A stretch of DNA of 48,864 nt, taken from NCBI GenBank assembly GCA_035303865.1, contig DATGRC010000302.1, forward strand, positions 1 through 48,864, written 5' to 3'. Positions within the stretch are counted from its first letter, which is position 1; each line of letters opens with the position of its first letter. Under the pieces are notes generated by a model. The model was not told where the DNA came from and made no database searches. It saw only the letters and a list, made by a program, of their open reading frames with translations. Positions 1 to 48,864 of this stretch are shown here, piece after piece. This DNA is from Acidimicrobiales bacterium (GTDB lineage Bacteria; Actinomycetota; Acidimicrobiia; Acidimicrobiales; VFJN01). A program made the position numbers and the translations under genes.

Positions 1-1494
1 GAACCACGGGGCGAGCGTGCCGGCCACGAGGGGCAGCGCCGCCGACAGGGCCTCGCCCCCGGGGACCCCGACGCTTTCGATCGCCTGGCGGAACGAGTCG
101 GAGGTGACGGCCGGCGTGACGAACTCCACGGCCGCGGACTCGCCGAGCCCGCCGAGGTAGGTGCCGGCGTCGACCGGGATCTCGGCCGCCCACGACGAGT
201 GGATGTCGCCGGTGAGCAGCACCACCCCGCGGGCCGCCCGGAACGCCTCGACGAGCGCGGCCTGCTCGGCCTGGTACCCGTCCCACTGGTCGCCGTTGAG
301 CACGAGCGGCAGGCTGACGCCGAGCTGCCCGAGCACGGGGGCGAGGGCGGCCTCGAGCTCGGCCGGGAGGTCCGGGAGGTCGGCCAGGACGAGGGGCGCG
401 AACATCACCGAGTTGGCCACCACCTTCCAGCGGGCGGTGGACGCGGCGAGCCCGTCGGTGAACCAGGCCCGCTGCGCGGCGCCGAGCATCGTGCGATCGA
501 GGTCGCGCACCACCGGGCTGGTGACGAACAGGTCCTCGGCCAGGCCGTGCACCGCCTGGGACCGGTAGCTGCGCTCATCGAGCACGAACACGTCGGCGAG
601 GGCCCCGAACCCGAGGCGACGGTAGATGCGGGTCGACGTCCCCTCCTGGCGCAGCGGCATCCACTCGAAGTACGCCTGCAGCGCAGCGGCCTTGCGGGCC
701 GCGTAGTCGCCCTCCTCGGCCGCCTGGTGGTTGCCGGCCCCGTGCTCCCACGCGTTGTTGGCCACCTCGTGGTCGTCGATCGTGGTGATGAACGGGTACC
801 GCCGGTGGAGCGCGGCGAGGTCGGGGTCGGTCTTGTAGAGGGCGTGCCGGCGCCGGTAGTCGGCCAGCGTGACGATCTCGTGCTCGGGATCGAGGGCTCG
901 GTCGACCCCGAGCGTGGCGTAGCCGCCGTCGCCGTACTCGTAGAGGTAGTCGCCGAGGTGGAGGATCGCGTCGAGGTCGTCGCGGGCGGCGAGGTGCCGG
1001 TAGGCGCTGAACCACCCGCCCTCGTAGTTGCTGCAGGACACCACCCCGAAGCGGAGCCGCTCCACGGCCGCGCCCGGGGCCGGTGCGGTGCGGGTGCGAC
1101 CCACAGGCGACGTGGCGCCGAGGGCCCGGAACCGGTACCAGTGCTCGGTGGCGGGGCGCAGCCCGGCGGCGTCGACCTTGACCGTGTGGTCCCGGGCAGC
1201 GGTGGTGGTGACCGCGCCCTGGGCCACGACCGTGCGGAAGTCGGGATCCTCGGCCACCTCCCACGCCACCTCGGCGGGCGGGCCGAGGCCCGAGCCGGGC
1301 GTGGCCTCGTCGCTCGGGGTGACCCGGGTCCAGAGCACGACCCGGTCCGGGAGCGGGTCGCCGGAGGCCACCCCGTGGCCGAACGGGCCGGGGGCGGGCT
1401 GGGCGAGCGCCGGGTCTCGGAGGAGGGCGGTGGGCCCGGCCAGGGCGAGCGCAGCGCCGCCGAGGCCGAGCTGGAGGAAGCGTCGACGATCCAT
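1..1494 (-). CDS. phoD: Alkaline phosphatase D (PhoD family), Tat-exported; the C-terminal end lies beyond the left window edge
   Basis: Absent from the ORF track because it runs off the edge. The reverse complement from ATG (1494..1492) reads MDRRRFLQLGLGGAALALAGP (twin-arginine signal). It continues ...RFGVVSCSNYEGGWFSAYRHL...ILHLGDYLYEYG...TIDDHEVANNAWEHG..., which are typical PhoD metallophosphatase motifs. The frame stays open for 498 codons to position 1. Confidence 0.8.
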   Translation of the reverse strand, partial: MDRRRFLQLGLGGAALALAGPTALLRDPALAQPAPGPFGHGVASGDPLPDRVVLWTRVTPSDEATPGSGLGPPAEVAWEVAEDPDFRTVVAQGAVTTTAARDHTVKVDAAGLRPATEHWYRFRALGATSPVGRTRTAPAPGAAVERLRFGVVSCSNYEGGWFSAYRHLAARDDLDAILHLGDYLYEYGDGGYATLGVDRALDPEHEIVTLADYRRRHALYKTDPDLAALHRRYPFITTIDDHEVANNAWEHGAGNHQAAEEGDYAARKAAALQAYFEWMPLRQEGTSTRIYRRLGFGALADVFVLDERSYRSQAVHGLAEDLFVTSPVVRDLDRTMLGAAQRAWFTDGLAASTARWKVVANSVMFAPLVLADLPDLPAELEAALAPVLGQLGVSLPLVLNGDQWDGYQAEQAALVEAFRAARGVVLLTGDIHSSWAAEIPVDAGTYLGGLGESAAVEFVTPAVTSDSFRQAIESVGVPGGEALSAALPLVAGTLAPWF

Positions 1495-1584
1495 CTGGGT
1501 ACCTGGAGCCAGGGGTTCGTCGCCCTCCCCGCTTCCCCTGCCGCGCCCGGCAGATGTCACGCTTCCTTCACCCCCGGTCCCAGA

Positions 1585-1603
1585 TATGCTCACTTTGAGC
1601 ATA
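1585..1603. promoter_or_regulatory. Perfect palindrome TATGCTCA-ctt-TGAGCATA directly upstream of the pncB RBS; candidate NrtR operator overlapping a TANNNT -10 (TATGCT)
   Basis: Perfect 8+8 bp inverted repeat with a 3-nt spacer. It is AT-rich in a GC-rich background and abuts AGGAG (1604-1608) and the GTG start at 1614. The operon it precedes ends with an NrtR-type regulator gene. Confidence 0.45.
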
Positions 1604-1613
1604 AGGAGCCCCG

Positions 1614-2999
1614 GTGCCCGAGCCCTCCAGCGCCCTCAAGACCGACCACTACGAGCTCACGATGCTGGCGGCCGCCCGCCGGGACGGGGTGGCCGACCGG
1701 CGAGCCGTCTTCGAGGTGTTCGCCCGCCGGCTGCCGGCCGGGCGCCGCTACGGCGTCGTCGCCGGCCTCGGGCGCCTGCTCGACGAGCTCGAGCGATTCC
1801 GCTTCGGCGACGAGGAGCTGGCCTTCCTCGAGCGGGCCGGGTTCCTCGACGACGGCACGCTCGAGCACCTGGCCGGCTACCGCTTCGGCGGCGAGATCCT
1901 CGCCTACCGGGAGGGCGAGCTGTACTTCCCGGGCTCGCCGGTCCTCGCCGTGGAGGCCACCTTCGGGGAGGCCGTGCTGCTCGAGACGCTCGTGCTGTCG
2001 GTCCTCAACCACGACAGCGCGGTGGCCAGCGCCGCCGCCCGCATGGTCGACGTGGCCGCCGGCCGGACCCTCATCGAGATGGGCAGCCGGCGGGCGCACG
2101 AGGAGGCCGCGGTGGCGGCCGCCCGGGTGGCGCACCTGATGGGCTTCGACGCCACCTCGAACCTGGAGGCCGGGCGCCGCTACGGCGTGCCCACCGCGGG
2201 GACGGCCGCCCACGCGTTCACCCTCGCCCACCCCGACGAGCGGTCCGCCTTCGCCAGCCAGCTCGACGCGCTCGGGCTCGGCACCACGCTGCTCGTCGAC
2301 ACCTTCGACGAGGCCGAGGCGATCCGCACCGGCGTGGAGCTGGCCCGAGCGCGCGGCGCCGCCGGGCCCGGGGCCATCCGGCTGGACTCCGGCGACCTGG
2401 CCGAGCACGCCCGGGCGGCCCGGGCGCTGCTCGACGAGCTCGGCGCCACCGGCACCCGCATCGTCGTGTCGAGCGACCTCGACGAGTACCTGATCGAGGA
2501 CCTGATCGACCGGGACGCCCCGGTCGACGCGTTCGGGGTGGGCACCAAGCTGGTGACCGGCTCCGGAGCGCCCACCGCCGGGTTCGTCTACAAGCTGGTG
2601 GCGATCGCCGACGACGACGATCCGGACAGCCCGCTGCGGTCGGTGGCCAAGCGCTCGACGGCCAAGATCACCCACGGCGGCCGCAAGCGGGCGTGGCGGC
2701 TCCTCGACGACGAGGGCCTCGCGTGCGGCGAGGTGGTGGAGGTGGTCGACGTCCCCTTCCGCCACCACGAGGAGGCGTCCAGCCCGGACCGCCGGGACCT
2801 CCAGGTCCTCGTCGTGGCCGGCGGGGAGCGCCGCCACCGACCCGAGCCGGAGGAGATCCGGGCCCACCACCGCCGGGCGCTCGACGAGCTGCCGACCCGC
2901 CACCGCCAGATCCTGGCCGGCGACCCGGCGTGGACGGTGCGCCACGAGCGCACCACCGACGACCGACCGACCACCCAGACCCAGGAGGAACCACGATGA
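1614..2999 (+). CDS. pncB: Nicotinate phosphoribosyltransferase
   Basis: 461 aa. N-terminus is LKTDHYELTML, with ...IEMGSRRAHEEAA...GFDATSNLEAG...GTAAHAF...IRLDSGDL..., typical of PncB. AGGAG RBS lies 5 nt upstream of the GTG. The stop overlaps the pncA ATG (ATGA). Confidence 0.9.
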   Translation: MPEPSSALKTDHYELTMLAAARRDGVADRRAVFEVFARRLPAGRRYGVVAGLGRLLDELERFRFGDEELAFLERAGFLDDGTLEHLAGYRFGGEILAYREGELYFPGSPVLAVEATFGEAVLLETLVLSVLNHDSAVASAAARMVDVAAGRTLIEMGSRRAHEEAAVAAARVAHLMGFDATSNLEAGRRYGVPTAGTAAHAFTLAHPDERSAFASQLDALGLGTTLLVDTFDEAEAIRTGVELARARGAAGPGAIRLDSGDLAEHARAARALLDELGATGTRIVVSSDLDEYLIEDLIDRDAPVDAFGVGTKLVTGSGAPTAGFVYKLVAIADDDDPDSPLRSVAKRSTAKITHGGRKRAWRLLDDEGLACGEVVEVVDVPFRHHEEASSPDRRDLQVLVVAGGERRHRPEPEEIRAHHRRALDELPTRHRQILAGDPAWTVRHERTTDDRPTTQTQEEPR

Positions 3000-3643
3000 C
3001 CCGACGTGCACTGCTCGGCGTGGACCTGACCCCCACCTTCTGCGAGGGAGGTGGCCTGCCCGTCGAGGGCGGGAACGACACCGCGGCGCGGGTGGCCGCC
3101 TTCCTCGACGCGCACGGCCGCGACTACGACCTCCTCGTCTTCAGCGAGGACTGGCACATCGACCCCGGAGACCACTGGGCGCCCGAGGGCGGCGAGCCCG
3201 ACTTCCGCACCAGCTGGCCCAAGCACGGGCCGGCCGGCACCGACGAGGCCCGGGTGCACCCGGTGATCCGGGAGGTGCTCGATCGCCTCGCCGCCGACGG
3301 CGTGCGGGTGCACCTCGTGCGCAAGGGCATGTACTCGGCCGCCTACTCGGCCTTCGAGGGCGTGGTCGTCGAGAACGACCCGGCCGAGCTCGAGCCGGTC
3401 GGGCCGCCGCTGGCCGACTGGCTGCGCCGGGAGGGCGTCACCCACCTCGACGTGATGGGGATCGCCACCGACCACTGCGTGCGGGCCAGCTCGCTCGACG
3501 CGATCCGCGAGGGCTTCGAGGTCCGCCTGCTCGGCGATCTCGTGGCCGGCGTGGCGCCGGACACGAGCGAGGCCGCCCTCGAGGAGATGGCCGCCGCCGG
3601 CGTGGAGCTGTCGACCAGCGCCGCCGTCGGCGCCCGGACCTGA
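2996..3643 (+). CDS. pncA: Nicotinamidase/pyrazinamidase (isochorismatase family)
   Basis: This is the last 215 codons of track ORF 1028..3643, starting at ATG 2996. Sequence reads LLGVDLTPTFCEGGGLPV...SEDWHI...HLDVMGIATDHCVRASSLDA (catalytic Cys context). It is translationally coupled to pncB. Confidence 0.85.
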   Translation: MTRRALLGVDLTPTFCEGGGLPVEGGNDTAARVAAFLDAHGRDYDLLVFSEDWHIDPGDHWAPEGGEPDFRTSWPKHGPAGTDEARVHPVIREVLDRLAADGVRVHLVRKGMYSAAYSAFEGVVVENDPAELEPVGPPLADWLRREGVTHLDVMGIATDHCVRASSLDAIREGFEVRLLGDLVAGVAPDTSEAALEEMAAAGVELSTSAAVGART

Positions 3644-3651
3644 GGCCCGGC

Positions 3652-4422
3652 GTGGCCCGCCGACGCCGGTACCGCCCGGCCAACGAGGAGGAGGCCGCCT
3701 ACCTCGCCGTCTTCGACCCCCGGTCGTTCCCACCGGTGGCCGTCACCGTCGACGTCGTCTCGCTGACGATCCGGGCCGGGCGGCTGTCGGTGCTGCTCGT
3801 GCAGCGGGGCGCCTACCCGTACAAGGGGGCGTGGGCGCTGCCCGGCGGCTTCGTCGAGCCCGACGAGGACACCGACGCCGCTGCCGCCCGGGAGCTGGCC
3901 GAGGAGACGGGGGTGGCGTCGGTCCCCGGTCACCTCGAGCAGCTCCGCACCTACAGCGACCCCGACCGCGACCCCCGGATGCGGGTGATCTCGGTGGCGT
4001 ACGTGGGCTTCGGCCCGGAGGCCGCGGTGCCCGAGGCGGGCAGCGACGCCACCGCCGCTCGCTGGTGGGCGATCGACGACCTGGAGGGGCCCGACGCCCC
4101 CGCCCTGGCGTTCGACCACGCTCGGATCATCGCCGACGGGGTGGAGCGGGCCCGGGCCAAGATCGAGTACACGTCGCTGGCCGCCAGCTTCGTGGAGGAG
4201 CCGTTCACGCTGGCCGAGCTGCGCCGGGTGTACGAGGCGGTGTGGGGCGTGGAGCTGCACGTGGGCAACTTCCGCCGCAAGGTGCTGTCCACGCCGGGGT
4301 TCGTTACCGTGGCCGACGAGGACGGCACGGCGGGCACGTCGCGCCGCACCGGCGGCCGGCCGGCCACGCTCTACCGCCGCGGCGGCGCCACGGTCCTGCA
4401 CCCCGCCATGCTCCGCCCCTGA
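3652..4422 (+). CDS. nrtR: NrtR-type Nudix-related transcriptional regulator of NAD metabolism (Nudix domain plus C-terminal winged-helix domain)
   Basis: 256 aa. It has an intact Nudix box, GFVEPDEDTDAAAARELAEETGV (G-x5-E-x7-REUxEExGU). The C-terminal part reads FTLAELRRVYEAVWG...NFRRKV, typical of the NrtR DNA-binding domain. It sits directly after pncB-pncA. Confidence 0.75.
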   Translation: MARRRRYRPANEEEAAYLAVFDPRSFPPVAVTVDVVSLTIRAGRLSVLLVQRGAYPYKGAWALPGGFVEPDEDTDAAAARELAEETGVASVPGHLEQLRTYSDPDRDPRMRVISVAYVGFGPEAAVPEAGSDATAARWWAIDDLEGPDAPALAFDHARIIADGVERARAKIEYTSLAASFVEEPFTLAELRRVYEAVWGVELHVGNFRRKVLSTPGFVTVADEDGTAGTSRRTGGRPATLYRRGGATVLHPAMLRP

Positions 4423-4443
4423 CCCCCGCGACGTCTCGGTGCA

Positions 4444-4469
4444 CGTCTGAGCCGCAGCGGCTCGAGACG
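4444..4469. terminator. Hairpin in the convergent gap between nrtR and ltaE (candidate bidirectional terminator)
   Basis: CGTCTGAGCC-gcagc-GGCTC(G)GAGACG: a 10-bp stem with one bulged G and a 5-nt loop. It lies 22 nt after the nrtR stop and 3 nt after the ltaE stop. There is no U-tract. Confidence 0.4.
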
Positions 4470-4471
4470 GC

Positions 4472-5536
4472 TCAGCGATGTCGTGCGACGATGGCGCGGA
4501 CGCCGGCCGCGAAGCGGTCGACGTCGTCCTCGGTGGTGGACCACGAGGTCATCCAGCGCAGCATCGAGCGCTCGAGGTCCCACGGCCACACGAACGACCA
4601 CGCCGTGAGCGGCTCGATGGCGTCCGCCGGGACGACCGGGAAGAGCGAGTTGACGGGCGGCTCGTCGCCGAGGACGACGCCGGGGATGTCGGCGGTGGCG
4701 GCGTGGAGGCGCCGGGCCATGGCGTTGGCCCGCTCGGCGTTGGCCAGCCAGCGGTCGTCCTCGAGCAGGGCGAGGACCTGGGCCGCCACGTAGCGGGCCT
4801 TCGACGGGAGCTGCCCGGCCTGCTTGCGCACGAACGCCGCCCGCTCGGCCAGCTCGGGCCGGAGGAACACGACCGTCTCGCCGTACATCGCCCCGTCCTT
4901 GGTGAGCCCGAAGGTCATCACGTCGACGCCGGTGTCGCGCACCACCGTGGGCAGGTCGGCGCCGAGGGCGACGAGCGCGTTGGCGATGCGGGCACCGTCG
5001 AGGTGGACGACGAGGCCGTGGGCGTGGGCCTTGTCGCAGATCGCGGCCAGCTCGTCGACGGTGTAGAGCGTGCCCATCTCGGTGGACTGGGTGATCGACA
5101 CCACCGCCGGCTGGGGGTGGTGCTCCACGCCGAGCCAGTGCAGGTACGGGTCGAGCTGCTCGGGCGCCAGCTTGCCGTCGGGCGTGGAGATCGGGGTGAC
5201 GGTGGCGCCGGTGAAGCGGGCGGGGGCGCCGCACTCGTCGACCACGATGTGGGCGGTGTCGGGGGTGAGCACGGCCTGCCAGGGCTGCAGCACGGTGGCC
5301 AGGCCCACGACGTTGGCGCCGGTGCCGCCCCAGCAGAAGAGGCTCTCGACGGGGGCGTCGAACACGTCGCGCAGCGCGGCCCGGGCCCGCGCCGACCACG
5401 GGTCGGCGCCGTAGGCGGCGGCCGGGCCGTGGTTGGCGGCGGCCAGCGCGTCCATGACCGCCGGGTCGACGCCGGCGAAGTTGTCGGAGGCGAAGGAGCC
5501 CTCAGGGGGCGGGGGGAGCTCGTCCACGTCGGGCAC
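4472..5536 (-). CDS. ltaE: Low-specificity L-threonine aldolase (PLP-dependent, beta-eliminating lyase family)
   Basis: 354 aa. Sequence reads FASDNFAGVDPAVMDAL...CWGGTGANVV...SITQSTEMGTLYT...VHLDGARIANA...TFGLTKDGAMYGE (PLP lysine context). Confidence 0.8.
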   Translation of the reverse strand: MPDVDELPPPPEGSFASDNFAGVDPAVMDALAAANHGPAAAYGADPWSARARAALRDVFDAPVESLFCWGGTGANVVGLATVLQPWQAVLTPDTAHIVVDECGAPARFTGATVTPISTPDGKLAPEQLDPYLHWLGVEHHPQPAVVSITQSTEMGTLYTVDELAAICDKAHAHGLVVHLDGARIANALVALGADLPTVVRDTGVDVMTFGLTKDGAMYGETVVFLRPELAERAAFVRKQAGQLPSKARYVAAQVLALLEDDRWLANAERANAMARRLHAATADIPGVVLGDEPPVNSLFPVVPADAIEPLTAWSFVWPWDLERSMLRWMTSWSTTEDDVDRFAAGVRAIVARHR

Positions 5537-5550
5537 GCTACCGACCGTCG

Positions 5551-5556
5551 TAGGGT
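5551..5556 (+). promoter_or_regulatory. -10 hexamer TAGGGT (TANNNT) 6 nt upstream of the ATG at 5563; leaderless-type geometry
   Basis: The divergent intergenic region is only 26 bp and there is no SD before the ATG. TANNNT-N6-start matches the actinobacterial leaderless arrangement. Confidence 0.35.
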
Positions 5557-5562
5557 CGGGCG

Positions 5563-6411
5563 ATGGACGTGACCGAGCTGCGCACCGCCGACGGGTGGAC
5601 CTTCACCGCCCGCACCGCCGGCCCCGACCACGGGCGGCCGGTGCTGCTCCTCCACGGGTTCCCGCAGACGTCGCGCTGCTGGGCGGCCCAGCTCGAGGCG
5701 CTGGCCGCGGCCGGCCACCGGGCGGTGGCGGTCGACCAGCGGGGCTACTCCCCCGGCGCCCGACCCGACGACGTGGCCGCGTACCGCCCCGAGGCGCTCG
5801 TGGCCGACGTGCTGGCGGTGGCCGACGCCGCCGGGATGGACCGCTTCGACCTCGTCGGCCACGACTTCGGCGGGATGGTGGCGTGGATGGTGGCCGGCCA
5901 CCACCGGGACCGGGTGCGCACGCTCACCGTCGTGTCCACGCCGCACCCGGCGGCGTTCCGGCGGTCCTACCAGGCCGGGGGCTCGGACCAGCACGAGCGC
6001 TCCGGCTACATGCGCGCGTTCCGGGAGGCCACCCGAGGTGAGCTCGAGGCGAGCCTGCTGGCCGACGACGCCGCCGGCCTGCGGCTCGTGTACCAGGGCC
6101 TCGACCCGGATGCCGTCGAGGAGTACGTGGCGGTGCTGTCCCATCCCGGGGCGCTCGTCGCGGCGATCGACTGGTACCGCTCGATGTCGGGCCGGGCCAG
6201 CGCCGCCACCCCGCCGTCGTCGGTGCCGACCCTCTACGTGTGGAGCGACCAGGACCCGGCCCTCGGCCGGGAGGCCGCCGAGGCCACCGCCGAGCTGGTC
6301 ACCGGCCCGTACCGCTTCGAGGTCCTCGAGGGCGTGGGCCACTGGGTCCCCGAGCAGGCTCCCGCTCGCCTGAGCGCCCTCCTGCTCGACCACCTCGCCG
6401 CCAACCCCTGA
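5563..6411 (+). CDS. Alpha/beta hydrolase (epoxide hydrolase/haloalkane dehalogenase-like)
   Basis: 282 aa. Sequence reads VLLLHGFPQTSRCW...DQRGYSPG...LVGHDFGGMVAW (nucleophile-elbow position)...GVGHWVPEQAP. Confidence 0.8.
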   Translation: MDVTELRTADGWTFTARTAGPDHGRPVLLLHGFPQTSRCWAAQLEALAAAGHRAVAVDQRGYSPGARPDDVAAYRPEALVADVLAVADAAGMDRFDLVGHDFGGMVAWMVAGHHRDRVRTLTVVSTPHPAAFRRSYQAGGSDQHERSGYMRAFREATRGELEASLLADDAAGLRLVYQGLDPDAVEEYVAVLSHPGALVAAIDWYRSMSGRASAATPPSSVPTLYVWSDQDPALGREAAEATAELVTGPYRFEVLEGVGHWVPEQAPARLSALLLDHLAANP

Positions 6412-6774
6412 CCCCCCGCCGAACCGGCCCCTCGAGCGCGCCGTCTCCGCGGCGCGTCAGGTGCGAGGTCGCGGGGGTGCGGGGCGGCCCGGGGGTGGGG
6501 TGGCGGCTCGCTCGACGGCGGGGTGGAACCGCACGGGGCCGGTGGGGAGCGTCCCCCGGTCCCAGCGGGGCCTCGTCCGGGCAGCCGACCGGTGCCGTCG
6601 AGCAGCCCGGGAGCGGCGGGGGCGGAACACCTGCATCTGCACACCTCCTGGGTCGTTCCGGCCAGCATCGGGGCCGGTGCCGCGAACGCCTAGGGACGAT
6701 GGTCCTGCGGGGCCGAGCCCTTCGACGGATCAGGCCGGGTACCGTGCGGCGACCGCCGACTCGGAGGCGACGAC

Positions 6775-7197
6775 GTGACCAGCGAACGAGGACACGAGGT
6801 CATCGGGCACACCGCCGACGTGATCCTGGAGGCGTGGGGGCCCGACCTGGCGTCGTGCGCGGCAGAGGCTGTGGCCGCCCTCGTGGCCACCTGTGCCGAC
6901 ACCAGCCGCGCGCGGGTGGTCGACCGGCGGCCCGTCCGGCTCGACCCCGCGCCGCCCACCGACCTGCTCCACGCGCTGCTGGAGGAGGTCGTCTTCACGC
7001 TCGACACCGAGGCGTCGGTGCCGGTGGCGGCCGAGGTGACCGCCACCGCTGACGGCGCCCTCGAGGCGGTGCTGCTGCTCGCCGACCCGGGCACGGTGGA
7101 GCCCGTCGGCTCGGCGCCGAAGGCGATCTCCCGCTCCGAGCTGGCGGTGGACGAGACGCGCCACGGCGTCCGAGCCCGGTTCCTCGTCGACGTGTAG
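6775..7197 (+). CDS. Archease (RtcB ligase cofactor family)
   Basis: 140 aa. The N-terminal HEVIGHTADVILEAWG motif is characteristic of archease. GGAGG RBS lies 7 nt upstream of the GTG. The gene is convergent with rtcB. Confidence 0.8.
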   Translation: MTSERGHEVIGHTADVILEAWGPDLASCAAEAVAALVATCADTSRARVVDRRPVRLDPAPPTDLLHALLEEVVFTLDTEASVPVAAEVTATADGALEAVLLLADPGTVEPVGSAPKAISRSELAVDETRHGVRARFLVDV

Positions 7198-7292
7198 CGC
7201 GACCGGCGCTCGGCGGCCGCCGCCCGGCGCGGACCCGCGCCCGTCAGCGACCGGGGTCAGACCCGGGCGGCTCCCCGGCGCGCCGCCGCCGC

Positions 7293-8819
7293 TCAGCCCT
7301 TGACGACGCCGACGGGGACGAGCCGGGCCACCCGGCGAGCCAGGCCGGCCAGCTCGACGGTGCGGACGACGACGTCGACGTCCTTGTAGGAGAACGGGGC
7401 CTCCTCGGCCAGGCCGCGGGCGGAGCCGGCCCGCACCTCCACGCCGGAGGCGAGCAGCTGGCGGCGCAGCTCCTTGCCGGAGATCCGCTTGCGGGCGGCG
7501 GTGCGGCTCATCGTGCGGCCGGCACCGTGGCAGCACGAGTGGAACGCGTCGCCGCCTCGGTTGCCGGCCAGCACCCAGGACGCCGTGCCCATCGAGCCCG
7601 GCACGAGCACCGGCTGACCGACCGGGGCCAGGTCGGCCGGCAGGTCGGCGTGCTCGGGCGGCAGCGACCGGGTGGCGCCCTTGCGGTGGACGCACAGCAG
7701 CCGGGGCTCGCCGTCGACCTCGTGGGCCTCCAGCTTGGCCAGGTTGTGGGAGACGTCGTAGAGCAGCTCGAGGTCGCCGGCGCCGAGCGCGGCGTCGAAG
7801 GCCCGCCGGGCGGCCTGCGACAGGAGCTGGCGGTTGGCTCGCCCGTAGTTGGCGGAGGCGGCCATGGCGGCCAGGTAGGCCTCGCCCTCGGGGCTGCGGA
7901 CGGGCACGCAGGCCAGCTGCCGGTCCGGCACCTCGATGCCGTAGCGGTCCATCGCCGCCTCCATGGCGGCGACGTGGTCGGAGCACACCTGGTGGCCGAG
8001 GCCGCGGGAGCCGGAGTGGATCATCACGCACACCTGCCCGACCCGCATCCCGAACGCGGCGGCCGCCTCCTCGTCGAGGATCGCGTCGACGACCTGCACC
8101 TCGAGGAAGTGGTTCCCCGACCCGAGGCTGCCGAGCTGGTGGAGGCCGCGCGCCATCGCCCGGTCCGAGACGGCATCGGGGTCGGCGCCGGGCAGGACGC
8201 CGCGGTCCTCGCAGCGGTCGAGGTCCCGGGCGGTGCCGTGGCCCTGCTCGACGGCGTAGGCGGCGCCGCCCTCGAGGACCTCCACCAGCTGCGCCCGGTC
8301 GAGGTCCCACACCCCACCGGGCCCCATGCCCTTGGGCACCCGACGGTCGAGCTCGTCCATGACCGCCTCGATGCGGGGCATCAGCTGGTCGCGGTCGACG
8401 GGGGCGAGCAGGAGCCGCACCCCGCAGGAGATGTCGAACCCGACGCCGCCCGGCGAGATCACGCCGCCGGCCTCGACGTCGGTGGCGGCCACGCCGCCGA
8501 TCGGGAACCCGTACCCCCAGTGCACGTCGGGCATGGCGTACGAGGCGCGCACGATGCCGGGCAGGGTGGCGACGTTGGCCACCTGCTCGAGGGAGCGGTC
8601 GGCGGCGACGTCGGGCAGCAGCTCGCGGGTGGCGAACACCACGCCCGGGACGCGCATCGCGCCCGCCGGCTCGATGCGCCACCGCCACGGGGCCTCCTCG
8701 CTGACCCGGATGGTCCCGACCCGCTGGATCGGGCCGTCGACGTCCACGTCGTGGCGTGCGTCGGTCGCCGGCTGGGCTGCGTCGCGCTGCATCACTCGTC
8801 CTCGTCGGTCCTCGCCCAT
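7293..8819 (-). CDS. rtcB: RNA-splicing ligase RtcB (3'-phosphate/5'-hydroxyl RNA ligase)
   Basis: 508 aa. Sequence reads [13 protein letters not shown]...[13 protein letters not shown]...[12 protein letters not shown]...NYGRANRQ...HNLAK...HRKGATR...CHGAGR, the metal and GMP-His motifs of RtcB. An alternative ATG at 8792 has a GAGGA RBS at good spacing. Confidence 0.9.
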
Positions 8820-8997
8820 CGGTCACCCGGTCCCACCATGCAGCCCGCGGCGCTGGGTGACAACCGACGTCCGGGCGGCGGCGAGGGGACCTTCGCCCCT
8901 GCCGGCGCGGGCGGCGACCGGGGCACCCTCAGGGTGCCGGGACCCCGCCGCTGGCGCGAGCGGGGACCGGGCTCAGACCACGAGAGGGAGGTGACCC

Positions 8998-9345
8998 ATG
9001 GTGTCGACGCAGGTCGTCCCGGTGGTCCTCACACCGGAGGCGATCGAGGCGCTGCCCCTCGAGCCGCTCGGACGGCTGGAGGGGGTGCAGCACCGCGTGC
9101 TCTGGCGGGACGACACCTCGATGAGCGGCGTGCTCACCGTGGCGCCCGGCCGGAACCTCGGCCGGCACACGCATCGCCAGAACCACCACCACATCTGGGT
9201 GCTGGACGGCGAGCCGATCGTGCTCGGCCAGCGGCTCCGGCCCGGCAGCTACGTCCACATCCCGAGCGGGGTGGAGCACGACATCGAGGCCCCCGGGGAC
9301 GGGCCCTGCACCGTCCTCTACATGTACCTGCGCCCGGGGACCTGA
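8998..9345 (+). CDS. Cupin domain protein (ChrR-like C-terminal cupin)
   Basis: 115 aa. Sequence reads GRHTHRQNHHHIWVLDG...YVHIPSGVEHD, a cupin His cluster. GGGAGG RBS precedes the ATG. Confidence 0.65.
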   Translation: MVSTQVVPVVLTPEAIEALPLEPLGRLEGVQHRVLWRDDTSMSGVLTVAPGRNLGRHTHRQNHHHIWVLDGEPIVLGQRLRPGSYVHIPSGVEHDIEAPGDGPCTVLYMYLRPGT

Positions 9346-9393
9346 CCCGGGCCGGCCCCGTCGGGCCGTGACCTGACGACGCGAGGAGGAGCC

Positions 9394-9789
9394 GTGCGAG
9401 CGAGAGACGTGTACCGACCGGTCGTGGCCACCTGCGCGCCGGGTGACGCGCTGCGCGACGTCGCCCGGACGATGGCGGACACCGAGTCCGGGTTCGTCGC
9501 CATCCTCGAGGACGGGCACCTCCAGGGCGTGATCTCCGAGCGCGACGTCGTGCGAGCCCTCGCCGAGGGGCACGACCCGGGCACGGCCACCGCCGCCGAC
9601 CACGCCACCCGAGGGGTGGTGACCGCCGCCCCCGACGACGACCTGGAGGCGGTGGCCCGCCGCATGGTCGACGCGGAGGTGCGTCACCTCCCCGTGGTGG
9701 ACGAGCACGGCGAGCTGGTGGGCGTGGTCGCGATGCGCGACGTCTTCGCCGTGGAGACCCTCCTCTCCGCCCCGCCCGAGCGGGGCTGA
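9394..9789 (+). CDS. CBS-pair domain protein
   Basis: 131 aa with two CBS repeats (...GFVAILEDGHLQGVISERDVVRAL... and ...VRHLPVVDEHGELVGVVAMRDVF). GAGGAGGAG RBS. Confidence 0.8.
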   Translation: MRARDVYRPVVATCAPGDALRDVARTMADTESGFVAILEDGHLQGVISERDVVRALAEGHDPGTATAADHATRGVVTAAPDDDLEAVARRMVDAEVRHLPVVDEHGELVGVVAMRDVFAVETLLSAPPERG

Positions 9790-9803
9790 GCCTGAGCCCG
9801 GCC

Positions 9804-9821
9804 CCGCCGCTCGAGCGGCGG
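9804..9821. terminator. Perfect 18-bp palindrome CCGCCGCTCGAGCGGCGG after the CBS gene
   Basis: It lies 15 nt after the CBS gene stop and 43 nt before the hsp20 ATG. It would form a 7-bp stem with a 4-nt loop. It does not match HAIR or CIRCE. Confidence 0.35.
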
Positions 9822-9863
9822 TCGGCCCCGGTGCACCACGAGCGAACGCGAAGGAGGTAGCCG

Positions 9864-10331
9864 ATGGCTGGACTGATCAAGCGTGAACCGAAGCCGGTCG
9901 ACGTGTTCGAGCGCTTCGACCGGCTGTTCGACGAGTGGACCCGGACCCTGCCGTTCCGGTGGCCGGCGTGGAGCGCCCCGGACTGGCGCGACGCCGAGGT
10001 GATCCGCGTCGACGAGTACGCCAAGGACCGCGAGCTCGTGATCCGGGCTGAGCTCCCGGGCATCGACCCGGACGAGGACGTCGAGGTGACGGTGGCGGAC
10101 GGGACGCTCCACATCACCGCCGAGCGCACCGAGGAGAAGCGCGAGGAGGAGAAGGGCAACTGGATCCGCCGTGAGATCCGGCGGGGCTCGTTCTCCCGCA
10201 GCCTGGCCCTGCCCGAGGGCGTCTCGGAGGACGACATCTCGGCCAGCTACCGAGACGGGATCCTCGAGATCACCGTGCCGATGCCCGAGAAGGCGCCCGC
10301 CGCGAAGCGGATCGAGGTGGCCAAGGCCTGA
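9864..10331 (+). CDS. Hsp20/alpha-crystallin small heat-shock protein
   Basis: 155 aa. The alpha-crystallin core reads ...ELVIRAELPGIDPDEDVEVTVADGTLHITAER...F.RSLALPEGV...ASYRDGILEITVP. AAGGAGG RBS. Confidence 0.9.
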   Translation: MAGLIKREPKPVDVFERFDRLFDEWTRTLPFRWPAWSAPDWRDAEVIRVDEYAKDRELVIRAELPGIDPDEDVEVTVADGTLHITAERTEEKREEEKGNWIRREIRRGSFSRSLALPEGVSEDDISASYRDGILEITVPMPEKAPAAKRIEVAKA

Positions 10332-10377
10332 GGCCGCCCGTCGACCCGCGGCTCCGCCGTCGGTCCGGGAACGAGAA

Positions 10378-10402
10378 GAGCCGGGACCACCGGTCCCGGC
10401 TC
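10378..10402. terminator. Perfect 11-bp stem / 3-nt loop hairpin between hsp20 and tRNA-Ala (candidate bidirectional terminator)
   Basis: GAGCCGGGACC-acc-GGTCCCGGCTC. It lies 47 nt after the hsp20 stop and 11 nt beyond the 3' end of the minus-strand tRNA. Confidence 0.5.
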
Positions 10403-10412
10403 GCTCGTGCGG

Positions 10413-10486
10413 TGGAGGTGATGGGATTCGAACCCACGGCCTCTTCGATGCGACCGAAGCGCTCTAGCCAGCTGAGCTACACCCCC
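10413..10486 (-). tRNA. tRNA-Ala (anticodon CGC)
   Basis: The reverse complement folds as a cloverleaf: GGGGGTG/TA/GCTC-AGCTGGCTA-GAGC/G/CTTCG-GT CGC AT-CGAAG/AGGCC/GTGGG-TTCGAAT-CCCAT/CACCTCC/A. The G3:U70 alanine identity pair is present. CCA is not fully encoded. Confidence 0.9.
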
Positions 10487-10542
10487 AGGGGGATGGTCAG
10501 ACTAGCGCGGCGGACCCCCGCCGCAGCCAGGCAGCCGACCGG

Positions 10543-11046
10543 TCAGCTGCCGGAGCGGCGCAGCAGGATCTGGTCCTCGGGCCGAGCGATCGTGTGGGTC
10601 GGCTGGAGGTAGCGGACCTTGTGCTCGCGCTCCATGGAGCGCTGCTGGAGGTTGATGAGCATCAGCACGTAGGCGCCGAAGAGGAGGTCGACGCCGAGGT
10701 GCAGCGCCCACACCCAGCCCCCGAGGGCGAGGGCCAGGACGAACGTGACGCCGACGGCGCCGAGCAGGGTGAGGAACACGTCGCGACGGCGGCGACGGAC
10801 CTCGGCGCGGCGCATGGCCGCCGCCGAGGGGGCGGACCGCCGAGGCGGGGCGACGCGCCCGACGTCGAGGTGGGCGAGGTTGCTGGCCCGAGCGCCCGGG
10901 GTGGTCCGCTCCAGGACGGACAGCTGGGACCGGAACGAGGCGATCGAGTCGCCCGGACGGGTCTCGCGCCGGTTCTGGAGGTAGGGGGGCACGAGCACGG
11001 CGGCCCAGATGGCCGCCAGGATCAGGAGTACGAGCACGGTCGTCAC
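10543..11046 (-). CDS. Actinobacterial membrane protein resembling the SepX/GlpR divisome protein (membrane receptor of the gephyrin-like MoeA paralogue Glp)
   Basis: 167 aa. It has an N-terminal TM segment followed by a basic stretch (VLVLLILAAIWAAVLVPPYLQNRRE), a disordered Arg-rich linker, and two C-terminal TM segments. It lies in the conserved galU-moeA neighbourhood. The assignment rests on remembered family features and synteny, not on a search. Confidence 0.5.
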   Translation of the reverse strand: MTTVLVLLILAAIWAAVLVPPYLQNRRETRPGDSIASFRSQLSVLERTTPGARASNLAHLDVGRVAPPRRSAPSAAAMRRAEVRRRRRDVFLTLLGAVGVTFVLALALGGWVWALHLGVDLLFGAYVLMLINLQQRSMEREHKVRYLQPTHTIARPEDQILLRRSGS

Positions 11047-11281
11047 GCTCCGTTGCCGTCCTTTGCGTGTCAGTGACCGTACCTGGCGCCTGGTGAGCGA
11101 TCGGGGATGCTCGGCTGCCCGGCCTGGTCGGGTGCGGATGGGACCGACCGTGACGGTCGGCTGAAGAACGTTACGGTTCTACTACGAACGCCTCGGCGAG
11201 ACCAGGCCGGCCGGGTGCTCGGACGACCACGGGGCGTGGTGGACGCCGCCGGCAGGGCCCCGGTCCGGGGCGACCGCCGGG

Positions 11282-11788
<507 letters not shown>

Positions 11789-11844
11789 GGCGCCGAGCCT
11801 ACCCCTGCGCCCTCCCCCGGGACCGGGCCCGCTGCTCGGGCGGC

Positions 11845-12855
11845 TCAGCCGCCGATCTGGCTCATCGACCGGCGGGGCCGCACGAAGTGCACCTGGTTGA
11901 TGGCGTGCCCGGCCCACTTGGCGCCGACGCAGGCCTCGATGGCCGCCGACAGGTCGTCATCGGTGCCGCCGCGGCGCAGCACGGCCCGCAGGTCGTGGTC
12001 CTCGAGGGAGAAGAGGCAGCTGCGGAGCTGACCGTCGGCGGTGAGGCGGAGCCGGTCGCACTGCTCGCAGAACGGCCGGGTGACGCTCGGGATGACCCCC
12101 ACCTCGCCGGTGCCGTCGAGGTAGCGGAACCGCTCGGCCGGCTCGTTGCCCCGGGCCAGCGGCTCCAGCGGGAAGGCGGCGGCGATCTGCTCGACGATCT
12201 CGGCCTGGGTGACGACCCGGTCGCCCCGCCAGGCGTCGCCGCCGTCGAGGGGCATCCACTCGATGAACCGCACGGTGACGCCCCGCTGGCGGCCCCAGGC
12301 GGCGAGGTCGACGATCTCGTCGTCGTTGACGCCGCGGACCACGACCACGTTCACCTTCACCGGGGTGAGCCCGGCGGCGACGGCGGCGTCCACGCCGGCG
12401 AGGACCGTCGCCAGCTCGTCGCGGCGGGTCAGCTCGGCGAAGCGCTCGGGCCGCAGCGAGTCGAGGGACACGTTGACCCGGCGCAGCCCGGCGGCGGCGA
12501 GCGGCTCGGCCTGGGTCACGAGGGTGGCGCCGTTGGTGGTGAGCGCGAGGTCGACGGGCAGCGCCGCGAGCTTGGCGACGAGGACCGGCAGGTGGGCCCG
12601 CACCGTGGGCTCGCCGCCGGTGAGGCGGATCGAGCGGATGCCGTGGCGCTCGACGAGGAGCCGGGCGACGCGCTCGAGCTCCTCGAAGGTGAGGACCTCC
12701 TCCCGGGGCAGCCAGGTGAGGCCCTCGGCGGGCATGCAGTAGGTGCAGCGGAAGTTGCACCGGTCGGTGACCGAGATCCGCAGGTCCCGGTGGACCCGTC
12801 CGAAGGCGTCGACGAGCGGCCGCTCGACGTGGTCGTCCTGGGACCCCCCGTGCAT
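11845..12855 (-). CDS. moaA: GTP 3',8-cyclase MoaA (radical SAM)
   Basis: This is the C-terminal 336 codons of track ORF 11845..14133, starting at ATG 12855. The radical-SAM cluster is LRISVTDRCNFRCTYCMP. The C-terminal auxiliary cluster is CEQCDRLRLTADGQLRSCLF. Confidence 0.9.
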   Translation of the reverse strand: MHGGSQDDHVERPLVDAFGRVHRDLRISVTDRCNFRCTYCMPAEGLTWLPREEVLTFEELERVARLLVERHGIRSIRLTGGEPTVRAHLPVLVAKLAALPVDLALTTNGATLVTQAEPLAAAGLRRVNVSLDSLRPERFAELTRRDELATVLAGVDAAVAAGLTPVKVNVVVVRGVNDDEIVDLAAWGRQRGVTVRFIEWMPLDGGDAWRGDRVVTQAEIVEQIAAAFPLEPLARGNEPAERFRYLDGTGEVGVIPSVTRPFCEQCDRLRLTADGQLRSCLFSLEDHDLRAVLRRGGTDDDLSAAIEACVGAKWAGHAINQVHFVRPRRSMSQIGG

Positions 12856-12896
12856 GCGGGCCAGCCTAGGGGGCCCGGTCGGTGGCGCCGCCCGGG

Positions 12897-14129
12897 TCAG
12901 GGCTCGCGCTGGAGCAGCACCCGGACCGGGTCGCCGGCGGCGGCGCCGGGACCGTCGGGCAGGAGGGCCAGGCCGTGGGCCCGGGCCATGGCGGTGAGCT
13001 GGTGGGACCCCTGCCCGCCGGCGGAGCGCACGGCGAACGTCCCGTCCGCGGACCGCTCGGCCACCACCCGCACGAGGTGGAGCTTGCCGTCGGGGCGGCG
13101 GGTGAGCGCGTCGGCGGCGGTGGCGACCACCGGCGCCCGGTGCCAGCGCCCCTCGGGGTGGCCGGCCAGGCGTCGCAGCGCCGGCCGGGCCAGCAGCTCG
13201 TAGGAGACCATCGACGACACCGGGTTGCCGGGCAGCCCGAACACCGGGGTGCCGTCGACGAGGCCGAAGGCGAACGGCTTGGCCGGCTTGATGGCGATCT
13301 GCATCCAGGTCATGTCGCCGAGCCGGTCGAGGACGACCTTCACGAGGTCCGTGTCGCCCATGGACACCCCGCCGCTCGACAGGACGGCGTCGCAGGTGGC
13401 GGCGCCCCGCCGGATGGCGGCGGTGATCGCGGCCTCGTCGTCGGGGACCAGGCCGAGGTCGACCGGCTCGAAGCCGTCCTCGGCGAGGAGGGCGAGGAGG
13501 GTGGGGCCGTTCGACTCGCGGATCTGGCCGGCCCGCAGGGGCCCGCCGCCGCGGACGAGCTCGTCGCCGGTGGACAGCACGCCGACGCGGGGACGGCGGT
13601 GCACGGGCACCTCGGTGACGCCGATCGTGGCGAGCACCCCGAGGTGGCCGGGGCCGAGCCGGTCGCCGGCGCGGAAGACGACGTCCCCCGGTCGCACGTC
13701 CTCGCCGGGGCCGCGGACGTGGGCGCCGGGGACGGCCTCGTGGGCGATGGCCACGGCGGCACCGCCGTCGAGGCGCTCGGTGTGCTCGACGATCACGATG
13801 GCGTCGGCGCCGTCGGGCACGGGCGCCCCGGTGAAGATCCGCATCGCCTCCCCTGGGCGCAGCGCCCGGGGGGCGGGGTGGCCGGCCGCCACCTCGGCCA
13901 CGACCGGGAGCCGCACCGGCTCCGCGGCGGAGGCCCCCGCGGTGTCGGCGGCCACGACGGCGTACCCGTCCATCGCCGAGCCGGCGAAGGGCGGCACGGC
14001 GACGGAGGACACGACGTCCTCGCCCAGCACGAGCCCCCGGGCCTCGGCCACCGCGACGGGGGCCACCGGCAGGGCCGCCACCCGCCCCAGGACGTACCCC
14101 TGCGCCTCCTCGACCGGCGTCAGCCCCAT
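12897..14129 (-). CDS. moeA: Molybdopterin molybdenumtransferase MoeA (gephyrin-like fold)
   Basis: 410 aa. Sequence reads PPFAGSAMDGYAV...RIFTGAPVPDGADAIV...VLSTGDEL...IRESNG...SSGGVSMGD.DLVK...IKPAKPF..G......VFGLPGNPVSS. Confidence 0.9.
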   Translation of the reverse strand: MGLTPVEEAQGYVLGRVAALPVAPVAVAEARGLVLGEDVVSSVAVPPFAGSAMDGYAVVAADTAGASAAEPVRLPVVAEVAAGHPAPRALRPGEAMRIFTGAPVPDGADAIVIVEHTERLDGGAAVAIAHEAVPGAHVRGPGEDVRPGDVVFRAGDRLGPGHLGVLATIGVTEVPVHRRPRVGVLSTGDELVRGGGPLRAGQIRESNGPTLLALLAEDGFEPVDLGLVPDDEAAITAAIRRGAATCDAVLSSGGVSMGDTDLVKVVLDRLGDMTWMQIAIKPAKPFAFGLVDGTPVFGLPGNPVSSMVSYELLARPALRRLAGHPEGRWHRAPVVATAADALTRRPDGKLHLVRVVAERSADGTFAVRSAGGQGSHQLTAMARAHGLALLPDGPGAAAGDPVRVLLQREP

Positions 14130-14228
14130 GCACCCGATCCTACGGAGCCCCCGCCGGCGAGCCGCCAGCGCGAGCCCACGGCGAGCGCCTCGGACCCGAG
14201 CTCGAAGCCCCGCGTCGAGATCGACGAG

Positions 14229-15110
14229 CTAGACGATGCCCGCCTCCTTGACGTAGGTGGCGAGCCAGGCCCGGAAGTCGGGGCCGAGGTCGGGGCGGGC
14301 GAGGGCCAGCTCCACGGTGGCCCGGAGGTAGTCGAGCTTGTCGCCCACGTCGTAGCGGCCGTCGACGAAGGTGTGGCCGAAGACGGGCTCCTCGTCGAGG
14401 AGGAGGCCGATGGCGTCGGTGAGCTGGATCTCGCCGCCGCGGCCGGGCTGCACCTCGTCGAGCGCGTCGAAGATGGCGGGCGTGAAGACGTAGCGGCCGA
14501 GCACCGCGTAGGACGACGGCGCCTCCTCGGGGGCGGGCTTCTCGATGATCCCCCTGATGCGCAGGAGCCCGTCGTCGGTGGGCTCGTAGTCGACGCACCC
14601 GTAGAGCGAGATCTGCTCGGGCGGGAACTCCTTGCACGACAGCACCGAGGCGCCGGTGCGCTCGTGGACGGCGATCATCTCGCGGAGGACCTTGGCGTCG
14701 TCGACCATGATGTCGTCGCCGAGCAGCACGACGAACGGGTCGTTGCCGACGTGGCGGCGGGCCTGGGCGACGGCGTGGCCGAGCCCGAGCGGCTCGCCCT
14801 GGCGGACGTAGTGGACCTGGGCGAGGTCGGCGAGGCGGCGGACCTCCTCGAGCTCGGCCTCCTTGCCCTTGTCGGCGAGCTCCTTCTCGAGCTCGACGCT
14901 GCGGTCGAAGTGGTCCTCGAGGCTGCGCTTGTTGCGCCCGGTGACGATGAGGATGTCGTCGATGCCGGCCCGCACCGCCTCCTCCACGACGTACTGGATG
15001 GCCGGCTTGTCGACGACCGGCAGCATCTCCTTGGGCTGCGCCTTGGTGGCGGGCAGGAAGCGGGTGCCGAGACCGGCAGCGGGGATGACGGCCTTGCGTA
15101 CGGGGGGCAT
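14229..15110 (-). CDS. galU: UTP--glucose-1-phosphate uridylyltransferase
   Basis: 293 aa. Sequence reads KAVIPAAGLGTRFLPATKAQPKEMLPVVDKPAIQYVVEEA...LGLGHAV, a canonical GalU N-terminus. Confidence 0.9.
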   Translation of the reverse strand: MPPVRKAVIPAAGLGTRFLPATKAQPKEMLPVVDKPAIQYVVEEAVRAGIDDILIVTGRNKRSLEDHFDRSVELEKELADKGKEAELEEVRRLADLAQVHYVRQGEPLGLGHAVAQARRHVGNDPFVVLLGDDIMVDDAKVLREMIAVHERTGASVLSCKEFPPEQISLYGCVDYEPTDDGLLRIRGIIEKPAPEEAPSSYAVLGRYVFTPAIFDALDEVQPGRGGEIQLTDAIGLLLDEEPVFGHTFVDGRYDVGDKLDYLRATVELALARPDLGPDFRAWLATYVKEAGIV

Positions 15111-15119
15111 GGCGCCAGG

Positions 15120-15719
15120 CTACCGACGCCCGGTGGGGCCTTCGCCCCGCCGGAGCCCGGGCTCCTCGCCCTGCCGGAGGCGGCCCAGGTTGTCGCGGTG
15201 GCGCACGATCACGAGGAGCCCGCAGGTCGCGAAGGCGGCGATCTCGGCGGCGGGTCGACCGACCGCGGCGGCGCCGACCGGGAAGGCGGCCGCGATCGCG
15301 ATCGACGCGATCGACGCGGTCGACGTGGCCCGGGCGACGACCACCCAGACGACCGCGAGGGCCGCGGCGACGATCGGCACGAGCACGAGGGCCATCCCGG
15401 CGGCGGTGGCCACGCCCTTGCCGCCCCGCCGGCCGATCGGGGCCACGTGGCCGAGCACAGCGGCCAGCCCGCAGGCCACGCCGACCCCGCGGCCCGCGAG
15501 CAGCAGCCCGGCGGCCGACGCCAGCGCGCCCTTGCCGAGGTCGCCGAGGAGGACGAGGGCGCCGGCGCGGCGTCCCATCGTGCGCAGCGTGTTGGAGGCG
15601 CCGGGGTTGCCGGAGCCCTCGCTGGTGACGTCGCGGCCGCGGCGCCGTCCGACGAGCACCGCGGTGGGGAAGGTGCCGAGCAGGTAGGCCGGCACGACGA
15701 GGGACCAGCCGAGCGACAC
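15120..15719 (-). CDS. plsY: Glycerol-3-phosphate acyltransferase PlsY (acyl-phosphate dependent)
   Basis: 199 aa, polytopic membrane protein. Sequence reads GSGNPGASNTLR...GD..KG...LGHV.P......GGKGVATAAG. Confidence 0.85.
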   Translation of the reverse strand: MSLGWSLVVPAYLLGTFPTAVLVGRRRGRDVTSEGSGNPGASNTLRTMGRRAGALVLLGDLGKGALASAAGLLLAGRGVGVACGLAAVLGHVAPIGRRGGKGVATAAGMALVLVPIVAAALAVVWVVVARATSTASIASIAIAAAFPVGAAAVGRPAAEIAAFATCGLLVIVRHRDNLGRLRQGEEPGLRRGEGPTGRR

Positions 15720-15782
15720 GGGGGCGAGGGTAGGCGCCGCTCAGCGGACGGGGCGACGTGGCGGCGCGTGCCGGGCGGCCGC

Positions 15783-15813
15783 TACATTGGCACTCGCCTG
15801 CCGAGAGTGCTAA
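15783..15813 (+). promoter_or_regulatory. CIRCE element (HrcA operator) TTGGCACTC-N9-GAGTGCTAA abutting a TACATT -10 hexamer, upstream of the Ruc-like gene
   Basis: 15787-15813 matches the CIRCE consensus TTAGCACTC-N9-GAGTGCTAA at 17 of 18 positions with the exact 9-nt spacer. TACATT (15783-15788) overlaps its 5' end. It lies 67 nt upstream of the GTG at 15880. Confidence 0.75.
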
Positions 15814-15879
15814 CGACGGCGGCAGAGAAGCGCTGGGCGGTGGCGGTGTGCCGCCAGTCGGAGCGACACGGAGGACGGA

Positions 15880-16137
15880 GTGCCCACCTACGAGTACCGG
15901 TGCCGGGAGTGCGGTCACGAGCTGGAGGCCGTCCAGGCCTTCACCGACGACGCGCTCACGACCTGCCCGAGCTGTGGCCAGGAGGGCCTGCGGAAGGTCT
16001 TCGGGGCGGTCGGCATCTCGTTCAAGGGCAGCGGCTTCTACAAGACCGACAGCCGCTCGGGGTCGAGCAACGGCAGCTTGAGCGACAGCTCCTCCAGCGA
16101 CTCGTCGTCGAGCACGGCGGACGCCGCCTCCGCCTGA
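15880..16137 (+). CDS. ruc: FmdB-family zinc-ribbon protein with Ser-rich disordered tail (homologue of mycobacterial Rv0991c/Ruc redox-regulated chaperone)
   Basis: 85 aa. Sequence reads MPTYEYRCRECGHELEAVQAFTDDALTTCPSCG...KGSGFYKTDSR (CxxC...CxxC) followed by SGSSNGSLSDSSSSDSSSS. GGAGGA RBS. Confidence 0.75.
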   Translation: MPTYEYRCRECGHELEAVQAFTDDALTTCPSCGQEGLRKVFGAVGISFKGSGFYKTDSRSGSSNGSLSDSSSSDSSSSTADAASA

Positions 16138-16231
16138 CCGGCGCCGCCGACGGGGCCTTCCGCCTGCGGACGGCCCTGGCTAGCGTCGGAGCTGCTTCCC
16201 CCACACCGCCGCCTCACCCCGGAGGCGCGCC

Positions 16232-16900
16232 GTGCTGCGCCCGACGCCTGCTCGACCCCTCCCCCGCCGCCGCGGCGGCCTCCTCCCCGCGCTCCGGCGC
16301 CGGCCCCGGCTGTGGTGGGCGCTCGTCGTCACGCTGGCCCTCGCCGTGGGGCTGACGGTGTCGTCGGCGGTCGAGCGCGCCGACGCCGCCCGCCGGGCCT
16401 GGGGCGAGCCCGTGGCCGTGGTCGTGGCCACCGCGGACATCGGCCCGGGCGATGCGATCACCGACGCCGTGGTCGCCCTGGAGGAGCGTCCGGGGGCGGT
16501 CGTGCCGGCGTCCGCGCTCACGGAGGTCCCGGTCGCCCGGTCCGCGGCCACCTCGATCGCGGCCGGGGAGGTGGTGGTGGCCGAGCGCCTGGCCGACGCC
16601 GGTCTGCGGGGCCCCGCCGCGATGCTGCCACCGGGCACCCGGGCGGTGGCCGTCCCGGCCGAGCGGGGCCTCACGCCGCCGCTGGCCGCCGGCGATCGGG
16701 TCGACGTGGTCGTGGCCCTGGGCGGCGACGGCGAGGACCGGGGCGGGGCACCGCCGGGGTTCACGCTGGTGGACGCCGCGCTGGTCGTCGACGTGTCGGA
16801 GGACGCGGTCACCGTGGCCGTGCCCCGGGCCGACACGGCGCGCGTGGCGGTGGCGCTGGGATCGGGCGTGGTGACCCTGGCCCTGGTGGGGGCCCGCTGA
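16232..16900 (+). CDS. SAF-domain membrane-anchored protein (CpaB/RcpC-like)
   Basis: 222 aa. It has an N-terminal TM segment (LWWALVVTLALAVGLTV), then a SAF-like segment (IGPGDAITDAVVALEERP...). It sits beside the zinc-ribbon gene, as in other actinobacteria. Confidence 0.6.
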   Translation: MLRPTPARPLPRRRGGLLPALRRRPRLWWALVVTLALAVGLTVSSAVERADAARRAWGEPVAVVVATADIGPGDAITDAVVALEERPGAVVPASALTEVPVARSAATSIAAGEVVVAERLADAGLRGPAAMLPPGTRAVAVPAERGLTPPLAAGDRVDVVVALGGDGEDRGGAPPGFTLVDAALVVDVSEDAVTVAVPRADTARVAVALGSGVVTLALVGAR

Positions 16901-16919
16901 GCTGGCCCGGACGCGCCGG

Positions 16920-17735
16920 TCAGAGCAGGTAGAGCCCGAGCACGACGACCCCGACGAGCACCCGGTACACCACGAAGGGGGTGAACGTCCGGGTGCGGAT
17001 GAGGCGCAGCGTGCCCCACACGGCCAGCCAGCCGGTGACGCCGGAGGCGACGATGCCCCAGGCGAACGGGGCGACGAACCCGTCGGGGATGCCGCCCTCG
17101 CTCGCCACGTCGAGCGCCTTGTAGACGAGGGCGCCGGCGGTGATCGGCAGGCTCATCAGGAACGCGAAGCGGGCGGCCCCGTCGCGCCCGAGCCCGACGA
17201 GGCGCCCGGCCGTCATCGTCACCCCGGAGCGGGACACGCCGGGCTGGAGGGCGACGGCCTGCCCCACGCCCATGATGAGCGCGTCGCGCAGGCGGATCTC
17301 CTCGACCACCCGGGTGCCGGGGGCCCGGTCGGCCCAGGCCAGGACGAGCCCGAACACGATGAGCATCGTGGCGATCAGCCAGATGTAGCCGGTCTTGTCC
17401 TCGATCACGTCGGCGAACAGGGCGCCGGTGATCGCGGCGGGCACGGCGGAGGCCACCAGGAACCAGGCGATCCGCCCGTCGAGCGTGCCCAGCGCCCCCC
17501 GCCGGAGCCCGGCCCGGGCGTAGCGGACGACGTCGGCCCGGAAGTAGGCGAGCGCGCCGATCAGGGTGCCGAGGTGGAGGGCGACGTCGAAGGTCTTCTG
17601 CAGGTGCTCCTGCCCGGCGAAGTCGTCCCAGCCGAACAGCCACGGGACGAGGCGGAGGTGCCCGGAGGACGAGATGGGCAGGAACTCGGACAGCCCCTGG
17701 GTGATGCCCAGGACGATGGCGTGGAGGATCGGCAT
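16920..17735 (-). CDS. uppP: Undecaprenyl-diphosphate phosphatase (BacA/UppP)
   Basis: 271 aa. Sequence reads ILHAIVLGITQGLSEFLPISSSGHL...QAVALQPGVSRSGVTMTAG, canonical UppP motifs. Confidence 0.9.
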   Translation of the reverse strand: MPILHAIVLGITQGLSEFLPISSSGHLRLVPWLFGWDDFAGQEHLQKTFDVALHLGTLIGALAYFRADVVRYARAGLRRGALGTLDGRIAWFLVASAVPAAITGALFADVIEDKTGYIWLIATMLIVFGLVLAWADRAPGTRVVEEIRLRDALIMGVGQAVALQPGVSRSGVTMTAGRLVGLGRDGAARFAFLMSLPITAGALVYKALDVASEGGIPDGFVAPFAWGIVASGVTGWLAVWGTLRLIRTRTFTPFVVYRVLVGVVVLGLYLL

Positions 17736-17754
17736 GCGGGCGGGTGGGGGCCGG

Positions 17755-19113
17755 TCAGGTGCCGGAGAGGGTCACGTCGGGGATGACGAGGGTGACGCCG
17801 CCGGTGCCGTCGGGCAGCCACTCGAGGTCGGCGCCCACGGCGGCGATGTCGAGCAGCAGCCGCTGCAGCGTGGAGGCCACGGTGGCCTCGCGGATCGGCT
17901 CGGCCAGCGCTCCGTCGCGCACCATGAGGCCCTCCACCCCCACCGAGAAGTCGCCCGACACCGGGTTCACGCCCGAGTGCAGGCCCGCCATCGACGTGAC
18001 GAGGAGGCCCCGGTCGACGGTGGCGAGCAGCTCCTCGTGGCTGCCCTGCCCGGGGGCGACGGCCAGCGCGGTGGCCGCCACCCCAGGGGTGGAGGACACG
18101 CCCCGGGCGGCGGACCCGGTGGAGGCGGTGCCGGACCGGCGACCGGTGTAGGTGTTCTGCAGGAACCCCTGCAGGACGCCGTCGCGCACGAGCTCGTTGC
18201 GGCGGCGGGCCAGGCCCTCGCCGTCGTAGGTGTCGGCGCCGAGGCTGCGGGGGTCGGTGGGGTCGTCCACGAAGGTGAGCAGCGGCGACGCGATCGCCTC
18301 CCCCACCCGGTCGCGGAAGGGGGATCGGCCCTTGAGGACGGCCTCGCCGTTCAGCATCCCGCCGACGAGCCCGAGCACGGTGGCGGTCATCCGCGGCTCG
18401 AGCACGAGCGTGACCCGCTGGGTGGCCGGCTTGGCGGCGCCGAGCAGGCGGGTGGCCCGCAGCACCGCGTCGTCGGCCGCCTCGTCGACGGACAGGTCCT
18501 CGAGCTCGCGCCCCACCGACAGGCCGCCGGCGATCTGGGTCTCCCCGTCCTGGGTGGCGAGGGCCTGGACCATGAGGTAGCTGGTGCCGGCCCGGTCCCA
18601 CACCCGGATGCCGGTGCTGGTGGCCACGGCGGCCTCGCCGAGGCCGTCGCTGTACATGGCGACGCGGACGCCCTGGACGCGCGGGTCCCGCCCGGTGGTG
18701 GCTCGCTCGAGGTCGAGGGCGAGGGCCACCTTGTCGGCGGTGGGCACCTCGGGCAGGCCCTTGGGCCACAGGTCGAGCTCGGCGGGGGCCACGCCGTCGG
18801 GCTCGGCCAGGCCGTTGAACTCGTCGGGCTCGGCGTAGCGGGCGTTGTCCCGAGCCTCCTCGAGCGCCTCCTGCACGGTGGCCTCGTCGAGCGTCCCCGC
18901 GTAGGCGAAGCCCTCCCGGTGGTCGACGACCACCCGGACCCCCACCCCGGAGGTGGAGGCCTGGGTGAGCGACTCGACCTCGCCGCCGTAGGCCCGGACC
19001 GACGTGCTCGTGCTGCGGGCCACGAACGCCTCGACCTGCTCCCCGGGGCGGGCCTGGTCGGCCACCCGGGTGGCGAGGGCGAGGAGGTCGGGCTCGGTGG
19101 GCGCGCTCGCCAT
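17755..19113 (-). CDS. pmbA: PmbA/TldE-family metalloprotease partner subunit
   Basis: Taken from ATG 19113 (MASAPTEPDLLAL...) within track ORF 17755..19764. Sequence reads ...GVGVRVV.....GFAY...DGEG..RRRN.LV.DGVL.GFL......R....STG.A.R...PGV..TAL...G...SGDFS.G..G. The start overlaps the tldD stop by 1 nt (TGATG). Confidence 0.85.
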   Translation of the reverse strand: MASAPTEPDLLALATRVADQARPGEQVEAFVARSTSTSVRAYGGEVESLTQASTSGVGVRVVVDHREGFAYAGTLDEATVQEALEEARDNARYAEPDEFNGLAEPDGVAPAELDLWPKGLPEVPTADKVALALDLERATTGRDPRVQGVRVAMYSDGLGEAAVATSTGIRVWDRAGTSYLMVQALATQDGETQIAGGLSVGRELEDLSVDEAADDAVLRATRLLGAAKPATQRVTLVLEPRMTATVLGLVGGMLNGEAVLKGRSPFRDRVGEAIASPLLTFVDDPTDPRSLGADTYDGEGLARRRNELVRDGVLQGFLQNTYTGRRSGTASTGSAARGVSSTPGVAATALAVAPGQGSHEELLATVDRGLLVTSMAGLHSGVNPVSGDFSVGVEGLMVRDGALAEPIREATVASTLQRLLLDIAAVGADLEWLPDGTGGVTLVIPDVTLSGT

Positions 19114-20501
19114 CAGGCGGTGCCGCCGACGGTGAGGGCCGGGACCCGCAGCGTGGGGACGCCGTCGCCGACCGGCACGCCCTGGCCGTCCTTGCCGCAC
19201 ATGCCGGGGCTGCCCATGGCGAAGTCGTGGCCGACGGCGTCGATCGAGGCGAGCACCTCGGGGCCGTTGCCGATCAGGTTGCCCTCGCGGATCGGCTCGG
19301 TGATGCGGCCGTCCTCGATGAGGTACGCCTCGGTCATCCCGAACACGAAGTCCCCGGTGGCGGTGTTGACCTGACCGCCCCCCAGGTGGGCCACGTACAC
19401 GCCCTTGGGGGTGGAGGCGATGATGTCCTCGGGGTCGTCGGGGCCGGCCAGCACGTAGGTGTTGGTCATCCGCACCATCGGGAGGTGCTTGTAGCTCTGG
19501 CGGCGGCCGTTGCCGGAGCGGGGGCGGCCCTCCTTGCGGGCTCGGAGCAGGTCCCACATGTAGTCGGTGAGGATGCCGTCTTGGATGAGGACGTTGCGCT
19601 GCGCGACGGACCCCTCGTCGTCGACCGCGAAGGCCCCCCACTCCTCGGCCATCGTGCCGTCGTCGACGAGCGTGATGCGCGGGTCGGCCACCCGCTCGCC
19701 GATCCGGCCGGCGAACACCGAGGCGCCCTTGGCCACGAGGTCGGCCTCGAGGCCGTGCCCGCACGCCTCGTGGAAGAGGACGCCGCCGCCGCCGGGGCCG
19801 ATGACGACCGGCATCGTGCCGGAGGGGGCGGGGCGGGCCGACAGCTTGAGGAGGGCCCGCTCGGCGGCCTCCCGGCCGATCTGGTCGACGTCGTAACGGT
19901 CGAACAGCTCGAAGCCGACGGTGCGGCCGAGCGACTGGTAGCCCGTCTGCATCCCGGTGTCGCCGGTGGCCACGGCCATGACCGACAGCAGGGTGCGGAC
20001 CTGGTCGTCCTCGGTGAGCAGCCCGTCGCTGTTGGCGACGAGGATGCGGCGCCGGCTGTCGCCGTAGCGGGCGGTGACCTGGGAGATGGCGCCGCCGGCG
20101 CCGCGGGCGGCGGCGTCGGCCCGGCGCAGGAGCTCGACCTTCTCGCCCTTGCCGACGGTCTCGGGCAGCACCGCCACCTCGTGCGGGCGGGGGGCGTGCT
20201 GGCGCTCGAGCGCCACCTCCTTGACGCCGCCACCGCCGGAGCGGGCGGCGGCGGCCGCGGCCTCGGCGGCCTCGAGGAGACCGGCCGGGGTCAGGTCGGC
20301 CGTGTGGGCGAAGCCGGTGGTGTCGCCCACGATCACCCGGATCCCGGCGCCCCGATCCCGGCCGGAGGTGAGGTGCTCGACCTTGCCGTCGTCGAGCACG
20401 GCGTTGGAGGAGGCTCGGTCCTCCACGAAGATCTCGGCCAGGTCACCCCCGGTGCGCAGGGCGGCGGCGAGGGTGCGTTGGATCAGATCCTGGTCGAGCA
20501 C
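19113..20501 (-). CDS. tldD: TldD-family zinc metalloprotease
   Basis: Start taken at GTG 20501 (AAGGAG upstream). It has an HExxxH motif in VLFHEACGHGLEAD, and ...GNGRRQSYKHLPMVRMTNTY...GGQVN..TGDF.F. Confidence 0.85.
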   Translation of the reverse strand: MLDQDLIQRTLAAALRTGGDLAEIFVEDRASSNAVLDDGKVEHLTSGRDRGAGIRVIVGDTTGFAHTADLTPAGLLEAAEAAAAAARSGGGGVKEVALERQHAPRPHEVAVLPETVGKGEKVELLRRADAAARGAGGAISQVTARYGDSRRRILVANSDGLLTEDDQVRTLLSVMAVATGDTGMQTGYQSLGRTVGFELFDRYDVDQIGREAAERALLKLSARPAPSGTMPVVIGPGGGGVLFHEACGHGLEADLVAKGASVFAGRIGERVADPRITLVDDGTMAEEWGAFAVDDEGSVAQRNVLIQDGILTDYMWDLLRARKEGRPRSGNGRRQSYKHLPMVRMTNTYVLAGPDDPEDIIASTPKGVYVAHLGGGQVNTATGDFVFGMTEAYLIEDGRITEPIREGNLIGNGPEVLASIDAVGHDFAMGSPGMCGKDGQGVPVGDGVPTLRVPALTVGGTA

Positions 20502-20568
20502 ACGACTCCTTCGAGCAGGCAGGGGGCAGGCGTCCCGACGCCTTTGACCCGGCGGCGAGGGTGGCGAA

Positions 20569-20574
20569 TATGGT
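20569..20574 (+). promoter_or_regulatory. -10 hexamer TATGGT 6 nt upstream of the GTG at 20581 (leaderless-type); TTGACC at 20544-20549 as a possible -35
   Basis: The geometry is TANNNT-N6-GTG with no SD. The TTGACC to -10 spacing is 19 nt, which is longer than ideal. Confidence 0.35.
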
Positions 20575-20580
20575 ACCCGG

Positions 20581-20958
20581 GTGCCTCTGTCCCCCGGCCT
20601 GCACGCCACCGTGAAGCTCGTGGTGTCCGACGCCGACACGGCTGTCGCCCACCGCTCTGGCGAGGTGCCGGTGCTGGCCACGCCTCGCCTGATCGCGCTG
20701 TGCGAGGAGGCGGCCCACGCCGCCGTGGCGCCCGAGATCCCCGAGGGTCAGACCACCGTCGGGATGCGGGTGCAGATCGACCACCTCCACCCCACCAACG
20801 TGGGGTCCACGGTGGCGGCCGAGGCCACGCTCGAGAAGGTCGAGGGCCGGCGCCTCGTGTTCACGGTCACCGTGGAGGACCACGGCGGGCTCGTGGCGGC
20901 CGGGAAGGTCACCCGCGTCATCGTCGACACCGATCAGTTCCTCGAGAAGGCCCGCTGA
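20581..20958 (+). CDS. Hotdog-fold thioesterase (fluoroacetyl-CoA thioesterase FlK-like family)
   Basis: 125 aa. Sequence reads SGEVPVLATPRLIALCEEAA...TTVGMRVQIDHLHPT.VG..V.A.A.L..VEGRRLVF.V...D.. Confidence 0.7.
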   Translation: MPLSPGLHATVKLVVSDADTAVAHRSGEVPVLATPRLIALCEEAAHAAVAPEIPEGQTTVGMRVQIDHLHPTNVGSTVAAEATLEKVEGRRLVFTVTVEDHGGLVAAGKVTRVIVDTDQFLEKAR

Positions 20959-20961
20959 GGG

Positions 20962-20982
20962 GCCGCCCCGGGGAGGGGCGGC
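20962..20982. terminator. Hairpin GCCGCCCC-gggga-GGGGCGGC filling the 24-nt convergent gap
   Basis: 8-bp perfect GC stem. It lies between the stop at 20958 (+) and the stop at 20983 (-). Confidence 0.5.
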
Positions 20983-21831
20983 TCAGCCGAGCCCGTCGAG
21001 GAAGTCCGTGAGCGCCCGCCACCAGGCCTCGGGCGCCTCGAACTGCGGCGAGTGGGCGCCGCCGGGGATGACGGCCAGCGTGGCGTTCGGGATGGCGGCG
21101 GCGATCCGCTCGGAGGCCCGCCGGAACGGCGCGTCGTGCTCGCCGACGATGACGAGGGTGGGCACGGCGATCGCGCCCAGCTCGGCCAGGCGGTCGAGCT
21201 CCTCGGAGCGGTCGGTGATCTGCCGCAGCATCGACGCGTACATGTGGGGCGACGAGGCGAGCATCTTGCGCTCCCCGAACGCCTTGTAGTCGGGGCGCTC
21301 GGCTTCGAGGCGGGCCGCGATCTCGTTGGCCAGCGGGTTGGCGTCCCGGGCCATCTCCTGGGCGGCGAGCACGGCGGCCATCCCCTCGCTGCGGGCCAGC
21401 GCGGCCGCCAGCTCGACGACGCCGGGGTCGGCCTTCACGGCCCGGTGCGAGGTGTCCATGAGCACGAGCGCCTCAAAGCGCTCGGGCGCCGCCAGCGCGG
21501 CGGTCTGGACGACCATCCCGCCCATCGAGTGCCCGAGGGCCACCGCGGCGCGCCACCCGAGGGCGTCGAGGAGGCCGAGCACCTCTCGGGCGTAGTGCTC
21601 GAAGGAGTACGCCGCCTCGTCCTCGGGCTTGTGGCTCTCGCCGTGGCCCCGCAGGTCGGGGGCGACGGCGTGCCAGCCCCGCTCGGCCAGCGGGTCGAGC
21701 CAGTCGGTGAAGTCCTCCTTGGCGCCGGTGAACCCGTGCACGAGGAGGAGCGGGCGCTGGCCCACGCCCGCCTCGGCGATGGCCAGCTCCTCGACGCCGA
21801 GGGCGTCGACGGTGATGCGGCGGTGCTCCAT
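20983..21831 (-). CDS. Alpha/beta hydrolase
   Basis: 282 aa. Sequence reads LLLVHGFTGAKEDF...DLRGHGES...ALGHSMGGMV (GxSxG)...PGGAHSPQFE. Confidence 0.8.
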   Translation of the reverse strand: MEHRRITVDALGVEELAIAEAGVGQRPLLLVHGFTGAKEDFTDWLDPLAERGWHAVAPDLRGHGESHKPEDEAAYSFEHYAREVLGLLDALGWRAAVALGHSMGGMVVQTAALAAPERFEALVLMDTSHRAVKADPGVVELAAALARSEGMAAVLAAQEMARDANPLANEIAARLEAERPDYKAFGERKMLASSPHMYASMLRQITDRSEELDRLAELGAIAVPTLVIVGEHDAPFRRASERIAAAIPNATLAVIPGGAHSPQFEAPEAWWRALTDFLDGLG

Positions 21832-21883
21832 GGGCGCCGGACGGTAGCCGGGCCGGCAGCCCAGCGGCCGCCGGCCCGTCGGG

Positions 21884-22783
21884 TCAGCCGGTGGGGTCGA
21901 GCCCGAAGGCGCCGGCGCCGCCCATGACGTCCACGAAGGGGGTGACCTCGGACGGGTCGGGCACCTCGATGTCGATGTCGGCGCCGTAGTCGTAGAGCTC
22001 GAACACCATCTCGCCGGCCTCGAGGCCGTCCATGTCCTCGTCGCTCAGGGCGTCGCCGGCCATCTCGAGGAGGTCGAGCGACAGCCGGTACACGAGGCCG
22101 TCGTCGGCGATCCACACGTCGAGGGGCATGTCGGTGATGCCGAGCTCCGCCATCTCCTGCCGGTACGAGGCGCGGGCGTCCTCGGGCATCGCCTCGACCG
22201 CCTTGTCGAGGTCGATCACGACCCGGTAGCGGGTGGTGTCGACGCCGCGGACCGTCTCCTCGCCCACCCGCTCGAACTCGTCGGACACGCCCCGCAGCGC
22301 GGAGAGGATCTTGGTGGGGTCGTTGGTGCCCATGCTGAGGTCGAGCAGGTCGGTGTCGCCGCCGAAGTCCTCGGGGCTGACCGACAGCCAGCCGTCGGTG
22401 CCGGTGAGCATGGCCAGCATCGGGGCCTTGATGTAGGTGGTGGTGCCGTCGAGCACGTAGGTCATCGGCTCGTCCATGCCCGGCATCGCGGGGACCTCGC
22501 CCTCGATGGCCTCGAACATGGCGGCGAAGTCCATCGTGAGCATGAGGCGATCGTCGGCGTAGGCGCCGTCGGCCCGGATGACGATCTCCTCGCCCTCGAC
22601 GGTCATCGTCATCGTCATCGCGAGCCGGGCGGTGCCGGCCTCGGCGACGGCGTCGGGGGCGGCCTGCAGCCGAGCCAGGGCCTCCGCGCCGCCGGTGGCC
22701 TCGACGGTGCGGTCGTCGTCGCCGCAGGCAGCGACGACGAGGAGCGGGGCGACCAGGGCCGCGGCCAGACGGGGTGCTCGCAA
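21884..22783 (-). CDS. Secreted lipoprotein, LolA/LppX-LprAFG-like (putative lipid-binding)
   Basis: TTG start at 22783 with GGAGG 7 nt upstream. The signal plus lipobox is RAPRLAAALVAPLLVVAAC|GDDD. The mature part (…ARLAMTMTMTVEGEE…VDTTRYRVVIDLDKA…) resembles LprG-type lipoproteins. The family assignment is tentative. Confidence 0.6.
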   Translation of the reverse strand: MRAPRLAAALVAPLLVVAACGDDDRTVEATGGAEALARLQAAPDAVAEAGTARLAMTMTMTVEGEEIVIRADGAYADDRLMLTMDFAAMFEAIEGEVPAMPGMDEPMTYVLDGTTTYIKAPMLAMLTGTDGWLSVSPEDFGGDTDLLDLSMGTNDPTKILSALRGVSDEFERVGEETVRGVDTTRYRVVIDLDKAVEAMPEDARASYRQEMAELGITDMPLDVWIADDGLVYRLSLDLLEMAGDALSDEDMDGLEAGEMVFELYDYGADIDIEVPDPSEVTPFVDVMGGAGAFGLDPTG

Positions 22784-22949
22784 CGGGGGACCTCCACAGC
22801 GATCGGTTCGGGTGCTGGTGGGGTCCGCCCGAACCCCGACAGGCACGGTAACGCGCGCGGCACCCGTGCCGACAGGCGCGATCTCGGACGGTGGCTGCGG
22901 GGCGCGGGGGCGTACGATGAGGTCTCGGCCGACCAGAACGAGGGGGCAG

Positions 22950-23933
22950 GTGAACCGCAAGCAAGCCGTGTCGCTGGCCCTGCGCATCGCGCTCAGCGCC
23001 GCGATGCTGGCCGTGCTCGTGTGGCGGGTGCCCGACTTCGAGCTGGACGAGGTGGTCCCCGAGCTCACCGCCCGCACCACGGGGTGGCTGGTCCTGGCCG
23101 CGGCCCTCACGCTCCTCGGGCTGGTCCTCTCCGCGCTGCGCTGGCAGCGAGTGCTCGGGGTCATGGGCCTGGACGCGCGGCTGCGCCGGCTGCTCTCCCA
23201 CTACCTGGCCGGCCAGTTCGTGTCGAACGTGCTGCCCACCACGATCGGCGGCGACGTGCTGCGGGTGACCCGGCTGGCCCGGGAGACGGGCGAGTCGCCG
23301 CGGACCTTCGCGTCGGTGGTGCTGGAGCGCCTCACCGGGTGGCTCGTGCTGCCGGTGATCAGCGTGGCCGGCTTCCTCGTGAACCCGCCGCTGGCCGACC
23401 TGGGCACCGCCAGCAACGTGGCGCTCGGCCTGGCCTTCGCCACCCTGCTGGCCCTCGGGATCCTGCTCTACGCCGTGGCCGACCAGCGCATCGGCGGCCG
23501 GTTCGAGGCCAAGGAGGGCTGGCGGCGCTTCGCCGGCGCCGTCCACCTCGGGGTCGACCGGCTGCGCCACGAGCCCCGCGCCGCGGCCGACGTGCTGCTC
23601 GTGGGCTTCGCGTACCAGATCGTGCTGGTGCTGGCCGCCGTGGCCGCCGCCCAGGCCCTCGGGGTGCGCCCGGCGGGGCTCACCGCCCTGCTCGCGTTCT
23701 TCCCGGCCGTCGCCATCGCCCAGGTGCTGCCGATCGGGATCTCGGGGCTGGGCATCCGGGAGGGCGCGTTCGTGCTGTTCCTCGGTCCGCTCGGCGTGGC
23801 CAGCCAGGACGCCATCGCCCTGGGCCTCCTGCTCTACCTGCTCAACCTGGGCGTGAGCCTGCTCGGCGCGCCCGCCTTCGCCATGGGCGGCCGGGTGCCC
23901 GGCCCGTCCGAGATGGCGGCCGTCGGCCCCTGA
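22950..23933 (+). CDS. Polytopic membrane protein of the lysylphosphatidylglycerol-synthase TM region / flippase-like (UPF0104) family
   Basis: Sequence reads LSALRWQRVL...YLAGQFVSNVLPTTIGGDVLRV...ERLTGWLVL...PIGISGLGIREGAF. The GTG at 22950 has a GAGGGGG RBS. The in-frame ATG at 22917 overlaps a TACGAT -10-like hexamer. Confidence 0.75.
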   Translation: MNRKQAVSLALRIALSAAMLAVLVWRVPDFELDEVVPELTARTTGWLVLAAALTLLGLVLSALRWQRVLGVMGLDARLRRLLSHYLAGQFVSNVLPTTIGGDVLRVTRLARETGESPRTFASVVLERLTGWLVLPVISVAGFLVNPPLADLGTASNVALGLAFATLLALGILLYAVADQRIGGRFEAKEGWRRFAGAVHLGVDRLRHEPRAAADVLLVGFAYQIVLVLAAVAAAQALGVRPAGLTALLAFFPAVAIAQVLPIGISGLGIREGAFVLFLGPLGVASQDAIALGLLLYLLNLGVSLLGAPAFAMGGRVPGPSEMAAVGP

Positions 23934-24004
23934 CGCCCAGGCCCGCTGGCCGGCGCCCGGACCCGGTGCTGCCGACCGCGGGGCCGGGCTGCTATCCCAT
24001 CCCC

Positions 24005-24895
24005 ATGCCCGACGCCGCCACCACGAACGCCCCGGCCCCGCCCGACGGGTCCAGGCGGCCGCTGCGGTGGTGGAAGGAGGTGCTCTTCGGCGCCGCCGTC
24101 TACGCCGTGTACTCGTTCGTCCGCAACCAGTTCGGCTCGGCCGGCGGCGACCCGGGTCCCGCGTACGAGCACGCCCGCCAGATCATCGACCTGCAGGACG
24201 CGATGGGCCTCTACTTCGAGGCAGACCTGCAGCAGTGGTACCTGGACCTGCCGGCCACCGGGCTGATCCGGCTCTGGAACGTCTTCTACGGGGTGGCCCA
24301 CTTCGTCGTGACGTTCGCGGCCCTCGTGTGGCTGTTCCGGCGGGACCCGGGCCGCTACCCGCTGTGGCGGAACACGCTGGCCCTCACGACGTGCCTGGCC
24401 GTCATCGGCTTCGCCGCCTACTCCCTCATGCCGCCCCGCCTGCTCGACGACCCCGGCGAGTACGGGGCCTGCCAGCTGTACGCCCCCGAGGCGGTGGCCG
24501 GCTGGTCACCGGGGGACCCCCACCCGGACGGGTGCGACCGCTACGGGTTCGTGGACACGATCGCCCGCTACGGGGGGTGGATCTCCTTCGGCAACGAGGG
24601 GATGAAGGACGTGTCGAACCAGTACGCGGCGATGCCGAGCATGCACATCGGCTGGTCCACCTGGAGCGCCCTCGTGCTCGTGCCGCTGCTGCGGCGGCGG
24701 TGGGCCCGGATCCTGGCCGGCGCCTACCCCCTGGTCACCCTGGCCTGCATCCTCGTCACCGCCAACCACTACTGGATCGACGGGGTGGGCGGCCTGCTGT
24801 GCCTGGGGGCCGGCTTCGCGCTGGCCCGAGCCGTCACGGGGCGCCGCTGGCTGGACCGGCGCGATCCCGTCCCGGCCGGCGACGCCGTCGGCTGA
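24005..24895 (+). CDS. PAP2-superfamily membrane protein of the AUR1/inositol-phosphotransferase-like subgroup
   Basis: 296 aa, taken from ATG 24005 in track ORF 23021..24895. It has multiple TM segments and catalytic-type motifs AAMPSMHIGWS and TANHYWIDGVGG. Confidence 0.65.
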   Translation: MPDAATTNAPAPPDGSRRPLRWWKEVLFGAAVYAVYSFVRNQFGSAGGDPGPAYEHARQIIDLQDAMGLYFEADLQQWYLDLPATGLIRLWNVFYGVAHFVVTFAALVWLFRRDPGRYPLWRNTLALTTCLAVIGFAAYSLMPPRLLDDPGEYGACQLYAPEAVAGWSPGDPHPDGCDRYGFVDTIARYGGWISFGNEGMKDVSNQYAAMPSMHIGWSTWSALVLVPLLRRRWARILAGAYPLVTLACILVTANHYWIDGVGGLLCLGAGFALARAVTGRRWLDRRDPVPAGDAVG

Positions 24896-24906
24896 GGCCG
24901 GCGCCG

Positions 24907-25116
24907 CTACTCGCCGTCTTCGTTGTCGCCCTCCTGCTGGGCGTCGATCTCCTCTTGGATCTCGTCGCCGATGGAGTCGACGGTGTCGCGCCCGTCCTGG
25001 ATCTCCTCGTCGGTGGTGCCGCCGTCGCCGTCCTCGTCGGAGCAGGCGGCGAGGCCGAGCGAGCCGAGGCCCAGGAGCCCAGCGGTGGTGATCGCAGCGA
25101 TGCGGGTGCGGGTCAT
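24907..25116 (-). CDS. Small, highly acidic lipoprotein
   Basis: 69 aa. The signal plus lipobox is AGLLGLGSLGLAAC|SDEDGDGG. The mature peptide is about 45% Asp/Glu. Confidence 0.5.
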   Translation of the reverse strand: MTRTRIAAITTAGLLGLGSLGLAACSDEDGDGGTTDEEIQDGRDTVDSIGDEIQEEIDAQQEGDNEDGE

Positions 25117-25156
25117 GGCTGGGGGCTACCCCCGAGACGAGCCGGGCAGACGGCGG

Positions 25157-26206
25157 TCAGCCCGCGGCGCCCCAGCGCACGGGGACGCCGTGGTACCCGG
25201 CCCGTCCGAGGAGCTCGTCGCGCCCGCCGGGCCAGAGGGTGAGGCGGACCTCAGCCAGGTCGTCGGTGGCCGGCTCCATCCGCAGCCACGCCAGCGGGGC
25301 GGCGGCGCTGGCCCGCCGGCCCGCGTCGGCGAGGGCGTCGCGCAGGTCCCGTCGCCGGGGCGGCGGGAGGTACTGGAGGACGATCGAGTGCACGACGACG
25401 GTGGCGAGGCCGGGGCGGGGCTCGGCCAGCTGGGCGGCGGTCCAGTCGGCGGCGTCGGCGTGGTCGACCTCCACGGGGACCTCGGCGGCCAGCTCGAGGG
25501 CGGTGCGCAGGCGGGCGAGGCGCACCACCTGGTCGGGCCACACGTAGCTGGCGAGGGTGAGGCGGTCGTCCTCGGAGGTCGGGTCGAGGGGGTTGCGGTC
25601 GCAGCCCCGGCGCTCGGCCACCGCCACCGGCCCGGACAGGTCGGGCGCCGGGTCCCACACGTCGGCGAAGCGCAGCGGGCTGGCCGGGTCGCCGAGCACG
25701 TGGCGACCGGTGTCGTAGCAGTACCGGTCGAAGCGCAGGTTCAGCCCGGCCGAGGCGCCGAGCTCGAGGACCCGCAGCGGCAAGCCGGTGCGGCGGGCCA
25801 CCTCGGCGTAGCCGCCGACGAGCGCCGCCGAGCGGCCCACCTCGTTCGTCTGCACGCCGTCGGCCAGGCGGTGGCGGACCTCGTCTTCGTGGTCGGCCAC
25901 CGTGGCCAGGAACGCCGCGACCGGGTCCCCGGCGGACGGGTCGCCGCCGGTCGAGGGGTAGAGGGCGGCCAGCGCCGGGGCCCGGCCCTCCAGCGCGATC
26001 CGGTGGACGGCGCCGAGGAAGCGCAGCGCGAGCGCGGAGCCGTACGGGTCGACGTGGTGGTCGTCGAGCACCCGGGCGCAGACCCCGCCGGCCCGGACGT
26101 CGGCCAGGGCGCCGAGCAGGATGCGCTCGTAGAGGGAGGAGCCCACGATCCGGCAGGCCGTCGCCTGGTAGGCGAGGACGTCGGCGACCTCCTCCACGTC
26201 GATCAC
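25157..26206 (-). CDS. DUF2332-family protein
   Basis: This is the last 349 codons of track ORF 25157..28060, starting at GTG 26206. Sequence reads ...ACRIVGSSLYERIL...VLELGASAGLNLRFDRY...VVHSIVLQYLP, as remembered for DUF2332. Confidence 0.6.
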   Translation of the reverse strand: MIDVEEVADVLAYQATACRIVGSSLYERILLGALADVRAGGVCARVLDDHHVDPYGSALALRFLGAVHRIALEGRAPALAALYPSTGGDPSAGDPVAAFLATVADHEDEVRHRLADGVQTNEVGRSAALVGGYAEVARRTGLPLRVLELGASAGLNLRFDRYCYDTGRHVLGDPASPLRFADVWDPAPDLSGPVAVAERRGCDRNPLDPTSEDDRLTLASYVWPDQVVRLARLRTALELAAEVPVEVDHADAADWTAAQLAEPRPGLATVVVHSIVLQYLPPPRRRDLRDALADAGRRASAAAPLAWLRMEPATDDLAEVRLTLWPGGRDELLGRAGYHGVPVRWGAAG

Positions 26207-26284
26207 CGGCGCACGGTACCCCGAGGCCACCGAGCGCAGCGGCGGACCGCCGTACGTGCTCCTCGGGTGCTGCCAGAGGTACCG

Positions 26285-28153
26285 TTGGGCACCTTGTCGA
26301 TCCTCCCTTCCATCACGTGCCCGGCCGACCTCCGCGAGCTGTCGTACGACCAGCTGACGCAGCTCGCCGCCGAGATCCGGGAGTTCGTCGTCGACGCCGT
26401 GTCCCGAGCCGGCAGCGGGCACCTGGGGTCGAACCTCGGTGCGGTCGAGCTCACGCTGGCCCTGCACCGGGTGTTCGACTCGCCCCGGGACATCATCCTG
26501 TGGGACACCGGCCACCAGGCCTACGTGCACAAGATCGTCACCGGCCGGGCGGCGGACTTCGACACGCTCCGCAAGGAGGGCGGCCTCTCCGGCTACCCGA
26601 GCCGGGCCGAGTCGGAGCACGACTGGATCGAGAACAGCCACGCCTCCACGGTCATCAGCTACGCCCACGGCCTGGCCGTGGCCCAGGAGAGCGAGATCGG
26701 TGAGGGTCGCCGGATCGTGGCCGTCGTCGGCGACGGGTCGCTCACCGGCGGGATGGCCTTCGAGGGCCTGAACAACCTCGGCCACTCCGGCAAGCGGGCG
26801 ATCATCGTCCTCAACGACAACGGCCGGTCCTACGCCCCGACGGTGTCGAAGCTCGGCGAGAGCCTGGCCCGCCTGCGGGTGAACCCCACCTACGTCCGCA
26901 ACCGCCATCGCCTGGACCGCATCCTGTCCGAGGTCCCGGTGGTGGGTCCCCAGCTCGAGCGCAGCCTCGAGGGGATGGTGGCGGCCATGCGGGAGATGTT
27001 CGAGCCGCCCGCCTTCTTCGAGACGCTGGGCGTGCGCTACACGGGCCCGTTCGACGGCCACGACATCGAGGGCCTCGAGAAGGCGTTCCGCAACGCGGCG
27101 GAGCTGGACGGCCCGATCGTCGTGCACGTCGTCACCCAGAAGGGCCGCGGCTACGCGCCGGCGGGGAACGACTCGATCAAGCACCTCCACGACATCGGGC
27201 CCGGGATGCCCAAGCCGGGCACCTACACGGCGGCGTTCACCGAGGCGATGATCAAGGAGGCCGAGGCCCGGCCCGAGCTGGTGGCGATCACCGCCGCCAT
27301 GCCCGACTCCACCGGGCTGCTGCCCTTCGCCGAGCGGTTCCCGGACCGGCTGATCGACGTCGGCATCGCCGAGCAGCACGCGGTCACGGCAGCGGCCGGC
27401 ATGGCGATGGGCGGGCTGCGCCCGGTGTTCGCCGTGTACTCCACGTTCCTCACCCGGGCGATCGACCAGGTCACCTACGACGTGGGCCTGCACCGCCAGC
27501 CGGTGGTGTTCTGCCTGGACCGCGCCGGGATCACCGGCGACGACGGGCCGTCGCACCACGGGATCCTCGACATGGCGCTGCTCACCAAGGTGCCGGGGAT
27601 GACGCTGTTCGCGCCGTCGTCGTACCAGGAGCTCGGCCAGATGCTCCACGACGCGCTGGAGCTCTGCACCGATGGCCCGGCCGCCATCCGCTGGCCGAAG
27701 ACGCCGGCTCCGTCGGTGGGCCCGGACGAGGTGGGCTCGGGGCTCAGCGCCCGCAAGGCCCGCACCGGCCGGGACATGTGCTTCCTCGCGGTGGGCAAGA
27801 TGCTGGCCGCGGCCCAGGGGGCGGCCGAGCAGCTGGCCGCCGAGGGCATCGAGGCCACGGTCTGGGACGTGCGGGTGGTGCCGCTCGACCCGGCGATGGT
27901 GGCCGACGCCGCCGAGCACCCGATCGTCATCACCGTCGAGGACGGGATCCGCCAGGGCGGGGTGGGGTCGATGATCGCCGACGCCGTCGCCGACCTCGAC
28001 CATCCCGGCCCCAAGCCCCGGGTGAAGGTGCTCGGGGTCCCGGTGACCTACATCGACCACGCCAAGGCCGACGCCATCCTGGCCCGCCTCGGCCTGGACG
28101 CCGACGGCCTCGCCCGCGAGGCCCGCGCCCTCGTCGCCGCCCTCCGCGCCTGA
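26285..28153 (+). CDS. dxs: 1-deoxy-D-xylulose-5-phosphate synthase
   Basis: Sequence reads LSILPSITCPADLRELS...GHLGSNLGAVELT.ALH..F..P.D...WDTGHQAYVHKI.TGR...GDGSLTGGMAFE.LN...AEQHAVT.AAG.A. The start is ambiguous: TTG 26285 (AGAGG upstream) or TTG 26294. Confidence 0.9.
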   Translation: MGTLSILPSITCPADLRELSYDQLTQLAAEIREFVVDAVSRAGSGHLGSNLGAVELTLALHRVFDSPRDIILWDTGHQAYVHKIVTGRAADFDTLRKEGGLSGYPSRAESEHDWIENSHASTVISYAHGLAVAQESEIGEGRRIVAVVGDGSLTGGMAFEGLNNLGHSGKRAIIVLNDNGRSYAPTVSKLGESLARLRVNPTYVRNRHRLDRILSEVPVVGPQLERSLEGMVAAMREMFEPPAFFETLGVRYTGPFDGHDIEGLEKAFRNAAELDGPIVVHVVTQKGRGYAPAGNDSIKHLHDIGPGMPKPGTYTAAFTEAMIKEAEARPELVAITAAMPDSTGLLPFAERFPDRLIDVGIAEQHAVTAAAGMAMGGLRPVFAVYSTFLTRAIDQVTYDVGLHRQPVVFCLDRAGITGDDGPSHHGILDMALLTKVPGMTLFAPSSYQELGQMLHDALELCTDGPAAIRWPKTPAPSVGPDEVGSGLSARKARTGRDMCFLAVGKMLAAAQGAAEQLAAEGIEATVWDVRVVPLDPAMVADAAEHPIVITVEDGIRQGGVGSMIADAVADLDHPGPKPRVKVLGVPVTYIDHAKADAILARLGLDADGLAREARALVAALRA

Positions 28154-28182
28154 CGCGCCGCGGCCGGCGCCGGCAGCGCAGC

Positions 28183-28214
28183 CGACGGGCGGCCGTCCCG
28201 ACGGGCGGCCGTCC
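28183..28214. repeat. Perfect tandem duplication of a 16-nt unit (CGACGGGCGGCCGTCC x2)
   Basis: Read directly: 28183-28198 equals 28199-28214. It lies in the convergent spacer between dxs and the Nfu gene. Confidence 0.9.
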
Positions 28215-28257
28215 GGTCAGCGGGGCGCCCGCGAACCGCCGGTTCGGGCTCGACGGA

Positions 28258-28893
28258 TCAGTAGAAGGGGTTCTCGCCCGCCGCGTGGTCGGTGGTGTCG
28301 ATGACCTCGGTGATCTCGGGGATGGCCTCGGTGATGGACCGGGCGATGCCGTCGCGCAGCGTCATGGCGGACACGGCGCAGCCCTGGCAGCCGCCGCCCA
28401 TGGTGACGTAGGCCTTCTCCCCCTCGACGCCGACGAGGTTGGCGAAGCCGCCGTGGGCGGCGAGGGCGGGGTTGATCTGCTCGCGCAGGAGCTGCTCGAT
28501 CCGCTCGGTGACGGTGCCGGTGAGCTCGAGGTTGCGCCCGGCCAGGGGGTTGGGCCGGTTGGGATTGCGCAGCACGAGCCCGGGCCCGCCGCCTGTGGGG
28601 ACCGCGAGGGTGGCGCCGGTGAGCTGCTCGATGCTGCCGGCGGGGACGATCACCGGCAGGCCGTCCTGCTGGAACACGGCGTCGGCCTCGCCGGCCGCGG
28701 CGACCGGATCGAACGTGAGGTCGTAGGCGTACTCGACGCCGTTGGTGCCGGTGACCTCGATGCGCAGCCCGAGGCTGTCGGCATCCTCTTCGGCCTCCCG
28801 CAGCTCGAGGATGCGGGCGACGGCCTCCGGCGTGACCGTCAGCACGGTCGTGTCGGTGCTGTCCTGGACCGGGGGCGTGGTGACGTCGGCCAT
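28258..28893 (-). CDS. Fe-S cluster biogenesis protein of NfuA architecture (Cys-less A-type domain plus NifU C-terminal CxxC domain)
   Basis: 211 aa. The N-terminal HesB-like segment (LTVTPEAVARILELR...GLRIEVTG) has no Cys. The C-terminal part reads INPALAAHGGFANLVGVEGEKAYVTMGGGCQGCAVSAMTL. Confidence 0.8.
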   Translation of the reverse strand: MADVTTPPVQDSTDTTVLTVTPEAVARILELREAEEDADSLGLRIEVTGTNGVEYAYDLTFDPVAAAGEADAVFQQDGLPVIVPAGSIEQLTGATLAVPTGGGPGLVLRNPNRPNPLAGRNLELTGTVTERIEQLLREQINPALAAHGGFANLVGVEGEKAYVTMGGGCQGCAVSAMTLRDGIARSITEAIPEITEVIDTTDHAAGENPFY

Positions 28894-29142
28894 GCCCCCA
28901 GGCTAACGAGGGGATCGGCGCCGTCCTCCTCGTCGAGCCGCGCCGGCCACGCGCCGTGGCCGGCTCGACGCGGTTCGCGCCGGGCGGGGGTGCCGATGGC
29001 CCGGGTCGACCATCGAAAATGGGCCGATCGACCCTGGCAGAGCGCGTGTCAGAAGTCTTGGATGGTCACATCGCACGGGTCGCTCCGTCGGAGCCGCCCG
29101 GTGCACCTGGCCCCGGCCGATGCGTTCGGCCGGGCTCCGGAT

Positions 29143-29175
29143 GCGGTCGAGCTCCGGCGGGCGGAGCTCGACCGC
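29143..29175. terminator. 13-bp perfect-stem hairpin just downstream of the ABC-F stop codon
   Basis: GCGGTCGAGCTCC-ggcgggc-GGAGCTCGACCGC. It lies 17 nt beyond the minus-strand stop at 29192-29194. A second hairpin (CCCGGCCGA-tgcgt-TCGGCCGGG, 29112-29134) follows. Confidence 0.5.
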
Positions 29176-29191
29176 GCCCCGGACCCCGGGG

Positions 29192-30997
29192 TCAGCGGGA
29201 CTCGAGCTCGGCCCCGAGCTCGAGCCAGCGCTCCTCCACCTCGGCCTGGCGGGCCTGGACGGCCGCCACCTCGGCGCCGAGGCGGGCCAGGGCCTCGTGG
29301 TCGCCCGCCGCGGCGGCGTCCGCCACCGCGGCGTCCAGGCGCGCCGCCTCGCGGGCGAGGCGGGCCAGCTCCCGGTCGGCCTCCTTCATGAGGTGGCGCA
29401 GCGTGCTGGGCGAGCGGCCCGGGCTGGTGGTGGCGGCTCGGCGGGCCCTGCCCTCACCGACGCCGGTGCCCGCCGGGGCCCGGGCCGGCGACACCGAAGG
29501 CGCCACCCGGCCGCCGGCGGTGGTCCGGGCGCGCCGCTCGGCCTCCCAGGCGGCGAGGCCCCCGGGGCGCCGGCCGGCGGTGCCCTCGCCGTCGAGGACG
29601 ACCACGTCGGTGACGGTCCGCTCGAGGAAGGCCCGGTCGTGGGACACGACCACGAGCGCGCCGGGCCAGTCGTCGAGGAAGTCCTCGAGGGCCCGGAGCG
29701 TGTCGAGGTCGAGGTCGTTGGTGGGCTCGTCGAGGAGGAGCACGTTGGGCTTCTGGGCGAGCGCCAGCATGAGCTGCACCCGGCGGCGCTCCCCGCCCGA
29801 GAGCAGCGAGATCGGGGCCCACTGGGCGTCGGCGTCGAACCAGAACGCCTCGAGGAGCCGGGCGTCGGTCCAGTCGGGCTGGCGGGTGGGGCCGGCCACC
29901 GCCTCGCGGACCCGCTGGTCCGGGTCGAGCGTCGCGCCCTGCTGGTCGTAGACGGCGAGGCGCACCGTCGAGCCGTGCACCACCCGGCCCTCCCGGGGGG
30001 TGCGGCGGCCGGCCAGCACATCGAGCAGGGTGGACTTGCCGGCCCCGTTCGGTCCCACGATGCCGAGGCGCTCGCGGGGATCCAGGGCCAGGTCGAGGCC
30101 CCGGAACAGCCAGCGGTCCCCGTAGCCGTCGCCGACGCCGTGGAGCTCCACCACCTGGTCGCCGAGGCGGGGCGTGTCGAAGTGCAGGGGCAGGTCGCCG
30201 CTGCGGGCGGCGGCCTCGGCCTTGGCGCCGACGAGCGCGGTGGCGGCGGCCACCCGGGCCTGGGGCTTGCGGGTGCGGGCCGGCGCGCCCCGCCGGAGCC
30301 AGGCCAGCTCGGCTCGGGCCAGGTTCCGGCGCTTGGCCTCGGCGACCGCGCTCCGCTCCTCCCGCTCGGCCCGGGCGTCGAGCCACGCCTGGTAGCCGCC
30401 CACGTGCACGTAGCCGCGGCCCCGGTCGAGCTCGAGGACGACGTTGGTGACCCGGTCGAGGACGTGGCGGTCGTGGGTGACGAGCACGAGCCCGCCGGGG
30501 AAGCGGGCCAGCCAGTCCTCCAGCCAGGCGATGGCGTCGAGGTCGAGGTGGTTGGTGGGCTCGTCGAGGATCAGGAGGTCGCCCTCGTCGGCGTGCCCGC
30601 CGGGGCCGCCGACGGCGACGAGCGCCTGGGCCAGCGCCACCCGCTTGCGCTGGCCGCCGGAGAGGGTGGCCACGTCGGCGTCGAGGCTGCCGCCCATGCC
30701 CAGCCGCTCGAGGACGGCTTCCCCCTCCCAGCCGCCGCCGACGACGGCGCGGACGGTGCCGGCGGGCAGCGGGGCGTCCTGGTCGAGGACCGACACCCGG
30801 GCGCCGCGGCCGCGACGGACGGTGCCGGCGTCGGGCTCGCGGGTGCCGGCCAGCACCTGGAGGAGCGTCGACTTGCCGCAGCCGTTGATGCCGACCACGC
30901 CGAGCCGGTCCCCGCTGGCCACCGTGACCGACAGGTCGGCGAAGAGCGGCTTGCCGGGGCGGCTTACGGCCAGCTCGGCGGCGTCGACGAGGATCAC
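29192..30997 (-). CDS. ABC-F family ATPase (Uup/Etta-like, no TM domain) with C-terminal coiled coil
   Basis: Start taken at GTG 30997 (GGAGG 8 nt upstream). It has two ABC cassettes: GINGCGKSTL...LSGGQRKRVALAQAL...LILDEPTNHLD and GPNGAGKSTL...LSGGERRRVQL...LLLDEPTNDLD. Confidence 0.85.
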   Translation of the reverse strand: MILVDAAELAVSRPGKPLFADLSVTVASGDRLGVVGINGCGKSTLLQVLAGTREPDAGTVRRGRGARVSVLDQDAPLPAGTVRAVVGGGWEGEAVLERLGMGGSLDADVATLSGGQRKRVALAQALVAVGGPGGHADEGDLLILDEPTNHLDLDAIAWLEDWLARFPGGLVLVTHDRHVLDRVTNVVLELDRGRGYVHVGGYQAWLDARAEREERSAVAEAKRRNLARAELAWLRRGAPARTRKPQARVAAATALVGAKAEAAARSGDLPLHFDTPRLGDQVVELHGVGDGYGDRWLFRGLDLALDPRERLGIVGPNGAGKSTLLDVLAGRRTPREGRVVHGSTVRLAVYDQQGATLDPDQRVREAVAGPTRQPDWTDARLLEAFWFDADAQWAPISLLSGGERRRVQLMLALAQKPNVLLLDEPTNDLDLDTLRALEDFLDDWPGALVVVSHDRAFLERTVTDVVVLDGEGTAGRRPGGLAAWEAERRARTTAGGRVAPSVSPARAPAGTGVGEGRARRAATTSPGRSPSTLRHLMKEADRELARLAREAARLDAAVADAAAAGDHEALARLGAEVAAVQARQAEVEERWLELGAELESR

Positions 30998-31043
30998 GGG
31001 CGCATCCTCCCAGACGGTCCCCGACCGTCGGCAACCGCCTCGG

Positions 31044-31049
31044 TACGGT
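31044..31049 (+). promoter_or_regulatory. -10 hexamer TACGGT 6 nt upstream of the ATG at 31056 (leaderless-type)
   Basis: The geometry is TANNNT-N6-ATG with no SD. The inverted repeat GACGGTC-ccc-GACCGTC (31013-31029) lies just upstream. Confidence 0.35.
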
Positions 31050-31055
31050 CGGGTC

Positions 31056-31874
31056 ATGGGCCGCGACGGCATCCTCTCCGACCCCATCGACCTCGACGGT
31101 CGACGTCGCGACCCGGGGCCGAGGCGGGTCCCGGCCCGGCGGGGCGTCGTCGTCGAGCACCGGGCCAGCGGCGTGGTCGGCTCGATCGTGTCGTTCAACC
31201 CGCAGGTGGTGGTGCTGAACGACCGGTTCGGGCGCAACCGGCCGCTGCGGGTGGAGCCCGGCGGGTTCCTCGTGGACGGCGAGGTGGCCACGCTCGTGCC
31301 GCCGGCGGCCGCGCCGAAGGCCCCGCCGCGCACCGCCTCAGGGTCGGTGGCCAGCAGCGACCGGCGGGCCAAGGTGGCTCGGGCCAGCCGGATCCTGGTG
31401 GAGGGCGTCCACGACGCCGAGCTCGTCGAGAAGGTGTGGGGCGACGACCTGCGCGACGTCGGGGTGGTCGTCGAGCGGCTGGACGGGATGGACGACCTCG
31501 AGGCCGTGGTGCGGGATCTCGACCCGGGGCCGGGCCGGCGCCTCGGCGTGCTGCTCGACCACCTCGTCGAGGGGTCGAAGGAGTCCCGCATGGCGGCGGT
31601 GGTCCGCCACCCGCACGTGCTCGTCACCGGCATCCCGTTCGTGGACGTGTGGGCGGCGGTGCGACCCAAGGTGGCGGGGATCCCGGCGTGGCCCGACGTG
31701 CCGCGGGGCGTGCCGTGGAAGGAGGGGGTGCTGCGGGCGCTCGGCGTCGACGCCCACCCGGGGGCGTTCTGGAAGCAGCTGCTCGGCCGGGTCCGCACCT
31801 ACGCGGACCTGGAGCCGGCCCTCGTCGGCGCCGTCGAGCAGCTCATCGACTTCGTGACCGACCCGGGCGAGTAG
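31056..31874 (+). CDS. DUF3097-family actinobacterial protein
   Basis: 272 aa, taken from ATG 31056 in track ORF 30444..31874. Sequence reads ...ILVEGVHDAELVEKVWGDDLR..GVVVE.L.G.D.L......F.P.PG.RLGVL.DHLV.GSKE, as remembered for DUF3097. Confidence 0.6.
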   Translation: MGRDGILSDPIDLDGRRRDPGPRRVPARRGVVVEHRASGVVGSIVSFNPQVVVLNDRFGRNRPLRVEPGGFLVDGEVATLVPPAAAPKAPPRTASGSVASSDRRAKVARASRILVEGVHDAELVEKVWGDDLRDVGVVVERLDGMDDLEAVVRDLDPGPGRRLGVLLDHLVEGSKESRMAAVVRHPHVLVTGIPFVDVWAAVRPKVAGIPAWPDVPRGVPWKEGVLRALGVDAHPGAFWKQLLGRVRTYADLEPALVGAVEQLIDFVTDPGE

Positions 31875-31908
31875 CCCGGTCGGCCAGGGGGCGGGGCGGG
31901 GGCGCGTA

Positions 31909-32637
31909 GTGTCGGCGGCCATGTCCGACGCTCCTGCTGCCGAAGCCGTCACCTGGACCGTGGAGGACGGCGTGGCCGTCGTCCGGATCGACGACGGCAA
32001 GGTCAACGTGATCAGCCACCGGGTCCTCGAGCGGCTCCACGAGGCGCTCGACGTCGCGGCGGCCGAGGCTCGGGCCGTCGCCATCGTCGGTCGGCCCGGC
32101 AAGCTCTCGGCTGGCTTCGACCTCACGGAGATGACCGCGGGCCCCGACCGCACCCGCGCCCTGGTGAGCGCCGGAGCGAGGTTCCTGCTCCGCCTCTACG
32201 ACCACCCCCAGCCGGTGGCGGTGGCGGTGACCGGCCACGCGCTCGCCGCCGGGGCGCTGCTGGTGCTGTCCTGCGACACCCGCATCGGCGCCGACGGCCC
32301 GGCCAAGATCGGCCTCAACGAGACCCAGATCGGGATGGCCCTCCCCGAGTTCGCGGTGGCGCTGGCGGAGGCCCGCCTCTCCCCCACCCACCTCACCCGG
32401 GCCACGATCCAGGGCGAGGTGTTCGACCCGGCCGGCGCGCTGGCCGCCGGGTACCTCGACCGGGTCGTCCCGGCCGAGGAGTGCGAGGCCGTCACCATCG
32501 CGGAGGCCCGCCGCCTGGGCGCGCTCCGCGCCGGGGCCTACGCCTACACGAAGTCCTCGCTGCGGCGGCCCATGGTCGAGCGCCTCCTCGCCAACCTCGA
32601 CGCCGACATGGCCACCCTCACCGCCCCCGACACCTGA
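31909..32637 (+). CDS. Enoyl-CoA hydratase/isomerase (crotonase) family protein
   Basis: Sequence reads VVRIDDGKVNV...GRPGKLSAGFDL...AVTGHALAAGALLVLSCDTRIG...NETQIGMALP. An alternative ATG at 31921 lies 8 nt after a TAGTGT hexamer and may be the true start. Confidence 0.8.
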   Translation: MSAAMSDAPAAEAVTWTVEDGVAVVRIDDGKVNVISHRVLERLHEALDVAAAEARAVAIVGRPGKLSAGFDLTEMTAGPDRTRALVSAGARFLLRLYDHPQPVAVAVTGHALAAGALLVLSCDTRIGADGPAKIGLNETQIGMALPEFAVALAEARLSPTHLTRATIQGEVFDPAGALAAGYLDRVVPAEECEAVTIAEARRLGALRAGAYAYTKSSLRRPMVERLLANLDADMATLTAPDT

Positions 32638-32646
32638 CCCAAGGGC

Positions 32647-32740
32647 GAGGCAATAGGTCCCGCGACCGCCCGCCTGAGGCATTGCGTCCCACATGTGGGA
32701 CGCAATGCCTCGGGCCCGGGCGAGCGGGACGCATTGCCTC
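32647..32740. repeat. Nested palindromic element: a perfect 36-bp palindrome (32676-32711) enclosed by a second, compensated inverted-repeat pair (32647-32661 / 32726-32740)
   Basis: The inner palindrome is GAGGCATTGCGTCCCACA|TGTGGGACGCAATGCCTC. It can be extended by 4 pairs (GCCT/GGGC, including one G-U). The outer arms are GAGGCAATAGGTCCC and GGGACGCATTGCCTC, which pair at 13 of 15 positions. The outer-arm A/T change relative to the inner arms is compensatory. Confidence 0.85.
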
Positions 32741-32745
32741 GGGCC

Positions 32746-32755
32746 GGGGGGGGGG
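32746..32755 (+). repeat. G10 homopolymer tract in the psuG promoter region
   Basis: Ten consecutive G read directly. The tract ends 12 nt upstream of the TAGCGT hexamer at 32768, so it covers the -35/spacer position. Confidence 0.9.
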
Positions 32756-32767
32756 CGGCGGCACGGG

Positions 32768-32773
32768 TAGCGT
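32768..32773 (+). promoter_or_regulatory. -10 hexamer TAGCGT 7 nt upstream of the GTG at 32781 (leaderless-type)
   Basis: The geometry is TANNNT-N7-GTG. The alternative in-frame GTG at 32772 lies inside the hexamer. Confidence 0.3.
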
Positions 32774-32780
32774 GCTGGGG

Positions 32781-33716
32781 GTGACCGACCGCTCCGCCGC
32801 CCGCTTCGTCGTCCACCAGCCGGTCGCCGATGCGCTCGCCGAGGGCCGCCCGGTGGTGGCCCTCGAGTCGACGATCATCAGCCACGGCCTGCCCCGGCCC
32901 GACAACCTCGACGTGGCCCGCCAGATCGAGCAGGCCGTGCTCGACAACGGCGCGCTGCCGGCCACGATCGCCGTGGTCGACGGGGCGGTGCGCATCGGCC
33001 TCGACGAGGACGCCCTCGTCGAGATCGCCACGTCCGACGACGTGGTGAAGGCCAGCGTGCGCGACCTCGCCATCGTGGCGGCGCGTGGCGGCCACGCCGC
33101 CACCACCGTGGCCGCCACCGCCCACCTCGCCTCGGAGGCCGGCATCGCCGTGTTCGCCACCGGCGGCCTGGGCGGCGTCCACCGCGGTGCGGCGCACACC
33201 TTCGACGAGTCGGCCGACCTCACCAGCCTCGGCCGCCTGCCGATCACCGTCGTGTCGGCCGGGGTGAAGTCGATCCTCGACGTCGGCGCCACCCTCGAGC
33301 GGCTCGAGTCCCTCGGCGTGGCCGTGGTCGGCTACGGCACCGACCGCTTCCCGGGCTTCTACCGCCGCGACAGCGGCTTCCCCGTGGACTGGCGGGTCGA
33401 CCGCCCCGAGGAGGTGGCGGCGATCATGGAGGCCCGGGCCCGGCTCGGCACCGACGGGGCGGCGCTGGTCGTCGCCAACCCCGTCCCCGAGGAGGACCAG
33501 GTCGACGCCGAGCTGCACGACCGGGTCCTCGCCGAGGGCCTCGCGGCCGCGGAGGCGGCCGGCATCCGCGGCAAGGACGTGACCCCGTTCCTCCTCGAGC
33601 GGTTCCACCGGGAAACCGAGGGCGAGAGCCTCCGCTCGAACGTGGCGATCATCCTCGCCAACGCCGCGCTCGCCGCCCGCATCGCCGCGGCGGCCGCTCC
33701 CGCGGGCCGCCCGTGA
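32781..33716 (+). CDS. psuG: Pseudouridine-5'-phosphate glycosidase
   Basis: Sequence reads VALESTIISHGLPRPDNL...ATIAVVDG..RIGL......VKAS.RDL......G...ATTVAAT...A..AGI.VFATGGLGGVHRGA...FDESADL..L.R.P..VV.AG.KSILD, a canonical PsuG/IndA family protein. Confidence 0.85.
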   Translation: MTDRSAARFVVHQPVADALAEGRPVVALESTIISHGLPRPDNLDVARQIEQAVLDNGALPATIAVVDGAVRIGLDEDALVEIATSDDVVKASVRDLAIVAARGGHAATTVAATAHLASEAGIAVFATGGLGGVHRGAAHTFDESADLTSLGRLPITVVSAGVKSILDVGATLERLESLGVAVVGYGTDRFPGFYRRDSGFPVDWRVDRPEEVAAIMEARARLGTDGAALVVANPVPEEDQVDAELHDRVLAEGLAAAEAAGIRGKDVTPFLLERFHRETEGESLRSNVAIILANAALAARIAAAAAPAGRP

Positions 33717-34585
33717 GCGAGCCGGCGGGCCCGGAGGTCCTCGTCGTCGGCGACCTCATGGTCGACGTCGTCGTCGTGCCGTCCGGCCCGCTGAACCACG
33801 CCAGCGACGTGGCCTCGACGATCGAGATGCGCGGCGGCGGGTCGGCGGCCAACACCGCCTGCTGGCTCGGCGCGGCCGGTCGGGCCGTGCGGCTGGTGGC
33901 GATGGTGGGCGACGACGCGGCCGCCCCCGGGGCCCTGGCCCTGCTCGAGTCGTGCGGCGTGCGCTTCGCCGGCGCCGCGGTGGCGGGCAGCGCCACCGGC
34001 ACCTGCGTGGTGCTCGTGGACCCAGACGGTGAGCGCACGATGCTCCCCGACCGGGCCGCCAACGACCGGCTCGACCCCGACCTCGTGGTCGCGGCGGTCG
34101 AGGACCGACCGGCGTGGCTGCACCTGTCCGGCTACACGCTCCTCGACGAGGGGTCTCGGCCCGCCGCCCGGGCCGGGCTGGATCGGGCCCGGGCCCTCGG
34201 CGTGCCCGTGTCGGTCGACGCGTCGAGCGCCGGTCCGCTGCGGCAGCTGGGCGGCGAGCGGTTCCTCGAGTGGGTGGACGGCAGCCGCGTGCTGTTCGCG
34301 AACGACGACGAGGTGGCCGCGCTCGGCGGGCTCGACGCCTGCCGCCGCCACGTCGAGGTGGTGGTGGCCAAGCACGGTCCGCGTGGGGTGTCGTGGGTGT
34401 CGGCCGACGCCACCGTGTCGGTGCCCGCCGCCCCCACGACGGTGGTGGACACCGTCGGCGCCGGCGACGCGCTCGACGCCGGCGTCATCGACGCGCTGGT
34501 CGGCGGCGCGGGCCCCGAGGAGGCCCTGCGAGCCGGTGCCGCGCTGGCCGCCCGGGCCGTGGCCCGCGTCGGCGCCCGCCCCTGA
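33713..34585 (+). CDS. PfkB-family carbohydrate kinase, probable pseudouridine kinase
   Basis: 290 aa. Sequence reads VLVVGDLMVDVVV...GGGSAANTA.WL...DTVGAGDALDAG (PfkB signature 2). It has a GTGA start/stop overlap with psuG. Confidence 0.75.
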   Translation: MSEPAGPEVLVVGDLMVDVVVVPSGPLNHASDVASTIEMRGGGSAANTACWLGAAGRAVRLVAMVGDDAAAPGALALLESCGVRFAGAAVAGSATGTCVVLVDPDGERTMLPDRAANDRLDPDLVVAAVEDRPAWLHLSGYTLLDEGSRPAARAGLDRARALGVPVSVDASSAGPLRQLGGERFLEWVDGSRVLFANDDEVAALGGLDACRRHVEVVVAKHGPRGVSWVSADATVSVPAAPTTVVDTVGAGDALDAGVIDALVGGAGPEEALRAGAALAARAVARVGARP

Positions 34586-34601
34586 TCTGCCACCCTGGGG
34601 C

Positions 34602-35183
34602 ATGACCGATTCGCCCGAGCCACGCCTGTCGAGCCTCACTCGGCACTGCCGGCGGTGCGGTGAGCGACGACCGCCGGGGCGCGACGTGCGCTGCGCCCGC
34701 TGCGGCGCGCTCGTGGGCGTGCCCTACGAGGCCGTCGTGGTGGCCCAGATGGCGAGCGGGATCGCTGTGCTCGTCTGGAGCCTCGTGCAGGGTCGGGGCC
34801 GGGAGGAGGCGATCGCCCTGAGCATGCTCGAGGCGGGGATCGTGACCGCGCTGGCGCTCCTCCTCAGCTACCGGGTGGGCGGCCTGGCCCGCCCCGGCGC
34901 GGTCCCGTACCGGACGGCGTTCGCGTTCGCCGCCCTGCTCGTCGCCGCGCTGTGCGTGCCCGTCTACGCGTACGTGGTCGGCGACGCGGAGCTGCCGGCG
35001 CCGGCGGTGTTCGCGGTGGCCGTGGTGGGCATGCCGCTCCTCATCGGGGGCCTCGCCGCCATCCCGATCTCTCGGGGCCGCCATCTGGTCGACCTCGGCC
35101 ACCGCTGCCCCCGCTGCGGCGTGCAGGCCTCCCCGCTGACCCAGTTCTGCACGGCCTGCGGCGCCCCGATGCCGCCGGCCTGA
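34602..35183 (+). CDS. Membrane protein with four TM segments flanked by an N-terminal and a C-terminal zinc-ribbon (CxxC-x9/10-CxxC)
   Basis: 193 aa, taken from ATG 34602. The N-terminal ribbon is CRRCGERRPPGRDVRCARCG. The C-terminal ribbon is CPRCGVQASPLTQFCTACG. The core between them is hydrophobic. Confidence 0.55.
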   Translation: MTDSPEPRLSSLTRHCRRCGERRPPGRDVRCARCGALVGVPYEAVVVAQMASGIAVLVWSLVQGRGREEAIALSMLEAGIVTALALLLSYRVGGLARPGAVPYRTAFAFAALLVAALCVPVYAYVVGDAELPAPAVFAVAVVGMPLLIGGLAAIPISRGRHLVDLGHRCPRCGVQASPLTQFCTACGAPMPPA

Positions 35184-35222
35184 GCGGTCGGGCTCGCCCC
35201 CGGGGCCGAGCCCACCGATCGG

Positions 35223-35501
35223 TCAGTCGATCCCCTCGTAGCTGGCGTCGAGGTCGGCGGTGCCGTACTGGCGGAAGGCGATCATCGTGACGGTATTGAG
35301 CACGCCGTCGAGCTTGGAGATCCGCTCGGTGACGACGGTGGCGATGGCCTCGTGGTCGGGCACGGCGAGGATGGCGACGAGGTCCACCTCGTGGCCCGCC
35401 ACCGAGTGCGCCTCCCGCACGCCGTCGATGTCGGCGAGCGCCCGGCCGAGCTCGGCGATGGCGTCGGGGCGGGCCTCGATGAGGACGAACGCGGTGATCA
35501 C
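35223..35501 (-). CDS. Stand-alone Lrp/AsnC ligand-binding (RAM) domain protein
   Basis: 92 aa. Sequence reads MITAFVLIEARPD....L...L..I.GV.EAH.V.G..DLVAIL.V.D.E.....V...I..L.GV..T.T.IAF. Confidence 0.7.
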   Translation of the reverse strand: MITAFVLIEARPDAIAELGRALADIDGVREAHSVAGHEVDLVAILAVPDHEAIATVVTERISKLDGVLNTVTMIAFRQYGTADLDASYEGID

Positions 35502-35546
35502 GCTCGCCGAGGCTACCGGCCGGCGCGGCCGCCGACCGGTGGGCGC

Positions 35547-37095
<1,549 letters not shown>

Positions 37096-37106
<11 letters not shown>

Positions 37107-37998
37107 GGCCGGCCAGCTTGTCGGTGAGGGTGCCGTCGGTGCCGAAGAGCTCGGCCCGCCACTGCTGAACGAGCGCGGTGGTGTCGCGGTCGTCGGGGTG
37201 GAAGTCGGGCCGGTCGTACTCCTTGAGCTGGCGCCACAGGTGCCGGCTCATGAGCGGCGTGGACCGGAACCGGCGCCAGCTGGCTCGCAGCGCGCCCCGT
37301 CGGTAGGTGGCCCGGTCGCCGAGCAGCGACACGGTGATCTGGAGCGCCATCGAGGCGACGAAGGCAACGCGGATGGCGCGCATCGTCCAGACCCGCATCC
37401 GCTCGGTGCCGCCCACCGCCCGGTACACGTCGAAGGCCACGGCCTTGTGCTCGCTCTCCTCGAGGGCGTGCCAGAGGAAGAGGTTGCGCACCTCGTCGTG
37501 GCCGAAGAGGTCCCGCACCTCCTCGTCGGTGAGGATGAGCTCGGCGAGGGTGGCGGTGAAGTGCTCGAGGGCGGCGGTGGCGGCCAGGTTCGAGCGGGGC
37601 GACAGGAGCCGCTCGCGCAGGCGCAGGAAGCGGTCGGTCATGCGCTCGAACCGCTTGGTGGGGTACCCGAGCTCGGCGAGGCGGTCGTTGAAGGCGCGGT
37701 GCTCGCGCCCGTGCACGGCCTCCTGCCCGATGAAGCCGGCGACGTCGCGCTTCAGCTCGGGATCGGTGATCTGGTCTCGGAAGTGGCGCACGGAGCGGAC
37801 GAAGAACTCCTCGCCGTCGGGGAACACGGCGGACAGCGAGGCGGCGAGGTGGCTGAGGATCAGGTCTCCGTCGACCGCGAAGTGGCGGGGGACGTCCTGC
37901 AGGGCCTCCTCGAAGGAGATCCGGCGGGTGGGGACCTTGCGCTCGGGGGCGGTGGCGGTGGTCACGACGGTCACGGTAGAGGATTTGAGGATTTCCAT
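37096..37998 (-). CDS. Predicted metal-dependent hydrolase (PF10118-like, His/Glu-rich helical protein)
   Basis: Sequence reads FPDGEEFFVRSVRHFRD...FIGQEAVHGREH..FN......LEHFTA......WHALEESEHKAVAFDVY. The ATG at 37998 is preferred over the TTG at 38001. Confidence 0.6.
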
Positions 37999-38013
37999 CA
38001 ATTCCTCAAATCC
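37981..38013. promoter_or_regulatory. Inverted repeat GGATTTGAGGA-N11-TCCTCAAATCC spanning the hydrolase start codon; candidate TetR operator
   Basis: Perfect 11-bp arms. The left arm is part of a tandem GAGGATTT GAGGATTT (37979-37994). This is the most AT-rich spot in the area, and the divergent genes are only about 29 bp apart. Confidence 0.5.
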
Positions 38014-38015
38014 GT

Positions 38016-38021
38016 TACGTT
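38016..38021 (+). promoter_or_regulatory. -10 hexamer TACGTT 6 nt upstream of the tetR GTG at 38028 (leaderless-type)
   Basis: The geometry is TANNNT-N6-GTG with no SD. It lies immediately after the right operator arm. Confidence 0.4.
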
Positions 38022-38027
38022 GGTCAC

Positions 38028-38630
38028 GTGCGAGACCCCCAGCCGGCCACCCCGAAGGGCGAGCGGACCCGCCAGGCGATCCTGGCCGCCGCCATCGAGC
38101 GCTTCGGGCGCGACGGGTACCGGGCCACGTCGGTGGCCGACATCGCCCGCGACGCCGGCGTGAGCGGCACCGCCGCCTACGCGTACTTCCCGAGCAAGGA
38201 GGCGCTGTTCGTCGCCGCCGTGGACGAGGACGCCGCGGCGGTCATCCGGGCCGGGCTCCACGAGGTGATCGAGGACCCGACGATCGCGGACTGGCGCCGC
38301 ACGCTCGTGTTCACCCTCCTCGACGCCGTCGAGCGCCACCCGCTGGCCCGGCGGCTGCTCGCTGGCCAGGAGCCCGGCGTCACCGAGCGGGTGATGGACA
38401 TCCCCGCGCTGGCCGAGGTCCGCAAGGCCTGCGCCGAGCGGATCCGGGCCGACCAGCTGGCCGGCCAGGCCCGCCCCGACGTCGACCCGGTGGCGCTGGG
38501 CAACGGCGTGGTGGCGATCGTCCTGTCGCTACTCATGGCGCTGCTGCAGGTGGGCCCGGCCGCGGCCGCCGCCTACGGCGACGACGTGGCCGCCGTGTTC
38601 GAGGCCGCCTTCGCGCCGCCGCCCCGCTGA
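38028..38630 (+). CDS. TetR/AcrR-family transcriptional regulator
   Basis: 200 aa. The N-terminal HTH reads GERTRQAILAAAIERFGRDGYRATSVADIARDAGVSGTAAYAYFPSKEALF. Confidence 0.9.
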   Translation: MRDPQPATPKGERTRQAILAAAIERFGRDGYRATSVADIARDAGVSGTAAYAYFPSKEALFVAAVDEDAAAVIRAGLHEVIEDPTIADWRRTLVFTLLDAVERHPLARRLLAGQEPGVTERVMDIPALAEVRKACAERIRADQLAGQARPDVDPVALGNGVVAIVLSLLMALLQVGPAAAAAYGDDVAAVFEAAFAPPPR

Positions 38631-38687
38631 GCCTCCACCCGCCCCGGATCTGACGGGTCGTCATGGACAGGGGCGGGGCCCTGGTGG

Positions 38688-39665
38688 ATGATCCTCGCCA
38701 TGGCGATGCCCCTGCCCCGCAAGCCCGTGCGCGTCGAGCGCCTCCTCGACGACCCGGAGGTCGTGGAGCGCCTGCTGGTGCGCCACGGCCCCTACTGGCC
38801 CGTGCAGCGCTACCTGGCCAACCGGGCCGAGTACGCCGCGCTGTCCGGGGCCCGGGCCGAGGCGCCGGTGGTCGGGCCGGTGTTCCGCGGAGACTGGGCC
38901 TTCGGCGGCGACGTCCGCGACGGCGTGGACGCGATCCTCCACCACCCCACCCTCGCCGCGGCGGCCCGGCAGGTGTTCGACGCCGAGATCGTGCGGCCCC
39001 ACACCGTCTACGTGAACCTCACCCACCAGCTGCCGTTCCCGCAGGGCCGGGGCCACACCGACATCCCGGCCTTCCGGGGCTTCGACCGCACGACGGTGCC
39101 GGTGGCGTTCCTCACGATCATGGGCCAGTCGGGGCTCTTCGAGGACGTCCGCGTGAAGGTGGCCACCGCGGTGGCGTGGTTCTACGAGGGCGACGACGGG
39201 GGCTTCGAGTACTGGCCCGAGGGCGCCGACCAGCCGTCGGTGGTCCACGAGGGCGCGATCTCGAACACGGCGGTCGTGGCCGACAACGACTTCATGTGGC
39301 ACCGGGTGCGCCCCACCGGCCGCCCCGAGGACGGGATGCCGTCGATCACGCTCGACGCCCAGCTCGAGCACCGCGGCGACGACCGCTGGGCGATCGTGGA
39401 CGGCGGGAGGACGGTGGCCGAGACGGACCGGTCGCGGGTGCGGGTGAGCCTGTCGTGGAAGGCGACGCTCTTCGAGGACGAGGCCGACCGGCGCCGCCAC
39501 GACGAGCACGAGGACGACATCGACCTGGCCGAGGTGCTGCGGCGCTTCCGGGTGGACCTGGCCGAGCGCGGCGTCAGCGTGGACGTGCCCGCGGACCCGC
39601 TCCGCGACGAGGCCTTCGTCCAGCTGCTCGCCGACACGTACGTCCGCTTCCCGGTGGAGGCCTGA
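38688..39665 (+). CDS. Hypothetical protein; possible Fe(II)/2-oxoglutarate-dioxygenase-like fold (HxD...H)
   Basis: 325 aa. It has GRGHTDIPAF (HxD) and, about 75 residues later, FMWHRVRP (distal His plus Arg). I recognise no specific family. Codon usage is typical of neighbouring genes. Confidence 0.5.
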   Translation: MILAMAMPLPRKPVRVERLLDDPEVVERLLVRHGPYWPVQRYLANRAEYAALSGARAEAPVVGPVFRGDWAFGGDVRDGVDAILHHPTLAAAARQVFDAEIVRPHTVYVNLTHQLPFPQGRGHTDIPAFRGFDRTTVPVAFLTIMGQSGLFEDVRVKVATAVAWFYEGDDGGFEYWPEGADQPSVVHEGAISNTAVVADNDFMWHRVRPTGRPEDGMPSITLDAQLEHRGDDRWAIVDGGRTVAETDRSRVRVSLSWKATLFEDEADRRRHDEHEDDIDLAEVLRRFRVDLAERGVSVDVPADPLRDEAFVQLLADTYVRFPVEA

Positions 39666-39687
39666 GCCAGCGGGTAGAACGAGGCGC

Positions 39688-40149
39688 GTGGCCCGCCTCC
39701 TCGTCGTCCACCACACCCCCTCCCCCGCGCTCCACACGATGCTCGAGGCGGTGCGGGCCGGGGCGACCGCCCCCGAGGTGCCGGAGGTGGAGGTGTCCGT
39801 GCGGGCCGCGCTCTCGGCCACGGCGTCCGACGTGCTCGCCGCCGACGGGTACGTGATCGGCGGTCCGGCCAACCTCGGGTACCTGGCGGGCGCGGTGAAG
39901 CACTTCTTCGACACCGTGTACTACCCGTGCCTCGAGGACACGGTGGGCCGCCCGTTCGCCGCCTACCTGCACGGCAACGACGACACCACCGGGGCCCGCC
40001 GGGCGCTCGAGACGATCACCACGGGGCTGCGGTGGCGGCCGGTGGCCGAGGTGGTGGAGGTGCGCGGCGGCGTGGACGCGGCCGCCCGCGACGCGCTGTG
40101 GAACCTTGGTGCCGTGGTGGCCGCCACGATCGCCGAGGACGGCGGGTGA
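39688..40149 (+). CDS. Flavodoxin-like fold protein (NAD(P)H-dependent FMN reductase-like)
   Basis: 153 aa. Sequence reads RLLVVHHTPSP.....L......DGYVIGGPANLGYLAGAVKHFFD, a flavodoxin-like beta-alpha pattern. Confidence 0.55.
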   Translation: MARLLVVHHTPSPALHTMLEAVRAGATAPEVPEVEVSVRAALSATASDVLAADGYVIGGPANLGYLAGAVKHFFDTVYYPCLEDTVGRPFAAYLHGNDDTTGARRALETITTGLRWRPVAEVVEVRGGVDAAARDALWNLGAVVAATIAEDGG

Positions 40150-40622
40150 GCGCCGCTCGCCCAGCGTCGGGACGCCGCCCGCCGGTGGTGGTCGTCGCGC
40201 CCGAGGACACCCACGACCTGCGCCGCCGGATGCTGCGCCAGCACCTCACCGGACCCGAGGCCGACGTGGAGTACCCGGCCGACCGGCTCCCCGGCACGCT
40301 GCACCTCGGCGTGCGCGACGGCGGCGAGGTGGTGGCGATCGCCACGTTCTCGCGGGAGTCGGCCCCGGGTCACCCCGAGGTGGTGGCGGCTCGGCTGCGG
40401 GGCATGGCCGTGGACCCGGCCCGCCAGGGCCAGGGCCTCGGTGCCGCGCTTGTCGAGGAGGCGCTGCGCCGCCTGGCCGCCGAGGGCGTCGAGCTGTGCT
40501 GGGCCAACGCCCGCCTGAGCGCGCTGGACTTCTACGAGCGCCTCGGGTTCACCCCGGAGGGCGAGGTCTTCGAGAGCCTGGGCCTGCCCCACCGCGTCGT
40601 CGTGCGCCGCGTCACCGGCTGA
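40146..40622 (+). CDS. GNAT-family N-acetyltransferase
   Basis: The GTG at 40146 overlaps the preceding stop (GTGA). The acetyl-CoA motif reads LRGMAVDPARQGQGLGAALVEEAL...ANAR.SALDFYERLGF. Confidence 0.8.
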   Translation: MSAARPASGRRPPVVVVAPEDTHDLRRRMLRQHLTGPEADVEYPADRLPGTLHLGVRDGGEVVAIATFSRESAPGHPEVVAARLRGMAVDPARQGQGLGAALVEEALRRLAAEGVELCWANARLSALDFYERLGFTPEGEVFESLGLPHRVVVRRVTG

Positions 40623-40637
40623 GGCGGCGCGGCTCGA

Positions 40638-41024
40638 TCAGCGGGCGTGGAGCACGGCGACCGCGACGACGTGGTCGTCCTCGTAGGAGACCGACACGAG
40701 CGGCGCCGGTGCGCCAAGCTCGTCGAGCAGCGCGCCGAAGCGCCCCGAGAGGGTGACGTACGGGGCGCCGGTGCGCTCCTCGTGGACCTCGATGTCGCGC
40801 AGCAGGTCGCCGTCCTGGAAGCTGGTCCCCAGGCTCTTGAAGACCGCCTCCTTGATGGCGAAGCGGGTCGCGAAGGCGACGGCGGGATCGCCCGCTCGCC
40901 GGGCGGCGGCCGTCTCCTGGTCGGTGAAGGTGGACGCCATATACCCCGCGGCGGCGGAGCCGTCGAGGATCGAGCGGATCCGGTCGATCCGCAGCAGGTC
41001 CACGCCGACGCCGAGGACGCTCAC
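40638..41024 (-). CDS. acpS: Holo-[acyl-carrier-protein] synthase (4'-phosphopantetheinyl transferase, AcpS type)
   Basis: Sequence reads [18 protein letters not shown]...FT..E........[15 protein letters not shown].....DIEV......GAP.V.L.G. The GTG at 41024 overlaps the pta-like stop (GTGA). Confidence 0.8.
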
Positions 41025-42022
41025 CCCTGCCCCTCCTGCGCGCAGCACGCGGCCATGACGGCCACCGCGACGATGTCGTCCACGGTCGAGCCGCGGGACA
41101 CGTCGGAGACCGGGTGGGCGAAGCCCTGCAGGAACGGGCCGTAGGCGCCCGCGCCGGCGAGGCGCTGGGTGAGCTTGTAGCCGATGTTCCCGGCGTCGAG
41201 GTCGGGGAAGGTCAGCACGTTGGCCCGACCGGCGACCGGACTGCCGCCGGGCACCTTCTTGGCCGCCACGGCCGGCACGAGCGCGGCGTCGGCCTGCAGC
41301 TCGCCGTCGACGGCCAGCGACGGAGCCCGGGAGCGGATCCGCTCGAGGGCGTCGCGGACCTTGTCCACGCTCGGACCCTCGGCGCTGCCCTTCGTGGAGT
41401 ACGACAGCAGCGCCACCCGAGGCTCCCAGCCGAGGAGCCGGGTGACCGTGTCAGCGGTGGCGATCGCGATGTCGGCGAGCTCGTCGGCGGTGGGGTCCGG
41501 GACCACGCCGCCGTCGGCGTAGGCCAGGAGCGTGCCCTCCGGGCCGTCGTACCCGGGGATCTCCATGAGGAACATGCTCGACGGGGTGGTGATCCCCGGC
41601 GCCAGGCCGATGAGCAGCTGCGCTGTGGCCACGACCTCGCCGGTGGGGCACCGGAAGCCGGCGACGAGCGCGTCCGCTCGGCCGGTGCGCACGAGCATCG
41701 CCGCGAACGCGAGCGGCTGGCCCAGGAGCCGACGAGCCGCTCGCTCCGGGAACGACGGGTTCGCCTGGAGGTACGCGGCGACGAGATCGTCCAGCACCGG
41801 GCCCCGTGGTTCGACGACCTCGATCCCGTCGAGCCCGACGTCGAGCGCCGACGCGGTCGCCGAGACCGCGTCGGCGGCGGCGACGAGCACCGGGTGGACG
41901 GCGCCGAGGTCGGCCACCCGCCGGGCGGCGGTCACGACCTCCGCGGCATCGCCGTCCGCGAACGCGACCCGCTTCGGATCGGCGCGGGCCCGTGCCGCCA
42001 GTCGCTCGATGAGCTCGGTCAT
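41021..42022 (-). CDS. pta: Phosphate acetyl/butyryl-transferase family protein (PTA_PTB; Pta-like)
   Basis: 333 aa. Sequence reads ...SSMFLMEI...[22 protein letters not shown]...[72 protein letters not shown], which follows short-form Pta closely. Confidence 0.8.
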
Positions 42023-42062
42023 GGTTCCGCCTCGTTCGGTGCTCGGTGCGGGCCGGGCCGGC

Positions 42063-42311
42063 TCAGGCCGGCGCGCCGGCCCTCAGGCCCTCGATGCGGG
42101 CCACGAGGTCCCCGACCGTCTTCGACCGCAGCACGTCGAAGACCGGGACCTCCACGCCCAGCTCCTCGCCCAGGAGGACGCTCAGCTCGATGCGGTTGGC
42201 CGACTTGAGCCGCAGGTCCTCCGCGAGCCTCGACGCGTCGTCGATGTCAGCCGGGTCCCGCCCGGTCGCCTCGGCGACCAGGCGGACCACCGTCTCCCTC
42301 GTCTCGCTCAC
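42063..42311 (-). CDS. Acyl/peptidyl carrier protein (PP-binding-like), atypical K-S attachment motif
   Basis: 82 aa, taken from GTG 42311, 4 nt after the DUF35 stop. A four-helix carrier pattern is present. The candidate phosphopantetheine Ser is in [17 protein letters not shown] (usual form DLGxDSLxxVEL). Confidence 0.6.
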
Positions 42312-42315
42312 GGCG

Positions 42316-42717
42316 TCACACCACCTTGAACGCGAGGACGGGGAGCCCACCGACGTCGATGATGTCCGCTTCCACGGGGACGGGTCCCCGCTGGAAGAGC
42401 TCCTCCAGCGCCGTCGGTGTGGGTTCGACGTTCGTCACGATGCCCTGCACGTACACGCCCTCGTCCAGGCGGACGTGGCCGTAGCTGTACGGGGCGAGGT
42501 CGTTGAACGCCGGGTTCGGCGGCGGCGCGGCCCCGTGGGAGACGTACTCGAGCGTCCCCTTGCCGGAGAGCTCGACCCACTCCACCTCGAAGCTGCCGCA
42601 CTTCTCGCAGGCCGTCGTCGGGGGGAAGGTGACGGTGTCGCACGTCGGGCACTTCGTCGCCTGGATCGTCCCCTCGGCGAGGCCGTCGTAGTAGCGCTTG
42701 ATGACTGAAGTCGTCAT
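42316..42717 (-). CDS. DUF35 Zn-ribbon/OB-fold protein (thiolase partner subunit)
   Basis: 133 aa. It has a rubredoxin-like CPTCDTVTFPPTTACEKCGS followed by an OB-fold segment. The ATG lies 1 nt after the thiolase stop (TGAgATG). Confidence 0.8.
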   Translation of the reverse strand: MTTSVIKRYYDGLAEGTIQATKCPTCDTVTFPPTTACEKCGSFEVEWVELSGKGTLEYVSHGAAPPPNPAFNDLAPYSYGHVRLDEGVYVQGIVTNVEPTPTALEELFQRGPVPVEADIIDVGGLPVLAFKVV

Positions 42718-42718
42718 C

Positions 42719-43996
42719 TCACATCCCTCCCCGAAGGACGAGGACCGTGCTGATCATGGCGTAGCCGTGGGTGTGGACCACCGCGATCTGCGGCGGCGTC
42801 GGGATCTGCTTCTTCCCGGCCCGGCCGCGGATCTGATCCATCGCCTCGAGCGTGTCTGCGCCGGCGCTGGCCGCCCACGCGTGGCCGAACGCATGCCGGC
42901 CGCCGTGGGTGCTCATCGGCCGGTCACCGTCGAAGCGGAGCCGACCTTCCGCGGCGTACATCAGGCCCTTGCCCTCGGGCAGGTAGCCGGACAGCTCGGC
43001 GTTGGTCAGACCCGAGATGTGCGAGCAGTCGTGCGTGTGCAGGTAGCCGATCTGCTCGGGCCGGATGTCGGCCATCTCGTAGGCCTCGCGGAACGCGATC
43101 ACGTCGGCGGGGAACGTCGTGGCGTCCTCCTGGTACCACGGCAGGTCACCGACCGAGATCCCCCACCCGAGCAGCTCGACGGGCAGGCCGTCGTAGGCCC
43201 GGGCCCCGTCCGCGTCGCTGAGCACCATGGCCGACGCCCCGTCGGCGGCGGTCACGAGGCTGCGGAGGCGGGTCGGGTACGCGATGTAGGGGTTGTGGGG
43301 CGAGGTCCAGAACTCGTAGAGGTCGGTGAAGCCGAGCCGCTTCGCCTCCTCCTCGAGCGTCTCCTGCAGGATGGCGTTCGGGGTGAGCGAGCCGTGGAGC
43401 CGCTTCGTGCGGCACAGCTCCATCATCCCGCGGTCGAACTCCTCCTGCGTGAGCCCGTGCTTGCGCCGGTAGGCCAGCGCCATCAGCCCGTTGTAGACGG
43501 GGAAGATGTCGTAGCCCTGCGGGACGCCGTACGCCTGGTTCACGCCGTAGTCCGTCCACATCCACATGTTCTCGGAGGTGATCGGCTCACGGCCGTAGGG
43601 GAACGGCCCCTTGGGGTTGTTCTGCGTGGCCTCGACGCCAACGACGAGCACCTTGCGGTACACGCCGGCCGCGATCTGGCTGGCGGCCATCGTGGCCGCG
43701 GCGTTGGTCGTCGAGCACGCCGCGGCGACCTGGACACCGGCCTTGCGCTCCATGCCGATCCACTTCGTGAACTGGCTGTAGAGGCTGCCCATGTTCAGGC
43801 TCTGCGGCATGTGGTTGCCGATGATGAAGGCGTCGATCTCGCGCGGGTCGGTCTTGGCGTCCTCGAGCGCGCGGCGAGCGGCCTGTGCGGCCAGCTCGTA
43901 GATCGACAGCCCCTGGATCTCCGGTGTCTCCAGGAGGTTGCCGAACTTCGTGCAACCTGCTCCCAGGAGGTACACCGGGCGAGTCAGCTTGCCCAT
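42719..43996 (-). CDS. Thiolase-like condensing enzyme, SCP2/SCP-x thiolase subgroup
   Basis: 425 aa, taken from ATG 43996 (GAGGAGGAG RBS); the rest of track ORF 42719..45502 is shadow frame. The nucleophile Cys is in VAAACSTTNAA. It has an HDCS motif (HDCF-type of SCP2 thiolases) and THGGRHAFGHAWAASAG. Confidence 0.85.
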   Translation of the reverse strand: MGKLTRPVYLLGAGCTKFGNLLETPEIQGLSIYELAAQAARRALEDAKTDPREIDAFIIGNHMPQSLNMGSLYSQFTKWIGMERKAGVQVAAACSTTNAAATMAASQIAAGVYRKVLVVGVEATQNNPKGPFPYGREPITSENMWMWTDYGVNQAYGVPQGYDIFPVYNGLMALAYRRKHGLTQEEFDRGMMELCRTKRLHGSLTPNAILQETLEEEAKRLGFTDLYEFWTSPHNPYIAYPTRLRSLVTAADGASAMVLSDADGARAYDGLPVELLGWGISVGDLPWYQEDATTFPADVIAFREAYEMADIRPEQIGYLHTHDCSHISGLTNAELSGYLPEGKGLMYAAEGRLRFDGDRPMSTHGGRHAFGHAWAASAGADTLEAMDQIRGRAGKKQIPTPPQIAVVHTHGYAMISTVLVLRGGM

Positions 43997-44014
43997 GACT
44001 CCTCCTCGCTGTCG

Positions 44015-44026
44015 CCTCCATGGAGG
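44015..44026. promoter_or_regulatory. 12-bp perfect palindrome CCTCCATGGAGG in the thiolase 5' leader (anti-SD/SD-like)
   Basis: Read directly. It lies 19 nt upstream of the thiolase ATG and 9 nt from its GAGGAGGAG RBS on the minus strand. Confidence 0.3.
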
Positions 44027-44221
44027 ATGCGCCCGGAGGGCCCGCCGCAGTAGAGGAGGAGGTCCCGACCTGGACCAGCGGAGGTCCCTTCCCTCCACCC
44101 GCTCGGTTGGCGGGCCGGGGGAACGGCCGAAGGTCCCGACAGAAGGGTCCGGTCGCGCCTGGGCGGCCTCGGCCCGAGCCGGTACGGGTGAAGGTGCGCT
44201 CGATCGCGCGAGGAGGTCGCC

Positions 44222-45514
44222 ATGTCGCCACGTCGTCGGCGGTCCTCGGCTCATCGCCGTCACCGCTTCCCCCGCCCAGCCCTCGGGGCGGCCTGCGCGG
44301 CCCTCGCAGCGATGGTCGCCTGGCCGCTGCTCGTCAGCCCGGCGCTGGTCAAGTACCCCACCGACCTCGACGTCACCCAGTCGCTGGCCGGCACCTTCAC
44401 CGTGCTCGTCGACCCGGTGACCGCGGCGCCGCTCGAGGAGCCGCGGGAGCTCGACCTCGCCGTCGAGCGCCACCTCGAAGCCCTCCCCGACGAGAGCGGC
44501 GCCGACACGGTGGTGGTCCGCGAGACCGTCCACCAGCGCGCCGGCGACCTCATCGACCTCACCCAGGTGAACCAGTACGTGATGGACCGCTCGACGCTGC
44601 GGAACGTGGCCGACGAGCGGGCCTTCGCGTTCGAGCCCGGCACGCCCGCCGATCGGGCCGGCGCCTACCGGCTCCACCTGCCGTTCGGGACGAGCCGCCA
44701 CCGGACCTACGAGATCTGGGGCAACGAGATCGGCACCACCTACGAGATCGCCCCCGACCCCGAGCAGCCCACCGGCGAGCTCGAGGGCCTCGAGGTGTAC
44801 TGGTTCGTGGCCGAGGAGCACGAGGTGCCGCTCACCGACGCCTACCTGGCGGAGCTGCGGGAGGCCGTCCCGCTGCCGGAGACGATCACGCTCGCCCAGG
44901 TCCGACCTCACCTGGCTGCGGCCGGCGTGGAGCTCGACGCGCTGCTGGCCGACCTGGCCGCCGTGCTCACCCCGGCGGACACCGACGTGCTGCTGGCGAT
45001 GGCCGGGGAGCCGATCGAGCTCGAGTACGTCACCACCTTCCAGGGGCGCCTCGCCGTCGAACCGGTGACCGGCACCGAGGTGGACCTGGCCGTGGCCGAG
45101 ACGGTCGCCGCCCGACCCCACCTGCCCAACCTGGCGGAGTTCCTGATGGTGCTCGGCCACTACCCGGACGAGCCCGCCGCGGTGGAGGCGGTCGAGGTGC
45201 TGTCGGGCCTCGTCGACGGCCCGCCCATCCCGCTCTTCGAGTACGCCTACGAGCAGACGCCGGCCTCGCTGGCCCACATCGCCGGGGAGGCGGCGTCGAT
45301 GCGGCGCCTCGTCCTCGCCGTCACCGTGTGGGCGCCGGCCGCGTTCGGGGTGCTGGCCATCGTCGCCCTGATGGGCGGCCAGATCGTGCGGGTGCGACGC
45401 AAGCCGCGGCCCCTCGACCTGTCGACGCTGTGGGACACCCCGGCCCCGCCCGACCCCCACGACCTCGCCGAGCGACCGACCGCCGCTCCGGACGTCGAGC
45501 ACCGCCGGCGCTGA
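44222..45514 (+). CDS. DUF3068-family (PorA-like) actinobacterial envelope protein with N- and C-terminal TM anchors
   Basis: 430 aa. It has an N-terminal TM segment (ACAALAAMVAWPLLVSPALVKYP), a large extracytoplasmic region, a C-terminal TM segment (LAVTVWAPAAFGVLAIVALMGG) and a basic tail. GAGGAGG RBS. Confidence 0.55.
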   Translation: MSPRRRRSSAHRRHRFPRPALGAACAALAAMVAWPLLVSPALVKYPTDLDVTQSLAGTFTVLVDPVTAAPLEEPRELDLAVERHLEALPDESGADTVVVRETVHQRAGDLIDLTQVNQYVMDRSTLRNVADERAFAFEPGTPADRAGAYRLHLPFGTSRHRTYEIWGNEIGTTYEIAPDPEQPTGELEGLEVYWFVAEEHEVPLTDAYLAELREAVPLPETITLAQVRPHLAAAGVELDALLADLAAVLTPADTDVLLAMAGEPIELEYVTTFQGRLAVEPVTGTEVDLAVAETVAARPHLPNLAEFLMVLGHYPDEPAAVEAVEVLSGLVDGPPIPLFEYAYEQTPASLAHIAGEAASMRRLVLAVTVWAPAAFGVLAIVALMGGQIVRVRRKPRPLDLSTLWDTPAPPDPHDLAERPTAAPDVEHRRR

Positions 45515-45545
45515 CCCGGCCCCGCCTGCGGACCGCGGGGCCGGG
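45515..45545. terminator. Hairpin, 11-bp stem (CCCGGCCCCGC...GCGGGGCCGGG), right after the DUF3068 stop
   Basis: Read directly. It is the first of two tandem hairpins in the convergent gap. Confidence 0.45.
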
Positions 45546-45550
45546 CGCGA

Positions 45551-45578
45551 CGGAGGGCCGCCACCAGGCGGCCCTCCG
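45551..45578. terminator. Hairpin, 12-bp perfect stem with a 4-nt loop (CGGAGGGCCGCC-acca-GGCGGCCCTCCG)
   Basis: Read directly. It lies 24 nt beyond the minus-strand lipoprotein stop at 45602. Confidence 0.55.
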
Positions 45579-45601
45579 GTAGCGGATCCGGCGACGCGCG
45601 G

Positions 45602-46333
45602 TCAGCGGATCGTCGTGTCGGCCTCGGCCTCGACCCGGTCGTCGTGCACGAGGTCGCCGTCCGCGTCGGCGGGGGTCAGCACGGCGCTGAAGGTGATGTC
45701 GGAGCCGGGCTGGTGCTTGAAGTTGTCGCCGTAGGCGAAGGACTCACCCGGGGCCCAGGGGAACGGGGCCTCGGTGTTGCCGGTCGCGATCGCCGACGCC
45801 GGGATGCCCATCTCCTCGTAGAGGGCGCGGTCGCTCGAGCCGTCCATGCCCTGGGCCCACTGCCAGTCGGCGTAGCGGGCGGTGACGTTCACGAGGTTAA
45901 ACGGCAGCTGGATCGTGTCGCCGCTCGTGTTGGTGGCGACGTAGAGCACGTAGACGAGCTCGTCGCCTGCCTTGAGGATCGGCTCGTTGGTGGACGGGTC
46001 GATGAACATGCCGTCCTTCGGCGCCGCCGCGGTGCCGACCTGGTACACGTCGACCGTGAAGCCCTCGCCCTCGATCGTGGTGAGCAGGTCCCCCGTCACC
46101 TCGAAGGGGTTGGCCCACGCCGGGGTGGCGCCGTCCGCGGGGCCGGTGTCGTCGTCATCATCGTCGACGTCGTCGTCAGCATCGGCCTCGGTGGTGTCGG
46201 AGCCGGGGTCCTCGACGTCCGCCGCGGTGGTCGTCGTGGTGTCGTCGCTGGCGTCGTCGTCGTCGCCGCAGGCGGCCAGCCCGAAGACGAGCGCGGCGAT
46301 CGACAGCGTGCCGAGGGTGCGAGTCAAGCGCAT
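45602..46333 (-). CDS. Lipoprotein with poly-acidic/Thr linker and C-terminal beta-rich domain
   Basis: 243 aa. The lipobox is LVFGLAAC|GDDDDASDD, followed by TTTTAADVEDPGSDTTEADADDDVDDDDDD, then a globular domain (…VYVLYVATNTSGDTIQLPFN…). Confidence 0.65.
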   Translation of the reverse strand: MRLTRTLGTLSIAALVFGLAACGDDDDASDDTTTTTAADVEDPGSDTTEADADDDVDDDDDDTGPADGATPAWANPFEVTGDLLTTIEGEGFTVDVYQVGTAAAPKDGMFIDPSTNEPILKAGDELVYVLYVATNTSGDTIQLPFNLVNVTARYADWQWAQGMDGSSDRALYEEMGIPASAIATGNTEAPFPWAPGESFAYGDNFKHQPGSDITFSAVLTPADADGDLVHDDRVEAEADTTIR

Positions 46334-46484
46334 TGGGGGAAGGTTCCTTCTGGTGGGGTTCGGGCAGGCCCGCCGGAGACGACACTAGTGACCGGCTCGC
46401 GCCGCTCCGAACCGATGCCCCCCGTCTGGACCCCTGCTCGGGCTCGCGACGTTTGCGCCGGGCGCCGCCTCGACCCTCTGCGCT

Positions 46485-47129
46485 TCAGGCGGCGACCACG
46501 ACCGCCACGGCGATCGTGACGATGACGCCCAGGAGGATCCCGGCGAGGGCGAACGCGAAGAGGACCGGTCGGGCGTAGAGGAGCGGCACCGCCGCCGGGT
46601 AGCGCTCCCGGACCTGGCGGAAAGTGGTCGGGCCCTGCGGCTGCCAGGTGGGCTGCTGCAGGGCGGAGGCCATGGCGTAGAGCTGGTCGGCCGACCAGAA
46701 CGGGCCATTGAACATCGCGACCTTGCGGCCCTGCGCGTCGGTGACGATGAGCGTCGTGTCGATGCGCGGGTCGTAGTGGGCCAGCTCCCGGACGAAGATC
46801 ACCTCGCCGAGCCGCTCCTTGGGCACCGCGGTGTTGCGGATCAGATCCCGCCGGACCAGCCCGCGCGGGCCGACCGAGGTGAGCGCCCGGCGGAAGTAGA
46901 GCGCGGTCCCGGCGGCGGCGCCCGCGAGGCTCACCACGAGCAGCGCGAGCGCGAGGCGCAGGTCGTCCATGCGGAAGAGGTTGAGGGCGACGATCGCCAT
47001 CAGGAAGGCCGGCACCCTGAGGAACTTCGCGCGGTAGTTCTCCCACGACGGCCGGAACACGATGGTGCCGTCGGGCTCGACCACGGTGTCCTCGGGCCAG
47101 GTGTAGCGGTGAGGGTCGGTGGTGCTCAT
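46485..47129 (-). CDS. Membrane protein with TM hairpin plus bacterial PH-like domain plus C-terminal TM (paralogue 1)
   Basis: 214 aa. It has a YdbS/YdbT-like layout: FLRVPAFLMAIVALNLF...LLVVSLAGAAAGTALYF, then GLVRRDLI....V....LGEVIFV.....TLIVTDAQGRKV, then a C-terminal hydrophobic helix. Confidence 0.6.
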   Translation of the reverse strand: MSTTDPHRYTWPEDTVVEPDGTIVFRPSWENYRAKFLRVPAFLMAIVALNLFRMDDLRLALALLVVSLAGAAAGTALYFRRALTSVGPRGLVRRDLIRNTAVPKERLGEVIFVRELAHYDPRIDTTLIVTDAQGRKVAMFNGPFWSADQLYAMASALQQPTWQPQGPTTFRQVRERYPAAVPLLYARPVLFAFALAGILLGVIVTIAVAVVVAA

Positions 47130-47199
47130 CGTCTCCAGTCTCGCGGAGCGCGCGAGATGCGCCGTTCAGGCGGTTCGGGTCGCCACGACGGGCGGGCGG

Positions 47200-47841
47200 T
47201 CACAGGACGAGGAGGAGCACGACGACACCGACGAGGAGCGCTCCCAGCACGGCGGCGCCGATGCACAGCACGAACGCCATCGGCCGGGCGTACATGAGGG
47301 GCACGGCACGCGGGTAGCGCGCGCGGATCTCGAGGTACGACACGGGCTCTTCGGGCATCCACGTGGGCTGCTGGAGGGCGGACGCCATGGCGTGGAGCTG
47401 GTCGGGCGACCAGAACGGGCCGTGGAAGAGGGCGACGCGCCGACCCTGCGCGTCGGTGACGATCAGCGTGGTGTCGAGGCGGCGGTCGGCGTGGTCGAGG
47501 TGCCGGACGAAGATCACCTCGCCCAGCTCGTCCCGGGTCAGCGCCTTGCTGCGCAGGAGGTCCCGGTGCACGAGGCCGCTCGGGCCCACCCGGGTGACCG
47601 CCCGCCGGAAGTAGACGATGTTGCCGAGCACGGCGACGACGAAGGTGCCGACGAGCACCCAGATCGCCCACCGGTCGCCCAGCCGGAAGGCGCTGAGGGC
47701 CACGATCGCCAGGAGGAAGGCGGGCGCCCGGAGGATCTTCGAGCGGTAGGTCGCCCAGGAGGGGCGGAAGACGATCGTGCCGTCGGGCTCGACGGTGGTT
47801 CCGGCCGGCCAGCTCACGAGGTGGGGGTCGGTGGCGCTCAT
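47200..47841 (-). CDS. Membrane PH-like domain protein (paralogue 2, tandem duplicate of 46485..47129)
   Basis: 213 aa, taken from ATG 47841 in track ORF 47200..48552. It is collinear with paralogue 1 over the full length (e.g. VEPDGTIVFRPSW, DTTLIVTDAQGR, GPFWS.DQL.AMASALQQPTW are identical). Confidence 0.6.
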   Translation of the reverse strand: MSATDPHLVSWPAGTTVEPDGTIVFRPSWATYRSKILRAPAFLLAIVALSAFRLGDRWAIWVLVGTFVVAVLGNIVYFRRAVTRVGPSGLVHRDLLRSKALTRDELGEVIFVRHLDHADRRLDTTLIVTDAQGRRVALFHGPFWSPDQLHAMASALQQPTWMPEEPVSYLEIRARYPRAVPLMYARPMAFVLCIGAAVLGALLVGVVVLLLVL

Positions 47842-47922
47842 GGGCTGGAGTCTGGCGGGTCCATCGCGCCCCTCCACCGGGCGGCTCGCCGCGGGGCGAG
47901 GTGGCGATGGCAGAGTGGCGTC

Positions 47923-48513
47923 GTGCTCCTGCCGCAGCGGCTGTGGCCCGGCATCGAGGACGGGTCGGTCACGGTGGCGTTCCGCCGATGGCGGCGACCG
48001 ACCGTGAAGGCGGGCGGCACGCTGCAGACGCCGGCCGGACTGCTGGCAATCGAGGCCGTCGAGCCGATCGAGCCGGACGACATCACCGATGCCGACGCCC
48101 GCCGGGCCGGCGCCGCCGACCGGGAGGCGGCGATCGCCGAGCTCCGCCCCGAGGGCACGCTCTACCGGATCCGCTTCCGCCGCCTCGGCGAGGACCCACG
48201 GGTGGCGCTGCGCAACCAGGCCGAGCTCACGACCGAGGACGTGGACGAGCTGCGCCGGAGGTTCCGGCGGCTGCCCTGGGCCCGGCCCGTCCTCGAGCTC
48301 ATCGAGGCCCACCCGGCCACGGTCAGCACCGAGCTGGCCGAGCAGCTCGGCATGGAGCGCCTCCGGTTCAAGGAGCGGGTCCGCCGCCTGAAGGCCCTCG
48401 GCCTGACTGAGAGCCTCGAGGTCGGCTACCGCCTCTCCCCTCGCGGCCAGGCCTTCCTGGACGAGCTCCGCCGCCTGGACGAGGAGCGAGCGCAGCACCG
48501 AGTGGAGCGGTGA
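47923..48513 (+). CDS. ASCH/PUA-like domain protein fused to a C-terminal winged-helix domain
   Basis: 196 aa, taken from GTG 47923 in track ORF 47119..48513. Sequence reads GSVTVAFRRWRRPTVKAGGTL.TPAG.LAIE.V..I....ITD.DARRAG, then STELAEQLGMERLRFKERVRRLKALGLTESL. The start is uncertain. Confidence 0.45.
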   Translation: MLLPQRLWPGIEDGSVTVAFRRWRRPTVKAGGTLQTPAGLLAIEAVEPIEPDDITDADARRAGAADREAAIAELRPEGTLYRIRFRRLGEDPRVALRNQAELTTEDVDELRRRFRRLPWARPVLELIEAHPATVSTELAEQLGMERLRFKERVRRLKALGLTESLEVGYRLSPRGQAFLDELRRLDEERAQHRVER

Positions 48514-48625
48514 GCGGCCGGCGAGGCGCCGCAGGGCCCCGACGACCTGCACGAGATCGGGCCAGCGATAGCCTTCCCGCCTGCGACCAAGCGCGGACCT
48601 TCACGAAGGTCGGCGCGGACGTCCC

Positions 48626-48699
48626 GCCCTCGTAGCTCAGTTGGATAGAGCGACCGCCTCCTAAGCGGTAGGCCACAGGTTCGATTCCTGTCGGGGACA
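48626..48699 (+). tRNA. tRNA-Arg (anticodon CCT)
   Basis: Cloverleaf: GCCCTCG/TA/GCTC-AGTTGGATA-GAGC/G/ACCGC-CT CCT AA-GCGGT/AGGCC/ACAGG-TTCGATT-CCTGT/CGGGGAC/A. The acceptor stem has a C2:A71 mismatch and a U5:G68 wobble. CCA is not encoded. Confidence 0.85.
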
Positions 48700-48712
48700 C
48701 TCATCTGGTCGA

Positions 48713-48734
48713 CCTCGCTCCTGCCGGAGCGGGG
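48713..48734. terminator. Hairpin CCTCGCTCC-tgcc-GGAGCGGGG between tRNA-Arg and the convergent partial ORF
   Basis: 9-bp stem including one G-U, with a 4-nt loop. It lies 14 nt after the tRNA 3' end and 5 nt beyond the minus-strand stop at 48739. Confidence 0.4.
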
Positions 48735-48738
48735 CCGT

Positions 48739-48864
48739 TCAGCGTTCGTTGATCATCGTGCGGATCCCCACGTACATGAAGAGCACACCGGCAGCAGCGC
48801 AGAGCCACACGCCCCCGCCCAGGTTCGAGGTCAGGCCGCCCTCAAACCGGTAGCTGTCGTCGTT
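48739..48864 (-). CDS. C-terminal 41 codons of an unidentified (probably membrane) protein; the N-terminus lies beyond the right window edge
   Basis: The reverse complement reads NDDSYRFEGGLTSNLGGGVWLCAAAGVLFMYVGIRTMINER*. It is open to the window edge. It is too short to assign. Confidence 0.3.
   Translation of the reverse strand, partial: NDDSYRFEGGLTSNLGGGVWLCAAAGVLFMYVGIRTMINER

Follow-up and report, generated by a model that had tools for sequence, protein, structure and literature searches.

The window analysed here is the 48,864-nt contig DATGRC010000302.1 (GCA_035303865.1) of an Acidimicrobiales bacterium, and the stretch under study occupies 40638-43996 on its minus strand. Five genes lie there, listed below in the order in which they are read, after the region upstream of the first:

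43997..44311, no strand assigned: intergenic region, presumed operon promoter/leader, shared with a divergent PorA-like gene
42719..43996, minus strand: ACAT-type (archaeal/SCP2-like) thiolase, 425 aa (Pfam Thiolase_N, 1.5e-10, and Thiolase_C_1, 3e-25)
42316..42717, minus strand: DUF35 partner, 133 aa (Pfam zf-ChsH2, 1e-11, and OB_ChsH2_C, 1e-9)
42063..42311, minus strand: dedicated acyl carrier protein (ACP), 82 aa, GTG start (Pfam PP-binding, 4e-10)
41021..42022, minus strand: Pta-family phosphotransacylase, 333 aa (Pfam PTA_PTB, 7e-94)
40638..41024, minus strand: AcpS-type (group I) 4'-phosphopantetheinyl transferase (PPTase), 128 aa, GTG start (Pfam ACPS, 4e-15)

An earlier note on this DNA had described five minus-strand genes packed with near-zero spacing, and every junction that it gave is present. 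The thiolase TGA and the DUF35 ATG are separated by 1 nt (tgaGatg, 42721..42715), CGCC lies between the DUF35 TGA and the carrier GTG (42311), and the AcpS GTG overlaps the Pta TGA (GTGA, 41024..41021). The Pta ATG (42022) follows a 40-nt gap that carries a GAGG Shine-Dalgarno sequence; the thiolase ATG is preceded by the Shine-Dalgarno sequence AGGAGGAG. The same five starts and stops were chosen by an independent codon-position GC model. The Pfam match of each product agrees with the family to which the note had assigned it, and the quoted motifs (AAACSTT, HDCS, GG..GH, and L-K-S) were all found in the products. The upstream region 43997..44311 contained no ORF with coding signal in the codon-position GC model, no sigma-70 consensus, and no Rfam match; a divergent AraC-family regulator that stands at the equivalent position in most other genomes is absent from the window. 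Four of the genes are co-transcribed: a single contig of 2667 nt (41248-43914) from the metatranscriptome of an anaerobic digester covers Pta, ACP, DUF35, and thiolase at a depth of 31.6, which is ∼5 times the flank depth (the flanks read 0-8).

The thiolase carries the nucleophile Cys94 (AACSTT), an HDxF-type motif (H322-D323-C324-S325), and the GHx residue His372. It scores below every NCBIfam cut-off, and its best matches in a fold search (7YVY, 7PYT, and 6ESQ) are 20-25% identical, while orthologues across phyla are 56-88% identical. A PDB profile alignment placed its Cys, HDC, and GH on those of the Methanothermococcus thermolithotrophicus acetoacetyl-CoA thiolase 6ESQ. The Cys, HDxF, and GHx motifs separate true ACATs from the PhlC/MucB acyltransferases (PMC12960953), and the window thiolase keeps all three. 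Its partner combines a rubredoxin-like Zn ribbon (C27, C30, C41, and C44) with an OB fold, and the DUF35 gene immediately follows the thiolase gene in 86 of 86 loci examined. DUF35 residues P66-P67-N68 of members encoded with an ACP and a Pta (the cassette type) are replaced by A-C-H in members encoded as a thiolase-DUF35 pair only.

Related pairs are known from two settings. In the archaeal acetoacetyl-CoA thiolase/HMG-CoA synthase/DUF35 complex (6ESQ/6ET9), the thiolase comes from the same deep clade; its Cys, HDC(F), and GH motifs align with those of the window enzyme, but the two are only 23-25% identical. In that complex and in archaeal DUF35-mediated fatty acid synthase assembly, as in the window, a Zn-ribbon/OB DUF35 protein is encoded beside the thiolase, and in the archaea that protein is the scaffold on which thiolase and partner enzyme are coupled (bioRxiv 10.1101/2024.07.05.601840). 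The archaeal systems work with free CoA and without a carrier protein. The window genes lack HMG-CoA synthase, reductase, and dehydratase and instead combine thiolase and DUF35 with an ACP, a Pta-like enzyme, and a PPTase. The PhlACB/MucABC C-acetyltransferases (5M3K and 9VBO) likewise join a thiolase-fold subunit to DUF35 and form an acetyl-Cys enzyme intermediate. They demonstrate that, in vitro, enzymes of this clade can exchange acetyl groups with partners other than CoA; in those assays, acetyl-CoA served only as a donor, acetoacetyl-CoA was not cleaved, and an HMGS-like subunit was required (PMC12960953). The window thiolase differs in retaining HDCS and in having no HMGS-like neighbour.

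The small third ORF had been read as a carrier protein with an unusual K-S attachment motif, and both parts of that reading hold. PP-binding was its sole match in the Pfam search, and the attachment Ser is invariant both among the cassette ACPs, 29 of 29 of which have K/R-S at this site, and in an alignment of 42 sequences. Lys36 precedes Ser37 (L-K-S-A-N-R-I-E-L), and K36, S37, and E42 are invariant in the 42-sequence alignment. An AlphaFold model (pLDDT 93) predicts a four-helix ACP bundle in which Ser37 sits at the N-terminal end of helix II (TM 0.75-0.85 versus AcpM/AcpP). The carrier reached no NCBIfam ACP cut-off; it is a member of a separate ACP family, whose 537 clusters are all standalone and 76-82 aa long, with net charges of −5 to +2 (−5 in the window). 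Since it is near-neutral and has a Lys before the Ser, it is probably invisible to the enzymes of fatty acid synthesis. The AcpS scores 63.4 against TIGR00556 (cut-off, 45.35) and 51.8 against the acpS equivalog TIGR00516 (cut-off, 59.8), and its closest PDB matches are a fungal FAS PPT domain and Escherichia coli AcpS.

The synteny expected among related genomes reaches far beyond relatives. The survey covered 80 species-representative genomes that have an orthologous thiolase-DUF35 pair. In 27 of them, a thiolase-DUF35-ACP-Pta-(acetate kinase)-AcpS cassette lies in otherwise unrelated neighbourhoods, and these 27 represent at least six phyla (Firmicutes, Chloroflexi, Deltaproteobacteria, Alphaproteobacteria, Spirochaetes, and Actinomycetes). 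Acetate kinase is encoded within 11 of the 27 cassettes. These kinases match the Methanosarcina thermophila enzyme (E 3e-121), with catalytic residues and an acetate/propionate-sized pocket retained. The cassette appears self-contained, since across 24 loci its only conserved neighbour was a divergent AraC regulator (16 of 24). AcpS is present in 20 of the 24 cassette loci with enough sequence. A further ∼50 orthologous pairs (56-61% identical) stand without an ACP, Pta, or AcpS gene in their vicinity, and the thiolase therefore has no intrinsic need of them. Neither a characterised pathway with this combination nor a paper describing the cassette was found in the literature searched.

Three further loci place a K-S ACP, AcpS, an Arg-less Pta (see below), and acetate kinase around a CocE/NonD serine hydrolase. 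Because the set recurs beside a second enzyme, once with AcpS fused to Pta (P0259, one case), the module looks portable, and it would thus serve two unlike enzymes, each of which forms an acyl-enzyme intermediate.

We conclude that the five genes make up a single operon and a single functional module. The note had allowed that the adjacency might be incidental. In that reading, a housekeeping AcpS and a housekeeping Pta would merely lie next to a stray ACP and the thiolase-DUF35 pair, and the window's 48.9 kb, in which no other acpS, no acpP/fab cluster, and no ackA were found, is compatible with that. Such chance adjacency is nonetheless highly improbable and close to refuted by the recurrence across phyla, by cassettes with reshuffled gene order (L012, L018, and L031) or an internal acetate kinase, and by islands flanked by mobile elements (in L086, the cassette lies between integrase, IS481, and GmrSD genes). 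The translational coupling, the single RNA contig, the AcpS::Pta fusion, the loss of one arginine from all cassette Ptas, and the attachment of the same set to a different enzyme argue in the same direction, as does the fact that the carrier, the Pta, and the AcpS all score below the respective NCBIfam equivalog cut-offs (acpP, pta, and acpS).

The module probably acts as an acetyl-S-ACP/acetyl-phosphate shuttle serving an ACAT-type thiolase, with every chemical step, the substrate, and the direction inferred. AcpS would place 4'-phosphopantetheine on Ser37 of the dedicated ACP. The Pta-like enzyme, which has the full catalytic set and is missing the arginine that holds the CoA diphosphate, would interconvert acetyl-S-ACP plus Pi and acetyl-phosphate plus HS-ACP. 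The DUF35-held thiolase would move the acetyl group between Cys94 and the ACP thiol in a thiolysis/Claisen reaction of the kind that interconverts one acetoacetyl and two acetyl groups. Acetate kinase would connect acetyl-phosphate with ATP and, in this genome, would have to be encoded elsewhere. The lack of acetate kinase and of the AraC regulator from the window counts against a thiolase system on a private carrier, as do the absence of AcpS from 4 of the 24 loci and the ∼50 pairs that stand alone.

The Pta-like enzyme retains the catalytic residues Asp307, Ser309, Arg310, and Asp316, and Ala132 replaces the CoA-diphosphate-binding Arg of canonical Ptas (MtPta Arg133/PgPta Arg135). In a joint alignment, this position is hydrophobic in 28 of 28 cassette Ptas and Arg in 5 of 5 solved Ptas (1VMI, 6IOW, 8FIR, 1R5J, and 1QZT); the ten closest among 1.8 billion representatives all lack the Arg. 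PgPta Arg135 contacts the CoA β-phosphate, and mutants of MtPta Arg87/Arg133 mainly showed a raised Km (PMC6461089). We treat the loss as a signature and not as proof, because the phosphate contacted by Arg133 also exists in holo-ACP. It is conceivable, but rather unlikely, that the Pta and thiolase both use CoA, with the ACP as a β-ketoacyl carrier or a structural/regulatory subunit of the thiolase-DUF35 complex and the Pta, with acetate kinase, merely turning released acetyl-CoA into ATP. The catalytic site is indistinguishable from those of CoA-dependent enzymes, similarity to them is high (E 2e-73 to 1VMI), scores fall barely under the NCBIfam pta cut-offs (301 versus 310; 273 versus 311), most cassettes keep a basic residue at the Arg87 equivalent, whose co-variation with Arg133 is not clean, and the pair-only orthologues are presumably CoA users. 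However, with no AMP-ligase or acyltransferase in the cassette, the ACP could be loaded only by the Pta-like enzyme or the thiolase; the Arg is gone from every cassette; AcpS is fused to Pta and not to the thiolase; and the ACP/AcpS/Pta/Ack set persists when a hydrolase takes the place of the thiolase.

For the private carrier, we tentatively favour the draining (catabolic) direction, at a little under an even chance. A β-dicarbonyl thioester or related compound would be cleaved, and holo-ACP would intercept the acetyl-enzyme, the acetyl group exiting as acetyl-phosphate and yielding ATP. AraC or TetR regulators, typical of substrate-induced catabolic operons, stand beside cassettes and count for this direction. 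For the hydrolase-type cassette, the ATP-yielding direction is thermodynamically uphill with ordinary esters (estimated from standard values), which counts against it. In the anabolic direction, a possible but less probable reading, acetate would become acetyl-S-ACP through acetate kinase and the Pta-like enzyme, and thiolase-DUF35 would condense acetyl units, without malonyl-CoA, to acetoacetyl-ACP or acetoacetyl-CoA, or else C-acetylate an acceptor; in both cases, the module might supply a small route for biosynthesis, storage, or acetate detoxification. All of the evidence linking ACP, Pta, and thiolase fits equally. Samples from compost, manure, sludge, and digesters, habitats that are usually acetate-rich, contain the organism and its cassette in abundance and show them to be transcribed, and acyl transfer from acetyl-ACP to a serine hydrolase or acyltransferase would run downhill, a better fit for the second cassette type. 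Archaeal DUF35 scaffolds also pull unfavourable thiolase condensations (6ESQ complex; bioRxiv 10.1101/2024.07.05.601840). Against this stand the strongly unfavourable Claisen condensation of two acetyl thioesters unless coupled, the acetyl-CoA that every cell already has as an acetyl donor, the commoner use of AraC/TetR control in catabolism, and a neutral K-S ACP for which docking to FAS enzymes is improbable; nor do the conserved neighbours of the cassette include a reductase, a dehydratase, a synthase, or anything else through which acetoacetyl-ACP could leave.

The proposed shuttle shares enzyme families, catalytic residues, canonical acetate kinases, and the expected acetyl-phosphate intermediate with the Pta-AckA pathway (EC 2.3.1.8/2.7.2.1). 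It differs in its proposed thiol partner, protein-bound phosphopantetheine, in the lost Arg133, and in a Pta that is co-inherited with, and once fused to, a PPTase and co-inherited with an ACP. PlsX (acyl-ACP:phosphate transacylase), which belongs with PTA_PTB to one structural superfamily (Pfam clan membership), catalyses the same type of reaction (acyl-S-ACP + Pi <-> acyl-phosphate + ACP) but works in phospholipid synthesis, on long chains carried by the housekeeping ACP. The window enzyme is not itself a PlsX (FA_synthesis, 16 bits versus a cut-off of 29.1; TIGR00182, 16 versus 243). Citrate lyase and malonate decarboxylase differ in carrier family, in prosthetic group [2'-(5''-phosphoribosyl)-3'-dephospho-CoA; CitX/CitG], and in using a ligase rather than Ack plus Pta and no thiolase. 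They too are catabolic C-C lyases with a private carrier protein and a private prosthetic-group transferase, and their acetyl-S-carrier is made in an ATP-dependent step.

The operon consists of five minus-strand genes arranged head to tail between 40638 and 43996 of the window:

42719-43996, minus strand, thiolase (425 aa)
42316-42717, minus strand, DUF35 protein (133 aa)
42063-42311, minus strand, carrier protein (82 aa, GTG start)
41021-42022, minus strand, Pta-like enzyme (333 aa)
40638-41024, minus strand, AcpS (128 aa, GTG start)

A codon-position G+C model chose the same five starts as the earlier note, and the tight junctions described there match the sequence: TGAgATG between thiolase and DUF35, TGA-CGCC-GTG between DUF35 and carrier, and the overlapping GTGA of the Pta-like and AcpS genes. 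The carrier-to-Pta gap of 40 nt contains a GAGG ribosome-binding site, and every start in the operon has a purine-rich Shine-Dalgarno sequence 5' of it. A search of the operon's regulatory elements found no sigma-70 promoter or terminator, and no riboswitch or leader RNA was found upstream of it. All five proposed family assignments were confirmed by a Pfam scan; judged by sequence, every part of the cassette belongs to a known family. None of the five proteins reached an NCBIfam equivalog cut-off: the Pta-like enzyme scored narrowly below NF007233 (301.1 versus 310) and below TIGR00651 (273.4 versus 311.2), and the carrier and AcpS were clearly below.

The genes around the cassette were also examined. 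Downstream are genes for a GNAT protein, an FMN-reductase-like protein, an unknown protein, TetR, and a metal hydrolase, none related to the cassette. Upstream is an equally unrelated, divergent gene for a PorA-like protein (44312-45514; PF11271, 7e-24), adjoined by a gene for a 243-aa predicted lipoprotein-like protein (45602-46333, minus strand) that has no Pfam match and a very acidic, Asp/Thr-rich N-terminal region. The rest of the window looks like ordinary actinobacterial chromosome, with genes for Dxs, NifU, RtcB, PncB/NrtR, and PhoD and for a glycosidase/kinase pair acting on pseudouridine. PncB, an isochorismatase-type nicotinamidase, and NrtR form an NAD salvage cluster with its regulator (1614-4422), and the pseudouridine-5'-phosphate glycosidase and PfkB kinase form another salvage cluster (32772-34585). 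A 325-aa protein with a strong coding signal and no Pfam match (38688-39665, plus strand) is kept at the same position in a close relative, L088 (326 aa). No other stretch of this size in the window is as low in G+C as the cassette (0.714 versus a mean of 0.746, the window being 74.5% G+C overall); the thiolase has a value of 0.688 and DUF35 one of 0.679. This fits a horizontal origin or strong protein-level constraint.

Synteny was surveyed in 80 species-representative genomes with a thiolase orthologue, using tblastn and HMMs built from the cassette proteins; these representatives exclude the window's own genome, and the best match to the window among them was 68%. Thiolase orthologues (56 to 88% identical) occur in many phyla. 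DUF35 directly follows the thiolase in all 80 genomes, and the carrier and Pta-like genes lie directly downstream of the pair in 27 of the 80, so that the gene-neighbourhood check proposed for the operon came out positive. AcpS is present in 20 of the 24 cassette loci having enough sequence, and an acetate kinase gene lies between or beside the cassette genes in 11 of 27 cassettes; no ackA was found within the 48,864 nt of the window. Hosts include Firmicutes (Eubacteriaceae, Geosporobacter, Sinanaerobacter, Anaerovoracaceae, Oscillospiraceae, and Syntrophomonadaceae), Chloroflexi (Anaerolineales and Caldilineaceae), Desulfatiglandales, myxobacteria, Alphaproteobacteria (Devosiaceae), Spirochaetales, and Actinomycetes, with the cultivable strains Geosporobacter ferrireducens IRF9 and Sinanaerobacter chloroacetimidivorans BAD-6 among them. 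In one locus (L020:13416-13619), a short acetate-kinase remnant (HMM E value of 3e-8) follows AcpS, which suggests decay of an in-cassette ackA.

Gene order is not fixed: the Pta gene precedes the carrier gene in three loci (L012, L018, and L031), and AcpS is on the opposite strand in two of these (L012 and L031), with the genes still together. A divergent AraC-family regulator (AraC_binding_2 plus HTH_18) accompanies 16 of 24 cassette loci and is absent from the window. All-against-all clustering of flanking ORFs found no other conserved neighbour hinting at a substrate in the cassette loci, and no conserved neighbours at all in pair-only loci, which have an orthologous thiolase-DUF35 pair without ACP, Pta, or AcpS. 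The individual contexts of the cassettes (3.4 to 4.7 kb) are mutually unrelated. The local synteny of the window is repeated in a close metagenomic relative whose carrier is 96% identical, and a 73%-identical relative has the cassette in a different neighbourhood. On a 681-kb metagenomic contig (L086), the setting of the cassette is island-like: around it are a fragment of a phage integrase, a transposase of the IS481 type, and a restriction gene, GmrSD (2941-3405, 12173-12481, and 16753-18615). Because of the recurrence, shuffled order, unrelated contexts, island setting, and low G+C taken together, the cassette is apparently a self-contained unit that moves horizontally. That the five genes are merely adjacent, as might be supposed from the window on its own, is highly improbable given this recurrence. 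The single match on a plasmid was a pair-only locus on a Paracoccus chromid.

The pair-only loci number about 50 (L033 to L085, L001, L006, L008, and L009) and are two-gene units of orthologous thiolase-DUF35 pairs (56 to 68% identical). Their hosts are mostly aerobic Alpha- and Betaproteobacteria, with some Syntrophomonadaceae. A UPGMA tree built from identities places the pair-only sequences of Proteobacteria in one derived cluster surrounded by cassette-bearing sequences. In a Syntrophomonas MAG (L089:276-9188), genes for a Pho-type two-component system, pstSCAB, phoU, and a gene for a low-molecular-weight phosphatase are found immediately upstream of a pair-only thiolase-DUF35, a placement that may be coincidence.

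Next, the thiolase and its partner were analyzed. The thiolase matches PF00108 (1.5e-10) and PF22691 (3.3e-25), and its earlier description as an SCP2-type-like enzyme with a DUF35 partner held, with the Pfam domains, Cys94, and the HDCS and GH motifs all present. Its predicted fold matches 7YVY, 7PYT, and 6ESQ (TM of 0.72 to 0.76). The nearest solved relatives by sequence and predicted fold were archaeal thiolases (7YVY and 6ESQ), BbsB, SCP2 thiolases, DUF35-dependent aldolases, and PhlC/MucB, all of which are 20 to 25% identical. In the window enzyme, Cys94, H322-D323-C324-S325, and G371-H372 line up with AACAS, HDCF, and GHA in 6ESQ, an acetoacetyl-CoA thiolase from an archaeon; the F of HDxF is replaced by S. 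These residues are invariant in 16 orthologues. The P. furiosus protein and BbsB have HDA in place of HDC, and Sal aldolase lacks the Cys. In one study, PhlC/MucB acyltransferases did not cleave acetoacetyl-CoA, a related ACAT keeping HDxF did, and mutation of the His in HDxF abolished activity (PMC12960953). Since an HDxF-type motif is kept, as in that ACAT, the window thiolase is most likely a true Claisen/thiolysis catalyst.

The DUF35 protein (PF12172, 1e-11; PF01796, 1e-9) has a rubredoxin-like ribbon with four cysteines (C27, C30, C41, and C44) and, after it, an OB fold, and it adjoins the thiolase in all loci. Cassette and pair-only thiolases differ at conserved sites: beside the nucleophile (D/E91 and A/Q93) and at positions 347, 387, and 416, and the corresponding DUF35 proteins differ at positions 66 to 68. 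A Devosiaceae DUF35 (L025:11274-11675) is without the Zn-ribbon cysteines (KSEKNGAITFPPAAAGPGADGS), the remaining cassette being intact.

The small ORF had been proposed to encode a PP-binding carrier, which was borne out by a Pfam match (PF00550, 40.1 bits versus a cut-off of 20.8) and by an attachment Ser that is invariant in 29 of 29 cassette carriers. Lys or Arg directly precedes this Ser in all 29 (K-S-A in the window), with the consensus AEDLG-x-K-S-x-x-R-I-E-L-AALLE ... NFEIRKPKT; in a 42-sequence carrier alignment, K36, S37, and E42 are invariant. A profile search yielded a family of 537 clusters, where a single-sequence ACP search had reached close relatives only, and the best 120 of the 537 were all standalone proteins of 76 to 82 aa. 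A candidate ACP-Pta fusion in L025 was rejected, as a TGA follows the ACP and no fusion occurs among the best 120 ACP-family matches. The AlphaFold model (pLDDT of 93) is a four-helix bundle (helices 3-16, 37-51, 57-62, and 66-79) with Ser37 at the start of helix II and a TM of 0.75 to 0.85 to AcpM/AcpP. Because of the conserved Ser and motif, the standalone family, and the AcpM/AcpP-like model, the carrier is predicted to be a real ACP.

It is an unusual one: the housekeeping-type D-S-L motif and the strongly acidic surface are absent, and the carrier fell below the cut-off of all NCBIfam ACP models. Its net charge is −5 in the window and −5 to +2 across the family, compared with about −15 for an E. 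coli AcpP sequence. The recognition helix has basic residues in place of acidic ones, which would make cross-talk with fatty acid synthesis unlikely and give a reason for a private PPTase. Putative phosphopantetheinylation of the carrier in the cell is supported by the co-inherited AcpS gene. The AcpS itself (PF01648, 56.4 bits; TIGR00556, 63.4 versus 45.35) is of single-domain size (about 120 to 130 aa), and its PDB matches are AcpS and the fungal FAS PPT domain. It did not reach the housekeeping acpS equivalog level (TIGR00516, 51.8 versus 59.8) and was far below the cut-off of all PRK equivalogs. Charge complementarity through loss of the basic helix held for the window, L003, and L031, but most cassette AcpS proteins keep an R-R pair as in E. 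coli AcpS, and the argument was dropped.

The Pta-like enzyme (PF01515, 315 bits) is closely related to solved CoA-dependent Ptas (E. coli EutD, E value of 2e-73; P. gingivalis Pta, 2e-67). It keeps D307, S309, R310, and D316, which align to 1QZT and 6IOW and are conserved in 25 to 27 of 28 cassette Ptas. A comparison with PlsX gave 16 bits, below the cut-offs of 29.1 (FA_synthesis) and 243.4 (TIGR00182). In P. gingivalis Pta, Arg135 touches the beta-phosphate of acetyl-CoA, and Arg89 and Lys92 touch the 3'-phosphate; in M. thermophila Pta, mutations of Arg87 and Arg133 act mainly on Km (PMC6461089). The Arg133 site (M. thermophila numbering) is Arg in five of five solved Ptas aligned and M, L, I, A, V, or T in all 28 cassette Ptas (Ala132 in the window), within a segment that usually reads P-T-E-E-V-I/L-x-x-S-E. 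When 1.84 billion representatives were searched exhaustively with HMMER, 7546 relatives were found; among the best 150 of these, Arg or Lys occupies the site in 81, and the ten closest to the window Pta all lack Arg133. One subgroup carries Glu there, in the motif R-V-I-E-A (P0262, P0272, P0273, P0278, P0279, P0318, P0325, P0328, P0344, and P0370). The Arg87 equivalent is basic in most cassettes and Asn in the window; joint loss of Arg87 and Arg133 was rejected as a clean signature because the Arg87 alignment is ambiguous and the two-by-two table mixed (60/36/33/21), and only Arg133 was used.

Loss of Arg133 is a signature of the family that fits a changed thiol substrate without proving one, since the phosphate contacted by Arg133 exists in holo-ACP too. 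The Pta might instead depend on CoA, with the ACP in some other role; the close relationship to solved CoA-dependent enzymes speaks for this and the family-wide Arg133 loss does not, and we consider it quite unlikely. We speculate that the positive charge of Arg133 has perhaps shifted to Lys36 of the carrier.

Among the closest relatives of the Pta, a second kind of cassette came to light. In one of them, P0259 (L090), an AcpS domain and an Arg133-less Pta are joined in a single protein of 492 aa, and the loci of P0259 and of two other top matches have the order TetR, ACP, CocE/NonD-type serine hydrolase, AcpS, Pta, and acetate kinase:

L090, 1464-6338, hydrolase-type cassette
L091, 1012-7686, hydrolase-type cassette
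L092, 3482-9686, hydrolase-type cassette

The ACPs are 80 to 81 aa with an A-K-S motif, and the hydrolases (about 580 aa; Peptidase_S15 plus PepX_C) have a G-N-S-A-L nucleophile elbow. Acetate kinase is present in two of the three; in L090 another AcpS-like ORF and the remnants of an acetate kinase come after the AcpS-Pta fusion. Because it occurs around both a thiolase and a serine hydrolase, the set of ACP, AcpS, and Pta (with or without acetate kinase) is a module with two unrelated partner enzymes, which have in common that they form a covalent acyl-enzyme intermediate. Nothing else argues as strongly for cooperation between the Pta-like enzyme and the carrier. The in-cassette kinases match M. 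thermophila acetate kinase (E value of 3e-121) with catalytic residues kept. Since they also keep the acetate pocket (V/A93, L/V/I122, F179, and P/S232), the acyl group is probably C2, perhaps C3.

Textbooks treat both thiolase-DUF35 systems and the Pta-AckA pathway as CoA chemistry, and carrier proteins are usually linked to fatty acid, polyketide, and peptide assembly. The known systems nearest to the cassette are Pta-AckA, DUF35 thiolase complexes, and private-carrier lyases; neither a CitD/MdcC-type carrier nor CitX/CitG-type enzymes were found in a full Pfam scan of the five proteins, which gave only PP-binding for the carrier and only ACPS for the transferase. The earlier note could place the combination in no characterised pathway, and a full-text literature search likewise found no paper on either cassette; a Pelobacter genome paper among its matches had no bearing on them. 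We conclude that the cassette encodes a putative thiolase system wired to a private carrier. AcpS would produce holo-ACP, the Pta-like enzyme would interconvert acetyl-S-ACP and acetyl-phosphate, and the thiolase-DUF35 complex would swap acetyl between Cys94 and the carrier while a beta-dicarbonyl C-C bond forms or breaks. Acetate kinase would link the module to ATP.

As to direction, the module is complete in itself, lacks any enzyme that would serve as an outlet for acetoacetyl-ACP, and is under AraC or TetR control; for these reasons we somewhat favour, tentatively, the catabolic direction, from cleavage through acetyl-S-ACP and acetyl-phosphate to ATP. The same architecture run anabolically is a better thermodynamic fit to the hydrolase cassette and, set against those features, seems somewhat unlikely. 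A broader version of the catabolic direction, which we regard as doubtful, is that ACP, AcpS, Arg133-less Pta, and acetate kinase together make up a portable module for acyl capture, which would pass the acyl group of acyl-enzyme intermediates (of the Cys thiolase or the CocE/NonD hydrolase) to phosphate and, without drawing on the CoA pool, yield ATP by way of a protein-bound thioester. If so, it would be a new mode of energy conservation in place of wasteful hydrolysis or CoA-dependent thiolysis. A Pta-family enzyme acting on a protein-bound thiol would be a new enzyme activity, and the near-neutral ACPs with their own PPTase a new orthogonal class; the whole could connect C-C or ester cleavage to ATP, or acetate to C-C formation, by a new route that bypasses CoA. 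It might also be put to use in pathway engineering as an orthogonal acetyl carrier.

Lastly, transcription was assessed. Metagenomes from compost, manure, and sludge often contain the sequence, and it is common in metatranscriptomes too. In an anaerobic-digester RNA library, one 2667-nt contig spans 41248-43914 (Pta to thiolase) at a depth of 31.6, with a depth of 6 at the AcpS end and 0 to 8 over flanking genes, contig depth being a crude measure and DNA carry-over possible. Coverage was even in the compost libraries.
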